Positions 1 through 64,000 of a stretch of DNA of 64,000 bases are shown here, one piece after another. The notes beneath the pieces are model-generated. The model was not told where the DNA came from. It saw only the letters and a list, made by a program, of their open reading frames with translations, and searched no databases. The stretch is taken from positions 31,202 through 95,201 of IMG/VR virus record IMGVR_UViG_3300020198_001494; one strand, 5' to 3'. The number at the start of each line of letters is the position of its first letter. Positions within the stretch are counted from its first letter, which is position 1. Made by a program: the position numbers and the translations under genes. The stretch comes from a virus.

Positions 1-3000
1 CTTTTTTTACTTGTATTGAATTATAAAAATCAAAATTACTATATTTCTTAAATACTTTCTTCAGATTCCCTGGCAATTTTTCATAAATAGTTTTATATAT
101 TTTAGAATTTATTTTTCCTAAAATTTCTTTTGTAATCTCTTTTCCTACACCGCTAGCTTTAGTAACTGAAGCCAATTTTTCAGGCGTCATACCTTTTTTT
201 CTACTATTTAAAAATGGATGAAGAAGAAAAGATCCAGGATCTACTAAAATGCTTCCCCCTGCACGAGTCCCTTGTCCTGGTTTATGCAAACGAATACCCA
301 TGTGGATATGTGTCGGTCCTATTGACTTTCCACCAACTATCCAGGGATCAACCCAAGCGAGTACCTGACCTGCTTCTATCCTACCCCCTGTTTTAAGATT
401 AGCTGGAAATTTCGGACCTAAGTGAGTTATATATATCTCAAATTGCCTACCAGCAGAATCTGGATCAGTTACATAAGTAATACTAGCGCCGTAAGGATTA
501 ACTCCACCCTTAGGTTTAAAAGGGGACCAAGAACTTATTTTTATAATTTTACCCCCTCTTATTGCTAAAACTGGAGAACCGGTTGGTGCCCCTATATCCT
601 GACCAGGATTACCCCAAAAAGACCCAGGACCGTGACCTCCCCTTTTTTTATGATCTTCCGGACCACCAATATTTTTAATATCCCTTACCTCATTAGAAAA
701 TGGAAAAACATAATCACCTATATGAACTATTGAATCCGGAGTTACTGATACTGGACCAGTAACAACCCCAACATTACTACTACCACCACTAAAACCAAGT
801 TTAGCTAACTTTTCTAACCAATCTACTATTGCATCAACACCAACAGCTAAAGCACTATCTTTTGCAATCCATCCTACTAATGTATTAACGAAATATTCTA
901 GCCCTATTTTAAGTACTTCAGTAAAATCTTTGGTTCCAGACAGTATTCTGGCACCCATAAAGTCGTGTATTTCAGAAAATTTTACTGTAAGAGACTCTAA
1001 ACCTTTTTGGTCTTTCTTTAAAAGATCTGCTAAGGAATCTGCATTTTTTGAACCATCCACATTATCTTTAGACTCTGAAAATTTCTCTGCTACAATAAGT
1101 TTTATATAAGCAGGATCCTTACCGTACATCTTTACAACATCTCCTAATCTAGCAACAAGTTCAGCGCGGTTATTTGGAATTTTACCAAACTTTTCTTTAA
1201 CTAAATCTAATAGCTGTTTTTTATCTCTTTCTATAAGAGGTGATATAACAAATTTCTGTGCTGTATACAACATACTAGCAATTTCATCCATATTATTAAC
1301 ATCAACGTTCCCGAAAATTTTAAGGAAATGCTTAAGATTACTTATCTCAGTTTCCGCCATTATTATCTTTTCTGTATCATGAGATTTTCTATAATGGCCA
1401 ATAGAACTTTCTACCTCTTTTATTTTTGCATGAACTGAAGAAACTATACTATCTACTAGTGCTTGATTATCACCATTGGAAGCTAACAAGCTATCTCTTA
1501 GTAACTCTAACGGATCCTTATCTGTTTTTCTTTCTATCAAATCACCCATTAATTTATTGGCTTGTTCCCAGCCAAATACCCCAGTTCTTACTGCTTTTAA
1601 TAACAGGTGCCCTACTTGAGTAGATTTATTATTAAATAGATTTAGTCTATTTGATATATTAGTAACAGCTTTTAAAAAATCTGAAGGATTAACATCTGCT
1701 AATTCTGACATATTGTATATAGTAACTAAATCATCATTTATAGAATCAAAAGACTGACCAAATCCACTTACCCAATTACCCACATGTTGAGCTAATTCTT
1801 TTCTATCGAAACCAAATAATGCCGCTAAATTTGCTAATTTTGTTAGCGGCTCTTTATACTCTGGAACATCATATTTTTTATTTAATTTAAAGTAACTAGG
1901 ATCTAATTTCATTCCACCTTTAGCTAAAGATGATAACATTTCAATATAATTTTCTGCGCTTAAATTTGTCTCTATATTTTCTAAATCTATCAAATAACTT
2001 CTTACTTTATTAAAAGTCTCTCTCCAAAACTTTTTCTTATCCGGTACATTAATATCTATCGGAATATTATAAGCTCCTACTGCTAACAATATTTCTTTAT
2101 TTAATTTATTAGACCACTCCTGCATTGAAATTATCTTCTGAATGGCCCACGCTGCAACTGTTAATAATTTTAAAAATCCTGGCAATTTAGTAAATACTTC
2201 ATTTCCCAGTTTTGTAACAAGCAGTCCAGTTTTTATATATATATTTACTACATTATCCCAACCTTTTGTTTCTGGTGCTCCTTTAGAAATTCTAACTTTT
2301 GCCCTACCGTACCATCCACCTAGTTTTCCTCCTTTTAGAGCAGCGGCAACGGCTTTTCGTTGTCCATATATAATCATTTTAGCTAAAACATCTGAACCAG
2401 ATTTTACTACATTATATAAATCACCGCTTTTTGCTGATTTTGAAAAAGATCCTACCTGTCCTGTAAATCCCTTAAATGATTTTATTAAGGAAGTGGAATC
2501 CTCTGATAGTCCTTCGCTACCTCTAGATAAATCTTCTACTACTCTTTTTGCATGCCAAGAAAAATCTGCTGCACTTTTATTACCCTCTCTTAATGCCGCA
2601 ACAAATTTTTCTGCTATATCTAACTGTATAGCTATTTCTTTGTACTTATCCCAGCCTGGAACATTATCATAATCTTTTTTATCTGCTTCAATAGAATCCT
2701 CTAGATTTTTAATATTTGCTTCTGCTTGTTTAGTCTCTACCAAAAATTTTGTTAAGTCCGTCATAGTAACTAAATCTGGGTTTAAAAAAGCTGTTTGTAT
2801 CACCTCTTCCATTAAATTTCTAGTGACAGATTTCATTCTGGAAACTTCTTTTGCTGCGGTACTAGATAAAATATCTAATGAACCGAAAGATTCTATAGAT
2901 TCACCAAGTTTTTCATTAATGTCACCTCTTATCTTTATAATATCATTTACTAGATCATTTACCTCATCTTCAGTTAGTCCCTTTTTATCAAATATTTTTG

Positions 3001-3202
3001 AAAAGTCACTTGAATCTCTTGCAGCATATTTTTTTGCAGCGTCTAAAAATCTGCTTAATTCTTCTATTTCATCGTTTACTTTTTTATAAAAAGTGCTACC
3101 ACTGACTTTATATTGTGCCTCAAAGCTCTCTTTACCTTGAGATACATTACTTCTTAAGTCACCAAGATGTCCTAAAAATTTACTAAACTCACTTTTAGAC
3201 AT
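1..3202 (-). CDS. Tape measure protein with M23-family peptidase domain (runs off the left edge)
   Basis: Not in the ORF track because no stop falls inside the window. I translated both ends (MSKSEFSKFLGH... from ATG 3202, and the last ~780 nt to base 1); they share one frame. The N-terminal part is helical. Near 300-650 it reads GQDIGAPTGSPVLAIRGGKI...YITHL...GGRIEAGQVLAWV...GPTHIHMG, the M23 pattern with HxH. It follows tube and chaperone genes. Confidence 0.8.
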   Translation of the reverse strand, partial: MSKSEFSKFLGHLGDLRSNVSQGKESFEAQYKVSGSTFYKKVNDEIEELSRFLDAAKKYAARDSSDFSKIFDKKGLTEDEVNDLVNDIIKIRGDINEKLGESIESFGSLDILSSTAAKEVSRMKSVTRNLMEEVIQTAFLNPDLVTMTDLTKFLVETKQAEANIKNLEDSIEADKKDYDNVPGWDKYKEIAIQLDIAEKFVAALREGNKSAADFSWHAKRVVEDLSRGSEGLSEDSTSLIKSFKGFTGQVGSFSKSAKSGDLYNVVKSGSDVLAKMIIYGQRKAVAAALKGGKLGGWYGRAKVRISKGAPETKGWDNVVNIYIKTGLLVTKLGNEVFTKLPGFLKLLTVAAWAIQKIISMQEWSNKLNKEILLAVGAYNIPIDINVPDKKKFWRETFNKVRSYLIDLENIETNLSAENYIEMLSSLAKGGMKLDPSYFKLNKKYDVPEYKEPLTKLANLAALFGFDRKELAQHVGNWVSGFGQSFDSINDDLVTIYNMSELADVNPSDFLKAVTNISNRLNLFNNKSTQVGHLLLKAVRTGVFGWEQANKLMGDLIERKTDKDPLELLRDSLLASNGDNQALVDSIVSSVHAKIKEVESSIGHYRKSHDTEKIIMAETEISNLKHFLKIFGNVDVNNMDEIASMLYTAQKFVISPLIERDKKQLLDLVKEKFGKIPNNRAELVARLGDVVKMYGKDPAYIKLIVAEKFSESKDNVDGSKNADSLADLLKKDQKGLESLTVKFSEIHDFMGARILSGTKDFTEVLKIGLEYFVNTLVGWIAKDSALAVGVDAIVDWLEKLAKLGFSGGSSNVGVVTGPVSVTPDSIVHIGDYVFPFSNEVRDIKNIGGPEDHKKRGGHGPGSFWGNPGQDIGAPTGSPVLAIRGGKIIKISSWSPFKPKGGVNPYGASITYVTDPDSAGRQFEIYITHLGPKFPANLKTGGRIEAGQVLAWVDPWIVGGKSIGPTHIHMGIRLHKPGQGTRAGGSILVDPGSFLLHPFLNSRKKGMTPEKLASVTKASGVGKEITKEILGKINSKIYKTIYEKLPGNLKKVFKKYSNFDFYNSIQVKK

Positions 3203-3207
3203 ATTAA

Positions 3208-4491
3208 CTATGCCTCAAATGAGTTATTTACAGGTCTTCCGCCTCTATTTATATGTCCTGTATAATTGCCTTGAAGATGTGGGGGTAAATCTATTGGTAG
3301 GATAGTAGATTTAGCTGTAGCCCTCATGGGCGTAATATCCTCATACATTTCTGGGGGAATCTCGAATTCTTTGTCTATCTGATCAAAGATCTCCTTACTT
3401 ATACCTAAAGATGAACATAATAGATCCTTTTGCTCATCTTCATCCATATCTCTTTCAGAGTAACTTTGGAATGTAAACAGATTTTGATCCGAAATAGATT
3501 TCCATTCTAACTCGTGTTTTTTAAATAATTTATCCTCTTCTACTTCCTCACCATTAAAGTAATGTCTTCTTCTTTCTAGCCTTTCTATTTTTAGTTTATG
3601 TTGTTGACGTTTATATTCTCGATATTCCTCTACAGTTTGATTTTTAACTTCATCCATCATCAATTCATGATCATCTTTTCCGCCACTACAAACTAGCTCA
3701 GCCTCTCTTATTATCTTATCTAGCTCTGAGTCTTTATTCCTAACGTATTGAATTATATCTAGATCATCTTCTTCAATTTCTTCACTAACCTTTCCTAATC
3801 TCTTATTGTAAATGAACCTAGCCCTTCTTTTTACTACTTCTCTATAGTGTAATTCTTCATTTTTCTGCTCCTGTACTTCTCTTTCTATTTGCTGTGAAGC
3901 TTTAGTGTTCAAGAAAAGACCTAACCACCTAATATAGCTCCACTGTACCTCAAATTTATCTTTTGAATCTTCCTCTACATTAAAACGTGACCACTCTCTT
4001 TGGATAACATTAATACCAAGCATTTCTGTTCCAGGTATAGTAGTCAAAGAAGAAGAGTTAATTTGCAATCCTTTATATGCTTTCCAATACCTTCTAGACT
4101 CCTGTTCATAACAAAAAGACTCTAACATCTCAATAGCATCTATATGTCTTTTTCTAAGAACTAGCAGCTTAACTAAAGCTCTCTCTAACCCCTTTCTGGG
4201 CCATTTTCTTAAAAAATTATATATTACATCTAAAAAATTTTCTCTATTTTCTAATATATTTATTCCATTTATCTGAGATATCGAATATGCTACAAACCAA
4301 GTATCATATACAATATTTCTATCTTTGATACTAATAGGAGTTCTGTCATCTATTCTTTGCCTTTCAAAATCATTAATAGTTTTAAAGGTTATATCAACAC
4401 CGCCAAAAGTAACTTTTGTTGTTATAAATCCTTTAAATAGAAGCTCCTTCAGATCTATATAAATATCTGATTCTTCTGAAGGTTTTTTCAC
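3208..4491 (-). CDS. Tail assembly chaperone (long, GT-like)
   Basis: Lies between tail tube and tape measure. N-terminal ~130 aa resemble the 162-aa neighbour; C-terminus is charged and helical. Confidence 0.55.
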   Translation of the reverse strand: MKKPSEESDIYIDLKELLFKGFITTKVTFGGVDITFKTINDFERQRIDDRTPISIKDRNIVYDTWFVAYSISQINGINILENRENFLDVIYNFLRKWPRKGLERALVKLLVLRKRHIDAIEMLESFCYEQESRRYWKAYKGLQINSSSLTTIPGTEMLGINVIQREWSRFNVEEDSKDKFEVQWSYIRWLGLFLNTKASQQIEREVQEQKNEELHYREVVKRRARFIYNKRLGKVSEEIEEDDLDIIQYVRNKDSELDKIIREAELVCSGGKDDHELMMDEVKNQTVEEYREYKRQQHKLKIERLERRRHYFNGEEVEEDKLFKKHELEWKSISDQNLFTFQSYSERDMDEDEQKDLLCSSLGISKEIFDQIDKEFEIPPEMYEDITPMRATAKSTILPIDLPPHLQGNYTGHINRGGRPVNNSFEA

Positions 4492-4512
4492 ATTTAATTA
4501 CTTAAGTACAGT

Positions 4513-5001
4513 CTATGCTTCACCATCTTCGGAATCTTCCATATTTTCTAAAACATCAGCTTGTGCTATTAACTCATTTATTATCTGCTCTTCGGTTTTA
4601 TCTGGGTTGATTTCTCTTTCTAACTCTGCTACTAACTCTGCATAAGCAAAGAAAAGTCTATCTACAACTGACTGACCCCACTTTCCTATAATATCCCTGA
4701 AATACTTATGCTTCTCCACCTTCACTGGTTTACCATCAATTTCTTCCGGGGTATCTATAACATCTAGGCTATCTACACGAAAACCGTCAATAGCTTTAAT
4801 TGATCTAACAACGGTTTCTAGCTTCATTTTATATACATAAGAAAGTTTTGTATCATTGGCTAAGAAATCTTGTACAGCAGCCTCTTCATCTGCCCCAAGT
4901 ATACCAATAGTTACCTTTATCTTACCTACGGAAACTTCCTTTTCTCTGTAAAACTCTTTGCTAGCTTCTTCAATTTTTCCTAGAATATCTTTAAGATCCA
5001 T
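4513..5001 (-). CDS. Tail assembly chaperone (short, G-like)
   Basis: Acidic 162-aa protein directly after the tail tube gene, the usual chaperone position. Confidence 0.6.
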   Translation of the reverse strand: MDLKDILGKIEEASKEFYREKEVSVGKIKVTIGILGADEEAAVQDFLANDTKLSYVYKMKLETVVRSIKAIDGFRVDSLDVIDTPEEIDGKPVKVEKHKYFRDIIGKWGQSVVDRLFFAYAELVAELEREINPDKTEEQIINELIAQADVLENMEDSEDGEA

Positions 5002-5033
5002 ATTTAAATTTTATTAACCTCATATAAATTTAA

Positions 5034-5059
5034 AAGGCCCGTCTACATAGAAGGGCCTT
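5034..5059 (-). terminator. Intrinsic terminator/hairpin after tail tube gene
   Basis: AAGGCCC...GGGCCTT inverted repeat followed by Ts on the minus strand. Confidence 0.6.
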
Positions 5060-5081
5060 AAAAAGAATTTAGAAAATAATG

Positions 5082-5807
5082 TTACGTTGCCTTATTGGCG
5101 TGAACCGGTGCTGTATTACCTCTAATTAGTGTTGATGTAGCCTCAGCCTTCATCAGTTGGTCGCTTCCTTTTATCTTAGCATTTAAATCTCTACCGCCTG
5201 CAAATACATCAGTTACAGAAATTTCGCAGTCTTCATTAACTATAGTAGTTTCAGCTTGTACAGTATAATTATAACCAGTCATCCAACAACCTGCATAAAA
5301 AGTAAGTATAGCTTTAGCATCAGAACCCAACAGTAACGAATCCGAATTTCCTCCTGGATCTACCTGACCGGAACCGAAATCTTTACTAGTGGAGAGTTCT
5401 TTATGTGGTATAATATCAACAGCAGAAGTCAAAATTTCTTGAGCTATATCAAAGGGCCATCTGTGGTGTTTTAATGCCCTAACTAAGCCATCTATACCAC
5501 CTAAATAGCCAAATACTTGGAACATATTAGCTAGATAAAGTGCGGTTCTAGTTACGGAAATAGTAATTGGCTCTGAAGCAGTTGGAACAAGCTCAGCTAT
5601 TTGATCTCCAAACCCAATACCCCTAACTGGCTCAACATTTCTATTGTCTTTGGGATTAAACTGACCTATAACACCTATTATTTCAGGTGCGGTCCCGCCA
5701 GCAGCAACAGCTTTAACCCTATTCCTAGAACTCATAAATGTTCTTGTTTGCGGTGTTACTCCCACCCTATATATGGACGATGAAGGATTGTTTGGTGTAT
5801 ACGCCAT
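5082..5807 (-). CDS. Tail tube protein
   Basis: Directly downstream of the sheath. 241 aa with the beta-rich tube pattern IGVIGQFNP...VRGIG...ELVP...ITISVTRTALY. Strong SD (GGAGA). Confidence 0.75.
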   Translation of the reverse strand: MAYTPNNPSSSIYRVGVTPQTRTFMSSRNRVKAVAAGGTAPEIIGVIGQFNPKDNRNVEPVRGIGFGDQIAELVPTASEPITISVTRTALYLANMFQVFGYLGGIDGLVRALKHHRWPFDIAQEILTSAVDIIPHKELSTSKDFGSGQVDPGGNSDSLLLGSDAKAILTFYAGCWMTGYNYTVQAETTIVNEDCEISVTDVFAGGRDLNAKIKGSDQLMKAEATSTLIRGNTAPVHANKAT

Positions 5808-5825
5808 TTTTTATATCTCCTATAA

Positions 5826-8633
5826 TTAAGCTCTTACGCTAAGAGTCAATCTAATCCACGAAACACTGAATACTGGTTTATACTTTGCTACAGCTTGAAT
5901 TATTGTTGGATCTAGTGGATCTACATGAACTTCTACACCAGAATAATCTGATAATATAGAGGAGGATTTTAGGAACTCTAATGTACCTTTTAATGATGAC
6001 TCCATATCTCCAATCAAACTGGGAAGATTCTTCTTACCGATAAACGACTCAAGAGATGCTCTAGAGTCTTGCTGAACTTTATCAATGATCAACGTAACAT
6101 ACGGAGTTCTGGTAAGAACGTTGCTCATATCTGATGTAAACCATTGTCTTACTCTTATAGTAGGCTTTAGATCTTCAAGAACTGTAATACCTGCTATAGC
6201 AACTTGATTAGCTTCAACAGCATCTAGAACTCTAGAAAGTCTCTTGAATCCAACAAGCTCTTTTCTGGTCATGTCTGTAGCTACATCATATTGTGGTGAA
6301 ACCAACTTACCTGCCATAGCAGCAGCTAACATTGATCCATCCACTAAATACTCATTCTCTACACCCATTTCATCAACAATACCGAGAATTACTCCTTCCG
6401 GATAAAGTAATGTCATCCTGCTAGTGGATAATCCAGGTGCGAGTTGCTGAGCCTTAACTGGTGTAGTACCGATTGGGAAACCTAGTACAGCAACCCTCTC
6501 CGCTTGATACCGCTCTGAGGACATTCTTTCACAATGAGTCTTTAAGTAAGCCTGAACATCACCGGCTGTAGTTAGTGGAACAATAATATCAGCGTTATAA
6601 AGATTTTGAATCTTCTTCTCTAACTCTGTAATAGCATTAATATATGCTGTAGAATTAGCATCGGATTTACCAAACTCTCTTTTAATTTGTTTAATAGCAA
6701 CGGCTTGAGCACCGTTCAAGAAAGCTAAATGAGCGGCTAATGACACTTTATTATCAATAGATATCGTGCCGTATTCAGCTTCGATAGCTTTTTCTTTAGT
6801 CCAAACCTTGGCGCTGTAATCAGTTTTATCCCACTTATAAGAAGTATAGTAAAACTCACCAATAGAGGGCTCAAGGCCAGATTTATTATATGTTTTTACT
6901 ATAGCCGTATCATCAACACCGACATCTTTAGTATTAAGGACATAAAGTTTAATACCTGATATATCTAGAACCGCACCAGGATCAGTTGTATACTCATATT
7001 CTGAAGTAACTACAAATACTATCTTATCGTCAGCAGCAAAAGTAAGATTTGCATCAGCATCCGGCCATACGGTAAATCTAACCCCAGTTTTAGGATCTAC
7101 GTAGGTACGACCAACCTTACCTTTATTTGCATTATTAGTGGTAACAGAACCAGAACCAGTATTTACATTAGAAGATACTGTAAACTCTGTAGAACTTGTA
7201 AAAGTTAAGGTAACTTTTTCAGTTATTGAATACCCCATAACAGTTTGAAGATCCGAAACACCACCAGGCCATAATTTAGCCTCAGCATAATCGGTATCGG
7301 CAATACTAGTTTCACCGCCAGAACTAGTTTTAGGACTAACTATAGCATGTGCAGGTTTTCCGCTTGTTAAGCTAGATAACTTATATTTACCGGTACCTGA
7401 CGCTCCAGCTACAGTGCATTTAACTGTATAAGTTTCATCCACTAACATGTTATACCAGTAAGTGACTTCAACTACGGCTGTTTTAGCTACAGCAGCCGAT
7501 AAAATGATATTCTTGTTAGCATGATCCACATAGCTAACTTTACTTAAATTTCCGTCTACCCATACAGATACTTTAGAGTAGTCTTTTGTTGGTCTGCCTA
7601 AGCCAGAACCATCAGTCGGTGTATAAGATACCTTCCATGTCATAGTTGTTGCATCATTTACACTCGCTAATACAGCAGTAGCCAACTCTTTATGCATATG
7701 GTTATCTATAAGGGTGGATAACACCTGAGTATCATCAAAATACTCGGCTTTCGGAGTATGATCACCAAATTTAACTAAATAGGAATGACCCCAATTAATA
7801 CGATCACCCTCATTTACGTAATCGTATCCTTCAGCATAATCCATCTTACCAGGGAATTTACCCATAGATATCATAGAAGAGACACCTTTATTCGGTAGAG
7901 GATCAAAAGTATCTTGGTAGGTATTTGTCCAATAAGTAACTAAAACTGTTTTTCCATCCGCTGGAGCAGCAGCTAAAGTAATGACGCCATTAGTACCGTC
8001 AACTGAAGAAACAACTACTGCCACACCATCGACTTTTACAGTTACTTTAGAAATATCTGTAGTGGTAACTCCACCGCCTGTACCATCAACTATTCTTGGG
8101 TAAAGAACATAAAAATCTTTTCTAGTACCATTAACTTGATTCGATAGATCTTCATCAATCCTTTGAGTATCACCACGATGATAATAATAAGTAACAGTTA
8201 CGGTATCAGTAGATAGTGGTAATTGAGATAACCAGATATCACCAGTTTCCCCTACTACCTTAGCTACACCAGCAGGCTCATCATTAATCAAAACCTGAAC
8301 ACTACTAATACTGTTAGACGTGACCCCCTTGCCTGCACCGTCCACAATTGGAAAATTTCTCACTCGGATACGGTTTAATGTACCGTCATTATCAACAAGC
8401 TTATTTAGCTCATTTACGAATCTACCGGACATATCCTCTTTATTAGAAAGAGTATCAACTGAAGCTGAAGAACCGCGAACCATCTCAAGGTTCAATTTTG
8501 TATAAGTTTCAGAACCAACACCTATAATTACTGGAATTCTCGCACCAGCAGCACCGGAAGCCCCATCGGCAGCTACTATAGTATTGGTATAAACACCTGG
8601 CGGAACATATGAAGTGAAAGGACCGATACCCAT
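5826..8633 (-). CDS. Contractile tail sheath protein with inserted beta domains
   Basis: N-terminal YVPPGVYT and C-terminal sheath core (HCERMS...ERVAVLG...AAAMAG...YKPVFSVSWI). Three internal repeats of an ~90-aa beta domain. Confidence 0.9.
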   Translation of the reverse strand: MGIGPFTSYVPPGVYTNTIVAADGASGAAGARIPVIIGVGSETYTKLNLEMVRGSSASVDTLSNKEDMSGRFVNELNKLVDNDGTLNRIRVRNFPIVDGAGKGVTSNSISSVQVLINDEPAGVAKVVGETGDIWLSQLPLSTDTVTVTYYYHRGDTQRIDEDLSNQVNGTRKDFYVLYPRIVDGTGGGVTTTDISKVTVKVDGVAVVVSSVDGTNGVITLAAAPADGKTVLVTYWTNTYQDTFDPLPNKGVSSMISMGKFPGKMDYAEGYDYVNEGDRINWGHSYLVKFGDHTPKAEYFDDTQVLSTLIDNHMHKELATAVLASVNDATTMTWKVSYTPTDGSGLGRPTKDYSKVSVWVDGNLSKVSYVDHANKNIILSAAVAKTAVVEVTYWYNMLVDETYTVKCTVAGASGTGKYKLSSLTSGKPAHAIVSPKTSSGGETSIADTDYAEAKLWPGGVSDLQTVMGYSITEKVTLTFTSSTEFTVSSNVNTGSGSVTTNNANKGKVGRTYVDPKTGVRFTVWPDADANLTFAADDKIVFVVTSEYEYTTDPGAVLDISGIKLYVLNTKDVGVDDTAIVKTYNKSGLEPSIGEFYYTSYKWDKTDYSAKVWTKEKAIEAEYGTISIDNKVSLAAHLAFLNGAQAVAIKQIKREFGKSDANSTAYINAITELEKKIQNLYNADIIVPLTTAGDVQAYLKTHCERMSSERYQAERVAVLGFPIGTTPVKAQQLAPGLSTSRMTLLYPEGVILGIVDEMGVENEYLVDGSMLAAAMAGKLVSPQYDVATDMTRKELVGFKRLSRVLDAVEANQVAIAGITVLEDLKPTIRVRQWFTSDMSNVLTRTPYVTLIIDKVQQDSRASLESFIGKKNLPSLIGDMESSLKGTLEFLKSSSILSDYSGVEVHVDPLDPTIIQAVAKYKPVFSVSWIRLTLSVRA

Positions 8634-8852
8634 AACTGATATACTCTCCTATATTTTTACAAAAATACCTGTAACATTATCTTTAACATTTAATTTACAT
8701 TTAGTAGGATATAAAACAAAAAGAGCCCACACAATTTACATATAAATGTAAATATAAATTTTTAAACTAATTCTTATTTAAATATAAATTTGGAGAGTGT
8801 ATTAAACAGTTATGATACACTACAAGAACAAAAAATAATAAAGATTTAAAAA

Positions 8853-9170
8853 TTATCCTGTAGTGAAATCGCTTCTTGTAAATTCTGTAGTACCACCGGT
8901 ACTCGTGGGGTCTTTTAAAACTCCTGGCTGTTCACCTGAGCCCCAATAAGTAGATTCCGATTTAACTCCACCTGGCGGTGATACATGTTTTTCTTTTTCT
9001 GGTAATTTATCATAAGGACACCCACAACCGCATCCCGGTGTACAGTAATTTTTTCCGCACCTACATCTATTTTTAGGGTCTTCAGCATCAGGCACACACC
9101 CGCAAGCTTTATAAGAAGCCTTTTTAAGCTCTCGGGCTATAGATCTTAACTCAGCTATTATTTTTTTCAT
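8853..9170 (-). CDS. Small Cys-rich protein with amphipathic leader (putative internal head protein)
   Basis: MKKIIAELRSIARELKKAS followed by CGC...CRC...C...CGCGC. Confidence 0.55.
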   Translation of the reverse strand: MKKIIAELRSIARELKKASYKACGCVPDAEDPKNRCRCGKNYCTPGCGCGCPYDKLPEKEKHVSPPGGVKSESTYWGSGEQPGVLKDPTSTGGTTEFTRSDFTTG

Positions 9171-9571
9171 ATTAATTTAACTGAAGGATCTTTTTTAAAT
9201 CCTCTGTCTAAAAGGTCATGAGCCTGTTTTCTTTCTTCAATTCTTTCTTTGCCAACCGGAGTAAAACCCTCTGCCCCAATTTCCATAGCAGTAGTACCAT
9301 ATTTTTCTCTAGCCTTTTTTACTTTTTGCTGCCTCTCCTCTATCTTTGTCCACCGTTTATCGGAATCTGATCCAACGATCTGATCTACTGTAGGGGTTGG
9401 TGTTCCATTTTTATATGAAACACCAACTTGTTGTGGTTTATAATACCTTTTTGATTCTTTTTTACATTTACTGCAAGGTGCTTTTAGGCTGTTTAAATCT
9501 TTTGGGAAAGTGTCAAAAATTTTATCAAACAACAAACTGCAATCTGAGCAATAAAATTCATACTTTGGCAT
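9167..9571 (-). CDS. FmdB-like zinc-ribbon protein
   Basis: MPKYEFYCSDC...CSKC signature. Probable start is the MPKY ATG at 9571, not 9592. Confidence 0.7.
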   Translation of the reverse strand: MPKYEFYCSDCSLLFDKIFDTFPKDLNSLKAPCSKCKKESKRYYKPQQVGVSYKNGTPTPTVDQIVGSDSDKRWTKIEERQQKVKKAREKYGTTAMEIGAEGFTPVGKERIEERKQAHDLLDRGFKKDPSVKLI

Positions 9572-9575
9572 AAAT

Positions 9576-11450
9576 TTACATAATCCTCTCAAATATATTA
9601 CTAATCATAGGCATATATCTAGGTTTAAATTCAAATTTCTCGCCAAACACATCTAAATAATACTGTTCAACAGAAACAACATGAATATCTCTCAATTTAA
9701 CTGAAATAGTATTACGTATGTGCCAGTCTGTAACAAATTTTACGGACAGATTAGCCATATACATCTGTTCTGTAGTATTATCTTCATAAACTTGTTCTGA
9801 CTCACCTTGCATAGATACTTCCTCTAATGCCAGCCCCTCAGAATCAAACATTTGCTTTTTAGACAAGAGGAACATATAAGTGAGATCTGCTATTTCTTCC
9901 TGCTGAATAGGGTCTAATGCAACAGCCGTAACATCAAATGATAAATTAAACTTTCCACCAAACTCATCTGCTACCACATCTCTTTTATCAAAAACTATAA
10001 CCATTTGTTTATCGCCTTTAGTAAGCCTTTTACCAAAGGATAAAATTACACCCGGTATAACCTCATTATTATATTGGTAAGGTTTTATCTCAAACGGTCC
10101 TAATGTATTTTGAACGTACATATAACTTGCTGTTACTATATCATTTTCTTGTGGTAATAAATTAAAAGAAATTTCATTTGTTGTACTATCAAAAGAAAAA
10201 TCTCCAGATTCTTTACTTAATAAGTGTCCATTAAATCTAACTTCAAGAGTTTTTGAAAGTATATTAGTATCTGATAGTTTATAACTTCCCTCAATGGCAA
10301 AAACTTCTGATACTGGTACATTATCTCTAACGGTAGTGTTATAATATAAATATGTTGCTAGCAAGCCTCTATTCGGCAGCAATTTTCTAGAAAAATTGAC
10401 TCTTTTCCTGTTTTCTACACTGAAAGTTAAACTCTGTCTTGGGGCGTATTTTTCTAAAGATTCACTTCTAAATATTGGAACATGATCTAAATAAATTTCT
10501 ATGGATGATTCTAAAGGTTTTTCATCTGGTAACTCTATGTATGTTTCAAACCCAGATGTATTTTTCTTTAAAATTTTTCTAGTTACTTGAGAAAAAAATG
10601 TCCACTCTGTACCAGCAATTAAAAGTCTGTTAAGAGATTTAGATAGTATATGAAATGCTCCCGGTCCCGGCTTTTTTAAAAATGTAACTGTTTTTTTAAT
10701 GCTATCATAAGTATAATAATCTTTTCCAAGAATAGTTTCGTCTACTATAAGACTAAAGTCATCATCAGCCACATCCATATTAAAAAATATGTAAGTTCCC
10801 TTAGCTGTCCCATAAGTCAGTGGGACACTATTTTTAGTAATCAATGGATCTACTACAAAATGAGATTCATCTACCATCTCTACGCCATAGTATCCGGCTA
10901 ATGCTAAGGCTCTATATCTGTATCTAGCAGTAACAACAGACCCTAAAGGTGGAGGTATTGTTAACTTCACTACTCCTGTTAATCCATCTATATAAGAAAC
11001 GTGTGATTCTCTTCCATCTACCTTTATTTCTATAGAATTCATATCTGGTTTAGTTAAAATAACACTCTCACCATCATTATCTACAGAAACTACCGGTTTT
11101 TTAGATAACTGAAAAGATATATTAGTGCCTAATACTTGATTAGAAAGATCCTCTCTAACCAATGGAAACATATTTTTAGTATCTTCTCTGACCCACTCTA
11201 TAGACTGACCGGGGAAATCTGCTACATTAACTAAAGCCACATGTGAAAGAACTCTGCCGACGTAGTTATTAGCATCAAGCTTAACTTGATCGGCAGAGCT
11301 ACTTTTTACTACTAATCCATACTTTGTTTGCTCATCATAAGGGAACTTATTAGATACCCTTACTTTACTATAAATAGGATGAGTTTTAAAAGACTCCTCT
11401 AGTTCGTAGATAAGCCTCCGCTTGACTGAATTAGTAAGCTGAAAGTAAAT
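9576..11450 (-). CDS. Tail completion/terminator-like structural protein with inserted beta domains; probable non-canonical ATT start
   Basis: The frame stays open 70 codons upstream of the called GTG at 11240 (IYFQLTNSVKRRLIYELEESF...). GGAGG lies 9 nt before ATT 11450. Contains the EDLSNQV.G beta domain also seen in the sheath. Confidence 0.55.
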   Translation of the reverse strand: MYFQLTNSVKRRLIYELEESFKTHPIYSKVRVSNKFPYDEQTKYGLVVKSSSADQVKLDANNYVGRVLSHVALVNVADFPGQSIEWVREDTKNMFPLVREDLSNQVLGTNISFQLSKKPVVSVDNDGESVILTKPDMNSIEIKVDGRESHVSYIDGLTGVVKLTIPPPLGSVVTARYRYRALALAGYYGVEMVDESHFVVDPLITKNSVPLTYGTAKGTYIFFNMDVADDDFSLIVDETILGKDYYTYDSIKKTVTFLKKPGPGAFHILSKSLNRLLIAGTEWTFFSQVTRKILKKNTSGFETYIELPDEKPLESSIEIYLDHVPIFRSESLEKYAPRQSLTFSVENRKRVNFSRKLLPNRGLLATYLYYNTTVRDNVPVSEVFAIEGSYKLSDTNILSKTLEVRFNGHLLSKESGDFSFDSTTNEISFNLLPQENDIVTASYMYVQNTLGPFEIKPYQYNNEVIPGVILSFGKRLTKGDKQMVIVFDKRDVVADEFGGKFNLSFDVTAVALDPIQQEEIADLTYMFLLSKKQMFDSEGLALEEVSMQGESEQVYEDNTTEQMYMANLSVKFVTDWHIRNTISVKLRDIHVVSVEQYYLDVFGEKFEFKPRYMPMISNIFERIM

Positions 11451-11454
11451 ATGA

Positions 11455-12015
11455 TTAATCCTCCACTTTTTCAGTATTACATTTAACTAAAGAATGTGGG
11501 CAATATCCAAAATGTCCTAAAGAAAAATTACAATTCATACATAAAACTCTTAATCCAATATCTATAGGAAAGTTATTTTTCTTTAGCCATTCATAAAAAG
11601 ATCCACCAACTTTATTTTTACCAAAAATAGTTTTTCTATGTTTTGCTCCATCATTATTAACATGATCTATAGATAAAAACTCTAAATTAGTTTCACCACA
11701 ACATTTACATATACACCCACCATAAGTATTAAATACTTGTAATTTTAAAGCTAGCCTTTTTGCTCTTTGATTAGAATTAATCCTATCTCTGTTACTATCT
11801 CTCCACTTTCTCGCCCAATCACGACATTTACAACATTTTTTAAAAAAACCTTCTACTTGATTTCCACACTCGCATAAACCATCTTTACGATTACGTTGTT
11901 TTCTTATTGGATCGTAACTATATCTACATAATCTACAATGTGACGATAGTCTACCTTTATAAGTAGAAAAATACTGATCCTCTTTTTCTACTCCGCACTT
12001 AGTACATTTTTTCAA
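11455..12015 (-). CDS. Free-standing HNH homing endonuclease with N-terminal zinc ribbons
   Basis: CKCCG...LSIDHVNNDGAKHR...LRVLCMNCN, plus several CxxC pairs. Confidence 0.8.
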   Translation of the reverse strand: MKKCTKCGVEKEDQYFSTYKGRLSSHCRLCRYSYDPIRKQRNRKDGLCECGNQVEGFFKKCCKCRDWARKWRDSNRDRINSNQRAKRLALKLQVFNTYGGCICKCCGETNLEFLSIDHVNNDGAKHRKTIFGKNKVGGSFYEWLKKNNFPIDIGLRVLCMNCNFSLGHFGYCPHSLVKCNTEKVED

Positions 12016-12038
12016 AACTACACCATAAAAATTTTTAC

Positions 12039-13277
12039 TTATTTCTTTTTATTCTTTTTAGAAGCGGCTTTTACAGCCTCTTGAGAAATTACTTTCTTTT
12101 TTGGTGACTCTTTCTTTGGGGCTGGCTTAAGTTCTGGTTTTTTAGTAATATTATCAAATTTTACACGTTTCGTAGGATCTGAAGCAATACCAATCGCTAC
12201 ATCTTTTAAAAGATCTCTTGATTTCTGACTACCTGGGGTTTTTACCGCCTTTCCTACATCTTTAACACTTTTACCCAAACCAACTTGCTTATCTAAACGT
12301 CTTATAGAAATGTCCTGTTCCGCCCAGTTCTTTCCTAATGATTTAGAAAAATCTGAAGATAGGTTATCTACTCTTTTTCTACTTTTACCTATATTTTTTA
12401 CTTTACTATAATCCTTACTTAGGTCTAAATCAGACTTCTTATTTATCTTCCTCTCTAAAGACTTTCTAGCTACCTTATTACCTTTATTGCAAGAGCAATT
12501 ACCACAACAATTGCCACTACCACAATTATTACCGCAATTAGCACAAATAACCATAGCTAACTTTGGATTCTGTGTACGAATATTATTAAGCATAGCTTTT
12601 CTAGCTACTACAGGCATAAACTCATCTAAAGTTTTACCAGTATCCATCTCAGGAGTAAAGTTAGCGGCATTGCCTGTATAAGTGGTAACACCGTCTTCAT
12701 GGGATAAATACTGTTTTTTATACCAATGTAAGCCTTTATTACTGTCTAGATTGTCTTGAATGAAAGTACCGGAATTCTTATGCTCACCGATAGTGTCTTC
12801 GATACCAGGATGAAGCTGACTGGCTAACTTGATTAAATCTTGAGCTACCTTTAGTAACTTACTATCAACATTTTTTCTAGAAGCTTTCTTAGATACCTTA
12901 TTCTGCATAGCTTTTCTAGCTATCATAGGCTGTCTAGGAGCAGAGCCTCCAGAATAAAGTTCCTGAACTTTTTGATCTACAGTTTTCGGATAAAAATCAG
13001 AATTATGTGTCTGATCACCATAAACATTCATGGCGTCACTGGTGGCTTCCTCTATTGAAGGAGTATAAAACTCATCCTCTGGAATCTCAGCACCATGCTG
13101 TTGTGGTAGATACTGTTGACGATACCAACTATATGTCTTATTGATATCAATATTATCTTGTACTTTTTCACCAGAGTTGATATGTGCGCCAATCTGGTCT
13201 TCAATACCAGGAGCCAAAAGGCTGGCTAATTTTGCTAACTCTGAAGCCATCTCTAATTTTTCGGATCTCTTTGACAT
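12039..13277 (-). CDS. Putative internal head (poly)protein with duplicated domain and Cys-rich segment
   Basis: Two copies of KLAS.L.PGIED.IG.H.NSG..QDN.D.NK..WY..QYL. Repeated ARKA/ARKS motifs, the segment CANCGNNCGSGNCCGNCSC, and a basic tail. Confidence 0.5.
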   Translation of the reverse strand: MSKRSEKLEMASELAKLASLLAPGIEDQIGAHINSGEKVQDNIDINKTYSWYRQQYLPQQHGAEIPEDEFYTPSIEEATSDAMNVYGDQTHNSDFYPKTVDQKVQELYSGGSAPRQPMIARKAMQNKVSKKASRKNVDSKLLKVAQDLIKLASQLHPGIEDTIGEHKNSGTFIQDNLDSNKGLHWYKKQYLSHEDGVTTYTGNAANFTPEMDTGKTLDEFMPVVARKAMLNNIRTQNPKLAMVICANCGNNCGSGNCCGNCSCNKGNKVARKSLERKINKKSDLDLSKDYSKVKNIGKSRKRVDNLSSDFSKSLGKNWAEQDISIRRLDKQVGLGKSVKDVGKAVKTPGSQKSRDLLKDVAIGIASDPTKRVKFDNITKKPELKPAPKKESPKKKVISQEAVKAASKKNKKK

Positions 13278-13377
13278 CTAATAACCCTCTAATACTTGTT
13301 AAAAGCACCTTGGCTTTGTGGTAGATATGAAAAACCTAACATACAATAACAAATAACTATTAATAAATTAAAAAATT

Positions 13378-14775
13378 CTACTCTATAACCTTAATAATTG
13401 GAATCATATCAACGATAAAGGATCTTCTTGATCTATTAAAATCATTAGTAAGTTTATCTTCTAAATCATATGCATCGTCTTCCATTTGTTTTTTACGTAA
13501 TCTTTCTCTCTGACGTTTTTCAGCTTTCTCTAACTCTTTACGCCTTCTTTCATCCTCTTTCTTTATACTGTTATACTCTTTTAACCTTCTCGCTTCTTCT
13601 CTGGCTTTATTGATTTCTTCACGTCTTTTACGTTTAGACTCCTCTAAATCTCGCCTAGTTTTAACACTGCTTTCTAAATCTTTATCTTTTTCTTGCTGCT
13701 TATTTTGTAATCTCTGTTTTTCATCTTTGATAGAATCTGGCTCATCTTTATTATCAGACTCCTCTACTGTGAATTTCTTCTCGGTTTTCCTCTTAGGCTT
13801 TTCTGTCCTCTTGATATCTTCCTCATCTTCTCTAACTTTTATAACCTTTTGCTCAAGCTCACCCTCTGGGGAATCTTTTAAATCTCTAAGGAATGGAGAT
13901 TTTCTCTCTTCGTCTTCTTTTAGCTCTGATCTTTCCAAAGATTCTAAAGGCTCTTCCTTACCTTCCTCAACAGTAAATGGTTTTGTTGGTATTGGTTCTG
14001 GAAGCTCCTCTGGCTCCTCTTTTATCTCAATCTCTTTACCAACATCAGTCTCTTTTACTTCAGCTAAATCTTCCTCACCTGGACGCATTGGAATAGGTCT
14101 TTCATTTAAATCAGCAAGATCATCCGGAGTAAGTATATCCTCTACTTCTTCTACTTTAGTTACTGGCTCTTTTTCTTCCTCTAGAAACTCATCAGTAAAT
14201 GGACCTTTTTCAATAGGCTCTTTTTCTTCAATCTCTGGTTCAAACTCTTCTGGTTTTTTAGCAGTATCCCAATCCATTTTATTTAGCATTCTACGTAATG
14301 CCACATAAACATGCTTACAAACTAAATTCTTTCCAGCAGGATCTCTTTTATTAGGAGCTACCAAAAGTCCTCTTGGTGGGTTACCTGGGCTTGTATAAAG
14401 AGCACCATCGTTATATAAATGATACTGACTACCGTAATATAGAAAAGCTGGACAACTACAATTCACTTTAGCCCTAATGTCATGCTTATCGAAAACAGTA
14501 TTTGGATCGTCTAATAATTGAACGTTCACAGTATGTCCAGACGGATCGGAGTAATATTCACCACACCTAACATCCCAAGACCAAACACCACTACTTTGAT
14601 TAATTTTCTGTAATGCTGTTGTACAGTTATATGACTTATTTTTAAATTCAGAATTACTATTAGCTAATTCATCTAAAGATAAATAAGCTATTTTAATGTT
14701 TTTTAAATAAACGTCTCCTATCTTTACTATAACACCTAGTAAAGTTTCTGTTTTTACCGCGTATCTAAAAAACAC
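13378..14775 (-). CDS. SWIM zinc-finger protein with long acidic Glu/Pro region and charged coiled coil
   Basis: VNCSCPAF...LVCKHV matches the SWIM CxCx(n)CxH pattern; followed by an E/K/P-rich region. Confidence 0.7.
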   Translation of the reverse strand: MFFRYAVKTETLLGVIVKIGDVYLKNIKIAYLSLDELANSNSEFKNKSYNCTTALQKINQSSGVWSWDVRCGEYYSDPSGHTVNVQLLDDPNTVFDKHDIRAKVNCSCPAFLYYGSQYHLYNDGALYTSPGNPPRGLLVAPNKRDPAGKNLVCKHVYVALRRMLNKMDWDTAKKPEEFEPEIEEKEPIEKGPFTDEFLEEEKEPVTKVEEVEDILTPDDLADLNERPIPMRPGEEDLAEVKETDVGKEIEIKEEPEELPEPIPTKPFTVEEGKEEPLESLERSELKEDEERKSPFLRDLKDSPEGELEQKVIKVREDEEDIKRTEKPKRKTEKKFTVEESDNKDEPDSIKDEKQRLQNKQQEKDKDLESSVKTRRDLEESKRKRREEINKAREEARRLKEYNSIKKEDERRRKELEKAEKRQRERLRKKQMEDDAYDLEDKLTNDFNRSRRSFIVDMIPIIKVIE

Positions 14776-14776
14776 T

Positions 14777-15787
14777 TTATGACTCTAGCAAAGCTCCTAC
14801 TAATAGTCCTCTAGCAATAGCTGTTAGAGGTTCTTTAGCTAATTTTATATCACTCACTTTAAATGGAAATTTAGATTTATATTCATTAAATGTTTTTATA
14901 AAAAGATCAACAAACCCAGGAGCCATCGTTGTACCACCGGCTAATACTATTGGAATTGAATCAGGTATCTCAGCTTGTACTTTTTTCATTTCTAATAACA
15001 TCAAATCTAATGATTTCGATATCATAGCCTGGTAATAAAATGCTATGGCCTCTTCCTCTTTTGTTGCAAAAGAGGAAGAATTAAGATTAACTCCCTTCTC
15101 TTTAATAGCTTGTATTCTAGTTGCTGTGCTGCTAACTGCTTTGCCACTATTAGTGTCTATCCAATCGCCTCCGAGTTGTATACTGAACTGTAGTAAAGGC
15201 ATTGTCATATAACTAAGACAGAAATTAAACATTCCTGCCCCTATAGAAATAGAAATACCTGTAAAATTAGTATCTTTAAGCTCTGAGTAGCATATAGCAA
15301 GAGCCTCGTTCATAGGAACCGGGTTAAATCCCAAACCTTGTATTATATTATAAAATACTTTCTCGTGATATATATTATTTACACTCTTATCATCAACTGG
15401 ATTAGCTGGAACAGAATAAAAAACCTGTTCACCACTTACAACTGGTTTACCTAAAAGACTTCTTACCATAGCAGTAAGTATTTCTCCAGAAGTATTTAAC
15501 TCCTCTGGGGAAATAATACCTTTACTTAGCGGCCTCCTAGCTTCTCTCTTAAGCAAATTAGCAAAATTTATAGCTTCCTCACCAATTACATAAAGCTCAT
15601 TATCTTTCTCGATAGTAAGAGCGCCTGTCATTTTTATTGTATTTTTAACAAAAGACTCGTTAGATATATCTATAAAAGCATCACGCATTCTACCTATAAC
15701 AATATTACCGTCTTTACTTTTTGCTGCGGAAATAAGATTAGACGTACCTACGTCTAGCCCTCTACCAGGTATAAAATCTGAAGACAC
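14777..15787 (-). CDS. Actin-like ATPase (MreB/MamK-like)
   Basis: Phosphate-1 GLDVGTS, then IGEEA...RPLSKGII, VFYSVP, NEALA, phosphate-2 SIGAGM, GGDWID, adenosine IVLAGG and connect-2 EPLTAIARG. Confidence 0.88.
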   Translation of the reverse strand: MSSDFIPGRGLDVGTSNLISAAKSKDGNIVIGRMRDAFIDISNESFVKNTIKMTGALTIEKDNELYVIGEEAINFANLLKREARRPLSKGIISPEELNTSGEILTAMVRSLLGKPVVSGEQVFYSVPANPVDDKSVNNIYHEKVFYNIIQGLGFNPVPMNEALAICYSELKDTNFTGISISIGAGMFNFCLSYMTMPLLQFSIQLGGDWIDTNSGKAVSSTATRIQAIKEKGVNLNSSSFATKEEEAIAFYYQAMISKSLDLMLLEMKKVQAEIPDSIPIVLAGGTTMAPGFVDLFIKTFNEYKSKFPFKVSDIKLAKEPLTAIARGLLVGALLES

Positions 15788-15797
15788 GAAAAACCAC

Positions 15798-16352
15798 CTA
15801 CTTCTTTTTTATCTTTTTAATTGCTTTAACAGCAGAATCAGTATCTATAATGGATCCAGAGCTTTCTTGTTTTACTGAGCCTATATCGGGTACATTATCT
15901 GTTTTAATCTTAGGAACGAATACAGGAGCGTCTAAAGAAATACCGCCACTATTATCAAGAGGTGCTGAAGGTTTAGCATTTTGTTGTAATGGGGCATGAA
16001 CATTATCTACTTTATTTCTCAAACCTACTAATTGATTAAATACTTCCTCAATTATTCCCGCTAGTCTACCTACTTGAGCTTTTAAATCTTCAAACTCCGA
16101 AACACTAACTGCCGGAGTATTAGATACATTAACTTTAGATGGTGGTTTAGGTCCAATCCTTCTATTGGGATCTGACATAGCCTGTCTTAATTCTGCGCCA
16201 GATACCTCAACTAACCAATGCTTCAGAATAGCTTCTTTAACCATTGGATTACTAATCTGATCGTCATCTAGCCAATTTATGTCGCCGTATTTCCAAATAT
16301 GCCCTGTTTCTAAATCCATTATACCGTGTACTGTAGATCTATATGAAATCAC
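15798..16352 (-). CDS. Hypothetical protein, candidate actin partner
   Basis: Small N-terminal domain, coiled coil (FEDLKAQVGRLAGIIEEVFNQL), disordered linker and basic C-terminal helix. Ends 10 nt upstream of the actin gene. Confidence 0.45.
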   Translation of the reverse strand: MISYRSTVHGIMDLETGHIWKYGDINWLDDDQISNPMVKEAILKHWLVEVSGAELRQAMSDPNRRIGPKPPSKVNVSNTPAVSVSEFEDLKAQVGRLAGIIEEVFNQLVGLRNKVDNVHAPLQQNAKPSAPLDNSGGISLDAPVFVPKIKTDNVPDIGSVKQESSGSIIDTDSAVKAIKKIKKK

Positions 16353-16386
16353 AAATTAAATCCTCCGTCACATATAAATAAATTAT

Positions 16387-17295
16387 TTATAATCTACTCT
16401 TTATTAAAATTTCAATACATTTATATAACTCCTCATATAAAGGAGAAAAATCAAAAACATTAAAATCTATATTATCATCCTCACTAACAGTATCGTCTAT
16501 TTTTTTAGATATCTTTTTAGTTCCCCATTTTTTATTTAAAACTTTTTCTCTTTCCTCTTTCCAAGAGACTTTTCTACTGCCCCACACTGACACAGTACCT
16601 CTTGCTACTATACGGTTATTATTACCCCATACAGAAGCCTTTCCTGGCACAATAGGAACCTTTTTAGTACCCCATTTTTTTAACCTACCTGGTGGTTTAA
16701 TAACCGTTCTTGTACCACTAACTAAAACCTTACCTTTTTCAATTTTATCTTGCTCTCTTTTTTTTCTAAACTCTTCTGGTGTCTCAATCCTGCCTCTAAC
16801 CCTATTTTTAGGGGTAATTCCTTTCATATACAAAATATCTCTCTCTATAGCATCTATCTGCTCAACTCTTTCTTTACTATTTATCAACCCCTTTCTGTAT
16901 AAATTCTCTACCTCATCTTTTCTAGCATTTAAGCTACCACTAATACGCTTATCTTTACTTGAAACCCTTCCGTACCTACTTAAAACGTCTCTCTGATCTT
17001 TCCCAACACTTCTTTTAGACTTTTTAGTAGGTGTTTTAAATTTAATATCAAAACCTACTTCAAATTTTTGACTACTTTCTGTATTTAACACAATTCTAGT
17101 AAATACACTAATGTTAAGTAAACTTTTTACGTATTCTTTATCCCCAGAAAAATTTTTTGTTCTTTCTATAACTCTAAACGCAAGCATTTTTAATCTATTT
17201 GAGGACATAGTATTAAATGTTTTTCTAAGATCATGATCAGATAAAGCGTCAATTAATAAATCTTCAAGGCTACCCTCTATTTTTATATCAAGCAT
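16387..17295 (-). CDS. Basic virion morphogenesis-type protein
   Basis: Very K/R-rich, follows the neck genes, and has repeated KKWGTKK and SVWG motifs. Confidence 0.35.
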   Translation of the reverse strand: MLDIKIEGSLEDLLIDALSDHDLRKTFNTMSSNRLKMLAFRVIERTKNFSGDKEYVKSLLNISVFTRIVLNTESSQKFEVGFDIKFKTPTKKSKRSVGKDQRDVLSRYGRVSSKDKRISGSLNARKDEVENLYRKGLINSKERVEQIDAIERDILYMKGITPKNRVRGRIETPEEFRKKREQDKIEKGKVLVSGTRTVIKPPGRLKKWGTKKVPIVPGKASVWGNNNRIVARGTVSVWGSRKVSWKEEREKVLNKKWGTKKISKKIDDTVSEDDNIDFNVFDFSPLYEELYKCIEILIKSRL

Positions 17296-17299
17296 AAAA

Positions 17300-18508
17300 C
17301 TACAGTATTTCCTCCCACACCTTCTTTCTTGCTGCTATTTGCTCTTTCGTAGGAGGTGTAGGAGGATTTGCATTTGGTGGAATTACTAGTTTACCGTCAA
17401 GTGGTACAAAATATCTTATATCCTTAGTCTGTATTAATGATAAAGAAAACTGTTGTTGTAGTGGAGTTCCCCCTACAACAGATAAACTAACTGCACCCAC
17501 TGCAAACCTATCCCCGTTCTTTCTTACAACAAAATCTCTTTGTGAAATTAAGGGGGTTTGTCCAGTCCAAGTATCAAATTGAAAAGTAGGCTTTAATCCT
17601 AAATCAGTAGCTTCTAATGATTTAGGAGCATCTGGGGAAGCAATTGAAATATCATATGGTCCTGTATATCCGCCAACCCATCCAGTACCAAAACATATTT
17701 TGCAATCATTCGTAGACTGTTGATGAGTCGGGTAAAAGGACTCGCACCTATCCCCAGCCCACTTTCTTAAAAAGAGTTTGACCATTTCACCACCTTGTTC
17801 AAGAATGTAACCATTTCTACCCATTGCCTCCTGCCATACAGGATCTACTTCATTTATAACATCTGAGTTTATCGCTATACAAGCATCTAAAGGTGTTTCT
17901 TTTAGTCCCTCATCATCTGATCCAACTGTAGTTAATTTATAATAAACACGCTTGTTAAGCGATATGGATACATAATTTGAATTATAATAATACTTACAAA
18001 CTACAGTACTATTTTCACTCGGTAAAAGAGGCTCTATGTTTCTTTTAGTCCTGTGATCATAATATAAAAAAGTATTAAGATAAACATGTCCTTGATGGCC
18101 AAGAACTTTTAAAGGCTTTACTTCAGTACCATCAATAACAACAGAAACATCTCTACCGTTAGTAACTTCAGTATCTACAGCATCATTTATTACCATAGGT
18201 ATATTATCTACCTTAAAAATCCACTCACTATTTGGACTTTTTCCCTTAGTTAAAAACTTAGTAGAAACATCCTCTTGTACTAATGACACCTCATTAGCGT
18301 CTCTATAGTATCCAACGGTTACTGGATTTTTATTTACTCTAATATAAGATCCTTTTGGGTCATCATATGCTCTATAGATATTTACTCCTTTTACTACAAA
18401 AAACCCATTTTCAGGCAGCAACGAAGGGTCATCCCAAGTAAGGTCAAAAGCCCATTGGGTTCCCGGATTATAAAGACCTATATTAACCGGTGATACTGGA
18501 AACGCCAT
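17300..18508 (-). CDS. Neck / head-closure protein
   Basis: C-terminal LFLRKWAGDRC...CKICFGTGWVGGY...RDFVV pattern of large-myophage neck proteins; N-terminal beta domains. Confidence 0.6.
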   Translation of the reverse strand: MAFPVSPVNIGLYNPGTQWAFDLTWDDPSLLPENGFFVVKGVNIYRAYDDPKGSYIRVNKNPVTVGYYRDANEVSLVQEDVSTKFLTKGKSPNSEWIFKVDNIPMVINDAVDTEVTNGRDVSVVIDGTEVKPLKVLGHQGHVYLNTFLYYDHRTKRNIEPLLPSENSTVVCKYYYNSNYVSISLNKRVYYKLTTVGSDDEGLKETPLDACIAINSDVINEVDPVWQEAMGRNGYILEQGGEMVKLFLRKWAGDRCESFYPTHQQSTNDCKICFGTGWVGGYTGPYDISIASPDAPKSLEATDLGLKPTFQFDTWTGQTPLISQRDFVVRKNGDRFAVGAVSLSVVGGTPLQQQFSLSLIQTKDIRYFVPLDGKLVIPPNANPPTPPTKEQIAARKKVWEEIL

Positions 18509-18872
18509 TTACGTTTTCTTGACTTATCTCCCCTGTCATCATATCTATTTCCCAACCACCCTCTTGTGTTGGAATTCCATATTTAAGAGCTAAATCTCTA
18601 GTATACATAGCCTTAGCATTTTTTATTTCAATCAAATTATTAGTGAGAAGTGTTATTCTCTCGTATGTAACACCAACCTCACTTGTAAGATCTTTAATCT
18701 GCATCTCCATTTGAATCAAAGTTTGTAATTCTTCCTTAGATAAAGACTTCTTTGTAGTATTAACTGGAGGGGGAGTTAACTTACCCTCCCTTAATTGATT
18801 TAATAAAACTAATTCTTCTGAAGATAGCTCTACTAAATTCTGACTTACATTTTTTGTTTGTGTTTTAGACAT
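18483..18872 (-). CDS. Small coiled-coil protein (paralogue of 20175-20432)
   Basis: EVGVTYER...KYGIP...WEIDMMTGEI. Confidence 0.5.
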   Translation of the reverse strand: MSKTQTKNVSQNLVELSSEELVLLNQLREGKLTPPPVNTTKKSLSKEELQTLIQMEMQIKDLTSEVGVTYERITLLTNNLIEIKNAKAMYTRDLALKYGIPTQEGGWEIDMMTGEISQENVNGVSSITG

Positions 18873-18916
18873 ATAAATTTAAATTTCTCCTAATATAAAT
18901 AAATAATACTAACTAC

Positions 18917-19828
18917 CTAAATAGTTCCCCACCCACGACCTAAAAGATTGCGTATTGATAACACTCCGGGGGCGGCTCCTGGGCCTAGATACCCGCTCTG
19001 GAAACCGGCGGTATAACGAGACTGTCTCAATCCCTTTGTTATTTTTATGGTACTTTTTGCTTGAGTAACCATATCAATAAGTCTTTGATCTAGAGAATCG
19101 CGCATTTGCATATACTTACTAGATTTTTCCAGATCTAAACTGACTCCAGATATATTATAACCAAATTCATCTGCAACCCAATTAAGTGCTACCGCTTGTA
19201 TCGCTAAAACTGCTGCCCCTAATACAACCAACAATCTCCAAGACTTAAATCTACCGCTTTCTAAATGATCTATAGCTAATTCTGTTGCTGGTGGTTGTGT
19301 ATTTATCCACCCTAAAGCAAGCTCAAGATAATCTACTAATTCTTCATCTTCCCATATAAATCCAAATTGAGTTGTAAAATTTTTAACGTTTTTCTTTTTA
19401 ACTGGTGGTCTAAAGTGGTAATTTCTCTCTGGATTATTATCCCTTAAGACATTCCTTAAACTTTTTAAAAGCTCTTGCTGAACTTTAGAAAGTACCGGAC
19501 CTTCTGTTTGAGTGCATAAATCTACTACAGCAAATCTTTCTTCAGCTACAGATGCATCAGCTTGTTCTGTATCTTTTATCTTCCAGCTTATAAAATACTC
19601 TCCGGTAAACCAATCATCTGGAACTTTTAATCCGGCGTAATAATAACCAATTCTTTCTTTTAGTGGTATTTGATTTTGTAAAACTAAGACATCTATGTTT
19701 GTTTCTGTTCTTCTATAAACATCATACCTTATGGAATAAGGATCCGTTATTACCCCGCTATAACTTCTCAGGACAATATTAAGATCTGCACTACTAAGCT
19801 GTTGTCCTCTATGAAACGCTACACTCAT
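18917..19828 (-). CDS. Head-tail adaptor with N-terminal Ig-like domain
   Basis: Helical C-terminal domain LRNVLRD...WEDEELVDYLELAL...ISGVSL; N-terminal domain is paralogous to 19841-20167. Confidence 0.6.
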   Translation of the reverse strand: MSVAFHRGQQLSSADLNIVLRSYSGVITDPYSIRYDVYRRTETNIDVLVLQNQIPLKERIGYYYAGLKVPDDWFTGEYFISWKIKDTEQADASVAEERFAVVDLCTQTEGPVLSKVQQELLKSLRNVLRDNNPERNYHFRPPVKKKNVKNFTTQFGFIWEDEELVDYLELALGWINTQPPATELAIDHLESGRFKSWRLLVVLGAAVLAIQAVALNWVADEFGYNISGVSLDLEKSSKYMQMRDSLDQRLIDMVTQAKSTIKITKGLRQSRYTAGFQSGYLGPGAAPGVLSIRNLLGRGWGTI

Positions 19829-19840
19829 ATAAAATATTCC

Positions 19841-20167
19841 TTAAGTTACGCGAGGTGTATTAACAATAGCGAATCTATTTTCTACAGCAAAAGCTTTACT
19901 TGTTTCAGTTTTTTTTATTGACCACCTAATGTAATATGTACCTAAAGGCGCGTCGTTAGGAACTTTTATAGGGGCATAAAATTTACCTGCCTCTATCTTT
20001 ATTGGCGGTACCACTAAAGAACTCATATCATCCAAGGCACCTTTATTGTATTTAAATACCTCATAGTAAATAATAGCAGGATCTATAAAAACACCTTTAT
20101 CATCTCTTATATAAATATATAAATCTTTAGGCCCTAAAGTAGATCCTCTTGAATATGCTATAGCCAT
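19841..20167 (-). CDS. Stand-alone Ig-like virion protein
   Basis: Aligns by eye with the N-terminus of 18917-19828 (RG..L...DL.I..R...DP..I.Y.V...G.YYA...VP.D...G.Y.I.W.IK...E.RFA.V). Confidence 0.55.
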   Translation of the reverse strand: MAIAYSRGSTLGPKDLYIYIRDDKGVFIDPAIIYYEVFKYNKGALDDMSSLVVPPIKIEAGKFYAPIKVPNDAPLGTYYIRWSIKKTETSKAFAVENRFAIVNTPRVT

Positions 20168-20174
20168 TACACAC

Positions 20175-20432
20175 TTATTCCAAAATTATTTTTCCATTAG
20201 ACAAATTTACTGCCCACTCTTTGCCTTTAGGTATACTATATTTATCTACCAAAGATTTAATAAAATTTTCTCTAGAGATCTTTACTTTATTTAAAACAGT
20301 TTGAGAAATATTAAGCCTCTCATAAGCTTTACCTACATTAATATAAGCATCCTCTAGTAAATGCTCGTAGTCTCTTATTTTTTCTAGGTCATCGTCACCA
20401 ATATTTAAATTATCTAATATATTTACAGACAT
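20175..20432 (-). CDS. Small coiled-coil protein (paralogue of 18483-18872)
   Basis: NVGKAYER...KYSIP...WAVNLSNGKI. Confidence 0.5.
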   Translation of the reverse strand: MSVNILDNLNIGDDDLEKIRDYEHLLEDAYINVGKAYERLNISQTVLNKVKISRENFIKSLVDKYSIPKGKEWAVNLSNGKIILE

Positions 20433-20433
20433 T

Positions 20434-20769
20434 TTAAAATCTAAAAACCTCTATTTCTATCATCTCGTCTATAGCAGGAGGAGGTGAATTATTAGACCAT
20501 ACAATAAATATTTGACCAGATCCTCTAACAGGGCTTTCAGAATAATCTATACCAGCTATCTGTCTTGCTCCGTTTCTAAAAACATTCATCCAATGACCTT
20601 CACCGTCTGGTCCTGCTGATTTAATACCGGCATTAGAATAATAAGACGGAATAGGTATATCCATATCTATAAGAAAAAATACAAATTTTCCAGTACCTTT
20701 ACCATAGCCCTCTGCTAATGGCACGTTTGGTTGATTTTGATTACTTAAACCGGATATACCTATAGGCAT
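20434..20769 (-). CDS. Putative virion beta-domain protein
   Basis: VFRNGARQIAGIDYSE resembles the V..NG..Q..G.DY motif of phage fibre domains. Confidence 0.4.
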   Translation of the reverse strand: MPIGISGLSNQNQPNVPLAEGYGKGTGKFVFFLIDMDIPIPSYYSNAGIKSAGPDGEGHWMNVFRNGARQIAGIDYSESPVRGSGQIFIVWSNNSPPPAIDEMIEIEVFRF

Positions 20770-20774
20770 CTCAT

Positions 20775-21170
20775 TTATCTCACTGTAGAAGTAGATAAAC
20801 CGGAACTATCCGCTGGTATAACTGGTGGTGGAATGGGGGGAGGGGGTTGAACCGGATCTGAAGTAGTAGCTTGAGTAACAATAAACATATCATCTATAAT
20901 ATCTTCTGTATTTAAAGTAGGATGTTTACTCTTATATGTAACTAAATATGTTACTCCAGTACTATAATTTTCAGTGGTAGGTGTTAATTTATATGTATAG
21001 AACCCCTTAGACTTTCTATACATAGCAACTTTTTCAACATCGGTAACCAAATTAGCTCCATCTACATGCTTTATTTCTATAGTAGCCTCGTTAACATCAA
21101 ATAAGATTCTACTCTGATCTAACCAAATCATGGTAAAAACAAATTCTGTATTGAAAACTAACTTTTCCAT
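20775..21170 (-). CDS. Ig-like virion protein with Pro-rich tail
   Basis: Beta-rich with GFYTY and G.TYLVTY, similar to 19841-20167; PPPPIPPP tail. Confidence 0.45.
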   Translation of the reverse strand: MEKLVFNTEFVFTMIWLDQSRILFDVNEATIEIKHVDGANLVTDVEKVAMYRKSKGFYTYKLTPTTENYSTGVTYLVTYKSKHPTLNTEDIIDDMFIVTQATTSDPVQPPPPIPPPVIPADSSGLSTSTVR

Positions 21171-22427
21171 TTATTGTATATACCCATCATCAAAGAAACT
21201 AGCATTATCATCATACCCAATATAATTTTGATGTTTATTCCCTAATACTTCACCACCATTTTTAACAAGAACACCAAAACTTTTTTTAGTATCTCTAACA
21301 TTTTCTACTGAAAAAGTATTAACTTTATCTACTCCTATAGTACTTAAATTTTCTTCATTAAAAACCACTAATGATTTTCTATTGGAGGTTACCTGACTAC
21401 CACCAAAAGTAGCATTATTAAGTATAGTAGAGTTAGATATTTCTACTGAAGACATAGTATCTGCTAATATTCCGTGTGATTTACTGTCACTGATATAAGA
21501 ATTTAATATTAATCCAGTACTATTCCATGAAATATATATAGCGATATCATTATCAACAAAAACAGTTCCGTCACTATCAGTAGCGTCAACAAGAAATGAA
21601 GAACTTCTCTCTACATTTAAACCTACTACGTTACCTTCATTACTACTACCAAAATAAGATCCAAATATCTCAGATCTACTATGGTTAGCTACAAAAATCC
21701 CATTTACATTAGAAAATATTTTACAATCATATAAAGATATATTAGAGCAATAATTAACTAATATACCGCTATTTTTATTATCTTTAAAAACACAGTTTTC
21801 AAAATCTGCTGTAGAGTTCTTATAAACAATGAAACCATCCACATTATTAGAAATAATTGAATTTTTTATATAGTATGTGGATGAATGCTCTTGTAAATTA
21901 ACACCAACTTTATTGTTTTTTATTTGACAGCTATCTAACAATATTTTTGAGTAGTTAGTAGAGTTTATAGCGAAATCTTTATATCCGTAAACTAAAATAC
22001 CTTTAAACAAAATACCTTGAATACAATCTACGTTTATTCCAGTGGATATTCCCTCATTTTTACCGTATAAAACAACCTTTAAATCATCTTCGTATATATC
22101 GGTATATAAATCTCCACTTAAAGTTATAAAACCAGAGGGGCCTACTACGTGTCCAGTAAAGTTTAATGTCTCTTCATACAAGCCATTAGCTATAAATATT
22201 ACTATATTATGGTTAATGACAACAGGAAGATCATTTATAGCCGCTTGTATTGTTTTCTTGGGCTCTAACTCGGATCCACAATTATTATCATCACCAAAAC
22301 TATTATCTACAAAAATAGAGTATTCCGCTACTGTAGTGGTAGCTCTCTTTATAAGATCATCTTCCAATCTAAGTATTTTCCCTTGCGGCAATATCGCAAT
22401 CTGTTCCGGCCTTAAAGGATGACCCAT
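21171..22427 (-). CDS. Right-handed parallel beta-helix (pectin-lyase-like) protein, possible spike or depolymerase
   Basis: IFVDNSFGDDNNCGS...PKKTIQAAI start motif followed by N/I/S-rich ~22-aa beta-helix rungs. Confidence 0.75.
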   Translation of the reverse strand: MGHPLRPEQIAILPQGKILRLEDDLIKRATTTVAEYSIFVDNSFGDDNNCGSELEPKKTIQAAINDLPVVINHNIVIFIANGLYEETLNFTGHVVGPSGFITLSGDLYTDIYEDDLKVVLYGKNEGISTGINVDCIQGILFKGILVYGYKDFAINSTNYSKILLDSCQIKNNKVGVNLQEHSSTYYIKNSIISNNVDGFIVYKNSTADFENCVFKDNKNSGILVNYCSNISLYDCKIFSNVNGIFVANHSRSEIFGSYFGSSNEGNVVGLNVERSSSFLVDATDSDGTVFVDNDIAIYISWNSTGLILNSYISDSKSHGILADTMSSVEISNSTILNNATFGGSQVTSNRKSLVVFNEENLSTIGVDKVNTFSVENVRDTKKSFGVLVKNGGEVLGNKHQNYIGYDDNASFFDDGYIQ

Positions 22428-22515
22428 CTCTATTTAATCCTATCTATATAATATAACTTATTTATAATTATAGTTTACTAACCTAAAACAAACATAATAC
22501 AAACATATAAAAAGT

Positions 22516-22545
22516 TAGGAGGGGGGTTTTTTAGCCCCCCTCCTA
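22516..22545 (-). terminator. Intrinsic terminator
   Basis: TAGGAGGGGGG / CCCCCCTCCTA 11-bp stem with a T tract on the minus strand, just after the stop at 22558. Confidence 0.8.
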
Positions 22546-22557
22546 TTTTAATCTACA

Positions 22558-23931
22558 TTATGAAGGAATACCATAGTATCTTACATATAAGTAATCGCCG
22601 CTAATGGAGCCCTTAAATGTTATTGTTCGACTTTCAGACGTGTAGAACCATTCGCCTGCACTACTACCAGATGCTATTAACTGACCGTTTAGATACGCAT
22701 CAATAAAAGTCCCGTCAAATCCGGTTGTATCGAATGCTGGTAATTGTACCGTATCGTCTGGTTGATTTGCTGTATCAGAAACCATAAGTGGAACACGGAT
22801 ATATTGAGAGCCGTACTTAGCATATGAACTACTGTTTAAAGTTAAAGTAGAACCGCTGAGGAAAGCTGTAGCGCCGGATACGTTTACAGCACTGAGGTTT
22901 GTAATATTTGTGTTAGCTACAGCAGCAGAGAAGTTAGTAGCACCGGAAACTGTATTAGTACCCGCTAAAGTTACAGAACCGTTGAAGGTTGAAGCTGCGT
23001 TAGCGTTAGTGGTTAAAGTAGAACCGCTGAGGAAAGCTGTAGCGCCGGAGACGTTTACAGCACTGAGGTTTGTAGTATTTGTGTTAGCTACAGCAGCAGA
23101 GAAGTTAGTAGCACCGGAAACTGTATTAGTACCCGCTAAAGTTACAGAACCGCTGAAGGTTGAAGCTGCGTTAGCGTTAGTGGTTAAAGTAGAACCGCTG
23201 AGGAAAGCTGTAGCACCGGATACGTTTACAGCACTGAGGTTTGTAGTATTTGTGTTAGCTACAGCAGCAGAGAAGTTAGTAGCACCGGAAACTGTATTAG
23301 TACCCGCTAAAGTTACAGAACCGCTGAAGGTTGAAGCTGCGTTAGCGTTAGTGGTTAAAGTAGAACCGCTGAGGAAAGCTGTAGCGCCGGATACGTTTAC
23401 AGCACTGAGATTAACAGTGCCGGTAGCGTTAGTGGTACCGCCTAAAGCAACAGAACCGCTGAAGGTTGAAGCTGCGTTAGCGTTAGTGGTTAAAGTAGAA
23501 CCGCTGAGGAAAGCTGTAGCGCCGGATACGTTTACAGCACTGAGGTTTGTATTATTTGTGTTAGCTACAGCAGCAGAGAAGTTAGTAGCACCGGAAACTG
23601 TATTAGTACCCGCTAAAGTTACAGAACCGTTGAAGGTTGAAGCTGCGTTAGCGGAAGTGGTTAAAGTAGAACCGCTGAGGAAAGTAGTAGCGCCGGATAC
23701 GTTTACAGCACTGAGGTTTGTATTATTTGTGTTAGCTACAGCAGCAGAGAAGTTAGTAGCACCGGAAACTGTATTAGTACCCGCTAAAGTTACAGAACCG
23801 TTGAAGGTTGAAGCTGCGTTAGCGTTAGTGGTTAAAGTAGAACCGCTGAGGAAATTTGTAGCGCCGGATACAGCAACAGTACTTACGCCTGTACTTAAAT
23901 CTAATTGAAAACCTTTAATCTTATTAGCCAT
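22558..23931 (-). CDS. Repetitive S/T/A/N/G-rich fibre protein
   Basis: 57-aa tandem repeats, N-terminal MANKIKGFQL, and a C-terminal beta domain (AYLNGQL...GEW...ITF). Confidence 0.65.
   Translation of the reverse strand: MANKIKGFQLDLSTGVSTVAVSGATNFLSGSTLTTNANAASTFNGSVTLAGTNTVSGATNFSAAVANTNNTNLSAVNVSGATTFLSGSTLTTSANAASTFNGSVTLAGTNTVSGATNFSAAVANTNNTNLSAVNVSGATAFLSGSTLTTNANAASTFSGSVALGGTTNATGTVNLSAVNVSGATAFLSGSTLTTNANAASTFSGSVTLAGTNTVSGATNFSAAVANTNTTNLSAVNVSGATAFLSGSTLTTNANAASTFSGSVTLAGTNTVSGATNFSAAVANTNTTNLSAVNVSGATAFLSGSTLTTNANAASTFNGSVTLAGTNTVSGATNFSAAVANTNITNLSAVNVSGATAFLSGSTLTLNSSSYAKYGSQYIRVPLMVSDTANQPDDTVQLPAFDTTGFDGTFIDAYLNGQLIASGSSAGEWFYTSESRTITFKGSISGDYLYVRYYGIPS
22845..23870. repeat. 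Near-identical 171-bp tandem repeat (about 6 units, one shortened to 135 bp)
   Basis: A GAAAGCTGTAGC-like register recurs at 22861, 23032, 23203, 23374, 23509, 23680 and 23851. Confidence 0.95.
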
Positions 23932-24007
23932 TTTTCTTCAGTCACCCCGTTTATTAAAAAATCTTACCCATCATAACTAATTTTTTATAAACAAAATAAA
24001 ACAAAAT

Positions 24008-24250
24008 CTAACTATGTACTAAAGCCTTCAATCCTTGTATACAATCTGCATAATCTAAAGCAACTACTTTACCTCTTCTACCAAAATACTCTATTTTAAG
24101 TTTATCTAACCCACCTGTATCTACAAAGATAAAAAAGAATTTTGACCCTTCTCTATTAGTATCTTTCATGACACAACCGGCGGCTTGTAAGAAAGCAGCA
24201 AAGTATAAATCATTTGTTTTATACTCTTTTTCTATTAATTCGTGTGACAC
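24008..24250 (-). CDS. DUF5659-like small protein
   Basis: YKTNDLYFAAFL...G...FFFIF pattern. Confidence 0.55.
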   Translation of the reverse strand: MSHELIEKEYKTNDLYFAAFLQAAGCVMKDTNREGSKFFFIFVDTGGLDKLKIEYFGRRGKVVALDYADCIQGLKALVHS

Positions 24251-24261
24251 TAAACTTCCCC

Positions 24262-24615
24262 CTACTTAATAAACTTATCATATGTAGAAGTGTTATAACC
24301 CTTGTCAGAAGCCAGTTTTTTAGCTTCTTTCCAAGACCCGACTATTTCACCCTCTACATTAGGAGCTACTTTAGGACTACTATGTTCTTTTCTCTGCCTT
24401 CTATCTAATACTTCAGATCTTTTTTTTCTAAACTCAGTTTCTTTGATTAATTTACCAGACCAATTATCACCTTTTAACATAAAACTGGTAGATCTAACAA
24501 GAACTGACATCTTTAAATTACACATAGTACACGACTGATCATTTCTATCTGACATACTACAATTTACTGTAGTCTCATTTAAACAATTACCACATCTTAA
24601 ATCATAATTAGGCAT
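24262..24615 (-). CDS. FmdB-like zinc-ribbon protein
   Basis: MPNYDLRCGNC...CTMC...M...FMLKGDNW. Confidence 0.8.
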   Translation of the reverse strand: MPNYDLRCGNCLNETTVNCSMSDRNDQSCTMCNLKMSVLVRSTSFMLKGDNWSGKLIKETEFRKKRSEVLDRRQRKEHSSPKVAPNVEGEIVGSWKEAKKLASDKGYNTSTYDKFIK

Positions 24616-24621
24616 AATTTA

Positions 24622-25602
24622 TTATTTCATTCTCTTTAATTTAGCATTTACAAACTTTTTAATAGCTCCTTGCTCAATTCTTGATACTACTTCAAGTAAA
24701 TTTTTATCATTGGAATCATCTACAAAACTCTTTTTTTGCTGAAAACTCATTTTTGTCCAATCTTCTTTAAATTTTTCTGTACTTGATTTTTGGCCTAAAA
24801 ATTCAAAACCAGCAAGATCAGATAATTCTACAAATTCTGATACCCCAGCCCCTTTTAAATTTACATTCTCTTCATTACTAGGTAACTTAGACTCTTCCCC
24901 CATTATCTCAAATCCAGTATTCTTAAAAATACCTGTATCATCAATATCATCTACTATTCCAGCGCCTTTTAATTCAGTTTTTGATTCAGTATCTCCTAAA
25001 TTCTTTGGCTCTACTTTTTTTGGCTTTCTCTTTAATTTAGGTGGTTTTTCACCCTCTTCAAATTTAACTTCCATTTTAGGTATCTCTAGTTTAGTACCTT
25101 CTACTTTTTTATTACTTCCAATTTCATCACCGTCAATCTCTGTAACAGGCATATTAATACTCAAATCACTTTTTTTAGAAGCTTTCTTCTTTGAACTTGG
25201 TATATCACCTATATAATCTGGCTCTTGATCAAGTACTGGAAGGTTTATGTTAAATAAAGGTTTTGCTTTTTTAGCTTTACGGGGTCCGGGAGTATCTGCT
25301 ACCTCTTCGCCGGATGAGTATTCAACCGTCTCGTATTTATCAAGAACACTGCCGGTATCTAGTCTTTTAAGTAAATTCTCACTAAGATGTACAGTAGACT
25401 TATCTGTTACAACAACATCGCCAGGATCATCAGATAGATCTCTCATCCAACCCATTTTTAAAATTGGATCAAAAGATGACACCTTAAACTCTTCTTCATT
25501 TACAACAGCTTTTTTCCCATCATAGTAGACAATATCCCCAGCATACAGGTACTTAGATGCCTCGCCTACCATAAACTTACATTCTACTAAGTATTTTTTC
25601 AT
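24622..25602 (-). CDS. Hypothetical protein (largely disordered, K/E-rich)
   Basis: 326-aa ORF with SD GAGG; internal repeats INLPV/INMPV and LKGAG. Confidence 0.6.
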   Translation of the reverse strand: MKKYLVECKFMVGEASKYLYAGDIVYYDGKKAVVNEEEFKVSSFDPILKMGWMRDLSDDPGDVVVTDKSTVHLSENLLKRLDTGSVLDKYETVEYSSGEEVADTPGPRKAKKAKPLFNINLPVLDQEPDYIGDIPSSKKKASKKSDLSINMPVTEIDGDEIGSNKKVEGTKLEIPKMEVKFEEGEKPPKLKRKPKKVEPKNLGDTESKTELKGAGIVDDIDDTGIFKNTGFEIMGEESKLPSNEENVNLKGAGVSEFVELSDLAGFEFLGQKSSTEKFKEDWTKMSFQQKKSFVDDSNDKNLLEVVSRIEQGAIKKFVNAKLKRMK

Positions 25603-25699
25603 ATAAATTAACTAACCTCTCATTTACATAGTATCATGTTTACATGAGTATCTATAAATTAAAAATGAGCGGTGGACTACTTCTAAAAATTTGACTTCG

Positions 25700-25708
25700 T
25701 GGTATAAT
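25700..25708 (+). promoter_or_regulatory. Extended -10 promoter for the plus-strand endonuclease gene
   Basis: TGGTATAAT (TGn-TATAAT), then SD AAAGGAG at 25717-25723 and an in-frame GTG at 25733. Confidence 0.6.
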
Positions 25709-25732
25709 GAAGTACGAAAGGAGTACCTCATC

Positions 25733-26995
25733 GTGGATGGAAGTAAATGGTCAGAAGAAGAGTTAAATACATTAAGAGAACACTATGACTCTGATAACAT
25801 TGATCTAGTGACAAACATGCTGCCGAATAGAACCAGGAAATCTGTTATGCACAAAGCTATTGAATTAGGTCTGGTTAGAAAAGATTTTTGGACAGCAGAA
25901 GAAATAAGTATTTTAGAAATGTACAACGGAAACAATATTGATGAAATAACTGAGCTTCTTACTAAGAGAACAAAAAGAGCGGTTATGGGTAAAATAGGAG
26001 AAATTGGTCTTATTTTCAAAAATCGATGGACAGAAGAAGAAATTGAAACTCTTAAGGAAAACTATGATCCTAATGATACAGACTTGATGTTAGAATTACT
26101 GCCGGGTAGAACAAAAAGATCTATATATGTCCAAGCAAGTAGACTTAATTTAACAAATGGGTGGACAGAAGAAGAAATTGAGACAGTAAAAGAAAATTAT
26201 GGAAAATTAACTAATAAAGACTTGCAGAAATTATTACCTAACAGAACACTGAGGGCAATTCAACACACGGGAAAAGAAACCTTGGGAATTGATAAAGAAA
26301 CTTTTGAAAGACGGTATAAAATAAACGAAGATTTCTTTTCTACCTATACACTGGAAAGTTGTTACTGGGCTGGTTTTATAGCTGCTGACGGAGCAGTAAG
26401 TAAAACTAGAAAAATTAATGATCCGGATAGATTAAGAATAAATCTTCAAGAAAGGGATAAATGTCAATTAGAAAAATTTGCTAAAGTGCTAGACTATACT
26501 GGACCTATAAATGAATATGAAGTAAAAGAACAGCAGATCTTGGATAATACAAAAAGAACCGAAGCTAAAAAAGCGGTAAATATTACAGTATGTAGTAAAA
26601 AATTAGTAGAGGATTTAAGAAAAAATTTCAACATTACAGAAAAGAAATCTCTAACTTTGGAACCACCGAAACTTCCTAATAGAGAATGTGAGCTATCTTT
26701 CATCAAAGGATATCTTGATGGGGATGGAAGTTTACCTAATAATATTGATGGATCTATTATGATTTGTATTAACGGAACATATAAATTACTAAACTGGATA
26801 AAGAAAATATTTGATGAAGAAAGTCCTGGTAATAAATATGGTACTGCATCCGAAGTAAGAAAAGATGGAAACATCTATAAATACTCAGTACATTCACAGA
26901 GAGCGGCTAAAATAATAAATATACTAATAAACTTAGAAACTTCAGCATTAAATAGAAAATGGTCTAAATATATGTATATGAAGGATAATAAGTAA
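25733..26995 (+). CDS. Free-standing LAGLIDADG homing endonuclease with four N-terminal Myb/SANT-like repeats
   Basis: WSEEE, WTAEE, WTEEE and WTEEE repeats with LP.RT..S/A; LAGLIDADG motifs YWAGFIAADG and FIKGYLDGDG. The only credible plus-strand gene in the window. Confidence 0.85.
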   Translation: MDGSKWSEEELNTLREHYDSDNIDLVTNMLPNRTRKSVMHKAIELGLVRKDFWTAEEISILEMYNGNNIDEITELLTKRTKRAVMGKIGEIGLIFKNRWTEEEIETLKENYDPNDTDLMLELLPGRTKRSIYVQASRLNLTNGWTEEEIETVKENYGKLTNKDLQKLLPNRTLRAIQHTGKETLGIDKETFERRYKINEDFFSTYTLESCYWAGFIAADGAVSKTRKINDPDRLRINLQERDKCQLEKFAKVLDYTGPINEYEVKEQQILDNTKRTEAKKAVNITVCSKKLVEDLRKNFNITEKKSLTLEPPKLPNRECELSFIKGYLDGDGSLPNNIDGSIMICINGTYKLLNWIKKIFDEESPGNKYGTASEVRKDGNIYKYSVHSQRAAKIINILINLETSALNRKWSKYMYMKDNK

Positions 26996-27065
26996 TGGAC
27001 CCAGGCTAGTATTTCTATGATTAGAAAATACTACCAACCACTAATGTTTAACTAGATCCAAAAAC

Positions 27066-27096
27066 AGAAAGTACCCCCATAAAGGGGGTACTTTCT
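27066..27096 (-). terminator. Intrinsic terminator after major capsid gene
   Basis: AGAAAGTACCCCC-ATAAA-GGGGGTACTTTCT perfect 13-bp stem, then GTTTTT on the minus strand. Confidence 0.85.
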
Positions 27097-27109
27097 TGGC
27101 TAGGTATGA

Positions 27110-27985
27110 TTAACGAACAGTAGTAACCTCTAATGTTTGTAATCCTAATGGATTATGCACCCCTATGCCAATGTTCTCGAAGACCGAGAATCCAATGAGT
27201 CTGTTCTTAGGATCGTCAGCAGAAAGTACAGTTAGTTCTGTTCTGACTGGAATTCTACCGAAGAATTCAGGTTCAGCACAAACAAATACTGCACCAACTG
27301 GAACGATTCTTGACACGATTATCTGTGCGCCCCAGAGGTACGCCATCAAACCGGTCTTTAACAGGACTGCCTGGCTCTCGATGTCGAGAATATCTCTTCC
27401 GAATTTCCGGATATCGGTATAATCACGGGCATTCATGAAGATTCTAGAAACACGAAGATCCCACTTCTCGATATCAGCGAAAGCATCAGCTAGAACTGCC
27501 GGAGTAATTGGAGCACCAGTTCTAATCTTCGCATTTGGAGCGCCAGCCGCATCGCGGATAGCTGCCATAATTGCGAAAGATTTGGTGTCCTCTTGCGCCT
27601 GGATTTCAGCCTTAGCTAAGTCTTGCGCTCTTTCGATCAAGTCGAATCTACGCTCTTTAACCTGAGTTAGAGGGATTTCTGGGTTGCTTGCTAACTCGAA
27701 TAGAGGGAATAGGACTCTCGTACTCTTTGTTACGGCAAGAATGCCTTCACCTTCTTCACCGACTACATAGGCGGTGACATCAGGATCTCTGTCGTATACC
27801 GGAAGGGCACCATCAGGTAGCTGTTCAACTAAATAAGCTTTACGGGCTACTGAAGTGTAATCTCTCCGACGACGGAGGGGCTGAGTCATTGAAGCGGCTA
27901 AACGCTGACGACCCTGGGATGTTCTTAAAAGATCCCCTATGATTTGCTGTTTTAGCTCATTTGAAATTTGTTCTGGCATCTTCAT
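27110..27985 (-). CDS. Major capsid protein (HK97 fold)
   Basis: Follows scaffold and cement genes, has SD AAGGAGGT and GC-richer codons. RLAASMTQPL...Y..VARK..VEQLPDG...FELASNPEI...AKAEIQAQED resembles, from memory, the Bxz1/cluster C mycobacteriophage capsid type. Confidence 0.9.
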   Translation of the reverse strand: MKMPEQISNELKQQIIGDLLRTSQGRQRLAASMTQPLRRRRDYTSVARKAYLVEQLPDGALPVYDRDPDVTAYVVGEEGEGILAVTKSTRVLFPLFELASNPEIPLTQVKERRFDLIERAQDLAKAEIQAQEDTKSFAIMAAIRDAAGAPNAKIRTGAPITPAVLADAFADIEKWDLRVSRIFMNARDYTDIRKFGRDILDIESQAVLLKTGLMAYLWGAQIIVSRIVPVGAVFVCAEPEFFGRIPVRTELTVLSADDPKNRLIGFSVFENIGIGVHNPLGLQTLEVTTVR

Positions 27986-27993
27986 TTACCTCC

Positions 27994-28497
27994 TTATATC
28001 GTCAACATGAGGCCGAGCCAAGAATCGGACCCCGCTACTGGCGGTTTAATGACATATCCTACTTGTGCTTGAGTACCAGTTCTTTGCTTCGTTAATAGCC
28101 CATAAGCTGATGAATAAAGTGGATTACCGGCAGCATAAGTTAAGTCATTACCATCAGTATCCTTAGTCTCATAAACATCAACATAGGCTACACCCAAATT
28201 GCAAACAAATGGACCTTTTTCTGATGCTACTGCTGGGGTATTCTCAAAAGGATTACCAGCGGCATTGTTAATGAACAGTCCCATAGGAACAGTCGCATTT
28301 TGAGCATCAGCGGCACCTACTAAAAGGGTACCTTTAAGGGCCGCTACTGTACCGCCTAACACACCTTTTGGTGTTTGGGCATTTAAAGTAGCGTTTGTCA
28401 TTGTCCGGCCTGCCGGATTTGAGTCGAATGTGAAAGCAGCCGCTTCAAGTGAGAACAACGTGTTGCGGTGCCCCACATATAAAATACGTAGAGCCAT
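27994..28497 (-). CDS. Capsid cement/decoration protein
   Basis: 167 aa immediately upstream of the MCP, with a beta-tulip-like pattern (PMGLF...YAAGNPLY...GLLT...VGYV). Confidence 0.7.
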   Translation of the reverse strand: MALRILYVGHRNTLFSLEAAAFTFDSNPAGRTMTNATLNAQTPKGVLGGTVAALKGTLLVGAADAQNATVPMGLFINNAAGNPFENTPAVASEKGPFVCNLGVAYVDVYETKDTDGNDLTYAAGNPLYSSAYGLLTKQRTGTQAQVGYVIKPPVAGSDSWLGLMLTI

Positions 28498-28522
28498 TTA
28501 CTTTTCTCCTCTAATCAGAAGT

Positions 28523-29662
28523 TTAACCAAAAATATGTCTAACATCTGGAGCACTCTCCCACAAACCACTTAAATCTTTCGTTGTAGAATTAGAACGGGG
28601 TCCAGAAGCAATCTTCTTGACACCTTTCTTTTCTACATTACGATTATTTTTACTCGCGGTTCTTAGAGAACTCATTTTGGGTTTTACATCTTCATCTACA
28701 TTTTCCTCTTCGCCTTCGGCTGAAGGAACACCCTCTTTACTTTCATCAGTGAAAAGACCTTCAAGGTCTTCATCACTCATGCTATCTGCTGGACCAGATT
28801 GGACATCCATATCTTGACCATCAAACTCAATTGGAAGCTCATCTTGACCTACAACTTCCTCATCATCACCAAAATCACCCATACCAGCATCTTCAGAAAG
28901 ACCTAAAGTATCGTTGTATGGAGATCCTTCACCACCTTTTGTAGACTCAGCATAAGCAGCCTCTTGTTCGGAGGTATTTTGCTCTTTGACACCTGGGGGT
29001 GGTTCTGCTGTTGTGCCACCAGCGGGGGCTGGTGCAATATCAACTGGAGCGGCATCTGTGGCAGGTACTTCCCCTACAGGAGCAGCATCCTCTACATCTA
29101 CCTCATCTTCTTCCTCAACTTCCCCATCGGACTCATCTTCCTCCACTTCCTCATCAGCATCTTCATCTTCCCAACCGTCTTCATCAGTACCCTCATCTTC
29201 GTCTTCATCTTCATTCATGGCCTTTAAAATACGGCCCTCTTCTTCATACTTTGCAATTCGTGAAATAGTGTCTTCAAGAGATTTAAGTGGAAGATCCATT
29301 AAATCAGTAGCTTGCTTCTCAATAAATAGATCAGTGCCGTCTGGGAATAGCTTCTTAGCGATTCTAATTGACATGGCGCTCTTTTTAGCTAATACTTGAG
29401 CAGTTTTAAGAGCAGCTAGCTTAGCCTGACGGCTTGATGGCATTGGAACATGAAGACTTGGATGACGAATAGTCTGGTCTTCTTTCCAATCGTGTCTCAT
29501 ATCTGGCTGTTCAAAATTAACTACAGCCTCCGGATCCCATGTTAAATACTTCTCCATATCAGGATTATATCTCTGTACATTTAATGACCCAGGATCTGTA
29601 TTTTCATACGTGAGAGCCTTTTTGGAAAGACCCTTATCAGTTAATCTTTTTCTTTTTGACAT
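28523..29662 (-). CDS. Capsid scaffolding protein
   Basis: Very acidic and low-complexity, between protease and capsid genes, with several K/RxA motifs. Confidence 0.65.
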   Translation of the reverse strand: MSKRKRLTDKGLSKKALTYENTDPGSLNVQRYNPDMEKYLTWDPEAVVNFEQPDMRHDWKEDQTIRHPSLHVPMPSSRQAKLAALKTAQVLAKKSAMSIRIAKKLFPDGTDLFIEKQATDLMDLPLKSLEDTISRIAKYEEEGRILKAMNEDEDEDEGTDEDGWEDEDADEEVEEDESDGEVEEEDEVDVEDAAPVGEVPATDAAPVDIAPAPAGGTTAEPPPGVKEQNTSEQEAAYAESTKGGEGSPYNDTLGLSEDAGMGDFGDDEEVVGQDELPIEFDGQDMDVQSGPADSMSDEDLEGLFTDESKEGVPSAEGEEENVDEDVKPKMSSLRTASKNNRNVEKKGVKKIASGPRSNSTTKDLSGLWESAPDVRHIFG

Positions 29663-29685
29663 GATTTTAACTATCTCCCCTTAAA

Positions 29686-30207
29686 TTAACTCTCGTCGTC
29701 CTTATTAAAGACTCTCCGCTCCAACTCATTAGTAACCCTATCGATCTTAGAAGCAATCTTAGGATTAACTTTTTCAGCTTTTCCAGCTAATTCATCTAAT
29801 CTATCTATAATAGAGCTAAACTTTTCTAGTCTATTAACTTCATCTAAAATATCGCTATCGCTCTCACTAAAACTTTCACTATCACTTAAAGAACTAAAAC
29901 TCTCACTATCACTTAAATCACTTAAACTTAGATCACTTAAACTTAGATCGCTAAAATCAAAACTAGTTGACTCACTTTCACTAAGACTTAAACTTTCTGC
30001 CGCTTTCTTAGAACGAACATTACTTGCTCGCGGCATTCCAACGGGCTCTTCAGAAGGGGCCTCACTCTCTTCCTCTTTTGTGCCAGGAAAAGTAACTAAA
30101 AGCTTCGTGTCGCACTTCGGGCAGTTAAATTCAGCTACAGTAGTCCCATCTGCTGCCACTTTGGCGAACCCTTCGTACCATCTATCACGGCTTGCTTTTC
30201 TAGACAT
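29686..30207 (-). CDS. Putative prohead core protein with Ser/Asp/Leu repeats
   Basis: RKAS, KVAA, KKAA and KIAS motifs, CPKC, and an SDLSLSDLSL tract. Confidence 0.5.
   Translation of the reverse strand: MSRKASRDRWYEGFAKVAADGTTVAEFNCPKCDTKLLVTFPGTKEEESEAPSEEPVGMPRASNVRSKKAAESLSLSESESTSFDFSDLSLSDLSLSDLSDSESFSSLSDSESFSESDSDILDEVNRLEKFSSIIDRLDELAGKAEKVNPKIASKIDRVTNELERRVFNKDDES
29866..29950. repeat. Short coding tandem repeats (27-bp and 15-bp periods)
   Basis: ACTAAAACTYTCACTATCACTTAAA twice; ATCACTTAAACTTAG at 29917 and 29932. Confidence 0.8.
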
Positions 30208-30302
30208 AGGTACCTCGAAATGATAAAATATCCGAATACTAAAACTCGGAATAGCGACTAACGAAAAAGAAATTTTTCTAACTTACAAATAATATTAATT
30301 AT

Positions 30303-33300
30303 TTACAAATAATCAAATCTTCTATTTCGCTTTAAATGGCTCTTTATTATTGTTTCTTCCATAATAGCTGGTCCAGGTAATTGTTGTTTATTAAGTTCTT
30401 CTAAATACTGATCCCAGTCAAATTCTTCTTCGTCATCATCTAAAGGCTCAGCGAAAAATATTCCGGACATATTTGACTTATTAGCAGGAGCGGGTTTATA
30501 TGGAGGATCTTCTTCCTCCTCATCTAAAGAACCTAAACCGTCATCTACTTCCCCAGAAAGATCTAAATCTGCAAAAGGATCATCACTACTAACTTCATCG
30601 CCACTTTCTTGTTCTGCATCACTTGGATCTTCTGACTGATCCTCATCTTCCATAAAATAATCTAAACCAGCCTCTTCCTCTGCTGGGTCTTTCTTTTTTT
30701 TATCCTCTTCAGCGAATAATAATCTTCCCCCACCTAAGGAAGCTGTTACTGGCATACCCTTAACTAAAGACTGCACTGAACTGTACCCTGGATTTGCTGC
30801 ATAAGATAAATAAATTGTGTCCTGCTCCTGATTTAGAACATTTCTCAAAACAGCCCCAGGGAAGGCAGGTTGTGCTACCCAGGAAGCTTCAATGAAACGA
30901 ACTGAAGAAGAATCAGACTCATGCCCGCAATTATGAGTAACAATACCATCTATTATATAAGAATGATCCTCTTCTACTTCCAAATTAAATACTTCACCAA
31001 CATATGGTTCAGATTCTATAGAAACAACTTTATGTAAATTATACTTCTCTCCATTATGTTGCCCGCGTGGTTTACTTATCTCTATTTTTCTACAATCGCC
31101 TAGAAAATTACTAAATTGTTTATCGGATAAATCAGAATTTACTGATAAATCATAAACATCTTTTGGAGATAAATAAAGTTGAAAACTTGCTCTCCAATTT
31201 CTATCGTCTTTAACTTCTTCTATATTTCTATTAATGGATCTTAAAGCACTAAGAGTAGTTTTTTTATCGTTAAAAATAACCTGTCCTCTATTCCAAATAT
31301 TTAATCTTGTGGCTATTATCTCAAAATCATGAAATAATTTCTCTGAAGTAGTATAACCCCTAACCCTACCCTGCTCATCTATAGAACCATCACCAGTTAG
31401 CCACCCCTCCAAAAGTTTTCTCTGTATAGAAAGAGGTGATTTAAGTAATTTACTAGAAAGGGATTTTTCCCAGGCTCTTTTTCCAGAACAATGTTTCTTC
31501 ACAAAATACCAAAAGTCTTTAGACTCTACCACCACAGATAATTTTTTTGCTGATGCAATAACTGCTCTAGTACTATTATTAAAATCTTTTATTAAATGAC
31601 CAACATTTTTTTCCATTTCTGAACGTTCATAATGATAAATCTTTACTTTACTATCTTCAAAATCTCTCTCAATTATTTCCTTAATCTTATCAGCAATATC
31701 CATTTCATCATTACCGTTTAAAGTAAAACGTACTTCATAGTTTAATCTAGAGGAATCATCATAATATCCTTCTGCGGCATATAACCCTATAACCCATGCG
31801 GTATCTGCCGTTATTCCGAAGGATCTTCTCGCTGAATCTCTACTTTTTGATATTCTTGGAGCTTGTTTAACTAAAAAATCCCCTACTTTAATATCTTTAG
31901 CTTCTTTAAAAGATAACTCCCCAGTAATTTTATCGTAAACATAATGTGGATGATTGTAAGTAGAGCGTATATTGTTAATGCCACCCTCTATCTTAATGTT
32001 AATTAAATTACCAACAAAATCTTTTCTAAATGTTTTTGTAACTTTTCTCCCAGACCCTTTATGAGTAATTACCATGTCCCCAACATTCACTTCATCGATA
32101 TATTTATATTCACCATCAGCCATAAGAACTTTGTTATCCCAGGGCAGACAGAGTTCTGCTATCATACGAACATTTCCGTATTTATCTTGGAAATATTGTC
32201 CTTTATTAGCTCTAACACAAATACATAAGCCACTTTCATCTGCCGCTAAATTACCACATTTAGTACAGATCGTATAAGCAGCAATACAACCCATAGACAT
32301 TGCATTATAAGATCCAACTCTTATTTTATTAATAAGATCTCTATGTTTTTTATGAGTAGCTACCAAAATATCTGTATACAATGTATCATTATTTACTTCT
32401 CTTAAAACAGCATCTACGATCTTACCCTTAGACAAAGCAGGAACTTGAACATGCTCCACATAATTTTCTGCTCCTATAAATGTTTTATAGGTTTTTTTAA
32501 GGACTCCACGAGTCCAGCTATCACAGTTATGAACTAAAACACCATTAGCTACATAAGTATGATTATCCTCTACCTCTATGTTATAGACTTTATCAGAAAA
32601 AGGTACTTCTTTAATATTTCTAACTGAATGATAAGTAAAATCTTGGTCTGCTAAATAACGTACAAAATTTCTCTTAGTCACTACCTTGAAAGAATAAGTA
32701 GAGTCACGCATAAGATCTTCTAAATATCCTTGTTGTATATTAATTTGATAAGAGTCATTGTCATAAAAAGTCTTACCAGATAACTTTCCAGACGTTCTTA
32801 CTAACTCAGCACCAGTTCCGACATGGAAAAATAATCTAGCATTTATCCCAACTCTTTTTGCTATTTGATAACATTGTTCAATAACTTCTCTATTACTTAA
32901 ACTTACTGAACCTCTTATATCATTTTTTCTAGATTTTGCAGTAAATACTGAACCATCACTTTCTAGTAATCCCATTAAAAGGTAACGTTGAATGTCTACT
33001 GGCCATAAAAGAACTGATGAATGTAACTTTTTTTGCTTAACGTATTGACCAGCATGCTTAATAAACCACTCTGCTGTTTTAGGGGATTTATTAACATTTA
33101 CTATTATGACATTATCATTAATATTATAATATAAAGTACTACCTAATCCAAATTCGTCACTGAGTAATTTCTGGCATAATAAAGCTACATTTTCTTCTTG
33201 TATAGAAAAACTAAATTGTACGGAATATGGGTAATTTTCTTCTGTCTCATTAGGGTATCTTCTGTATAACGGCCTATTTTCAACGTAACCGTCCCCTAAA

Positions 33301-33917
33301 TATAGCCCCAAAAGTCTAGCTTTTCCCGGTGTAACATCAGGATCTTTAATATCACCTTTAATGATAGGTGATCTCAAAACATCCCTCTTTTTTAAAGATG
33401 AAGCCTCTGACCAATTAAATTCTCTTTTACCCTTTTTACCTCTACCTGTTCCATAATTAGTAAATTTATAGGAAGAAAATGGGTGTTCAGGAGTAGCTAA
33501 TACCTTAAGTCCAACCCCTGTTGGACTTATTTCTACTAAGTTTCCACTATAATATCTCTCATATAACCTAGTAACAGGTTTACTGGTGCCGTCATGTGTT
33601 ATAACTAAATCACCTATCTCTATATCTTTTATAAATTTAGTAGTACCATCAGCCATTAATATTCTTGTATCGCCTGGAAAACAGTTACCGTTGATATATT
33701 GCTCTGTACTCTTAGTTATGTAATGATCACACCATGGCTCAGTATCTACACTTGCTATAATTGTACAATGAGAAAATAAATAGTCTCTTGGACTAAACGC
33801 TCTCAAATTAAAAGATGAATTTTGTCCTAAACTAGCAGTTCTTACCCTACTCCAATAACCATGTGGTTTTACATCTGGAGTAGCTACTTGAGCAGATGCA
33901 TAAATCTTAAAGGCCAT
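30303..33917 (-). CDS. Prohead (capsid maturation) protease interrupted by two inteins
   Basis: Spliced exteins (~411 aa) read NGN|CDSW...FIGAENYVEH...GKIVDA...SMGC...CTKCG...EL|CG...FIEASWVAQPAFPGA, carrying the His/Ser/Glu motifs of phage prohead proteases. Confidence 0.85.
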   Translation of the reverse strand: MAFKIYASAQVATPDVKPHGYWSRVRTASLGQNSSFNLRAFSPRDYLFSHCTIIASVDTEPWCDHYITKSTEQYINGNCFPGDTRILMADGTTKFIKDIEIGDLVITHDGTSKPVTRLYERYYSGNLVEISPTGVGLKVLATPEHPFSSYKFTNYGTGRGKKGKREFNWSEASSLKKRDVLRSPIIKGDIKDPDVTPGKARLLGLYLGDGYVENRPLYRRYPNETEENYPYSVQFSFSIQEENVALLCQKLLSDEFGLGSTLYYNINDNVIIVNVNKSPKTAEWFIKHAGQYVKQKKLHSSVLLWPVDIQRYLLMGLLESDGSVFTAKSRKNDIRGSVSLSNREVIEQCYQIAKRVGINARLFFHVGTGAELVRTSGKLSGKTFYDNDSYQINIQQGYLEDLMRDSTYSFKVVTKRNFVRYLADQDFTYHSVRNIKEVPFSDKVYNIEVEDNHTYVANGVLVHNCDSWTRGVLKKTYKTFIGAENYVEHVQVPALSKGKIVDAVLREVNNDTLYTDILVATHKKHRDLINKIRVGSYNAMSMGCIAAYTICTKCGNLAADESGLCICVRANKGQYFQDKYGNVRMIAELCLPWDNKVLMADGEYKYIDEVNVGDMVITHKGSGRKVTKTFRKDFVGNLINIKIEGGINNIRSTYNHPHYVYDKITGELSFKEAKDIKVGDFLVKQAPRISKSRDSARRSFGITADTAWVIGLYAAEGYYDDSSRLNYEVRFTLNGNDEMDIADKIKEIIERDFEDSKVKIYHYERSEMEKNVGHLIKDFNNSTRAVIASAKKLSVVVESKDFWYFVKKHCSGKRAWEKSLSSKLLKSPLSIQRKLLEGWLTGDGSIDEQGRVRGYTTSEKLFHDFEIIATRLNIWNRGQVIFNDKKTTLSALRSINRNIEEVKDDRNWRASFQLYLSPKDVYDLSVNSDLSDKQFSNFLGDCRKIEISKPRGQHNGEKYNLHKVVSIESEPYVGEVFNLEVEEDHSYIIDGIVTHNCGHESDSSSVRFIEASWVAQPAFPGAVLRNVLNQEQDTIYLSYAANPGYSSVQSLVKGMPVTASLGGGRLLFAEEDKKKKDPAEEEAGLDYFMEDEDQSEDPSDAEQESGDEVSSDDPFADLDLSGEVDDGLGSLDEEEEDPPYKPAPANKSNMSGIFFAEPLDDDEEEFDWDQYLEELNKQQLPGPAIMEETIIKSHLKRNRRFDYL
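30930..32150 (-). mobile_element. Intein 2 of prohead protease (407 aa, LAGLIDADG endonuclease)
   Basis: CLPWDNKVLMADG...IGLYAAEG...EGWLTGDG...VFNLEVEEDHSY...THN|C. Confidence 0.92.
32526..33683 (-). mobile_element. Intein 1 of prohead protease (386 aa, LAGLIDADG endonuclease)
   Basis: CFPGDTRILMADG...TPEHPF...LGLYLGDG...GLLESDG...VYNIEVEDNHTY...VHN|C. Confidence 0.92.
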
Positions 33918-33918
33918 T

Positions 33919-34155
33919 TTACTTTATCCTATAAAATATTCTTTTTTGCGATGCCGTTTTACTATTTACATAATCAACAGCTTCTTCAACAGAATATGTT
34001 GGGGAATTATCATCAGATTTTGAGTGTATTACTACATTACCAGTAAATATTGAAGGATTACCAGAAAATACTGGATGAAAAGTATATCCTTTATAGTTAT
34101 AGTCAGCAGGAGTTTTTAATATCCTTTTTATCTCTTTGAATTCTTTCTCACCCAT
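33919..34155 (-). CDS. Hypothetical head-module protein
   Basis: Tightly packed ORF with a KTAS motif near the C-terminus. Confidence 0.5.
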   Translation of the reverse strand: MGEKEFKEIKRILKTPADYNYKGYTFHPVFSGNPSIFTGNVVIHSKSDDNSPTYSVEEAVDYVNSKTASQKRIFYRIK

Positions 34156-34158
34156 ATT

Positions 34159-34569
34159 TTAATCTATACCAGAAAAATCTTGCAGATTTCTAAAAGTAGA
34201 AGATATAGATCTAGCATATGCTATAAAATGTTGTTTTATCTCTTTAGAATCATGTTTTGTTAAATGACTACATAATCCTAAATCTATCTCATTCTTACTA
34301 CTACTAATAATAATTCTATAGTTATCTACACCCTCTGCTTTTAAATTAATATATATCTGATTTTTTGAGTCTTTACCTAAAAGAGGAAAAGAACATAAAT
34401 ATTCTTTAACACCTCTATCTATCTTAGACGGAAGTGGGCTAAACGTATTAGGTTGTATACTTCTTATCGGCTCCAAATAGTAAGGACCGGGTGATCCTTG
34501 ACCATCGTAACTTTCTACAAGGGTAGGCCACTCAGCTTTCTTTACAAAAAACCTTCTAGTACTGCCCAT
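34159..34569 (-). CDS. Hypothetical head-module protein
   Basis: Overlaps its upstream neighbour; KKA at residues 10-12. Confidence 0.5.
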   Translation of the reverse strand: MGSTRRFFVKKAEWPTLVESYDGQGSPGPYYLEPIRSIQPNTFSPLPSKIDRGVKEYLCSFPLLGKDSKNQIYINLKAEGVDNYRIIISSSKNEIDLGLCSHLTKHDSKEIKQHFIAYARSISSTFRNLQDFSGID

Positions 34570-35065
34570 AAAAATTTTCTAATATATAACTAAGATCTTT
34601 TGATAAACTAGCTTTTTTCCCTTGATAAGCAGCAGTTACCACTTCTCTAATAGTGTTATCTGCGATGCTCTGGCCATAGTTACTGGATAACACATCATAT
34701 GTATAAACTTCATTCTTACCTATAGATTTTAAGGCATTTGCATCAGAAAAAATATTAGCTAATTTAGAAAGATGCATCATTGCCATATTCCACACAGTAT
34801 CTGTAGGAATTTTTGCACTAACACTTTTAACTGTAGGCTCAATACCTAAAGAGTCACTAACAGGTATAAGCCACTCAGGATCTTCTCTCACAATGCCGAT
34901 GGGCCATTGAACATCAACTTTCTCAATTGATGGATTAACAGCCAAAACTGTACCTACAAATACAGACGCCGTAGAGCTTGTAATAAGTCTTTGAACTTTC
35001 TGCCCAACCTTAAAATCTCTTGCGGAAGCTCCGAATGGATATAAAGCTATCTTTTTTCTCGCCAT
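34556..35065 (-). CDS. Hypothetical protein with SH3-like barrel
   Basis: FKVGQKV...GTVLAV...VDVQWP...EDPEWL, with KKIA and KKAS motifs. Confidence 0.5.
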   Translation of the reverse strand: MARKKIALYPFGASARDFKVGQKVQRLITSSTASVFVGTVLAVNPSIEKVDVQWPIGIVREDPEWLIPVSDSLGIEPTVKSVSAKIPTDTVWNMAMMHLSKLANIFSDANALKSIGKNEVYTYDVLSSNYGQSIADNTIREVVTAAYQGKKASLSKDLSYILENFYGQY

Positions 35066-35117
35066 TATATAATTACTCCAAGTATCTATTTAAGATTGAT
35101 AATAAAAAACTAGAAAA

Positions 35118-36086
35118 CTAAATCCATTTATATCTTATATCTATTACTGGTTTTTTACTCTCTATCTCATCTACAGCTTTTTCTAATTTATTAACTCTAT
35201 CTGTTAACATTTTATCATAATGAGCAAAAGCTTCGGAGTAATTAGGATTTTTATTATCATCAAATAATAAATCTTCGTCACGCATCTCAAATAAAGCCTC
35301 CTCCCATATATCCTCAAATTGATGCGGTATCAAATTGTCTGGTCTTGCGAATCCTCTTGGATCTGATAATTTTACTATAAATGAAGTTTTTCTATTTTTA
35401 TTTTTCTGACCTATAAATTCATTTACCCACTGTTCTATGGATGGCCTTGAAGATATACTATCGTCAACAACAAATTTTGACCCTTTAAATTTATTTTTAA
35501 TCTCTTTAGATTTTGACAATAACTCTTTCGTACAAGTTATTGTAAACCCGTCTTTAGTTTTTTCCACTTTACCAATAAAAACATAACTAATTACAGTAGA
35601 CAATTTATCTTCGCTATGTTTACCAGCAACAAAATCTATAAACTCATCAAAATTAAAATCTTTATATAAATTTTTTCCTAACTTGGTAACTTCAGTTTTT
35701 ACCAAATTTTTTACACTATCAGCATCTTTTACGAAAAAAATACTATCATTTATCATTACTATTAAACTATTTGATAATTTTTCACTAGATGTTTTATAAT
35801 AAAAGAAATTGTAAGGTGGTGCGTCTGCCTGACCTTGTGGAAATATTCTGGATCTACTATACAATTGTGAAACGTTAGTCTCCTCTAAACCTCTTAATTT
35901 TTGATAATAATAAATAACTGTCTCAATATCAAAAAAAGGAGCGGTTTTCATTATCATAGCTATATTATGAGCATTGTCAATCTCTAATCCATTTGCTAAC
36001 AAGACAGCTTTTACTTGATTAAGTAAAATATGTTCTTTAAGATTAAACTTATCTATATACTGCTCAAATAAAGCTTTCTTTTTCAT
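35118..36086 (-). CDS. Hypothetical head-module protein
   Basis: 322-aa ORF starting MKKKA. Confidence 0.55.
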   Translation of the reverse strand: MKKKALFEQYIDKFNLKEHILLNQVKAVLLANGLEIDNAHNIAMIMKTAPFFDIETVIYYYQKLRGLEETNVSQLYSRSRIFPQGQADAPPYNFFYYKTSSEKLSNSLIVMINDSIFFVKDADSVKNLVKTEVTKLGKNLYKDFNFDEFIDFVAGKHSEDKLSTVISYVFIGKVEKTKDGFTITCTKELLSKSKEIKNKFKGSKFVVDDSISSRPSIEQWVNEFIGQKNKNRKTSFIVKLSDPRGFARPDNLIPHQFEDIWEEALFEMRDEDLLFDDNKNPNYSEAFAHYDKMLTDRVNKLEKAVDEIESKKPVIDIRYKWI

Positions 36087-36341
36087 TTAGTACGACGTAG
36101 GCTCCTTTGGTTCAGTAGGTTCTGCATCTGAGGTACCCTTAGTAAGATCTCTTTTATGTCTACTATCATATCTTTTAGGTTTTTTTATACCTGTTTCATT
36201 ATCTTGCCATTTACCTTTAGAATTAGTTTCCTCTAATTTTGCCATATCGGGATTTTCTCTTGGTCTTCCACGGGTTTTACTTTTATATTTTTTATTTAAA
36301 GATTTAGCAATTTTATTTAATTCTTTTACTATATCTCTCAT
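36087..36341 (-). CDS. Small basic protein with amphipathic leader (putative internal head protein)
   Basis: MRDIVKELNKIAKSL leader; SD AGGAGG. Confidence 0.55.
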   Translation of the reverse strand: MRDIVKELNKIAKSLNKKYKSKTRGRPRENPDMAKLEETNSKGKWQDNETGIKKPKRYDSRHKRDLTKGTSDAEPTEPKEPTSY

Positions 36342-36382
36342 ATATATAAAACCCTCCTAGTAGTAAATTAAATTAAAGACTT

Positions 36383-38152
36383 TTACATGCCTTTTGGTGT
36401 TTCTACGTTAGCGGAGGGCATTTCACCCCCCATTCCTCCTCCTTCACCACCTAGATCACCGCCTAACTCACCACCTAAATCGCCTCCCCCCTCTAAGTCT
36501 CCCAAATCTCCCCCCAGATCTCCTTCCATCCCGCCAAGATCACCACCCATTCCACCACCTAAGCCCCCTAATCCTTCTTCACCACCACCGGCATTTTCTT
36601 TATACTCAAGCCTCAAATATTTAGACAATCTCTCTGCTACATCTGTATTTTCTACAATTTTCTGCCCTACTGATTGATAAACATTTCTAAGAACTTCATT
36701 AAAAGTTGCATCATTAACTGTACCCATATCTTGTTCTAATCTTATACGAATACTTACTGGATCTATATTAAATAAATCAAGAATTGTAGCTATATCTATA
36801 GATCCTTTATTATATAACTGGAATAATGAATCAAACACATCAGCACTATCCCTAAGGGCCAATCTTCTAAATGCTAATTTAGGATATAGCAGTTTCTCCA
36901 CGCCATCATCGTCTTTTTCTATAAAACCATTGGCCTTAGCAACTGGTTTAAATAAAACTTCCTCTACAAAATTCTGCATTATTTCCCTAAAAAGTAAATA
37001 TCTAGTATTTAGAACCTCAAGAGTTATTCTTGTTCCAGAAAAAGTAGACTCCCCTGTTAGTAAATCTGCTGTTATACCTAACCCAGCTAATAATCTGCTA
37101 GAAATTCTCTCATATTCAGCAGTTAGATCTAACAATCTATCATTAGCACCTATCTCCTCCCAATTAAGCTGATAGTTGGTAACAATTGAGTAATCAGGAT
37201 CAATCATTGATGCCTCAATTTGTTCTCTTAATTCTTCGACATCAGCAGCAGAGATATTTTCTGCCCATACAATTCTTTTTGGGGTCATATTTCTACTAGC
37301 AATCATTGTCTGTGCTTGTCTTAATTTTTCTAACTCTAATAAATCTCTAAGAACACGATCTAAAATACTAGTACCTGAATCTTCATAATCTGACATCTTT
37401 CTGGCTAAATGATAAACATGACTTCCAGAATATGGATCTGTATCTAAAGGTATATTATCCCCTCTTTTTATATAATCTACGATATCTTTAGGCATAGATT
37501 TTATAGCATCTAAAGCCGCTCTATCACCAATAGCAGATCTTTGAACTAACTCTCTAGTAGATGTATCTGGCATTAAAGAAATTTCCACAAAATCAGTGAA
37601 TGGGTAATGCTTTACTTCAATAGTATCTGGATCTAATACCGTAATCCTACTCCAAGCTCTAGTTTCTTCATCCCACTCAGAAAATACATAAACGTCTCCA
37701 ATAAGATTGTACTCATGGGCTACTGAAAGTAATTTTTTAAATAAACCAATTTTTTCTACCATTCTTTCAAAGAATCTTAGTATTTTTTTAGCTGTTTCAT
37801 GATCTTTAGCTTCTGGCATAGTCAACATTACTTTAGATAAAGGAATTTCAGAATGAAGATCTATAGCTGGACCAACAATTGGATCATTTCTATAGTAATG
37901 GCGATACCACCTTCTAACCTCCCGCTTAGAGCGAGGAAGTTCTAACATATCTGTTGATAGATATGGGCTTATGAAAGGTGTTGAGTTAGAATCAAGGATA
38001 TCTGTGCCATTTCTATTATTAAATGCGGAATCTAAAGAAGACCCAGTATTAGAACTGCCGCTCTTAGTCCAGGCTACAGTAGCATGATATTTTTTATTGT
38101 TTATAGTACTTGCAGTAACAGTACTAGCGGTATTTTTCTTTGCTCTAGGCAT
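36383..38152 (-). CDS. Portal protein
   Basis: Downstream of TerL. RHYYRNDPIVGPAIDLH...EYNLIGDVYVF...LDPD...GTSIL...; Gly/acidic GGDLGG C-terminal tail. Confidence 0.88.
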   Translation of the reverse strand: MPRAKKNTASTVTASTINNKKYHATVAWTKSGSSNTGSSLDSAFNNRNGTDILDSNSTPFISPYLSTDMLELPRSKREVRRWYRHYYRNDPIVGPAIDLHSEIPLSKVMLTMPEAKDHETAKKILRFFERMVEKIGLFKKLLSVAHEYNLIGDVYVFSEWDEETRAWSRITVLDPDTIEVKHYPFTDFVEISLMPDTSTRELVQRSAIGDRAALDAIKSMPKDIVDYIKRGDNIPLDTDPYSGSHVYHLARKMSDYEDSGTSILDRVLRDLLELEKLRQAQTMIASRNMTPKRIVWAENISAADVEELREQIEASMIDPDYSIVTNYQLNWEEIGANDRLLDLTAEYERISSRLLAGLGITADLLTGESTFSGTRITLEVLNTRYLLFREIMQNFVEEVLFKPVAKANGFIEKDDDGVEKLLYPKLAFRRLALRDSADVFDSLFQLYNKGSIDIATILDLFNIDPVSIRIRLEQDMGTVNDATFNEVLRNVYQSVGQKIVENTDVAERLSKYLRLEYKENAGGGEEGLGGLGGGMGGDLGGMEGDLGGDLGDLEGGGDLGGELGGDLGGEGGGMGGEMPSANVETPKGM

Positions 38153-38157
38153 ATAAT

Positions 38158-38559
38158 TTAAATTTCATCCTCTGGAGTAGAAGGTATTTGTGTCCACTCC
38201 TCTATTCTAGATACATTTCTTTTTACTGGTAATTTTTTAAAAGAAACTCTACTATAGTTACTTCTATTACCAGATTTTTCGTGATCTGCCTCACTATCTA
38301 ATACTTTTGTTCTAAAGTCTTCATGAGACAAATAGGCTTTTCTACCTCTTTTAACAACATCTGATAAGACTCTATGGCAGCCGTTAGAGACTTGAAGTAA
38401 TCTTCTGTACTCTGATAATGATGGACTTCCTACTTTTCTTGATTCTTTATATAAGGCTTCATAAATATTTGAAAGATTATCTAAATCTTTTTTAATTGAC
38501 GACACTAATCTATCGGCCTCAGCGCTCATTTGACACCAATTATCATTGGATAAACTCAC
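38158..38559 (-). CDS. Hypothetical protein between TerL and portal
   Basis: Overlaps the TerL stop; helical. Confidence 0.55.
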   Translation of the reverse strand: MSLSNDNWCQMSAEADRLVSSIKKDLDNLSNIYEALYKESRKVGSPSLSEYRRLLQVSNGCHRVLSDVVKRGRKAYLSHEDFRTKVLDSEADHEKSGNRSNYSRVSFKKLPVKRNVSRIEEWTQIPSTPEDEI

Positions 38560-41500
38560 TTTCTACCTCTCCTATTTAATGAGTTCCTTTCACTATATCC
38601 ACCATGTAAAGACGCTTTCTTTCTGTAAAACGATTTATAAGATCCTGACATTGGCTTAGCTGCTTCTGCCATGGAATAAGTCCTCAAAAACTTATTTCCG
38701 TGGCTAGCTTTAAATAATGTAGCATAATGACACATTCTAGCCCAAGAATCTGATTGGTCATCAACCATACCTTCTATATCTGGTTTAGCTACAGTAGATA
38801 CATATTTAGCATGAACAGTTTCTTCAAGAGAGAAAAGTTCTTTTATAAACCGATCACTTTCGGCGGTAGAAACCGCTCCTGTAAAATGTGCTGGGTCTAT
38901 TGGTATTTTAACTTTACCCTCTATGATTAAATTATGAGCAGATTTATATACATCTGAATTTATATTTCTATTAACAAATACTAAATCTAACTGATTTACT
39001 CCGAATTTTTTCAAGTACTCTTTAAGATTAAGGCCGTAAGCTTGATCAAACCATCCTTTCACTATATAAAATTTTTTACTAATCTCTAAAATCTCTCTAG
39101 CTATGTCCTCTAACATTTGAGGATGTTGTACTAAAACTCCTGAAAAATCATAAGTATCTTGAAATCCGCTTTCATTCTGAGAATAGTAAACTCTAGAATA
39201 ATCAGTAATTAAAACATCACTCTGCCAATGTCCTATAGTTATAGCGGTTCCGTCATTTATTTGACCCACATCCATTCCTAAGAAATGGGGAACACCGAAT
39301 TCGCCACTTGTTCTAAAATGTCCAGGTATTATACAATTAACCTTAAATGCCTCTTTATCTTTTATCCAAGCTTTTCTTACGTCACCAAATTCAGCCCCAT
39401 ACTCAACCATAAATGAAGCTGGATTACGTTTATACTTAGTCATTAAATATTCTGGGTCTAAATTTTCATTCATCTCCCAAGTGGGGATCTGAAGAACTAA
39501 AATTCCAGATTTTCCGGCTTCACTCATACCTTGAAGGTATAATTTATATAATTGACCTGATCTACCTAATGGTGAGGACAGAGATATAATTTTACCTTCC
39601 TGTTTACCTTGTCTATTAACGAATGAGGTAACGGAAGGAGTTAAAGCTTCATATATCTTCTCGGATGAAGCTACGCCGCCATTATCAACCATGTGGGCGA
39701 GTTCATCCAACACTACCAGTATTGCTGAACCGCCTCGAATAGTTCTGGATAAAGATCCCCCTGTATGTCCTACAATTGACCCATCAGAAAGTGGCGTATG
39801 TTCTATCTCCCAAGGAGTTCTAAATCTTATCTCTTTCTTATGTAATTTAGCATTATACTTCTGAAGGATAGGGCAATTCATTATAATATTTTTTGTTAAA
39901 TCAAAAATTTCTGTAGCAGCATTAAGACCATTAGCTACATTAATAATTTTTATTTTACCTCCCCGCATCAAGTTATAATACTCTATTGGATCTCCTATTC
40001 CCAAAATTTTATAATATTCATAACAAGTAATAAGAGAAGTCATAGTAGAGTTATGAGAAACTATACCATTACCAACAAATTCCCCAACTTCCGGAACAAA
40101 AAAATCATATGTTGGCTCAAAAGTTTCCCATATCTCATCTATAGTATCAAAGTAAATACCTTGTATGCTAGATAAAAATTCTAAGTCTTTCTCACATCCA
40201 GATACTTCACTAAAATACTCTAATACTGTAGTCAAATTATTTGATTTTATACTATCACAGACAGAAATTCTATTTTGTTGATAATTCTCTTGAATTTTTA
40301 ACCATTTACAAGATCTTTCTTTATTTTTAAAACCTTTTCCTTCAATACTCTTCATATTTAAAATTCTACTACGTATATATGGTATTCTATCTACATTTCT
40401 ATGGTTATCCCTTTTAATTAAATAAAAACTATCTTGTTTTCTAGATAGTCCAAATCCTATATCATTAAAGAAAATAAAAGCATTTTCTGCATAAATATTT
40501 AGATCCCAACCTATTGCTTTTGTACCATCATGTTTTACATAATTTCTTGTAAATTTAGATCTATTAGATATTATACCAAAACCTAATAAAATTGTTTGTA
40601 CTTCCCTAACCAAATTACTACTAACTGATGTCAGCCTAACTCCTAAAGAGCTTATATTATTTTTATAATTTTTTGAAGAAACTGTACCATCAGTATCAAA
40701 TAATCCGATCAAAAACTCTTTTACTGTTTCTTTAGAACTATATCTAATATATTTAGGTATTTTTTTATAATGAGCGGTTACTCTTTCTAAGCCTAAGTAC
40801 TCTAAAAAACCTCTTATTCCTTTACAACTATATTTAATTACTTTTGTTTTTTTTGAATTATGATGTTGCTTTATTGGGGGCCTAAATCCAAAAATATTTT
40901 CTGTAATATTTATATAATTATTTATAATATCTACATCAGAGGATACCAAACTAATTGTGTCTTTACAACTAACATTACCATCACCTACTAAATAACCGAG
41001 AAGCCGTCCTAATTCTGGTGTTATTTTCGTAGGTATTTTATATTTTTTTCTAGATTTACTATTTGGTGAAAATCTATCAGTAATTTCTTTAGATATTTCA
41101 AGATCTTCTCCAAATTCATATTTATGTCTATCAATACATAAATAATCTCCTATAGACAGTTCCGGCATTTTCTTCCACCTCAGTTCCCCATCTTTATCCA
41201 TAACTAAAAGTGGATGAGTTTCTGAGCCGCCGAACTCGTATCCTTTGTTAGTTCTTAAATTTATTACTTTTTCTGACGGTCTTGATATACCAGCTATAAC
41301 ATTTTTATACCCAAATCTAGTTTTAATTTTAATGTTTTGTAACCCTAATATTTTTTCATCTATTACAGTAGGTAAAATTTCATTTATATATCTAAATCCC
41401 AAACCTTTAAAGTTGCTCAAAGTGGCTCCATTACAACATTTACCCGCTCTCCTACCCATAACCATTGCCATCTCTAGAAAAGGCTTTCCATCCTCTTTTA

Positions 41501-41771
41501 CGTTACATCTACCTTGACTATATAAGTATTGTAAATACTCATATTCCGTAAACTCATATAAAATTTTTTGTCTAAACTTATCAGTTACTTTTATTGTTTT
41601 ATTTACTCTATCTAATGGTATGCCATAAAACATTTTAAGTACGAATCTTTGTACCGGAAACAGTGTGCTTTTTGCCCCCCAACTAGACTCACAAAAAGAT
41701 ATAATATCCGCAATCTCAGCATCAGAGGACGTAGATACGTATTCTTTTGCTATAATGTCTGATATTTTCAT
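38556..41771 (-). CDS. terL: Terminase large subunit with intein in Walker A
   Basis: Walker A GRRAGK|S after splicing, Walker B VVLDELAH, ISLSSP, and nuclease motifs LGMDVG...DDQSD. Confidence 0.92.
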   Translation of the reverse strand: MKISDIIAKEYVSTSSDAEIADIISFCESSWGAKSTLFPVQRFVLKMFYGIPLDRVNKTIKVTDKFRQKILYEFTEYEYLQYLYSQGRCNVKEDGKPFLEMAMVMGRRAGKCCNGATLSNFKGLGFRYINEILPTVIDEKILGLQNIKIKTRFGYKNVIAGISRPSEKVINLRTNKGYEFGGSETHPLLVMDKDGELRWKKMPELSIGDYLCIDRHKYEFGEDLEISKEITDRFSPNSKSRKKYKIPTKITPELGRLLGYLVGDGNVSCKDTISLVSSDVDIINNYINITENIFGFRPPIKQHHNSKKTKVIKYSCKGIRGFLEYLGLERVTAHYKKIPKYIRYSSKETVKEFLIGLFDTDGTVSSKNYKNNISSLGVRLTSVSSNLVREVQTILLGFGIISNRSKFTRNYVKHDGTKAIGWDLNIYAENAFIFFNDIGFGLSRKQDSFYLIKRDNHRNVDRIPYIRSRILNMKSIEGKGFKNKERSCKWLKIQENYQQNRISVCDSIKSNNLTTVLEYFSEVSGCEKDLEFLSSIQGIYFDTIDEIWETFEPTYDFFVPEVGEFVGNGIVSHNSTMTSLITCYEYYKILGIGDPIEYYNLMRGGKIKIINVANGLNAATEIFDLTKNIIMNCPILQKYNAKLHKKEIRFRTPWEIEHTPLSDGSIVGHTGGSLSRTIRGGSAILVVLDELAHMVDNGGVASSEKIYEALTPSVTSFVNRQGKQEGKIISLSSPLGRSGQLYKLYLQGMSEAGKSGILVLQIPTWEMNENLDPEYLMTKYKRNPASFMVEYGAEFGDVRKAWIKDKEAFKVNCIIPGHFRTSGEFGVPHFLGMDVGQINDGTAITIGHWQSDVLITDYSRVYYSQNESGFQDTYDFSGVLVQHPQMLEDIAREILEISKKFYIVKGWFDQAYGLNLKEYLKKFGVNQLDLVFVNRNINSDVYKSAHNLIIEGKVKIPIDPAHFTGAVSTAESDRFIKELFSLEETVHAKYVSTVAKPDIEGMVDDQSDSWARMCHYATLFKASHGNKFLRTYSMAEAAKPMSGSYKSFYRKKASLHGGYSERNSLNRRGRK
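40050..41438 (-). mobile_element. TerL intein (463 aa, LAGLIDADG endonuclease)
   Basis: CCNGATL...SETHPL...LGYLVGDG...GLFDTDG...TYDFFVP...SHN|S. Confidence 0.92.
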
Positions 41772-41777
41772 ATAATA

Positions 41778-42293
41778 CTACTTACCAGAGTTTAATGACT
41801 TAGATATAACCCTCTTTTCTACCTCTTCTTCTAAATTAACCATTCTTGTATTTAATTTTTGGTAAAATACATTTATATTATTGGGTTCTACCTTTAATTC
41901 AATTAAAACGTTTTGTACTGAATCTAAAATAGATCTCACTAGTTCAGACACATATGGGCTATTAAATGAGAACTTTTCTGAAACAGAGAGTTTTTGTTGT
42001 TCTATTATAAAATCACCAAATACTTTCCAAGCTTTTACTATTTTTTCTGATATAACGGAAGTATCGGCATTTGGACTCCTCCTTTTTACATCCTCTCTCC
42101 ATGTCCTTAACTGTATAATCTCCTCTAAAATCCCAGTTACTACAAAATCTAAAGTCTCTGGAAAACTGTCTTTAGCTACTTGAAATTTTACTCTAAGACT
42201 TTCTTCGTAACGTTCTAACTCGCCACCGTCTCCGTTATAGCTATGATAACCGTTACCGTTACCGTTCCCATTTCCGTTATTACCATTCGACAT
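41778..42293 (-). CDS. Probable terminase small subunit
   Basis: Helical 171-aa protein immediately upstream of TerL; N-terminal (NG)n tract. Confidence 0.5.
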   Translation of the reverse strand: MSNGNNGNGNGNGNGYHSYNGDGGELERYEESLRVKFQVAKDSFPETLDFVVTGILEEIIQLRTWREDVKRRSPNADTSVISEKIVKAWKVFGDFIIEQQKLSVSEKFSFNSPYVSELVRSILDSVQNVLIELKVEPNNINVFYQKLNTRMVNLEEEVEKRVISKSLNSGK

Positions 42294-44025
42294 TAAACTC
42301 GTCTAATCCTTGTATATCCATTTTATCAATCTTTTTATTAACTGGTTTTATATCGATAAGGCTTGATGAGTCCAGATCTTTATAAAAAGAGTTGTATAAA
42401 TGATGATCTGCTAACACTTCTGCTGAAATAACTTCGGTAGATGATTTAATATCAGTAAAAGCTTTCTTCAGCTTTGCACATCTAAATTCTTCATTAAAAA
42501 TACAACCACTACATTTATTACCTTGTTTTATCTCCTCAGATAAGGCAAAAGATTTATTATCACAGTTATTAAATTGATCAGGAGAAGCTACTTTTGCTAC
42601 CTTCATAGCAGCATCAAAAACTTTTTTAAATTCTGGCTCTGTTAATTTACCGTTTGATGCTTTAAGCATTCTATTATAACTAGCGCCACTCTCAATAGCT
42701 TTTGCTACCTTAGGTATAAATTTATTAACATCTCTATTTTCTAATTTTACTTTTTCAGGGGTACTAGCCTTAACCCCACCTTGTCTAGTCTTAATCTCAG
42801 GTATCAATACCTCATTGAATTTCGTACCTGATAACTTACAATGAGTACCTAAATCATTAACACAACCTGAACATTTACTAGCTCTTTTAATTAAATTAGA
42901 ATTTTTAAGAGTTTTAGAATCGCATTCGTCAACATCCACAGAAACTACTGGAATATTCTTTACTACTTTACTGACTATACTATCAAAATTATACTCATCC
43001 ACTACTTTAGCTAAATTCGCTCTAATTTTTCTAACTGGTGTACCAGACTCTATATAACCTTTAACCATCTTAAATACATCATCATTAGTTTTAATCTCAA
43101 CGACTTTCTTAGGGGGTAAGGTTGCTTTTACTCCACCTTCCTTTACTTTAATATCTTTCTTATGTAAAAATGCAGTTTTTAATTTATCCCTAACTGACAA
43201 ATTTGAAACTTTATTTATAAAATTATCGTCTATCCTTTCAACAGTTTTTAAATAATCTAAGTAGCTATTTGCCACCTCATCATTTACTGATTTTGAAAAA
43301 GCTATTTTCTTTCTAAGAAGTTCACATCTTCCAATCTTATTAAAAATACAGTCATCACAGGCAAAAGTTTTTAGTACAAACTTAGCTGTTTTATTAAATT
43401 TATTAGTAAACCTTCTAGCATCTTCACAACTTTCAAATGCAGTAACATCAACATAAACATTACCCATCAATCCTTCATGATCGTCTAATAATTTTGCTCT
43501 TTTACTTGCCGTCTTGCTCCATATCTCTGAGTCCATATATTTTTTTGCTTCTGTTTCAAATGTATCCCCAGTATACCCCCTATGAAGTAATTTTTTATAA
43601 AACTGAGTAACATTTATAGATGATTTTTTAATGGGATCAAATCTGCCATTTGTTGGTGGTGACCAATGGTATAAATTATCTTTAGTAATATCGGAATGGT
43701 CCCATAAATTATTTTTCTTAATTTGAGTTACTATAGGTTCAGTGTTCTTTATTAACTTAAAAGCTCCGTAAAGAGTATCGCCCTGAAGCCATTCTTCCTC
43801 TAAATCTTTATGCACAGGAGCTATACTATGATTACTATAAAATGTTTCTGGATTAGAAAGCCAAGAATGGTCTACTATACAGCTATCGCTTATTAAGTCT
43901 GAAATATTTCCTAACGCATTTTGTGGTCCAGCACCAAATATACTATTTCCATGAACATGATCTTGTATATCTTCTATAGATATATCAAATTCATTGCTGT
44001 TTAAGCCATAATCATTAAAATTCAT
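42280..44025 (-). CDS. Protein with three Cys4 metal-binding repeats
   Basis: Three copies of C-x(14-20)-CxxC-x7-C (CDDCIFNKIGRC, CSGCVNDLGTHC, CSGCIFNEEFRC), linked by EGGVKAT and QGGVKAS. Confidence 0.6.
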   Translation of the reverse strand: MNFNDYGLNSNEFDISIEDIQDHVHGNSIFGAGPQNALGNISDLISDSCIVDHSWLSNPETFYSNHSIAPVHKDLEEEWLQGDTLYGAFKLIKNTEPIVTQIKKNNLWDHSDITKDNLYHWSPPTNGRFDPIKKSSINVTQFYKKLLHRGYTGDTFETEAKKYMDSEIWSKTASKRAKLLDDHEGLMGNVYVDVTAFESCEDARRFTNKFNKTAKFVLKTFACDDCIFNKIGRCELLRKKIAFSKSVNDEVANSYLDYLKTVERIDDNFINKVSNLSVRDKLKTAFLHKKDIKVKEGGVKATLPPKKVVEIKTNDDVFKMVKGYIESGTPVRKIRANLAKVVDEYNFDSIVSKVVKNIPVVSVDVDECDSKTLKNSNLIKRASKCSGCVNDLGTHCKLSGTKFNEVLIPEIKTRQGGVKASTPEKVKLENRDVNKFIPKVAKAIESGASYNRMLKASNGKLTEPEFKKVFDAAMKVAKVASPDQFNNCDNKSFALSEEIKQGNKCSGCIFNEEFRCAKLKKAFTDIKSSTEVISAEVLADHHLYNSFYKDLDSSSLIDIKPVNKKIDKMDIQGLDEFNVEW

Positions 44026-44034
44026 TGAATTTTC

Positions 44035-44256
44035 CTAACACTTAAATGGATCGCCACTATCATCATATAGCTGCTCTATATATGAACCGTCATCTGATAT
44101 TTTCCAAAAATCCATAGTAGACTTATGGATAAGAGTGCCATCATCAGCAACTTTTATGAAACCATCTAAATCACTTATAGATGATACCTTTATGATACCT
44201 TTCTTTTTACTTTTATCACTATTATCCATAAAACTCTCTAAAGTCTTACTAAACAA
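44035..44256 (-). CDS. Small hypothetical protein
   Basis: 73-aa ORF (FIKVA...TLIHKSTMDFWKI...IEQLYD), probably the first gene of the packaging operon. Confidence 0.55.
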   Translation of the reverse strand: MFSKTLESFMDNSDKSKKKGIIKVSSISDLDGFIKVADDGTLIHKSTMDFWKISDDGSYIEQLYDDSGDPFKC

Positions 44257-44315
44257 TTATTATATAAATATAATAAAGACCTAACTAAAAAATTTAAAAA
44301 GCACTTACAAAACAA

Positions 44316-45026
44316 CTATACATTATCTACGTCATTTTTAGACATTAAACACTCTCCGTGAAGATCTATTTCGCTTACTGGCAACCAAAAATCTGAAAGA
44401 TCCATATTTCTTGTGATATTTGGGTGATCTCTTATCAAATCAAAACATTTGAAATACGACCTATACAATAGATCTCTTTCCCCAAATATCTTTAATATGT
44501 CTAGAGCACGTAAAAGTCTGTACCTTACTTGACCTTGAGAAAAACCCATATGTCTAGCCACTGCTGACTGTGACGAAGTTTCATACATCAATAAAAGAAT
44601 TTCAGTGTATAAAGGCTCTGGCATTACTTTATCTAAATCATCTACTAATTTTATTCTATAAAATCTTGGAATGTATAATAAAAACTTTATCCTATCTATT
44701 GCTGTTTTACATCTATAACTAACTGCACCTTGCGTTATATTAAATATCTTAGCTATATCATTTTGATCCCTGTTTAAATTAAAATATAAATTTAAATAAT
44801 CCCTTTCTACTGGATCCAAATATTTCATTAACATATTAACTTTTTCCATCTGATCTGCAAAAAGCTTTCTATATTCTTCCTCTAATAAAGATGCCTCTAA
44901 ATCACACGCTTCCTGCTCTTCCTCTGTTTCCTCATCATAAATAAGAGCTTGGTCAGATCCAAACCTTGACTCAAGCTCATATGGCTCCATAGAAAAAACA
45001 AACCAGTTTGATGCCATTAAATACAC
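44316..45026 (-). CDS. Transcription regulator with two sigma70 region-4-like HTH domains
   Basis: LDPVERDYLNLYF...QNDIAKIFNITQGAVSYR and EILLLMYETSSQSAVARHMGFSQGQVRYR. No recognisable region 2. Start codon uncertain. Confidence 0.65.
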   Translation of the reverse strand: MYLMASNWFVFSMEPYELESRFGSDQALIYDEETEEEQEACDLEASLLEEEYRKLFADQMEKVNMLMKYLDPVERDYLNLYFNLNRDQNDIAKIFNITQGAVSYRCKTAIDRIKFLLYIPRFYRIKLVDDLDKVMPEPLYTEILLLMYETSSQSAVARHMGFSQGQVRYRLLRALDILKIFGERDLLYRSYFKCFDLIRDHPNITRNMDLSDFWLPVSEIDLHGECLMSKNDVDNV

Positions 45027-45106
45027 CCCAAATAAGTTATTTTAGGAAACTTTAAAATTAACATATCAATTTATTATAGAATATTTTACATATAATATAA
45101 AAAAAA

Positions 45107-45145
45107 AATAATTAAGCCCAAGATCAATACTTGGGCTTAATTATT
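45107..45145 (-). terminator. Strong intrinsic terminator after nusG-like gene
   Basis: 16-bp perfect stem AATAATTAAGCCCAAG / CTTGGGCTTAATTATT followed by a long T run on the minus strand. Confidence 0.85.
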
Positions 45146-45159
45146 AAAGCTATAAAATA

Positions 45160-45684
45160 CTATATTTCACTAAGACAAGACTGTGGAACCTCTACTAATA
45201 ATACTCTTGACGATAATTCTATTCTTACTAGGACTTTTGAAGTTTTATCTATAATTTTTACTATTTTACCTGTTAAATTTTCGTACAATCCACTACTTAT
45301 AAAAATATCTTGACCTTCTTTTATATTTGTATTTTTTATTTCACATAATAACTTATCTTTTATGCTATCAATATAAGAGTCACTTACTATTTTTACTCTC
45401 CTACCCTTATCACTATTATAAGTTGTAATAATCCTTTCTATAAAATTTGATGTTTCTAATTGAAATGGATCTGATATTTTCTCACACATTCTTATAAAGA
45501 CATAACCTGGTATAAGTGTTTTATTTATAAGAAAGCCGTCAACCTCCTCTTTATAGGAGGGAAAAAATATATCACAATCCCCTATCTTATCCTTAATTTC
45601 TTTAGCTACTAAGCTATCTGCTTGTTGTTCGCCAGCATATGATAACTGAGCTATAAACCAACCTTTTTTATTACCATCACTCAT
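45160..45684 (-). CDS. NusG/RfaH-family transcription elongation (antitermination) factor
   Basis: NGN domain WFIAQL...LIPGYVFI and KOW domain EGQDIFISSGLYENLTGKI. Confidence 0.85.
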   Translation of the reverse strand: MSDGNKKGWFIAQLSYAGEQQADSLVAKEIKDKIGDCDIFFPSYKEEVDGFLINKTLIPGYVFIRMCEKISDPFQLETSNFIERIITTYNSDKGRRVKIVSDSYIDSIKDKLLCEIKNTNIKEGQDIFISSGLYENLTGKIVKIIDKTSKVLVRIELSSRVLLVEVPQSCLSEI

Positions 45685-46936
45685 TTAACACACTCCCACC
45701 TAAAAGGCTTGCGAATTGATCCTTTGTTAACTTTTTATTATTTATATGATCTGAATTATTAGATTTTCTAGCTTTTTCTTCTAAAGAAAGATCGGTTTTA
45801 ATTTGACTAGATGAATCACTGTTAAACTTAATAAAATTATGTAATGGTGATGGTCCACTAGATATTAAATCATATAATGGAGCGGAAACTCTCATTCTAG
45901 ACTCCACTAATAATATATCTGCTATTAAAGCCTCTTGTGATAGATATGGAGGGGGGGATCCAAAAAATTTAGATATTACTAATAAGCTATCTCCAAACTG
46001 ATCATATACTGTTTTCATAAAAACATTACTTATACTACCAACACTACCATTCTTTCCATATAAATAGGAATCCTGTGCTGCTTTAGATATCCCCAAACTA
46101 ATATCTCTACTATTTTTTCTACATAATAAATTATTTAGTATACCAAGTGTTTTATTAATGTCTACAGATAAATACGCTAGTATCTCTAAAAACATTTCCT
46201 TTGTATCAAAATCAAAATAATTTCTAACTAAATTATCATCTATTATACCAAAAATACTTAATTTATCTAAAATCATTATTGCATCTCTAACATGATTTTT
46301 AGATATTATAGCTATTTTATGTATAGCCTCCAAATCATATTTTATATTCTCATTATTACAAATAAATAAAAGCCTATCAATTATGTTATTAACATCAACA
46401 AAATCAACTTGAATATCTAAACACCTACTATATAATGTAGGAAGAACCTTTTCTCTTTCTGTTGTACAAAATATAAATGAAAAGTTACCTCCGCCATCCT
46501 CAATCATCCTTAGTAAGGCCATTTGTCCTGCGGTAGATATCATGTGGTTCTCATCAATTATAAATACATAATTACTTCCACTTATTAAGTTATTTTTAAT
46601 ATCACTAACTATCTTCTTTATATCCTCTATACTACTATTTGTGGCCGCATCGAGTTCATAAAAAGACTGGTGATTCTTATTTAAGAATGATTTACAAGAA
46701 TCGCAAACTAAGCAAGGATTCCCGTCATTTTTAAAATTTTTACATAACATTCCACAAGCTAGTATTCTAGCCAAAGTGGTTTTTCCATTACCACGCATAC
46801 CCTCAAATTGATATGCGGTACTATAAACTCCCCTCTTCAGAATAGTTTTTATCACCCTTACTGCTCTATTTTGACCGACTACACCATCAAGTGTAGTCGG
46901 TCTATACTTAGAAGCAAGAGATTCTGTAGTTAGCAC
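45677..46936 (-). CDS. dnaX: DNA polymerase III gamma/tau-like clamp loader
   Basis: LASKYRP...VVGQ, Walker A GMRGNGKTT, zinc module PCLVCDSC, ELDAA, IIDENHM and SRC. Confidence 0.9.
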   Translation of the reverse strand: MLTTESLASKYRPTTLDGVVGQNRAVRVIKTILKRGVYSTAYQFEGMRGNGKTTLARILACGMLCKNFKNDGNPCLVCDSCKSFLNKNHQSFYELDAATNSSIEDIKKIVSDIKNNLISGSNYVFIIDENHMISTAGQMALLRMIEDGGGNFSFIFCTTEREKVLPTLYSRCLDIQVDFVDVNNIIDRLLFICNNENIKYDLEAIHKIAIISKNHVRDAIMILDKLSIFGIIDDNLVRNYFDFDTKEMFLEILAYLSVDINKTLGILNNLLCRKNSRDISLGISKAAQDSYLYGKNGSVGSISNVFMKTVYDQFGDSLLVISKFFGSPPPYLSQEALIADILLVESRMRVSAPLYDLISSGPSPLHNFIKFNSDSSSQIKTDLSLEEKARKSNNSDHINNKKLTKDQFASLLGGSVLNE

Positions 46937-46940
46937 TCTA

Positions 46941-47993
46941 CTAATTAACTTTAAAATCTAATTGAAGAAGATCTCCTGCAAATCTTTCATATTTAACTCT
47001 CTGATCTGTAGGCAATTCCTTAGCAGCATTAGTTATATTATTAACTACTTGCCAAAGATTTTCTGATAAAGACGCCCTACCTTCAACCATTTCCATAAAT
47101 TTTGGATTTAATCCCCTTTGAGTTTTAAATTTATTAAATAAACTACGAACATCAGAATTTGTTACTTTTTCTTCAACAGACTTTCTTAAATTACCTAAAC
47201 TAACACTTAAATCATTGTTCATTCTTTCTAATGAATTAGATAGAATTCCAGAAAGATCGGATGTTGCTACACCTTTATAATTACTACTGAAATACGGCTT
47301 ACCGCCATATTTTACAATAAGACCGTTATCGCAAACTGGTCTATAAATCAACGAATCCAATACAAACTTACTAACACCAAGCTCAGATGTTTTAATATGA
47401 AGACCAAGATGACATACCTCACCGTCACCAGGATCAAACTTTTCCTCTAAAGAAACCCTAAAATTTAACACAGAGTCTAGAAAATCAGTTCCCTTAACGA
47501 AAGTAAGCTCCGCTGATTTAAAAGTATCTCTAACTAAGTCAAGTATATCTATGTTATTAACAATAGAAACATCATAATCCACTATAGCCCTAACATAATT
47601 TACGCTATTCTTTTTAAAAACTCGAAATAATTTATGATCTCCGTGTGTACCATTACTTTTTTCTTCAGCTTGTTTAAGAGTCTCTGATAACCAGAAATCC
47701 ATTATATCATCATTTAGATAATTTGGATTCCTTTTTAGGAAATCAAATGGAACTTTAACTATTTTACAAAGCTGTCTAATCGGTGTATCGCCATATAAAA
47801 CGTACTGATCGTTATTAGATCTATCTACAAGAGTGTGTCCTAAATCTTTATCATGTACATATCTAAAGTCCCTTAGATAAAGGTACTTATCTTCTGTTAC
47901 CTCTTTAGTTTTACTAAACTTTTTTATAAGTGCCTCAAAATCAAGGCTCTCACTTACGTTATCAGCTACACTAACCATACATTTCCTCCACAA
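46941..47993 (-). CDS. DUF932-like protein
   Basis: YVRAIV...IYRPVCDNGLI...LWQVVNNIT pattern. Confidence 0.6.
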   Translation of the reverse strand: MWRKCMVSVADNVSESLDFEALIKKFSKTKEVTEDKYLYLRDFRYVHDKDLGHTLVDRSNNDQYVLYGDTPIRQLCKIVKVPFDFLKRNPNYLNDDIMDFWLSETLKQAEEKSNGTHGDHKLFRVFKKNSVNYVRAIVDYDVSIVNNIDILDLVRDTFKSAELTFVKGTDFLDSVLNFRVSLEEKFDPGDGEVCHLGLHIKTSELGVSKFVLDSLIYRPVCDNGLIVKYGGKPYFSSNYKGVATSDLSGILSNSLERMNNDLSVSLGNLRKSVEEKVTNSDVRSLFNKFKTQRGLNPKFMEMVEGRASLSENLWQVVNNITNAAKELPTDQRVKYERFAGDLLQLDFKVN

Positions 47994-48004
47994 AGGTTTT
48001 CCTC

Positions 48005-48016
48005 ATCTAATTATAG
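48005..48016 (-). promoter_or_regulatory. Promoter motif CTATAATTAGAT (copy 1)
   Basis: Exact 12-mer shared with 48723-48734 and 50643-50654; TTGATC lies 12 nt upstream of the TATAAT. Confidence 0.65.
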
Positions 48017-48035
48017 CACTGATAAATGATCAAAT

Positions 48036-48722
48036 TCACTGAAAAATTTTTGACAACGTTTTAGACATTCCTACCGGATCTTTCATAAACCAGTCATTAG
48101 GATCATGATAACCATATTTTATATTTCCTACATTAAAACCTCTTTTTTGTAATTCTTTACCCCATATGGCATTAGCTCTTTCACCATGAACATCATTGTC
48201 AAAAGCTAAAGTTATATGATCTGCAAAAAATGAAATTTTATTTAACTGACCATCAGTAAACGTTCTGGTTAAAACGGCTAAAGAATTTGGAATAAATTTT
48301 TGTATAGAGAGTAAATCAAAGATTCCTTCTACTATAACAACTTTTCCAGATTTATATATATGCTCTTCAGCCTGTTTCCACCCCCATAATATTCCAAAAT
48401 CTACTGCCTTTTCTGGAAAAAAATTAATATAATGCTTATGACTAAATGGCCTTGTTACTATAGAATTAACCTTATCAGATAAGTTATGTATAGGAAATAT
48501 TAATCTATTGGATTCAAATCTACTACTACAAAAAGTTTTATTCCACAGTATAGAATCAATAGAATCACCATCAATTCTTTGAAATCTTTTTATAAACCCT
48601 ATATCAAACTTATCCTGCTCTTCTTCAGTTACTCCACGAGATCTTAAATATATTTCTGCCTCTGTGCCGTATTTTTTCAAAAAATCTTTTACAGATTGAG
48701 TCCACGTTGTCAATTCCAACAT
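48036..48722 (-). CDS. DnaG-type primase catalytic/TOPRIM core without zinc-binding domain
   Basis: YLRSRG, RLIFPI, IVEGIFD, LAFDNDVHG and DPND. Confidence 0.85.
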   Translation of the reverse strand: MLELTTWTQSVKDFLKKYGTEAEIYLRSRGVTEEEQDKFDIGFIKRFQRIDGDSIDSILWNKTFCSSRFESNRLIFPIHNLSDKVNSIVTRPFSHKHYINFFPEKAVDFGILWGWKQAEEHIYKSGKVVIVEGIFDLLSIQKFIPNSLAVLTRTFTDGQLNKISFFADHITLAFDNDVHGERANAIWGKELQKRGFNVGNIKYGYHDPNDWFMKDPVGMSKTLSKIFQ

Positions 48723-48734
48723 ATCTAATTATAG
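48723..48734 (-). promoter_or_regulatory. Promoter motif CTATAATTAGAT (copy 2) abutting the primase ATG
   Basis: TATAAT-N5-ATG with no SD. Confidence 0.6.
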
Positions 48735-48775
48735 TAAGGATCTGGTGTCTAGATAAAAACACCAGATCCTTACTA
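48732..48775. terminator. 17-bp perfect hairpin between FN3 gene and primase
   Basis: TAGTAAGGATCTGGTGT / ACACCAGATCCTTACTA. Confidence 0.65.
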
Positions 48776-48787
48776 ATTTTTATTATT

Positions 48788-49990
48788 CTAAATCGCTACT
48801 ACCACGTTAGCGGACTTAACAACAGCAGAAACATTATCCTGCCTATCTCTAGCTGTTACTTCCGCATAATAAGTTCCTGCATCAGCAATAGCCTCACCGA
48901 CATAGGGTGATGCTATATCAAGAGCCGTAACAACAACTGTATCTGGTGGTCCTACTTTCTTGATAGAAACAGTGAAGTTTTTAATCTGATCATTATCTGC
49001 TGGGGCTGTCCAGGTAACAGTGGGTACTTTAGTATCTGCATTTACGGCCAAGGCCACATTAGTTGGATTAGCTGGGTTAGTGGTATCAATCAGAACATCT
49101 GCTGCATCACTATCTACAGAATAGATACCTCCAGTAGTAAAAGCTCTAACCTTAAAAGAGTAAGTACCTTGAGTGTTTCTAACAAGGGTTATACTTGGAT
49201 TACCATTTACCGGCATTAGAAGAATTGTATTATAGCTTAATAGGCTATTCGGTGTAGTATTAATTACATAATTTGGGTTATTAACTATACCTGATGGATA
49301 AGAAGCTGCTATCTTTATTGGCCTAAAAACACCATCTGACTCTTTTTCTAGGATTTCCCAGAAAATAACTCTCTCGGAAGCTGCTGGTCTATCCCAAGTT
49401 AATGTTACCAATCTAGTATTACCATCTCTACCAGGAGTTCCAGTAAAGTTAGCGGGCTTAGAGGGTCTACCTGTTCTATAACTAGTTTCTAGAGTTGGAT
49501 CAGAATGTACCTCTGGTACAGGTGTACCGGCTCCGGGTAATAACCCAGAGAGTGGGATATCTCTTAATACTGAATTCTCCTCAGCTACATCTGAATGAAC
49601 CACGGTAGCTGAAGTACCGAAACCTGTAACATTTAGCCTATCTTCCAAAGATTTTATTAATTTAACTAAAGATGATTGCTCTTGTAAATTAACGTGGTAA
49701 TTAACTGCTTTCTCAGCATCGGTAATACCAGCCCTAGGATTAATACTCTTTGTCATATTAGGAAGAGCATTAGCTGGGTCGGAATGATGCCCAACAGTAC
49801 GTGAAGCTGTTGGATCTGCCATAGGGCGTTGATCCATATTTGGAAGAGAATTGGAGGGGTCTGTGTGTCCCCCATCTCTTTTTGTAGCTGGAGTCTGTAA
49901 ACCTGGTTGAGCACCAGTTACTGGCCAAGTATAATAACCTGTACCGGCAAATGGATCTGAATGTTCAGCATCTTGTGGACTTAATGGCAT
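48788..49990 (-). CDS. FN3-domain virion protein with N-terminal H[ST]DP repeats
   Basis: Two FN3 domains (PSKPANF...VTLTWDRP...YSFKVRA; PANPTNV...VTWTAP...YYAEVTARD) and five H-S/T-D motifs. Confidence 0.7.
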   Translation of the reverse strand: MPLSPQDAEHSDPFAGTGYYTWPVTGAQPGLQTPATKRDGGHTDPSNSLPNMDQRPMADPTASRTVGHHSDPANALPNMTKSINPRAGITDAEKAVNYHVNLQEQSSLVKLIKSLEDRLNVTGFGTSATVVHSDVAEENSVLRDIPLSGLLPGAGTPVPEVHSDPTLETSYRTGRPSKPANFTGTPGRDGNTRLVTLTWDRPAASERVIFWEILEKESDGVFRPIKIAASYPSGIVNNPNYVINTTPNSLLSYNTILLMPVNGNPSITLVRNTQGTYSFKVRAFTTGGIYSVDSDAADVLIDTTNPANPTNVALAVNADTKVPTVTWTAPADNDQIKNFTVSIKKVGPPDTVVVTALDIASPYVGEAIADAGTYYAEVTARDRQDNVSAVVKSANVVVAI

Positions 49991-50084
49991 ATCTCACGCA
50001 TCCTCTTAATTATCTAGTACCAATACATAGGCACTACTCAAAAACAGGTGCCTAACTAGATATAAATAATAAGAAAATAAAAAA

Positions 50085-50621
50085 TTAAGAAAATAATACC
50101 TTAGAGATATCCTCCACTGACATCTCACTAGAACCATTTTTATTTCCGTTATTTTTACCACTAAGCTGTATATTTTTTGTATCTTTATATGATTTAGATT
50201 TTATAAAAAAGTTTTTAATTTTCTGAATAATTCCTATCTTAATAGTCTCTGGCCCTAAAACCCACTGTAAAATATATAAATCTCTGTACTCATGTTGCAG
50301 CAAATCTGGATCATTTAATACCTTCATATACTCATCGTATATCTGCTGTTTTTCTTTTACTGGGTTAAAATATGGACATTTATAAGAATCAGCTACTGTT
50401 TCACAAATCTTGCCTTCCCACTTTCTCGGATCATTTGAATTATACATACATAGTCCGGTAGTCTCAACTTTAACTTTACCATCAACTACAGTAGTACCAG
50501 ATTGCATGTAATTATGTGTACAGTTCCAAGGTTTAGAACTTAAATGTTTTTGAAAAAGCTTCTCTAAATGTCTACCAACAAGTTGGTCATATTTATGCTT
50601 TATTTCTATTTCACTTTTCAT
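50085..50621 (-). CDS. Hypothetical Cys-containing protein
   Basis: 178-aa ORF with four spaced Cys, preceded by the promoter motif. Confidence 0.55.
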   Translation of the reverse strand: MKSEIEIKHKYDQLVGRHLEKLFQKHLSSKPWNCTHNYMQSGTTVVDGKVKVETTGLCMYNSNDPRKWEGKICETVADSYKCPYFNPVKEKQQIYDEYMKVLNDPDLLQHEYRDLYILQWVLGPETIKIGIIQKIKNFFIKSKSYKDTKNIQLSGKNNGNKNGSSEMSVEDISKVLFS

Positions 50622-50642
50622 TTAAAAACCCATTACATACAC

Positions 50643-50654
50643 ATCTAATTATAG
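50643..50654 (-). promoter_or_regulatory. Promoter motif CTATAATTAGAT (copy 3)
   Basis: Exact 12-mer in intergenic DNA. Confidence 0.65.
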
Positions 50655-50672
50655 GAATTAATTACCACTATA

Positions 50673-51320
50673 TTAATCGTTAATTTTCATAATTAACCTA
50701 TCATTTTTTTCATCTTTATTACACTTATATCTTTTATTAGCACCTAAAGCAAATTGCTCTTGGTGTGTGACTAAAAGAATATCTAACCCCAATTGCTCAG
50801 TTATAACTCTAATAAAGTCTGCTGTTTTTTGTTGAAACTCCTCTGATACACCAGATAAAGACTCATCCAATACAACAAATCTATACAATCCTAAATTAAC
50901 TGTTAAAATTAATCTCATGATTATGCTAACAACACAGGCCATTCCGCCACCAAAATTACCATCAATAGTGGCCTTAACCCCATCTACTTCCAACATAAAA
51001 TCATAATTTAACTGGTCCCTTTTAGTAGACCTCTCTATAAAGAACTTTATACCACTATATTTATCACCAAATATAGTATTTAAACCAAAAGTAACTAACT
51101 TTTCTATCTTAGATATATTCTCAACAGACATTTTATCAAGAAGTGTCTTAAGAACCTCAGAAGTTTGCTGTAGTAATACCTGCTCTTTATTTAAATTAAA
51201 AATCTCATCCTCAATAGATTTTTTTCTGTCTAAAATCTGGTCCCTTCTTCCACTTTCTTTTACCAAATCTTTTATTAATTTATCAGACTTATTTCTTAAG
51301 CTAGATAAATCTTTTATCAT
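50673..51320 (-). CDS. Rad50/SbcC C-terminal half (signature, Walker B, H-loop)
   Basis: Coiled coil, then GNFGGG, FVVLDESL and LLVTHQ. No Walker A. Confidence 0.85.
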   Translation of the reverse strand: MIKDLSSLRNKSDKLIKDLVKESGRRDQILDRKKSIEDEIFNLNKEQVLLQQTSEVLKTLLDKMSVENISKIEKLVTFGLNTIFGDKYSGIKFFIERSTKRDQLNYDFMLEVDGVKATIDGNFGGGMACVVSIIMRLILTVNLGLYRFVVLDESLSGVSEEFQQKTADFIRVITEQLGLDILLVTHQEQFALGANKRYKCNKDEKNDRLIMKIND

Positions 51321-51607
51321 GTTGTAAGACCGTCTAACCCTTCCTGTATCTCCCTAAGTTTGTTGCCTACTTCTGCTGTCTTTTTTTCAAAATCCTCTAC
51401 TTTCTTTAGTAAATCTTTCTCTTTCTCATCCTTTATTTCTTCTAATTTTTCTGGATCAATTCCTTTTGCTCTTAATTGACTATCAATAGTGTTTAATTGC
51501 TCTTTTTTAGCTTTTAGCTGCTCCTCTTTACGTATTTTATCCTCTATATAAGATGATAAAAGCTTTTTAGCTGCTATTACTCTTTCCTCAATTGTCTGCA
51601 TTTTCAT
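51317..51607 (-). CDS. Small all-coiled-coil protein, possibly a third Rad50 segment
   Basis: Heptad-rich 96 aa, ATGA-coupled to the Rad50 C-terminal half. Confidence 0.5.
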   Translation of the reverse strand: MKMQTIEERVIAAKKLLSSYIEDKIRKEEQLKAKKEQLNTIDSQLRAKGIDPEKLEEIKDEKEKDLLKKVEDFEKKTAEVGNKLREIQEGLDGLTT

Positions 51608-51951
51608 TTCTCCTTATTTAAAATTTCCCAATTACTACCGCTAGTAACGAACTCTTTTTCACAAGCTGAGCACATTTTCAATATAATATCTAAATTACTA
51701 TTAAATCTCTGTTTAAACTTTTTAGTTGAATCTGAAATATGATCACGCATTTCACAAACATCTTCCCTAAGCTTCCAGTTATAAAATTCACTAGTACTAC
51801 CATATATAGCAAACCTACCTCTAGAATTACAATTACAACAATCTAATGGGGAGAAACTATAGTAAGATGGATGGTTTAAAAACCCACATTTTAAACATCT
51901 ATAAAGAACATCGTTCAAAAATCTAAACTCCCCAATCCCTGACCCAAACAA
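51604..51951 (-). CDS. Small zinc-finger protein
   Basis: CLKC, CCNC and CSAC. Confidence 0.55.
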   Translation of the reverse strand: MFGSGIGEFRFLNDVLYRCLKCGFLNHPSYYSFSPLDCCNCNSRGRFAIYGSTSEFYNWKLREDVCEMRDHISDSTKKFKQRFNSNLDIILKMCSACEKEFVTSGSNWEILNKEK

Positions 51952-52742
51952 TCATACCCTATATTAGACTCTCTAGTCCTTTTATTAATTAATTTATCTG
52001 TACATTCCTCTCTATACGGACAAAATCTACAAGAATCATTTGAAGGTGTAGCACCAAATACCCCATTCTCTATACCCTCAAATGATTTAATTATTTTAGA
52101 TTTCACCCCATCAAGTATATTAGGATCAACATCGTACCAATCAATATCCCCAAACCTTGTATACTGATACCCTATTTCTATTGGCCAATTACCTAACTTA
52201 GCTTTTACAATTATTACGTAATAATAAAGTTGGTCACTATCAAGAAATTTATCCCTACTCTTACCGCTTTTACCGTCTAGAATAAAAATCTTATTATTAT
52301 TCTGTGACAATAAATCTATTCTACCGTTTATTTCATTAGAACCATATGGAATCTTAGCTTTAGCTTCCGCTATAACTTTACCATCTAATAGACCTTGTTC
52401 TTTTAAGGTATTAAAACATTTAGGCATGCAATGAATAGCTAAATTTATATTCTCTGGTAGCTCATTATCACTGTCCCATATTATATACTCCCTTTCTAGA
52501 AGCTTACTGGATATAGCCTCTGTTTCTACAGGTAACCAATCGAGCCAATCTAGCTCGTGTTTTTTATACGTACCGCTCTTTATCCAGTTTTCCAAAAGTC
52601 CTGCTGTTAAATTACCAAAAAAAGCATTTTTCTTATTTTCAGGATCTTTTGGCTTTTGCCTTTTAATATATTTAAGGTGATATTTCTTAGGACAACTTAA
52701 GTAATCCTTCATACCATGAAATGATAAATTTATTCCGCTCAT
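51915..52742 (-). CDS. PD-(D/E)XK (RecB/AddB/Cas4-like) exonuclease with Fe-S cysteines
   Basis: YLSCPKKY...E...GRIDLL...ILDGKSG...QLYYY...CRFCPYREEC. Confidence 0.88.
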   Translation of the reverse strand: MSGINLSFHGMKDYLSCPKKYHLKYIKRQKPKDPENKKNAFFGNLTAGLLENWIKSGTYKKHELDWLDWLPVETEAISSKLLEREYIIWDSDNELPENINLAIHCMPKCFNTLKEQGLLDGKVIAEAKAKIPYGSNEINGRIDLLSQNNNKIFILDGKSGKSRDKFLDSDQLYYYVIIVKAKLGNWPIEIGYQYTRFGDIDWYDVDPNILDGVKSKIIKSFEGIENGVFGATPSNDSCRFCPYREECTDKLINKRTRESNIGYDCLGQGLGSLDF

Positions 52743-52751
52743 TGTTAGTAA

Positions 52752-53741
52752 TTATAGCCCACGATTTAAAAGATAATGTAAACTTCTTTCTCTAACTTCC
52801 CCAGAAATTGACATTGATCCAAGTGTATGTTTAACTACACCAGCAGCATTACTAAAAGAAATACTATCATTAGACAACCTATCACAAAATTCTCTAAAAT
52901 CAGACTCATTCTTTTTAGCTAAATCATATTTTTCTATATTAAAAACTCTTTCTGCTGGCTCTATATTTAGCTTTTTTCTTGTAGTTTTATAGGATATCTT
53001 ACCCTTTACTTTTTCTATCTCTAATAAATCTACGAATACCTCTCTTTCAGCAACGTCCTCTGTTAAAGAACCTCTAGTTAAAGAGCCAGGTTGTGAAAAC
53101 ATTTTCTCTATACCAGAACAATTTACTACTTTATAATCTGGTTTTACTGAATGGTCATGTCCTATAAGGAAATAGTCTGCATCTGTTTCTGCTAGCTCTT
53201 TATAACTCCATACATTACTACCGAAAAAATTTCCGCCCTCTGGATTACAAAAATCATGTATAACAGAAACCATAAAATCTACATTTTTTTCTTTTTTCCT
53301 ATCCTCTAAATCAAGTATACCCATACCATATGAAATACCCGATACCTTAACACACAAATCACCTGACTTATACAATACAGGGTCAATATCAACTCTTTTA
53401 AAGGCCCCTGACTCAATTAAAACGGCTAAAGGCTGGTGTTCTAATGTTTCAACTCGACCATAAACCATATCATGGTTACCAGCTACACCACAAAAATCAC
53501 ACCCTAGATCTAAAAACGTTCTAACCATTCTAGATACTAACTTATGAGGTACCTTATACGCATAAGGAACATGAAACACATCACCTGTTGTAACTATAGC
53601 AGATGCTTTACTTTTAATCGCTATATCCCTTATTTGACTAAACTTATTAAATATAGTATCCTCATAATTATCAATTCTAGACACCATTGGTTTATCAGAA
53701 AAATGTAAATCACCTACTAAAACTAAAGATATCTTACTCAT
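52752..53741 (-). CDS. Mre11/SbcD metallophosphoesterase nuclease
   Basis: GDLH, GDVFH, GNHD, GHDH and PGSL. Confidence 0.9.
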   Translation of the reverse strand: MSKISLVLVGDLHFSDKPMVSRIDNYEDTIFNKFSQIRDIAIKSKASAIVTTGDVFHVPYAYKVPHKLVSRMVRTFLDLGCDFCGVAGNHDMVYGRVETLEHQPLAVLIESGAFKRVDIDPVLYKSGDLCVKVSGISYGMGILDLEDRKKEKNVDFMVSVIHDFCNPEGGNFFGSNVWSYKELAETDADYFLIGHDHSVKPDYKVVNCSGIEKMFSQPGSLTRGSLTEDVAEREVFVDLLEIEKVKGKISYKTTRKKLNIEPAERVFNIEKYDLAKKNESDFREFCDRLSNDSISFSNAAGVVKHTLGSMSISGEVRERSLHYLLNRGL

Positions 53742-54917
53742 CTAAACTACCACTTTTTTCTTTATTTCTTGATCGCAAACAGGACAGGTATCTAAATCAC
53801 CTAACAATGAATCTAGCTCATCATGTATATCCTCTATTTTATTTTCAATACTTAATATCTCTTTGGATATACGATCTATAGATTCCAAACACTCATTTCT
53901 ATTCTTACTCATTTTTTCTACTATAGAAAATTCCTGTGTATTTGGCTCATCTGGTATAAGAACTTTAGTCAATTTATTATAAAATTTATTATACAATAAT
54001 AAATTAGACCTTTGTTTAAGTATTTGATTAATTAATTTAACCGATTTCAAAGAATCTTCCGAAAAATCTTCCGGAATTTTTATTTTTGAAATGTCAGATA
54101 ATATACCTATTGTTTTTATATTTGTATTTCTATTTTCTAAAATTGACTCTAATTTACTAACTAATGCTATTAAATTTTGATCTATCTCTTCTGGAATTTT
54201 AACATCACTAACTGATATTAAATAATTTATATCTTTATTTAAGTATTTTCTATTATTTAATAAAGTATTTAAAGAAACTAAATCATTATTACATTTTTCT
54301 ATTATATTTAAATCTAAAGTTAAAGAGTTTCCTTCATTAAAAATATCATCAAAGCTATCGTATCTAGATACCTGTTTATTTACTTTTACTAAATCATCCT
54401 GCCTAGTTTTTACTAAAGATTTTACTTCCCTTAAATCTACTAAGCAATCCTTACCAGCTAAAGAAATAATATCTAATTTTCCTAAAATAGAAAATATATC
54501 AGCAATTGTAGCACCTGATTCCCTCAAAAGAAACAGAACACTGAATTGATCAGTGCCCATTTGAGGTCTTATATTTTTTCTTCCTACCTCTATATCTACA
54601 AAACCAAAACTCTTGAGAATATCTGGAGCATCCCCTCCAACCTTATCGTAATGCTCCCCGTCTACTATATAATAGTTATCTTTAGATCCTTTAACCCACT
54701 CTATGGTATGATCTTCAAACTCAAGAATAACTTTTGAGCTACTTTTTCCTTTACGTACAAAGTCATCACCGCGCCTATTAAACAAAGCACCTTCTATTGC
54801 ACGACAAATAGCGCTCTTACCGGCATTTGATGGGCCGGTAAGAGCGGTAAACCGATCTATCTCAAAATCTACTTTTTCAATAGACTGAAAATCAGATATG
54901 TGTACCTTTATTGTCAC
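53742..54917 (-). CDS. Rad50/SbcC N-terminal half ending at the zinc hook
   Basis: ISDFQS...GPSNAGKS (Walker A), Q-loop, coiled coil, and terminal TCPVCDQ. Confidence 0.88.
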   Translation of the reverse strand: MTIKVHISDFQSIEKVDFEIDRFTALTGPSNAGKSAICRAIEGALFNRRGDDFVRKGKSSSKVILEFEDHTIEWVKGSKDNYYIVDGEHYDKVGGDAPDILKSFGFVDIEVGRKNIRPQMGTDQFSVLFLLRESGATIADIFSILGKLDIISLAGKDCLVDLREVKSLVKTRQDDLVKVNKQVSRYDSFDDIFNEGNSLTLDLNIIEKCNNDLVSLNTLLNNRKYLNKDINYLISVSDVKIPEEIDQNLIALVSKLESILENRNTNIKTIGILSDISKIKIPEDFSEDSLKSVKLINQILKQRSNLLLYNKFYNKLTKVLIPDEPNTQEFSIVEKMSKNRNECLESIDRISKEILSIENKIEDIHDELDSLLGDLDTCPVCDQEIKKKVVV

Positions 54918-56009
54918 TTATCCCTGTCCTTCCGGATCGTTTTCATCAAAATCAACGTCATCATCTGTAATCTCATCTTCTGGATTATAATCACTAGTAA
55001 CTTGATCCCACTTTAAACTAGATACTATTTCATCATACATATTTTTATTTTCTGGTTTAGCTAAATTTTTAGCAGATTCATTTAATCCTACACCAATTTT
55101 TACGCCCTCATAAGAATAGGTACTACCGGATTTACTCAGTACCCCACAACTTGAGCCAGCATCTAATACTGATAAATAGTTATCAAAGCCGTACCCATAT
55201 CTAATGTATAATTCTCCAGATCTATATGGATCAGCTACTTTATTTTTAGTATTCTTTACCTTTACTTTATTATAAACTTCTACCTGCTCATTTTTATGAG
55301 TCAAATCACTATATACTGTACCCTTCTCTTTTTTCATTAAAGTAAAATGTAGTGATATTGATTTATAGAATTTTAAAGCATTACCGCCTTTTTGTGTCTC
55401 TTGTGGACCCATTCCTGGCATAGCTGCACCAATTTTTGCCATCATTTGGTTGGTCATAAGCATTGTTACATTACTATTATTTAGTAATTTAGTAGCTTTT
55501 ACTAAAAACTTATTCATCCCACGGGCTAATGCACCAATTGTTAAAGTTTGATCTGCATCCTTTTCCCAAACCTCCTTTGGATTCATAGCTGCAACAGAAT
55601 CAACAATTATTAAATCAACTGCCTGCTCATCCATTAAAACACAAGAAAGGTCTGCCCCCTCCTCTAAGGTATTAGGCTGAAAAAGTAAAAACGACTCCGG
55701 ACTTAAATCAACACCTAATTTTCTTGCGTAATTTCTGCTTAAAGCATGTTCATAATCAAAAAATGCCACAGACAAACCTTGTCTTTGGGCACTAGAAGCT
55801 ACAGAAAGAGCTAATGTAGTTTTACCTGTACTGAAATCTCCTGTAATCTCTGTAATTCTTCCTTTTGGGATACCACCCACCCCGGTTACCTTATCGATAA
55901 TTAAAGATCCAGTTGATATAACCTCTACCGGTTTTGGTGTATCGAAGTCCTCCCTAAATATGGACTTATAATCTTTCATTATAAGAGATAAGGCCCTCTG
56001 TCTTGACAT
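54918..56009 (-). CDS. recA: RecA/UvsX recombinase
   Basis: ISTGS...GGIPKGRITEITGDFSTGKTT, FFDYEHA, IIVDSVAAM, GGNALKFY and KNKV. Confidence 0.95.
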   Translation of the reverse strand: MSRQRALSLIMKDYKSIFREDFDTPKPVEVISTGSLIIDKVTGVGGIPKGRITEITGDFSTGKTTLALSVASSAQRQGLSVAFFDYEHALSRNYARKLGVDLSPESFLLFQPNTLEEGADLSCVLMDEQAVDLIIVDSVAAMNPKEVWEKDADQTLTIGALARGMNKFLVKATKLLNNSNVTMLMTNQMMAKIGAAMPGMGPQETQKGGNALKFYKSISLHFTLMKKEKGTVYSDLTHKNEQVEVYNKVKVKNTKNKVADPYRSGELYIRYGYGFDNYLSVLDAGSSCGVLSKSGSTYSYEGVKIGVGLNESAKNLAKPENKNMYDEIVSSLKWDQVTSDYNPEDEITDDDVDFDENDPEGQG

Positions 56010-56018
56010 ATAATCCTC

Positions 56019-56648
56019 CTAAATAAATTGGTAGGCTTCCATACTGAAGTCGTAAAATGAGGTATTTTTATTATAATACATACCCTTAGGGATCTTCTTA
56101 CCGTTTAGTTTTCTAGAAAGAAACAATTCGGTTTCATAGGGGTATAAAGATAAAATAAAATTATGATCGTCTATAGTCTTTTTTAAATTTAAACCAATTA
56201 AAGCAATCCAATAGGCATCTGCCTCATCATTCCTAAGTTTGATACCTATCTTATTTATTATAGCCTGCCTTATATGCTTTTTTTCAACCTTACTTGGAGC
56301 CACGTATCCGTTTTCTCTCATCCACCCTTTTATATATGAATGTACTTGTAAAGGAGCGGGAGATACCACAAATGTTTTATTTTTTAAAAAAACATTCAGT
56401 ATAAAATTAAATAGAACATTCATTGTTTCAGATGTAAATGAACCGAATGTAGGACTCTCTAAAGAAACCACATCAGGATTATACTTTTTATAGAAATCCT
56501 CAATATTACTAGCTATGTATATAGCCCTTTTTAATAATATTTCCCCCGCATCAGTAGTAAATTTAGTGGCCTCTACAACACCATGATCTTCATTAACAAG
56601 AACAACACCAGTACCCGTCAATGACGGATCTATTCCCATTACCAACAT
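56019..56648 (-). CDS. ruvC: RuvC-like Holliday junction resolvase
   Basis: MGIDPSLTGTG, VSLE and NDEADAYWIA. Confidence 0.85.
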   Translation of the reverse strand: MLVMGIDPSLTGTGVVLVNEDHGVVEATKFTTDAGEILLKRAIYIASNIEDFYKKYNPDVVSLESPTFGSFTSETMNVLFNFILNVFLKNKTFVVSPAPLQVHSYIKGWMRENGYVAPSKVEKKHIRQAIINKIGIKLRNDEADAYWIALIGLNLKKTIDDHNFILSLYPYETELFLSRKLNGKKIPKGMYYNKNTSFYDFSMEAYQFI

Positions 56649-56657
56649 AAAAATTTA

Positions 56658-56681
56658 GAGGGATCTGTTACCAGATCCCTC
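56658..56681 (-). terminator. Hairpin/terminator after ssb-like gene
   Basis: GAGGGATCTG / CAGATCCCTC stem, then TAAATTTTT on the minus strand. Confidence 0.6.
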
Positions 56682-56693
56682 CCTCCACCAAAC

Positions 56694-57458
56694 CTAAACC
56701 GAACCAAACTCAGCTAAGATACTTGATAAATCAACACTATCACTATCTGTAGGTACTAATCCAGAAGCAATGCCCATAGCCTCATTAACCTCATCAAGTG
56801 TTCTTTCTCTACCTAAAGCCCTTTCTGCTGCTGCATATAATGATAGTGACTCTTCATATACAGCATTTTCTAGATCTTTATTTGCTCTCCAGGCAGAGTC
56901 CTTGCAAGGAGTAAAATCAAGCTGTTGAAATTGATCCTCTTTACAAGTAACTAAAATATCTCTACTAAGAAGTGGAAACTCAGCGTTCTTAGATTTAAGT
57001 GAAGTATATTTTTGCTCATTAAACACCCAGGGCTTTAAATTATAACTCATCGGAGCATTTAATTTTCCATCCTTATTAGTAGCATAGTGAGCCACAATTA
57101 CAGATATTCTAACCTTAGGTTGTCCAAATTTTTCACAGCAAACCTCTTTCTTACCTGGGGTAGATAAACAAAAGAAGTAGTTAAGACCAAATTTATCATC
57201 ATAGTGAACTCTAGCAGCCCAGGGCTTCAATTGATTAATATACTCTACACCATTTACTTTAGATCTCTCTATCTCCCCTGACTCTAGCTTCTGTTTAATG
57301 GAAGCTAGTTTATCTTTAGGGATCTCTGATAATGGTACTCTATGATAAATTAGGCCCAAACGATCTGTAACACCCTTTTTCCCTACATATTTTTCAACAT
57401 CAGTACCTTTAATGGTTTCGTCACTAAAACCATCTAAATCAATAAGAAAATCAGACAT
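56694..57458 (-). CDS. Single-stranded DNA-binding protein (gp32-like)
   Basis: H...FFCL...CC putative zinc ligands, OB-like strands and an acidic C-terminal tail; sits in the recombination block. Confidence 0.6.
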   Translation of the reverse strand: MSDFLIDLDGFSDETIKGTDVEKYVGKKGVTDRLGLIYHRVPLSEIPKDKLASIKQKLESGEIERSKVNGVEYINQLKPWAARVHYDDKFGLNYFFCLSTPGKKEVCCEKFGQPKVRISVIVAHYATNKDGKLNAPMSYNLKPWVFNEQKYTSLKSKNAEFPLLSRDILVTCKEDQFQQLDFTPCKDSAWRANKDLENAVYEESLSLYAAAERALGRERTLDEVNEAMGIASGLVPTDSDSVDLSSILAEFGSV

Positions 57459-57498
57459 TTTTACCTCTCTTGTCTATGCGTATCTACCGCTCTTTCTA

Positions 57499-57525
57499 TT
57501 AATTATAGAACCGCACCATGATCAA
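57499..57525 (-). promoter_or_regulatory. Promoter TTGATC-N12-TATAAT
   Basis: Same architecture as 48010-48033. Confidence 0.55.
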
Positions 57526-57537
57526 GTTAAAGATCAA

Positions 57538-58281
57538 TTAGTCGTACCAAGAATCTAGGTTTTTTAAAGTATCAGATAAGTCGCCAAGTTTTATATCTTC
57601 ACTATCTGGTATATTACTTTTAGTGGAAATATTACCAAATAACGCCTCTATATCAAGATCCTCATCTGCTATTTCTCTAACTTTATTTAAATCTTCTTTT
57701 TTACTACTTGGTATTACACTGTTTACTATTCTAGGAACTAAAGGATGATCAGGCTGAGAAGAAGCTGGCACCTCCCCAAGACGTATCCTAGATTCCAAAA
57801 TCCTAAGATGTATTTTTAAAGTATCTTTCGATTCCTTCAAATACTTTATCTGATTCTCTACCATATCCAAAGCTGTAGCATGTGTTATCAACATATCTTG
57901 TAAGATACTTAATTCCTTTACATTATCCTTAAGTAATGATAATGCAAATGACTCCTTTTGGTTTTGATAGCCTATATCCTTAGCTTTTGGATGACTTAGC
58001 ATTACCTCTTGTTTTTTAATATTTAAAACAGAATCAGCAAGATTTTTAGCTCTCTTTATAACCATAGTAGATTTTTTAATTTTAGACAAAAATTTCTCTA
58101 ATTTTTGAAGTTTAGTATGAATATCAAAAAGCTTTTCATCAACAAACAAGGGACCAAGCTGCACCACTGACTCATCGACATCAGCTACAGTATTCATTGT
58201 TTCATCCATTATATTGTTAATCTCTTCATCAGATAAAATATCTGATCCCTTTTTCCACTCTTTACCAAGATCTGTAGACAT
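57538..58281 (-). CDS. Coiled-coil protein, possible recombination mediator (UvsY-like)
   Basis: Long helical hairpin and acidic tail, adjacent to SSB and RecA genes. Confidence 0.4.
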   Translation of the reverse strand: MSTDLGKEWKKGSDILSDEEINNIMDETMNTVADVDESVVQLGPLFVDEKLFDIHTKLQKLEKFLSKIKKSTMVIKRAKNLADSVLNIKKQEVMLSHPKAKDIGYQNQKESFALSLLKDNVKELSILQDMLITHATALDMVENQIKYLKESKDTLKIHLRILESRIRLGEVPASSQPDHPLVPRIVNSVIPSSKKEDLNKVREIADEDLDIEALFGNISTKSNIPDSEDIKLGDLSDTLKNLDSWYD

Positions 58282-58286
58282 AAAAA

Positions 58287-58323
58287 AATCTCCTCACCTA
58301 TACTAATGATAGGTGAGGAGATT
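58287..58323 (-). promoter_or_regulatory. 15-bp hairpin that sequesters the SD of the 58281 gene and contains a promoter-motif variant
   Basis: Minus strand reads AATCTCCTCACCTAT-CATTAGT-ATAGGTGAGGAGATT-TTTTT-ATG. Confidence 0.7.
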
Positions 58324-58336
58324 AGAAAATTTCTAC

Positions 58337-58516
58337 CTAAATTCTCCGTCTTCTACGGAAAATCCTTTTATTCTTTTTTATATTTGACAGTAAATTTCTA
58401 TACAGATCTGGTAAGAAAAAAAATGATTCATTACTTAGTGGATCATGTATAGCTGGTCGCGGCTCTATTTTAACCGCCTTTGGATCAAAATACCACTTTT
58501 TTACAGAATCTTCCAT
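58337..58516 (-). CDS. Small protein (59 aa) with Arg-rich C-terminus
   Basis: Below the ORF-track cutoff. MEDSVKKWYFDP...RIFRRRRRI, with SD AGAGG and a promoter-motif variant at 58575-58584. Confidence 0.55.
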   Translation of the reverse strand: MEDSVKKWYFDPKAVKIEPRPAIHDPLSNESFFFLPDLYRNLLSNIKKNKRIFRRRRRI

Positions 58517-58654
58517 TTTACAAAACCTCTAAAGGAGCTTGTCCCACCACCTAGACTAAACCTCTGCTCCTTAGCTAATTATATCAACTAGTGAACCATC
58601 TAAAAGGCTAACAATAGTTAAGACGTTATGTTAAGTTATATTAAGCAGAAATTT

Positions 58655-59797
58655 CTAATTTTTTACAAGATTATCTATAATATCTGATATCTTATTAACG
58701 GAATTTTCCCATTTATATTTTTGAACAAATTTATAAGCCCTATCCACCTTAATTAATGGAATCTTACTACCTCTATAAAAGTCTAACAGCATGCTTGATA
58801 AATGATCTTCATCTGGTCGTGCCCACATATGGTCACCATCATTACCAGCGGCAACAAAACTAGGATGAAATGACATGTATTTACTATCTAATCCTATCAT
58901 TGAATATTTTATGTGATTAGCCATATCATTATTTAAATACTCGGCTGGAGCAGACCACCCTGTTATAACCAAAGGAACCTTACAAGCTGCGGCTTCAAAA
59001 GCTGGGTATCCCCAAGACTCCCCAAATGTCGGAAGAACAAATAAATTAGCTGATCTGTAAAGTCTAGCTAACTTGTGATCTGGTAAATATGATCTTATTA
59101 AACATATCTCCGGTTTATACGAATTAAACCTAGACCTTAGATCATTTACCATGTTTTTTAAATTATTTATCTGAGTATCCCCTGAATCTGTACTATCTAC
59201 AAACGGTTTAACTATTAACCTAACTTTATCAATATCCTTAAATGTCTTTAAATATGATGAAAATAAAATATCCCACCCTTTTCTATATTGAAAAGTTCCT
59301 ACAGATAATATATTATATTTTTTATCCCTAAATATTTCAAAAGAAGGGGTTTCTCTCTTCATAATATCATGATTAATACCATTTGGTACTACATATATAG
59401 GTTTACTAATGTCACGTTTAGAAAATGTTCCTTTATTAAAATCAGATGGAACAATTATAGCGTCCATTCCATTACAAGCAGGAACCCATTCCTTAGGTAT
59501 TCTATCAGTCTCGAACATTCCATAACCAATATTCTTTCCACAATATCTTTTCCACTCAAATGGAGCAGAAATTTGTATTGATATTGCTTTTGATCTATCT
59601 ATTTTATTAGAAAATGTCTCATTAATTATACTAATTTTCTCATCTGGCAAGTCAACTTTTAGATTATAATTATGGTAATGTTCTAACTGTATTTTATACT
59701 TACCTAACTTGTATAAGTTAGTAAGAATATTTATACCAGTTTCAGAATAACCAGATCCATCAAATAATGGAGCAATTAATAGAACTTCCTGCTTCAT
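58655..59797 (-). CDS. GT4-family glycosyltransferase
   Basis: SGYS, FETD, SVGTFQYRKGWD and FVLPTFGESWGYPAFEAAAC. Confidence 0.9.
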   Translation of the reverse strand: MKQEVLLIAPLFDGSGYSETGINILTNLYKLGKYKIQLEHYHNYNLKVDLPDEKISIINETFSNKIDRSKAISIQISAPFEWKRYCGKNIGYGMFETDRIPKEWVPACNGMDAIIVPSDFNKGTFSKRDISKPIYVVPNGINHDIMKRETPSFEIFRDKKYNILSVGTFQYRKGWDILFSSYLKTFKDIDKVRLIVKPFVDSTDSGDTQINNLKNMVNDLRSRFNSYKPEICLIRSYLPDHKLARLYRSANLFVLPTFGESWGYPAFEAAACKVPLVITGWSAPAEYLNNDMANHIKYSMIGLDSKYMSFHPSFVAAGNDGDHMWARPDEDHLSSMLLDFYRGSKIPLIKVDRAYKFVQKYKWENSVNKISDIIDNLVKN

Positions 59798-61044
59798 TAA
59801 ATTATTTCTACATACGAACTAGTTAGGTCCACCTTAAATTTATAGTAATACTTATTTATAGCATCAACGAATTGATTTGATATAATTCTCCAATCATGAT
59901 CTCTAGCCCACATATAAGCATCCTCTGCCTTTCTCTCTGCTACATCATAATTATTATATACAAATTTCATTTTTCTAGCTAAAGAAACTTCATCTATAGT
60001 ATATTGCACTACATTATAAGTAGCATAAATATGCCCCTCAGTCTTAATTAAAAACCCCCTCTCCTCGTTTGAACCAACTTGATACTCACATGCTGTATGT
60101 GCTGGAGCTATAACTGGTGTTTTACAAGCCATGGCTTCTGTTATTGGAAAACACCACCCTTCACCCATAGATGTATTAACAAAAAGATCACTCCCCTGAT
60201 AAATATTTGCTAAGATATCTTGTCCTACACCATTATTAACATCAAAATTATTAGGATAAAACACCCTATTATTAAGAGACGGAAAATCTCTTGTTAGTAC
60301 TTCACTTAAAGGAAATCCTGCTGGATCATTATCAAATGCAGTATGCATATAAACTAAAACATCATCGGGTATCCCCCCAAGATCTTTTTCCCATATATTC
60401 AATGCACCAAAAAAAGATTGGGGACTTTTTCTAATAAAATTTCTTCCTACCCAAGAAATAACAAACTTGCCATCAAATATTGGTATAACGGATTTTCTTA
60501 TAGACTCCTTATCAGCCTTACTAACTACTTTAAACACACTAGAGTCAACACCATGATTTACAATTGTAGGCTCTAAATTTGAAACTTTTCTTATTTCATT
60601 AAAACCGAAATCAGTAAACGTTATTAACCCATCTAAACTACTCAAAAATGGAACCCATTTTAAAGGGAACCTATCACTATCTACAGGAAAATAAAGTATC
60701 TGACATATTTTACCTTTATATTTTTGTAACAATTTTTCATAATTTGACAAAAACATAAAGGTATCGCCCACCATTAATATAATTTGCGGATTAAAGGAAT
60801 CTATAGCTCTCTCAATAATTTCTATACCAAATCTATTACCTCCTATTATATGGTATAATTCTGGATTATAATCAAATTGTTCCGTTGCTTCATGAACCGT
60901 TGGGCCATATCCATACCAATTCCAACAAAAAAAACCAATATTAAATTGTTCTGATAATGCTTTACCAAAATATCTTACTACCTGCGAGTAACCAGATTGA
61001 TAAAACGGTGCCTCTGATATTATTAATAAATTTTGTTTATCCAT
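59797..61044 (-). CDS. GT4-family glycosyltransferase
   Basis: SGYSQV, HGVD, VGRNFIRK and TSMGEGWCFPITEAMAC. Confidence 0.9.
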   Translation of the reverse strand: MDKQNLLIISEAPFYQSGYSQVVRYFGKALSEQFNIGFFCWNWYGYGPTVHEATEQFDYNPELYHIIGGNRFGIEIIERAIDSFNPQIILMVGDTFMFLSNYEKLLQKYKGKICQILYFPVDSDRFPLKWVPFLSSLDGLITFTDFGFNEIRKVSNLEPTIVNHGVDSSVFKVVSKADKESIRKSVIPIFDGKFVISWVGRNFIRKSPQSFFGALNIWEKDLGGIPDDVLVYMHTAFDNDPAGFPLSEVLTRDFPSLNNRVFYPNNFDVNNGVGQDILANIYQGSDLFVNTSMGEGWCFPITEAMACKTPVIAPAHTACEYQVGSNEERGFLIKTEGHIYATYNVVQYTIDEVSLARKMKFVYNNYDVAERKAEDAYMWARDHDWRIISNQFVDAINKYYYKFKVDLTSSYVEII

Positions 61045-61055
61045 AAAAAATAATC

Positions 61056-61385
61056 TTATACTAACTCTGGTTCTGTTACTTTATCTACATCAAGATCATT
61101 TGTTTCCTTTTCTACATCATTAAACGCTTCCTGTAATTTACCAAATAATGTACTAACTACATTATTTATATCATTTTCTATATCAGCAAAATGAGTTTCA
61201 TCTAGCTCAAAACTTCCAAGTAGTTTTACCGGCGTATAAACGCCATCTACATCAACGCCACTACTCACTGTCAGCTTAGCTGTTTTTTTATTAGGTGATA
61301 CATAAAGTTCCTCTATCCTAAAACTATTTAACACTAACGTCTCTGGTTTTTTAAGACTACCGACAAAATTTTCTATTTGTGACAT
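61056..61385 (-). CDS. Hypothetical protein (fibre-associated)
   Basis: 109-aa ORF with SD AGGAG. Confidence 0.5.
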   Translation of the reverse strand: MSQIENFVGSLKKPETLVLNSFRIEELYVSPNKKTAKLTVSSGVDVDGVYTPVKLLGSFELDETHFADIENDINNVVSTLFGKLQEAFNDVEKETNDLDVDKVTEPELV

Positions 61386-61463
61386 AAATAAAACTCCTAA
61401 TCAAAATTCATAGTATACTATTATTATGATAGTAATTTTTACTGTAAATCTATAATAGATATT

Positions 61464-62690
61464 TTACTTATCTTTAGGGTACTTTCTTTTAGAAAATCTT
61501 GGATAAACTCTTTTTTGTGGATCAAAACTAAACGACGCTGACCTACATACAAACTCACTACTCCTAGTAGTAACAGTGACAAATGAGGAATTACTAAAAC
61601 CACCACTATCATTTGCAATCACAGTAAATTTATATGTATTATTTGAAGAAAGTCCTGTGATATCTCTAGTGATAGCTGATCCAACATCTACGTTAGTTAC
61701 CAAATCCCAATTAGAGCCATTTTGTCTATGCATTTGAAATCTATAACTAGTCAGCCCTCCAGATTGACCACCCCCTCCTGACCAATTAACCGTTAAAGAT
61801 GTATCAGTGATATTACTTAACGTTGGTGTATTAGGAGCATTTGGTCCTACCCAAGAAGTTATTGTTTTAGAAGTAACGCCGCTCTTTCCTGTATAATTTT
61901 CTGCTTTTACTTCAAACGTAACTGTTGTGTTTATTGGCGGATTACTTGGTGCTGTCCAAGAAGTAGAGTCAGTATCAATCCAACCGCTATCATACCCTGT
62001 CCATGAGGCTCTAACATTATATCTAGCGCCTGCACCCGTCGTACCTGAAAATGAAGGTAAAGACAATGTAATTACTTGATTAGAGGCAGACCTGGTTGGA
62101 TTACTTACCGTTGGTGCTGGTGGAATATCTGGAAATGTATAGGAGTCTGTATTAGAAACACCAGTATGATTACCAAATATATTATCAGTACTACTTGCTT
62201 CTATTGTATAAGTTCCAGCGGATAGTCCTGAAACTTCTCTACTTGTAAATGCAGGCGTCGTAGTAATTTGATTTGTAGTAACGCTACTAGATCCCATTTT
62301 TAAATTGGTCCAAACAGACGCAACACCAGAAGTATCCGTTGCTGATATACTCCAATGTAAATATCCACCATAATTTACTGTTTTAGTACAATTAATAGTG
62401 GGGGGTGTTAAATCTATATAAGTTGGTCTATTAGGATTTCCTTCAGTTACTCGACTAGAGCCAAGTACGTAATCTATATTAACATAATACAGCCTTTCTA
62501 GTAGACCAGTAATAGGGTATGTTGAGTCTGGGCTAGCTGGGTTAAGATCATGAGTAGCCAATAAAGTCCAGACGCCTGAATCATTATAATAATAAACGTC
62601 TATTATATAACTATATGTAGCGTACCCAGAAAAATTACTGACTGTTATTCTTCCAAAACCGTTCCACTTATCCCTAGTGATAGTAGCCAT
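61464..62690 (-). CDS. FN3/Ig-repeat virion protein
   Basis: PNAPNTPTLSNITDTSLTVNW...ITGLSSNNTYKFTVIA; several tandem beta-sandwich domains. Confidence 0.75.
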   Translation of the reverse strand: MATITRDKWNGFGRITVSNFSGYATYSYIIDVYYYNDSGVWTLLATHDLNPASPDSTYPITGLLERLYYVNIDYVLGSSRVTEGNPNRPTYIDLTPPTINCTKTVNYGGYLHWSISATDTSGVASVWTNLKMGSSSVTTNQITTTPAFTSREVSGLSAGTYTIEASSTDNIFGNHTGVSNTDSYTFPDIPPAPTVSNPTRSASNQVITLSLPSFSGTTGAGARYNVRASWTGYDSGWIDTDSTSWTAPSNPPINTTVTFEVKAENYTGKSGVTSKTITSWVGPNAPNTPTLSNITDTSLTVNWSGGGGQSGGLTSYRFQMHRQNGSNWDLVTNVDVGSAITRDITGLSSNNTYKFTVIANDSGGFSNSSFVTVTTRSSEFVCRSASFSFDPQKRVYPRFSKRKYPKDK

Positions 62691-62698
62691 CTTATTAT

Positions 62699-64000
62699 TT
62701 ATATAATCCTAACGGAAGTAAATTTTAATCCATATGCGGCAAATGATCCTGAAACAACTTGAACATATATATTACCATCAGATAATCCCCACAATTCAAA
62801 CGGAACGGCATCTACCTCGGTAGTTACAGGATTTGCATTCGGGTTTGCATTATGTCTATTAGGGCTACCAGAATGGTAAAGTAAATCAGCAGGATTCGTT
62901 TGCCAGGAATTAGGTGGTACTCTCCATATTTTTACCTCAAGCCCCTGAACATTTAAATACTCTAATTTTGTCATGAATCCTTGAACCATACCTTCTTGCA
63001 ATTGTACTGTAGTATAATCGGTAGAAACTCCAGAAATTGGTAAACCAAAGCCATTTTGTACCTGTTTACGACACCCCAAACCCTTTGTAGTAGTAGGGCT
63101 AATAACTACAGAACCGAATCTTGCTGTAGTAGCTACAAGACTTTCTGAATTATCAGAAGGTGGACTTGTACTATCTATTGAACCACCACCATCTAAATAG
63201 GCTGTAGCTCCATCAGAGTATATTAAAAACTCAGAATAATTACTTCCGTTCCGGGTGCGCCATACTTTATATGTAAATGCCCCTGGTACAGCAGACCAGC
63301 TTAGTTGAACTCTACCAATATCATTTCCGAGATTTTGCCTATCTATTGAAACTGTTGCACTTGTCCCCATGATACCATCCCTGCTAATGGGTATTATTAC
63401 ATAAGTAAGAATATAACTAGAATCGCCGCTTCCAGGATATCCAGAACCATAAATAACCCAGTGAGCCTCTAAGTCCTTTATTTGACCTATACCGACTCTA
63501 GCCGTTCTAGTCTTACCATCTAGTCTCAACGTTTCTACTAAAGATGAACCATCATAATTAGAGAAAACAATATCAGCTTTATTACCTGATCCAACATTGA
63601 TTACTTTTATCTGTGCATTACCTGCGCCATCAGCAGCCGTGCTGTTATCGACGCCGAAATCAATAGATACAGCGGTATTTACAGCAGATGTTTTATTTGT
63701 TAAAGTAAGCATAGGTACATTTTTACCAGAGTCATCTTTATTAAGATGTAAAATAGATTCTGGAGTATCTGTACCTATACCAAGAAGACCTTCACGAGTC
63801 AACTTAGCTTTAGTTGTATAACTTGATGACCCGCCTGAAGTGGTTTCAAAAAGAATATCACCACCACCTCCAGCACGAACCGAAGCTAGAATTCGTGCCG
63901 CTCTTCCGTCATTTACAATACCGTTATTATATTTAAACTCAATTCCTGATGTTTCACCTGTACCACTATTTGAAGTAGTAGAAAGTACTAACTGTACTGC
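62699..64000 (-). CDS. Tail fibre protein, C-terminal part (start lies beyond the right edge)
   Basis: The frame is open from 64000 through the called TTG at 63802. Contains a GLLGIGTDTP fibre motif and a VQLSWSAVPGA..YKVWR domain. Confidence 0.75.
   Translation of the reverse strand, partial: AVQLVLSTTSNSGTGETSGIEFKYNNGIVNDGRAARILASVRAGGGGDILFETTSGGSSSYTTKAKLTREGLLGIGTDTPESILHLNKDDSGKNVPMLTLTNKTSAVNTAVSIDFGVDNSTAADGAGNAQIKVINVGSGNKADIVFSNYDGSSLVETLRLDGKTRTARVGIGQIKDLEAHWVIYGSGYPGSGDSSYILTYVIIPISRDGIMGTSATVSIDRQNLGNDIGRVQLSWSAVPGAFTYKVWRTRNGSNYSEFLIYSDGATAYLDGGGSIDSTSPPSDNSESLVATTARFGSVVISPTTTKGLGCRKQVQNGFGLPISGVSTDYTTVQLQEGMVQGFMTKLEYLNVQGLEVKIWRVPPNSWQTNPADLLYHSGSPNRHNANPNANPVTTEVDAVPFELWGLSDGNIYVQVVSGSFAAYGLKFTSVRII

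Follow-up and report, generated by a model that had tools for sequence, protein, structure and literature searches.

A volactin-family actin and its conserved upstream partner among the virion genes of large phages

What is the role of a gene for an actin-fold ATPase that is located among the virion genes of a phage? To our knowledge, the phage cytoskeletons described so far are the tubulins PhuZ and TubZ and a few actins that handle DNA (AlpC and ParM-like proteins). The DNA analysed here, referred to as the window, comprises 64,000 nucleotides (positions 31,202 to 95,201) of the IMG/VR virus record IMGVR_UViG_3300020198_001494. An earlier note on this DNA had described a three-gene cassette, consisting of an MreB/MamK-like actin, an adaptor-like protein and an acidic SWIM protein, which lies within the operon for virion assembly. 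Our analysis points instead to a two-gene module, the actin and a probable adaptor. The genes concerned and their surroundings in the window are as follows:

9576..11240, minus strand: 554-aa DUF2460-like structural protein (Pfam DUF2460, E 1.2e-10)
11455-12015: HNH endonuclease gene, between the 412-aa gene and the DUF2460-like gene
12039-13277: 412-aa gene, between the SWIM gene and the HNH endonuclease gene
13378..14775, minus strand: gene for a 465-aa SWIM-domain protein with a charged tail and an invariant CxC...CxH
14777..15787, minus strand: gene for a 336-aa volactin-family actin-fold ATPase (Pfam PF25216)
15798..16352, minus strand: gene for a 184-aa adaptor-like partner, a divergent member of the F2 coiled-coil family
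17300..18508, minus strand: conserved 402-aa virion-module protein, at the upstream edge of the conserved neighbourhood
27110-27985 and 36383-38152: head genes of the window, for the major capsid protein (MCP) and the portal, respectively
45-64 kb: replication block, far from the actin and adaptor pair

The three open reading frames and their spacing are as the earlier note gave them. All three are on the minus strand, with a gap of 10 nt between adaptor and actin and of 1 nt between actin and SWIM gene (TAA a GTG), and a GGAGG ribosome-binding site precedes the first of them, the 184-aa frame. The placement in a co-oriented virion operon likewise stands, as no convincing internal terminator was found in the intergenic gaps. 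In a promoter scan, promoter-like sites were rarer than in shuffled sequence, and the scan carried no information on timing. The cassette had also been placed between neck and tail-completion genes, which holds in part: the head genes (MCP and portal) lie to one side, but no Pfam, PHROG or PDB-sequence match names the flanking genes as neck or tail-completion proteins. The 402-aa protein has only a weak PHROG match (“virion structural protein”), and PDB sequence searches with the actin, the 402-aa protein (both single sequence and profile) and a 935-aa protein gave nothing useful.

The product of 14777-15787 is a full-length actin-fold ATPase of the volactin family and not an MreB. It matches the Pfam Volactin profile PF25216 with 245 bits (E 1.8e-72, cut-off 35 bits), residues 9-332 being aligned to profile positions 3-321, and the alignment was reproduced on the genome record. 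The same protein gave no match to MreB_Mbl (PF06723) at E 0.01, and the family assignment to MreB/MamK is thus replaced. Each of the 920 actin homologues that were found belongs to PF25216, and the window copy retains 46 of the 46 invariant columns of the actin alignment (A1). The actin-fold motifs listed in the earlier note are all in place, including the segments IGEEA (residues 68-72), RRPLSKGII (84-92) and EPLTAIARG (319-327). The five-motif actin core is distributed as follows:

15737-15757, minus strand: phosphate-1, LDVGTSN
15293-15310, minus strand: NEALAI
15230-15247, minus strand: phosphate-2, SIGAGM (residues 181-186)
15155-15172, minus strand: GGDWID (residues 206-211)
14927-14941, minus strand: adenosine motif, AGGTT

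The Ser residue in the phosphate-2 loop, which occupies the position of an Asp in MreB (DIGGGT), had been noted in this protein. The SxGxGM and GDWID patterns are, however, common to 87 phage, 57 Planctomycetota/Omnitrophota, 8 CPR-like and 12 Halobacteriota sequences; as judged by these alignments, the Ser-type loop is a trait of the whole volactin family, haloarchaeal members included. Several of the phage copies carry LAGLIDADG inteins at the invariant GGDWID site, which suggests a gene that the phage cannot afford to lose. The AF2 model of the actin (pLDDT 92, pTM 0.90) confirms the fold: the best Foldseek matches are MamK, MreB and BeeR (TM 0.58-0.73), and actin itself was also retrieved, all four with a probability of 1.00. 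The motif resemblances to MamK and MreB noted earlier are therefore real, although the window actin shares only 15-19% identity with these proteins.

The relatives in IMG/VR were obtained by an alignment-based scan; a scan with the single sequence found nothing. In total, 470 IMG/VR contigs encode relatives of the actin, and the carriers are mostly very large, with contigs of up to 529 kb. The actin gene occupies a fixed place in the virion module of hundreds of large and huge uncultured phages. Among 80 fetched loci, it lies upstream of a homologue of the 554-aa protein in 79 and of a homologue of the 935-aa protein in 78. A homologue of the 402-aa protein was detected by tblastn in 72 of 148 actin loci, and it is found upstream of the actin wherever the fetched flank reaches that far. 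Homologues of the DUF2460-like 554-aa gene are present in 85 loci; in most relatives this gene directly follows the actin, whereas in the window the SWIM, 412-aa and HNH genes intervene.

The nearest relative of the actin is a phage protein with 58% identity, and cellular proteins reach about 42% at most, for which reason a recent capture from the host is rejected. The Pfam family and the position in the trees agree with this, and the protein can be regarded, as the earlier note had it, as a genuine phage actin rather than a recently acquired host MreB or FtsA. FastTree recovered the phage volactins as monophyletic (support 99), and in an IQ-TREE mixture model the MreB root fell amid the phage lineages, the cellular volactins being united in one clan. 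In both trees the phage lineages, whether as one clade or as several deep ones, are always apart from the cellular volactins, and the window and the contig L002 form a separate deep phage branch that never falls within the cellular clade. The true MreBs of Planctomycetota/Omnitrophota genomes (427-502 bits) form a very long separate branch. Since the MreB rooting is unstable between methods, we draw no conclusion on the direction of transfer; even with an unreliable root, an early exchange of the family between phages and cells may have taken place. The cellular relatives occur in ordinary chromosomal contexts, and actin and adaptor would therefore represent a self-contained module that works outside phages as well; ParA/MinD-like and coiled-coil genes accompany them in cytoskeleton-like clusters. 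Apparent second actins in tandem upstream in some loci were an artefact, the tested case (L031) being a Vsr/DUF559 endonuclease; two full-length actin ORFs were found in none of the viral loci and in Omnitrophota genomes only.

The 184-aa protein encoded upstream has no match in Pfam or PHROG, and a word-indexed homologue search returned only the protein itself. It clusters with 64 phage neighbours. An HMM of this F2 family, built without the window copy and without that of L002, had a sole match among the 99 ORFs of the window, namely 15798-16352 (E 6.9e-9, residues 85-184). According to the AF2 model, the protein begins with a small alpha/beta domain (residues 1-60), continues as a long helix (84-125, pLDDT 88-97) and, beyond a disordered segment, closes with a basic helix at the C-terminus (171-183). 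These parts correspond to the following positions in the window:

16173-16352, minus strand: N-terminal domain
15978-16103, minus strand: long helix, predicted coiled coil
15909-15926, minus strand: PVFVPK motif
15801-15842, minus strand: C-terminal basic helix

A structure search with this model retrieved generic coiled coils only (Z about 5), and no membrane segment, host-targeting domain or DNA-binding domain was detected by Pfam, PHROG or the AF2 model. The window displays the module in its minimal form, in which adaptor and actin are adjacent, whereas in most relatives ferritin-like and other genes separate the two.

The association of the two genes was assessed in 74 phage loci picked through the 402-aa protein, a probe that is independent of the actin. 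Actin and F2 are both present in 68 of these loci and both absent in six, and neither gene occurs alone. The presence of the pair changes state five times on the tree of the 74 loci, and at least three of these changes are forced by supported branches; the co-loss therefore amounts to only three to five independent events (sign test p 0.25), and the divergence of the loci without actin leaves room for a rapidly evolving F2 to have escaped detection in them. The six phages without the pair also indicate that it is not essential for building such virions.

The C-terminal tail of the partner was followed beyond the phages with a 32-aa HMM derived from phage sequences only, the target being a set of 2,853 ORFs, read in six frames from volactin loci outside phages. 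Each of the 18 matches corresponds to a same-strand gene that flanks the volactin gene(s): at position -1 in Planctomycetota, at position +2 in Omnitrophota and, in Halobacteriota, in the DUF7139 protein. We thus propose, as a suggestion of our own and not of the literature, that the tail motif of the partner accompanies volactin in all three groups. Against the tail-only HMM, the window's own tail falls short of significance (E 2.4), and the assignment of the protein to F2 is based on its C-terminal 100 residues taken together. On the F2 match, the neighbour cluster, the co-occurrence and the tail motif of the family, the upstream protein, described earlier as adaptor-like, is a conserved partner of the actin.

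Several known systems can be compared with this module. VolA (HVO_2015), the volactin of Haloferax volcanii, assembles into dynamic filaments in living cells and affects the rod-to-disk shape transition (Schiller et al. 2024, PMC10869688). Like VolA, the window actin belongs to PF25216 and carries the SxGxGM and GDWID motifs; unlike VolA, it is encoded by a phage, within a virion operon, and belongs to a separate clade. The Halobacteriota copies score 380-460 bits against PF25216, compared to 245 bits for the window actin. The neighbour of VolA is a DUF7139 protein, whereas the window adaptor has a small soluble N-terminal domain and a coiled coil; in the 12 Halobacteriota relatives that were fetched, H. 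volcanii itself not among them, the upstream DUF7139 neighbour has a tail motif resembling that of the phage partner. In AlpC/AlpA of prophage CGP3 and in ParM/ParR, too, the actin of a mobile element is paired with a dedicated adaptor gene directly upstream (PMC4446434). The window differs from both in its virion-module location and actin subfamily, and contains neither centromere-like repeats nor a recognised DNA-binding domain in the adaptor. PhuZ, which positions the phage nucleus and delivers capsids in nucleus-forming jumbo phages (PMC13359090), is likewise a phage-encoded cytoskeletal polymer, and its role is of the kind proposed here for the window actin, but its fold is that of tubulin and not of actin. 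The 95-kb record, at a completeness of only about 49%, yielded no tubulin gene.

With a probability of somewhat over one half (about 0.55), we consider the actin and its adaptor to be a two-gene, late-expressed module of the virion operon, the filaments of which arrange, place or transport the parts of virions or their assembly sites. By analogy with VolA, the 336-aa volactin would probably polymerise with ATP into dynamic filaments, as a predicted ATPase. The 184-aa protein is probably the adaptor of the actin, dimerised by its coiled coil. Its C-terminal basic helix, preceded by a P-x-F-[IV]-P motif, is probably an actin-docking element, and its small N-terminal domain would bind the cargo or an anchor. 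Since the pair is fixed among virion-module genes and probably co-transcribed, the filaments most likely act on virion parts late in infection; we infer the late expression from gene order only. In a broader and more tentative version, which is possible but which we would not expect to hold, widespread uncultured phages build and move their virions by dynamic volactin filaments, and a modular adaptor, composed of a docking tail and an exchangeable cargo domain, would connect these to neck, tail or capsid intermediates.

Filaments of this kind could also act on the host rather than on the virion. Actin and adaptor would then change the shape or size of the cell or block its division, making room for many large particles, as might be expected from the effect of the only studied family member on the rod-to-disk transition, the cytoskeleton-like clusters of the cellular relatives and the very large size of most carriers. 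Such remodelling is nevertheless unlikely, as the fixed place of the gene is the virion module rather than a group of early or host-takeover genes, and the adaptor lacks both a membrane segment and any known host-targeting domain. The proximity to structural genes, which the actin adjoins in every relative, would also suit a protein that forms no filaments but takes part in the assembly of neck or tail, either as a chaperone or as a building block, or that is itself a component of the virion. The Hsp70 homologue of closteroviruses acts in virion tail assembly, and the nearest viral structures to the actin model in BFVD are Hsp70 homologues (N-terminal domains only, TM 0.5-0.6) and Bacillus phage G gp506. 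Unlike the Hsp70-homologue ATPases, however, the 336-aa protein is an actin core alone, the chain ending after the nucleotide-binding core and lacking a substrate-binding domain. In structure, it matches best the filament formers MamK, MreB and BeeR, the same pair occurs in cellular chromosomes without a virion context, and 6 of 74 related phages have no actin; we therefore hold an assembly ATPase to be rather improbable. The precedents for a third role, the ParM- or AlpC-like segregation or positioning of phage genomes or of replication centres, for which the upstream protein would be the DNA-binding adaptor, are ParM/ParR and AlpC/AlpA of CGP3 (PMC4446434), as well as haloarchaeal salactin, which aids DNA partitioning (PMC10869688). 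As in the earlier note, where no centromere-like repeats were seen nearby, our scans detected no tandem or iteron-like repeats within 9-20 kb of the window; the direct repeats at 11.0-18.6 kb are two-copy only, mostly imperfect and nearly all in coding sequence. The pair is moreover distant from the replication block, and the adaptor displays no detectable DNA-binding domain, which makes a function in DNA positioning highly improbable.

The preferred reading, an actin and adaptor module acting on virion parts, assigns no part to the third gene of the proposed cassette, the product of which would merely occupy a variable slot after the actin. Its features are:

14311-14460, minus strand: SWIM CxC...CxH (CSC 106-108, CKH 153-155)
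13606-14250, minus strand: acidic Glu/Pro tract (residues 176-390, net charge -31)
13381-13605, minus strand: basic charged C-terminus

The earlier picture of an acidic SWIM protein is correct as regards the CSC...CKH, the acidic tract and its three short motifs (GPFTDE, KPFTVE and KKFTVE, at residues 191, 265 and 333), but the PF04434 score of the window copy (14.5 bits) is below the cut-off of 19.6. The CSC...CKH is invariant in six homologues, and Pfam SWIM PF04434 is the only family matched by all six (best E 1.5e-4). The top Atlas cluster for the protein is viral, with SWIM in 16% of its members. The idea that the protein acts on the actin in the manner of MamJ, as a second adaptor or as a regulator, could draw on the translational coupling of the two genes, with stop and start codons only 1 nt apart, on the charge of the tract and on the three xFT[DV]E motifs. 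The gene order is kept in L002, the only case besides the window of a SWIM gene after an actin, and possibly also on the P0122 contig, which has the same length as the contig of actin P0005. In the 78 gene-mapped phage actin loci, however, the slot after the actin contains unrelated genes or none, and the acidic tail of the SWIM protein is not conserved in sequence. Moreover, of the 125 IMG/VR relatives of the SWIM protein, 80 viral loci were kept, and 79 of these have no actin, F2 or 402-aa match. In the mapped SWIM loci, the gene follows a phrog_2522 head gene at a distance of one to four genes, and its place is close behind the major head gene. Since the SWIM family is widespread in phages without volactin, the analogy with MamJ fails, and a three-part cassette is extremely improbable. 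Judging by sequence and synteny, the SWIM/acidic protein is a separate head-module gene, a lineage-specific occupant of the variable slot in the window's small lineage, and not a partner of the actin.

The volactin family has been studied in one archaeon only, and the literature search found no description of a phage volactin and adaptor system; here the family is wired, with a dedicated candidate adaptor, into the virion genes of hundreds of large phages. Should assembly indeed be organised by the filaments, they would stand for a new principle in the way bacterial viruses order the interior of the cell. Virus assembly and transport based on actin are known in eukaryotic cells, and the module would, if this reading is true, be their counterpart in bacterial viruses. 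Binding factors of volactin were called for by the Haloferax study (PMC10869688), and the shared tail motif is a candidate for them that can be tested directly. To the carriers, the window contributes a smaller relative, with 33% GC and an estimated genome size near 190 kb, as well as a lineage that branches deeply among the phages and the module in minimal form.

The source record is a 95,201-bp IMG/VR virus, ~49% complete according to CheckV, and the 64-kb window has a G+C content of ~33%, with almost every gene on the minus strand. In transcription order, its principal features are:

Replication block (first in transcription order): RecA, clamp-loader-like protein and Mre11/Rad50-like genes
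38556-41771: intein-bearing ORF, after the replication block
36383-38152: portal
30303-33917: intein-bearing ORF between the portal and the major head protein
27110-27985: major head protein (phrog_2522), with the actin region next in transcription order
16352-15798, minus strand: adaptor-like protein (family F2), 184 aa, with a GGAGG site in front
15787-14777, minus strand: actin, 336 aa, 10 nt after the 184-aa ORF
14775-13378, minus strand: SWIM protein, 465 aa, 1 nt after the actin ORF

The earlier note described the last three ORFs as a single actin cassette; the gaps of 10 and 1 nt between them are as claimed, and each motif quoted there is found in the window sequence. Further downstream, an HNH/endonuclease VII-like gene (11455-12015) occupies a variable slot between a lineage-specific 412-aa gene and a DUF2460-like gene, and the locus of the nearest phage relative (L002) lacks its counterpart. 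A DUF2460-like domain is common to the structural proteins of 402, 554 and 935 aa (17300-18508, 9576-11240 and 5826-8633, respectively), and thus one domain is reused in three genes of the virion module; the counterpart of the 935-aa protein is ~1,430 aa long in most relatives.

The 336-aa ORF matches Pfam Volactin (PF25216) along its entire length (E 1.8e-72) and no other Pfam family, MreB_Mbl included; the PDB yielded no sequence-level match. The AlphaFold2 model of the protein, built from 31 homologues, is confident (pLDDT 92, pTM 0.90), and its Foldseek neighbours are the filament formers MamK, MreB and BeeR (TM 0.58-0.73, 15-19% identity). The original "MreB/MamK-like" designation is therefore correct for the fold, whereas the family is volactin. 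Likewise, the Ser reported in the phosphate-2 motif is present but is not a local oddity: SxGxGM, as opposed to the DIGGGT of MreB, is family-wide and, together with GDWID, is common to 87 phage, 57 Planctomycetota/Omnitrophota, 8 CPR-like and 12 Halobacteriota volactins.

All of the 920 actin homologues in a large protein collection belong to PF25216, and a family profile run against 1.84 billion cluster representatives retrieved 1,349 clusters at E <=0.001 (444 at <=1e-30). Relatives occur on 470 IMG/VR contigs, which reach 529 kb; among deposited phage genomes, matches were confined to two uncultured huge phages, LR745208 and LR756511. The position of the actin within a conserved module is identical in 80 of 80 fetched loci, with a homologue of the 402-aa protein upstream wherever the flank extends that far, and homologues of the 554-aa DUF2460-like, 141-aa zinc-ribbon and 935-aa proteins downstream (the 554-aa homologue in 79 and the 935-aa homologue in 78 of the 80). 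Seven "MAG" contigs from a genome collection fall inside the phage clade; six of them carry the same gene module as the phage loci, and the seven probably represent phage sequence that was binned together with cellular contigs.

In a FastTree phylogeny of 169 sequences, the deepest branch of the phage clade (87 rows, support 99) unites the actins of the window and L002 (58% identical), and the other groups are a Planctomycetota/Omnitrophota clade, a Halobacteriota clade and a small CPR-like group. In the IQ-TREE mixture-model analysis of 80 sequences, the cellular volactins all fall in one clan (support 99) and the very long MreB branch joins among phage lineages, so that the root of the volactin tree is unsure. 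Rooting with the MreB outgroup places the root among phage lineages in the mixture-model tree and leaves the phage clade monophyletic in the FastTree one. The window's actin lies outside every cellular clade in both trees, and recent capture of a host MreB or FtsA, the origin against which the earlier note had set its reading, is rejected.

Clustering of neighbouring ORFs placed the window's 184-aa protein in F2, a coiled-coil family with 64 ORFs among 78 gene-mapped phage loci. An F2 gene is usually found one to three positions ahead of the actin, and where other genes separate the two, these encode a ferritin/Dps-like protein and a protein that varies; in the window and about 15 other loci F2 directly adjoins the actin. 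Its members have in common a small N-domain, followed by a coiled coil, a P-x-F-I-P motif and, at the C-terminus, a basic helix. Exactly this layout appears in the AlphaFold2 model of the 184-aa protein, which bears out the upstream coiled-coil protein with a basic terminal helix. When the window and L002 sequences were left out of the F2 HMM, the 184-aa ORF was still its only match among the window's 99 ORFs (E 6.9e-9, residues 85-184). A second HMM, covering the 32-residue C-terminal tail and built from phage sequences only, was searched against 2,853 six-frame ORFs of non-phage volactin loci; its 18 matches at E <=0.011 were all same-strand genes flanking the volactin gene(s). The tail motif crosses domains: in Planctomycetota the matched gene is at -1, in Omnitrophota at +2 behind a tandem actin pair, and in Halobacteriota it encodes a DUF7139 protein upstream of volactin. 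The bacterial loci are ordinary chromosomal contexts. The tail of the window's own 184-aa protein is too divergent to score significantly alone against this HMM.

In most relatives the gene next to the actin on its upstream side encodes the ferritin/Dps-like protein (~220 aa; L041:7239-7943 and 43 other ORFs in the 78 mapped loci), which matches PHROG 3636 "DNA binding protein" and, weakly, Pfam Ferritin. The window lacks this gene.

To avoid selection on actin, 80 phage loci were picked through the 402-aa protein. Among the 75 with at least 5 kb downstream, actin is found in 69 and F2 in 69; on a tree of 74 loci, both occur in 68, neither in 6 and one alone in none. The actin/F2 state changes five times on this tree, at least three changes being forced by supported branches. 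The resulting 3-5 independent events all agree; their number is too small to reach significance (sign test p 0.25). Since the flanking module is retained in actin-less loci, the pair behaves as a single accessory unit that is usually kept.

The SWIM protein has a different distribution. All six homologues keep its CSC...CKH signature unchanged, and SWIM is the sole Pfam family that these match, the window's copy scoring below the cut-off; the window does carry the acidic tract and the three xFT[DV]E motifs, but these are poorly conserved among the homologues. Outside the window, a SWIM gene follows the actin only in L002 and possibly on the contig of one homologue (P0122); in other mapped phage loci this slot is empty or holds unrelated genes, HNH-type endonucleases among them. 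Scanning IMG/VR with an alignment of the SWIM proteins gave 125 relatives, of which 80 were kept, and actin, F2 or 402-aa matches accompany just one of these, on the L002 contig. The SWIM genes encode proteins of 259-793 aa with a charged tail; in the 14 mapped loci they generally follow, at a distance of one to four genes, a gene of ~320-335 aa, which in L252, the sole locus annotated, is a phrog_2522 major head protein of the window's own head-protein family. With no actin match at 79 of the 80 kept loci, and with relatives generally lying near a presumed head gene in the mapped ones, the SWIM protein is, judged from sequence, a widespread head-module gene and not an actin partner, and its inclusion as the third part of the cassette falls away. 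The family could supply an internal or DNA-associated head protein. A SWIM-like N-terminal domain with a highly charged Lys/Arg/Glu tail is seen at L252:4226-6975 and in about 79 other viral loci (L248-L326).

The best-supported reading is a two-gene module of actin plus adaptor that would be expressed together with the virion genes. Its family, fold, conserved position and co-occurrence, along with the cross-domain tail motif, are demonstrated, whereas polymerisation, tail docking, timing and cargo are what we infer. Dynamic filaments have been demonstrated in vivo for the Haloferax volactin (PMC10869688). Remodelling of host cell shape by the phage actin and adaptor is an unlikely alternative. 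We give still less weight to a non-filament assembly ATPase, as the actin has no substrate-binding domain and the same actin/adaptor pair is found in cellular genomes. Positioning of DNA by the pair is very improbable: a repeat search around the actin operon (9-20 kb) found no tandem or iteron-like array, in agreement with the earlier failure to see centromere-like repeats.

Known phage actins include AlpC of CGP3 (PMC4446434) and the actin-like proteins of Bacillus phages; our searches of the literature on volactin/PF25216 and on jumbo/huge-phage actins turned up no account of a phage volactin. New here are a deep-branching, smaller, low-GC phage lineage with a minimal, adjacent adaptor-actin form, and the separation of the SWIM protein from the actin system.

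Several cellular volactin loci have distinctive neighbours. An Omnitrophota cluster (L111:4425-10510, contig 11 of genome G004) encodes a ParA/MinD-like ATPase, a tropomyosin-like coiled-coil protein and two tandem volactin paralogues of ~340 and ~465 aa, together with a small protein bearing a phage-like tail motif and an Hpt-domain protein; the cluster recurs in L109, L113, L121, L126-L128 and L139. A small group of divergent volactins, from bins labelled "Patescibacteria" and the like, has a gene for a Cdc48-like double AAA ATPase at a distance of one to four genes (L125:6999-9146, L130:1678-3945); because this ATPase is unusual in such bacteria, these contigs may be archaeal or viral.

Clustering had signalled a second actin upstream of the actin, but the ORF in question (L031:7121-7999) is a Vsr/DUF559-type endonuclease gene, directly upstream of the actin and overlapping its start. 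ORFs of ~280-450 aa occupy the same slot in L020, L026, L028/L030, L044 and L048, and the slot has the look of a hot spot for homing endonucleases. In some phage volactin genes a LAGLIDADG intein interrupts the reading frame precisely at the invariant GGDWID (...aR / C...HN / CGDWID), as in L173:14438-16711, L242:11628-13730 and L240:7634-9757, and also L172 and L244; 680-800-aa, two-stretch volactin forms are numerous among the best 150 family representatives.
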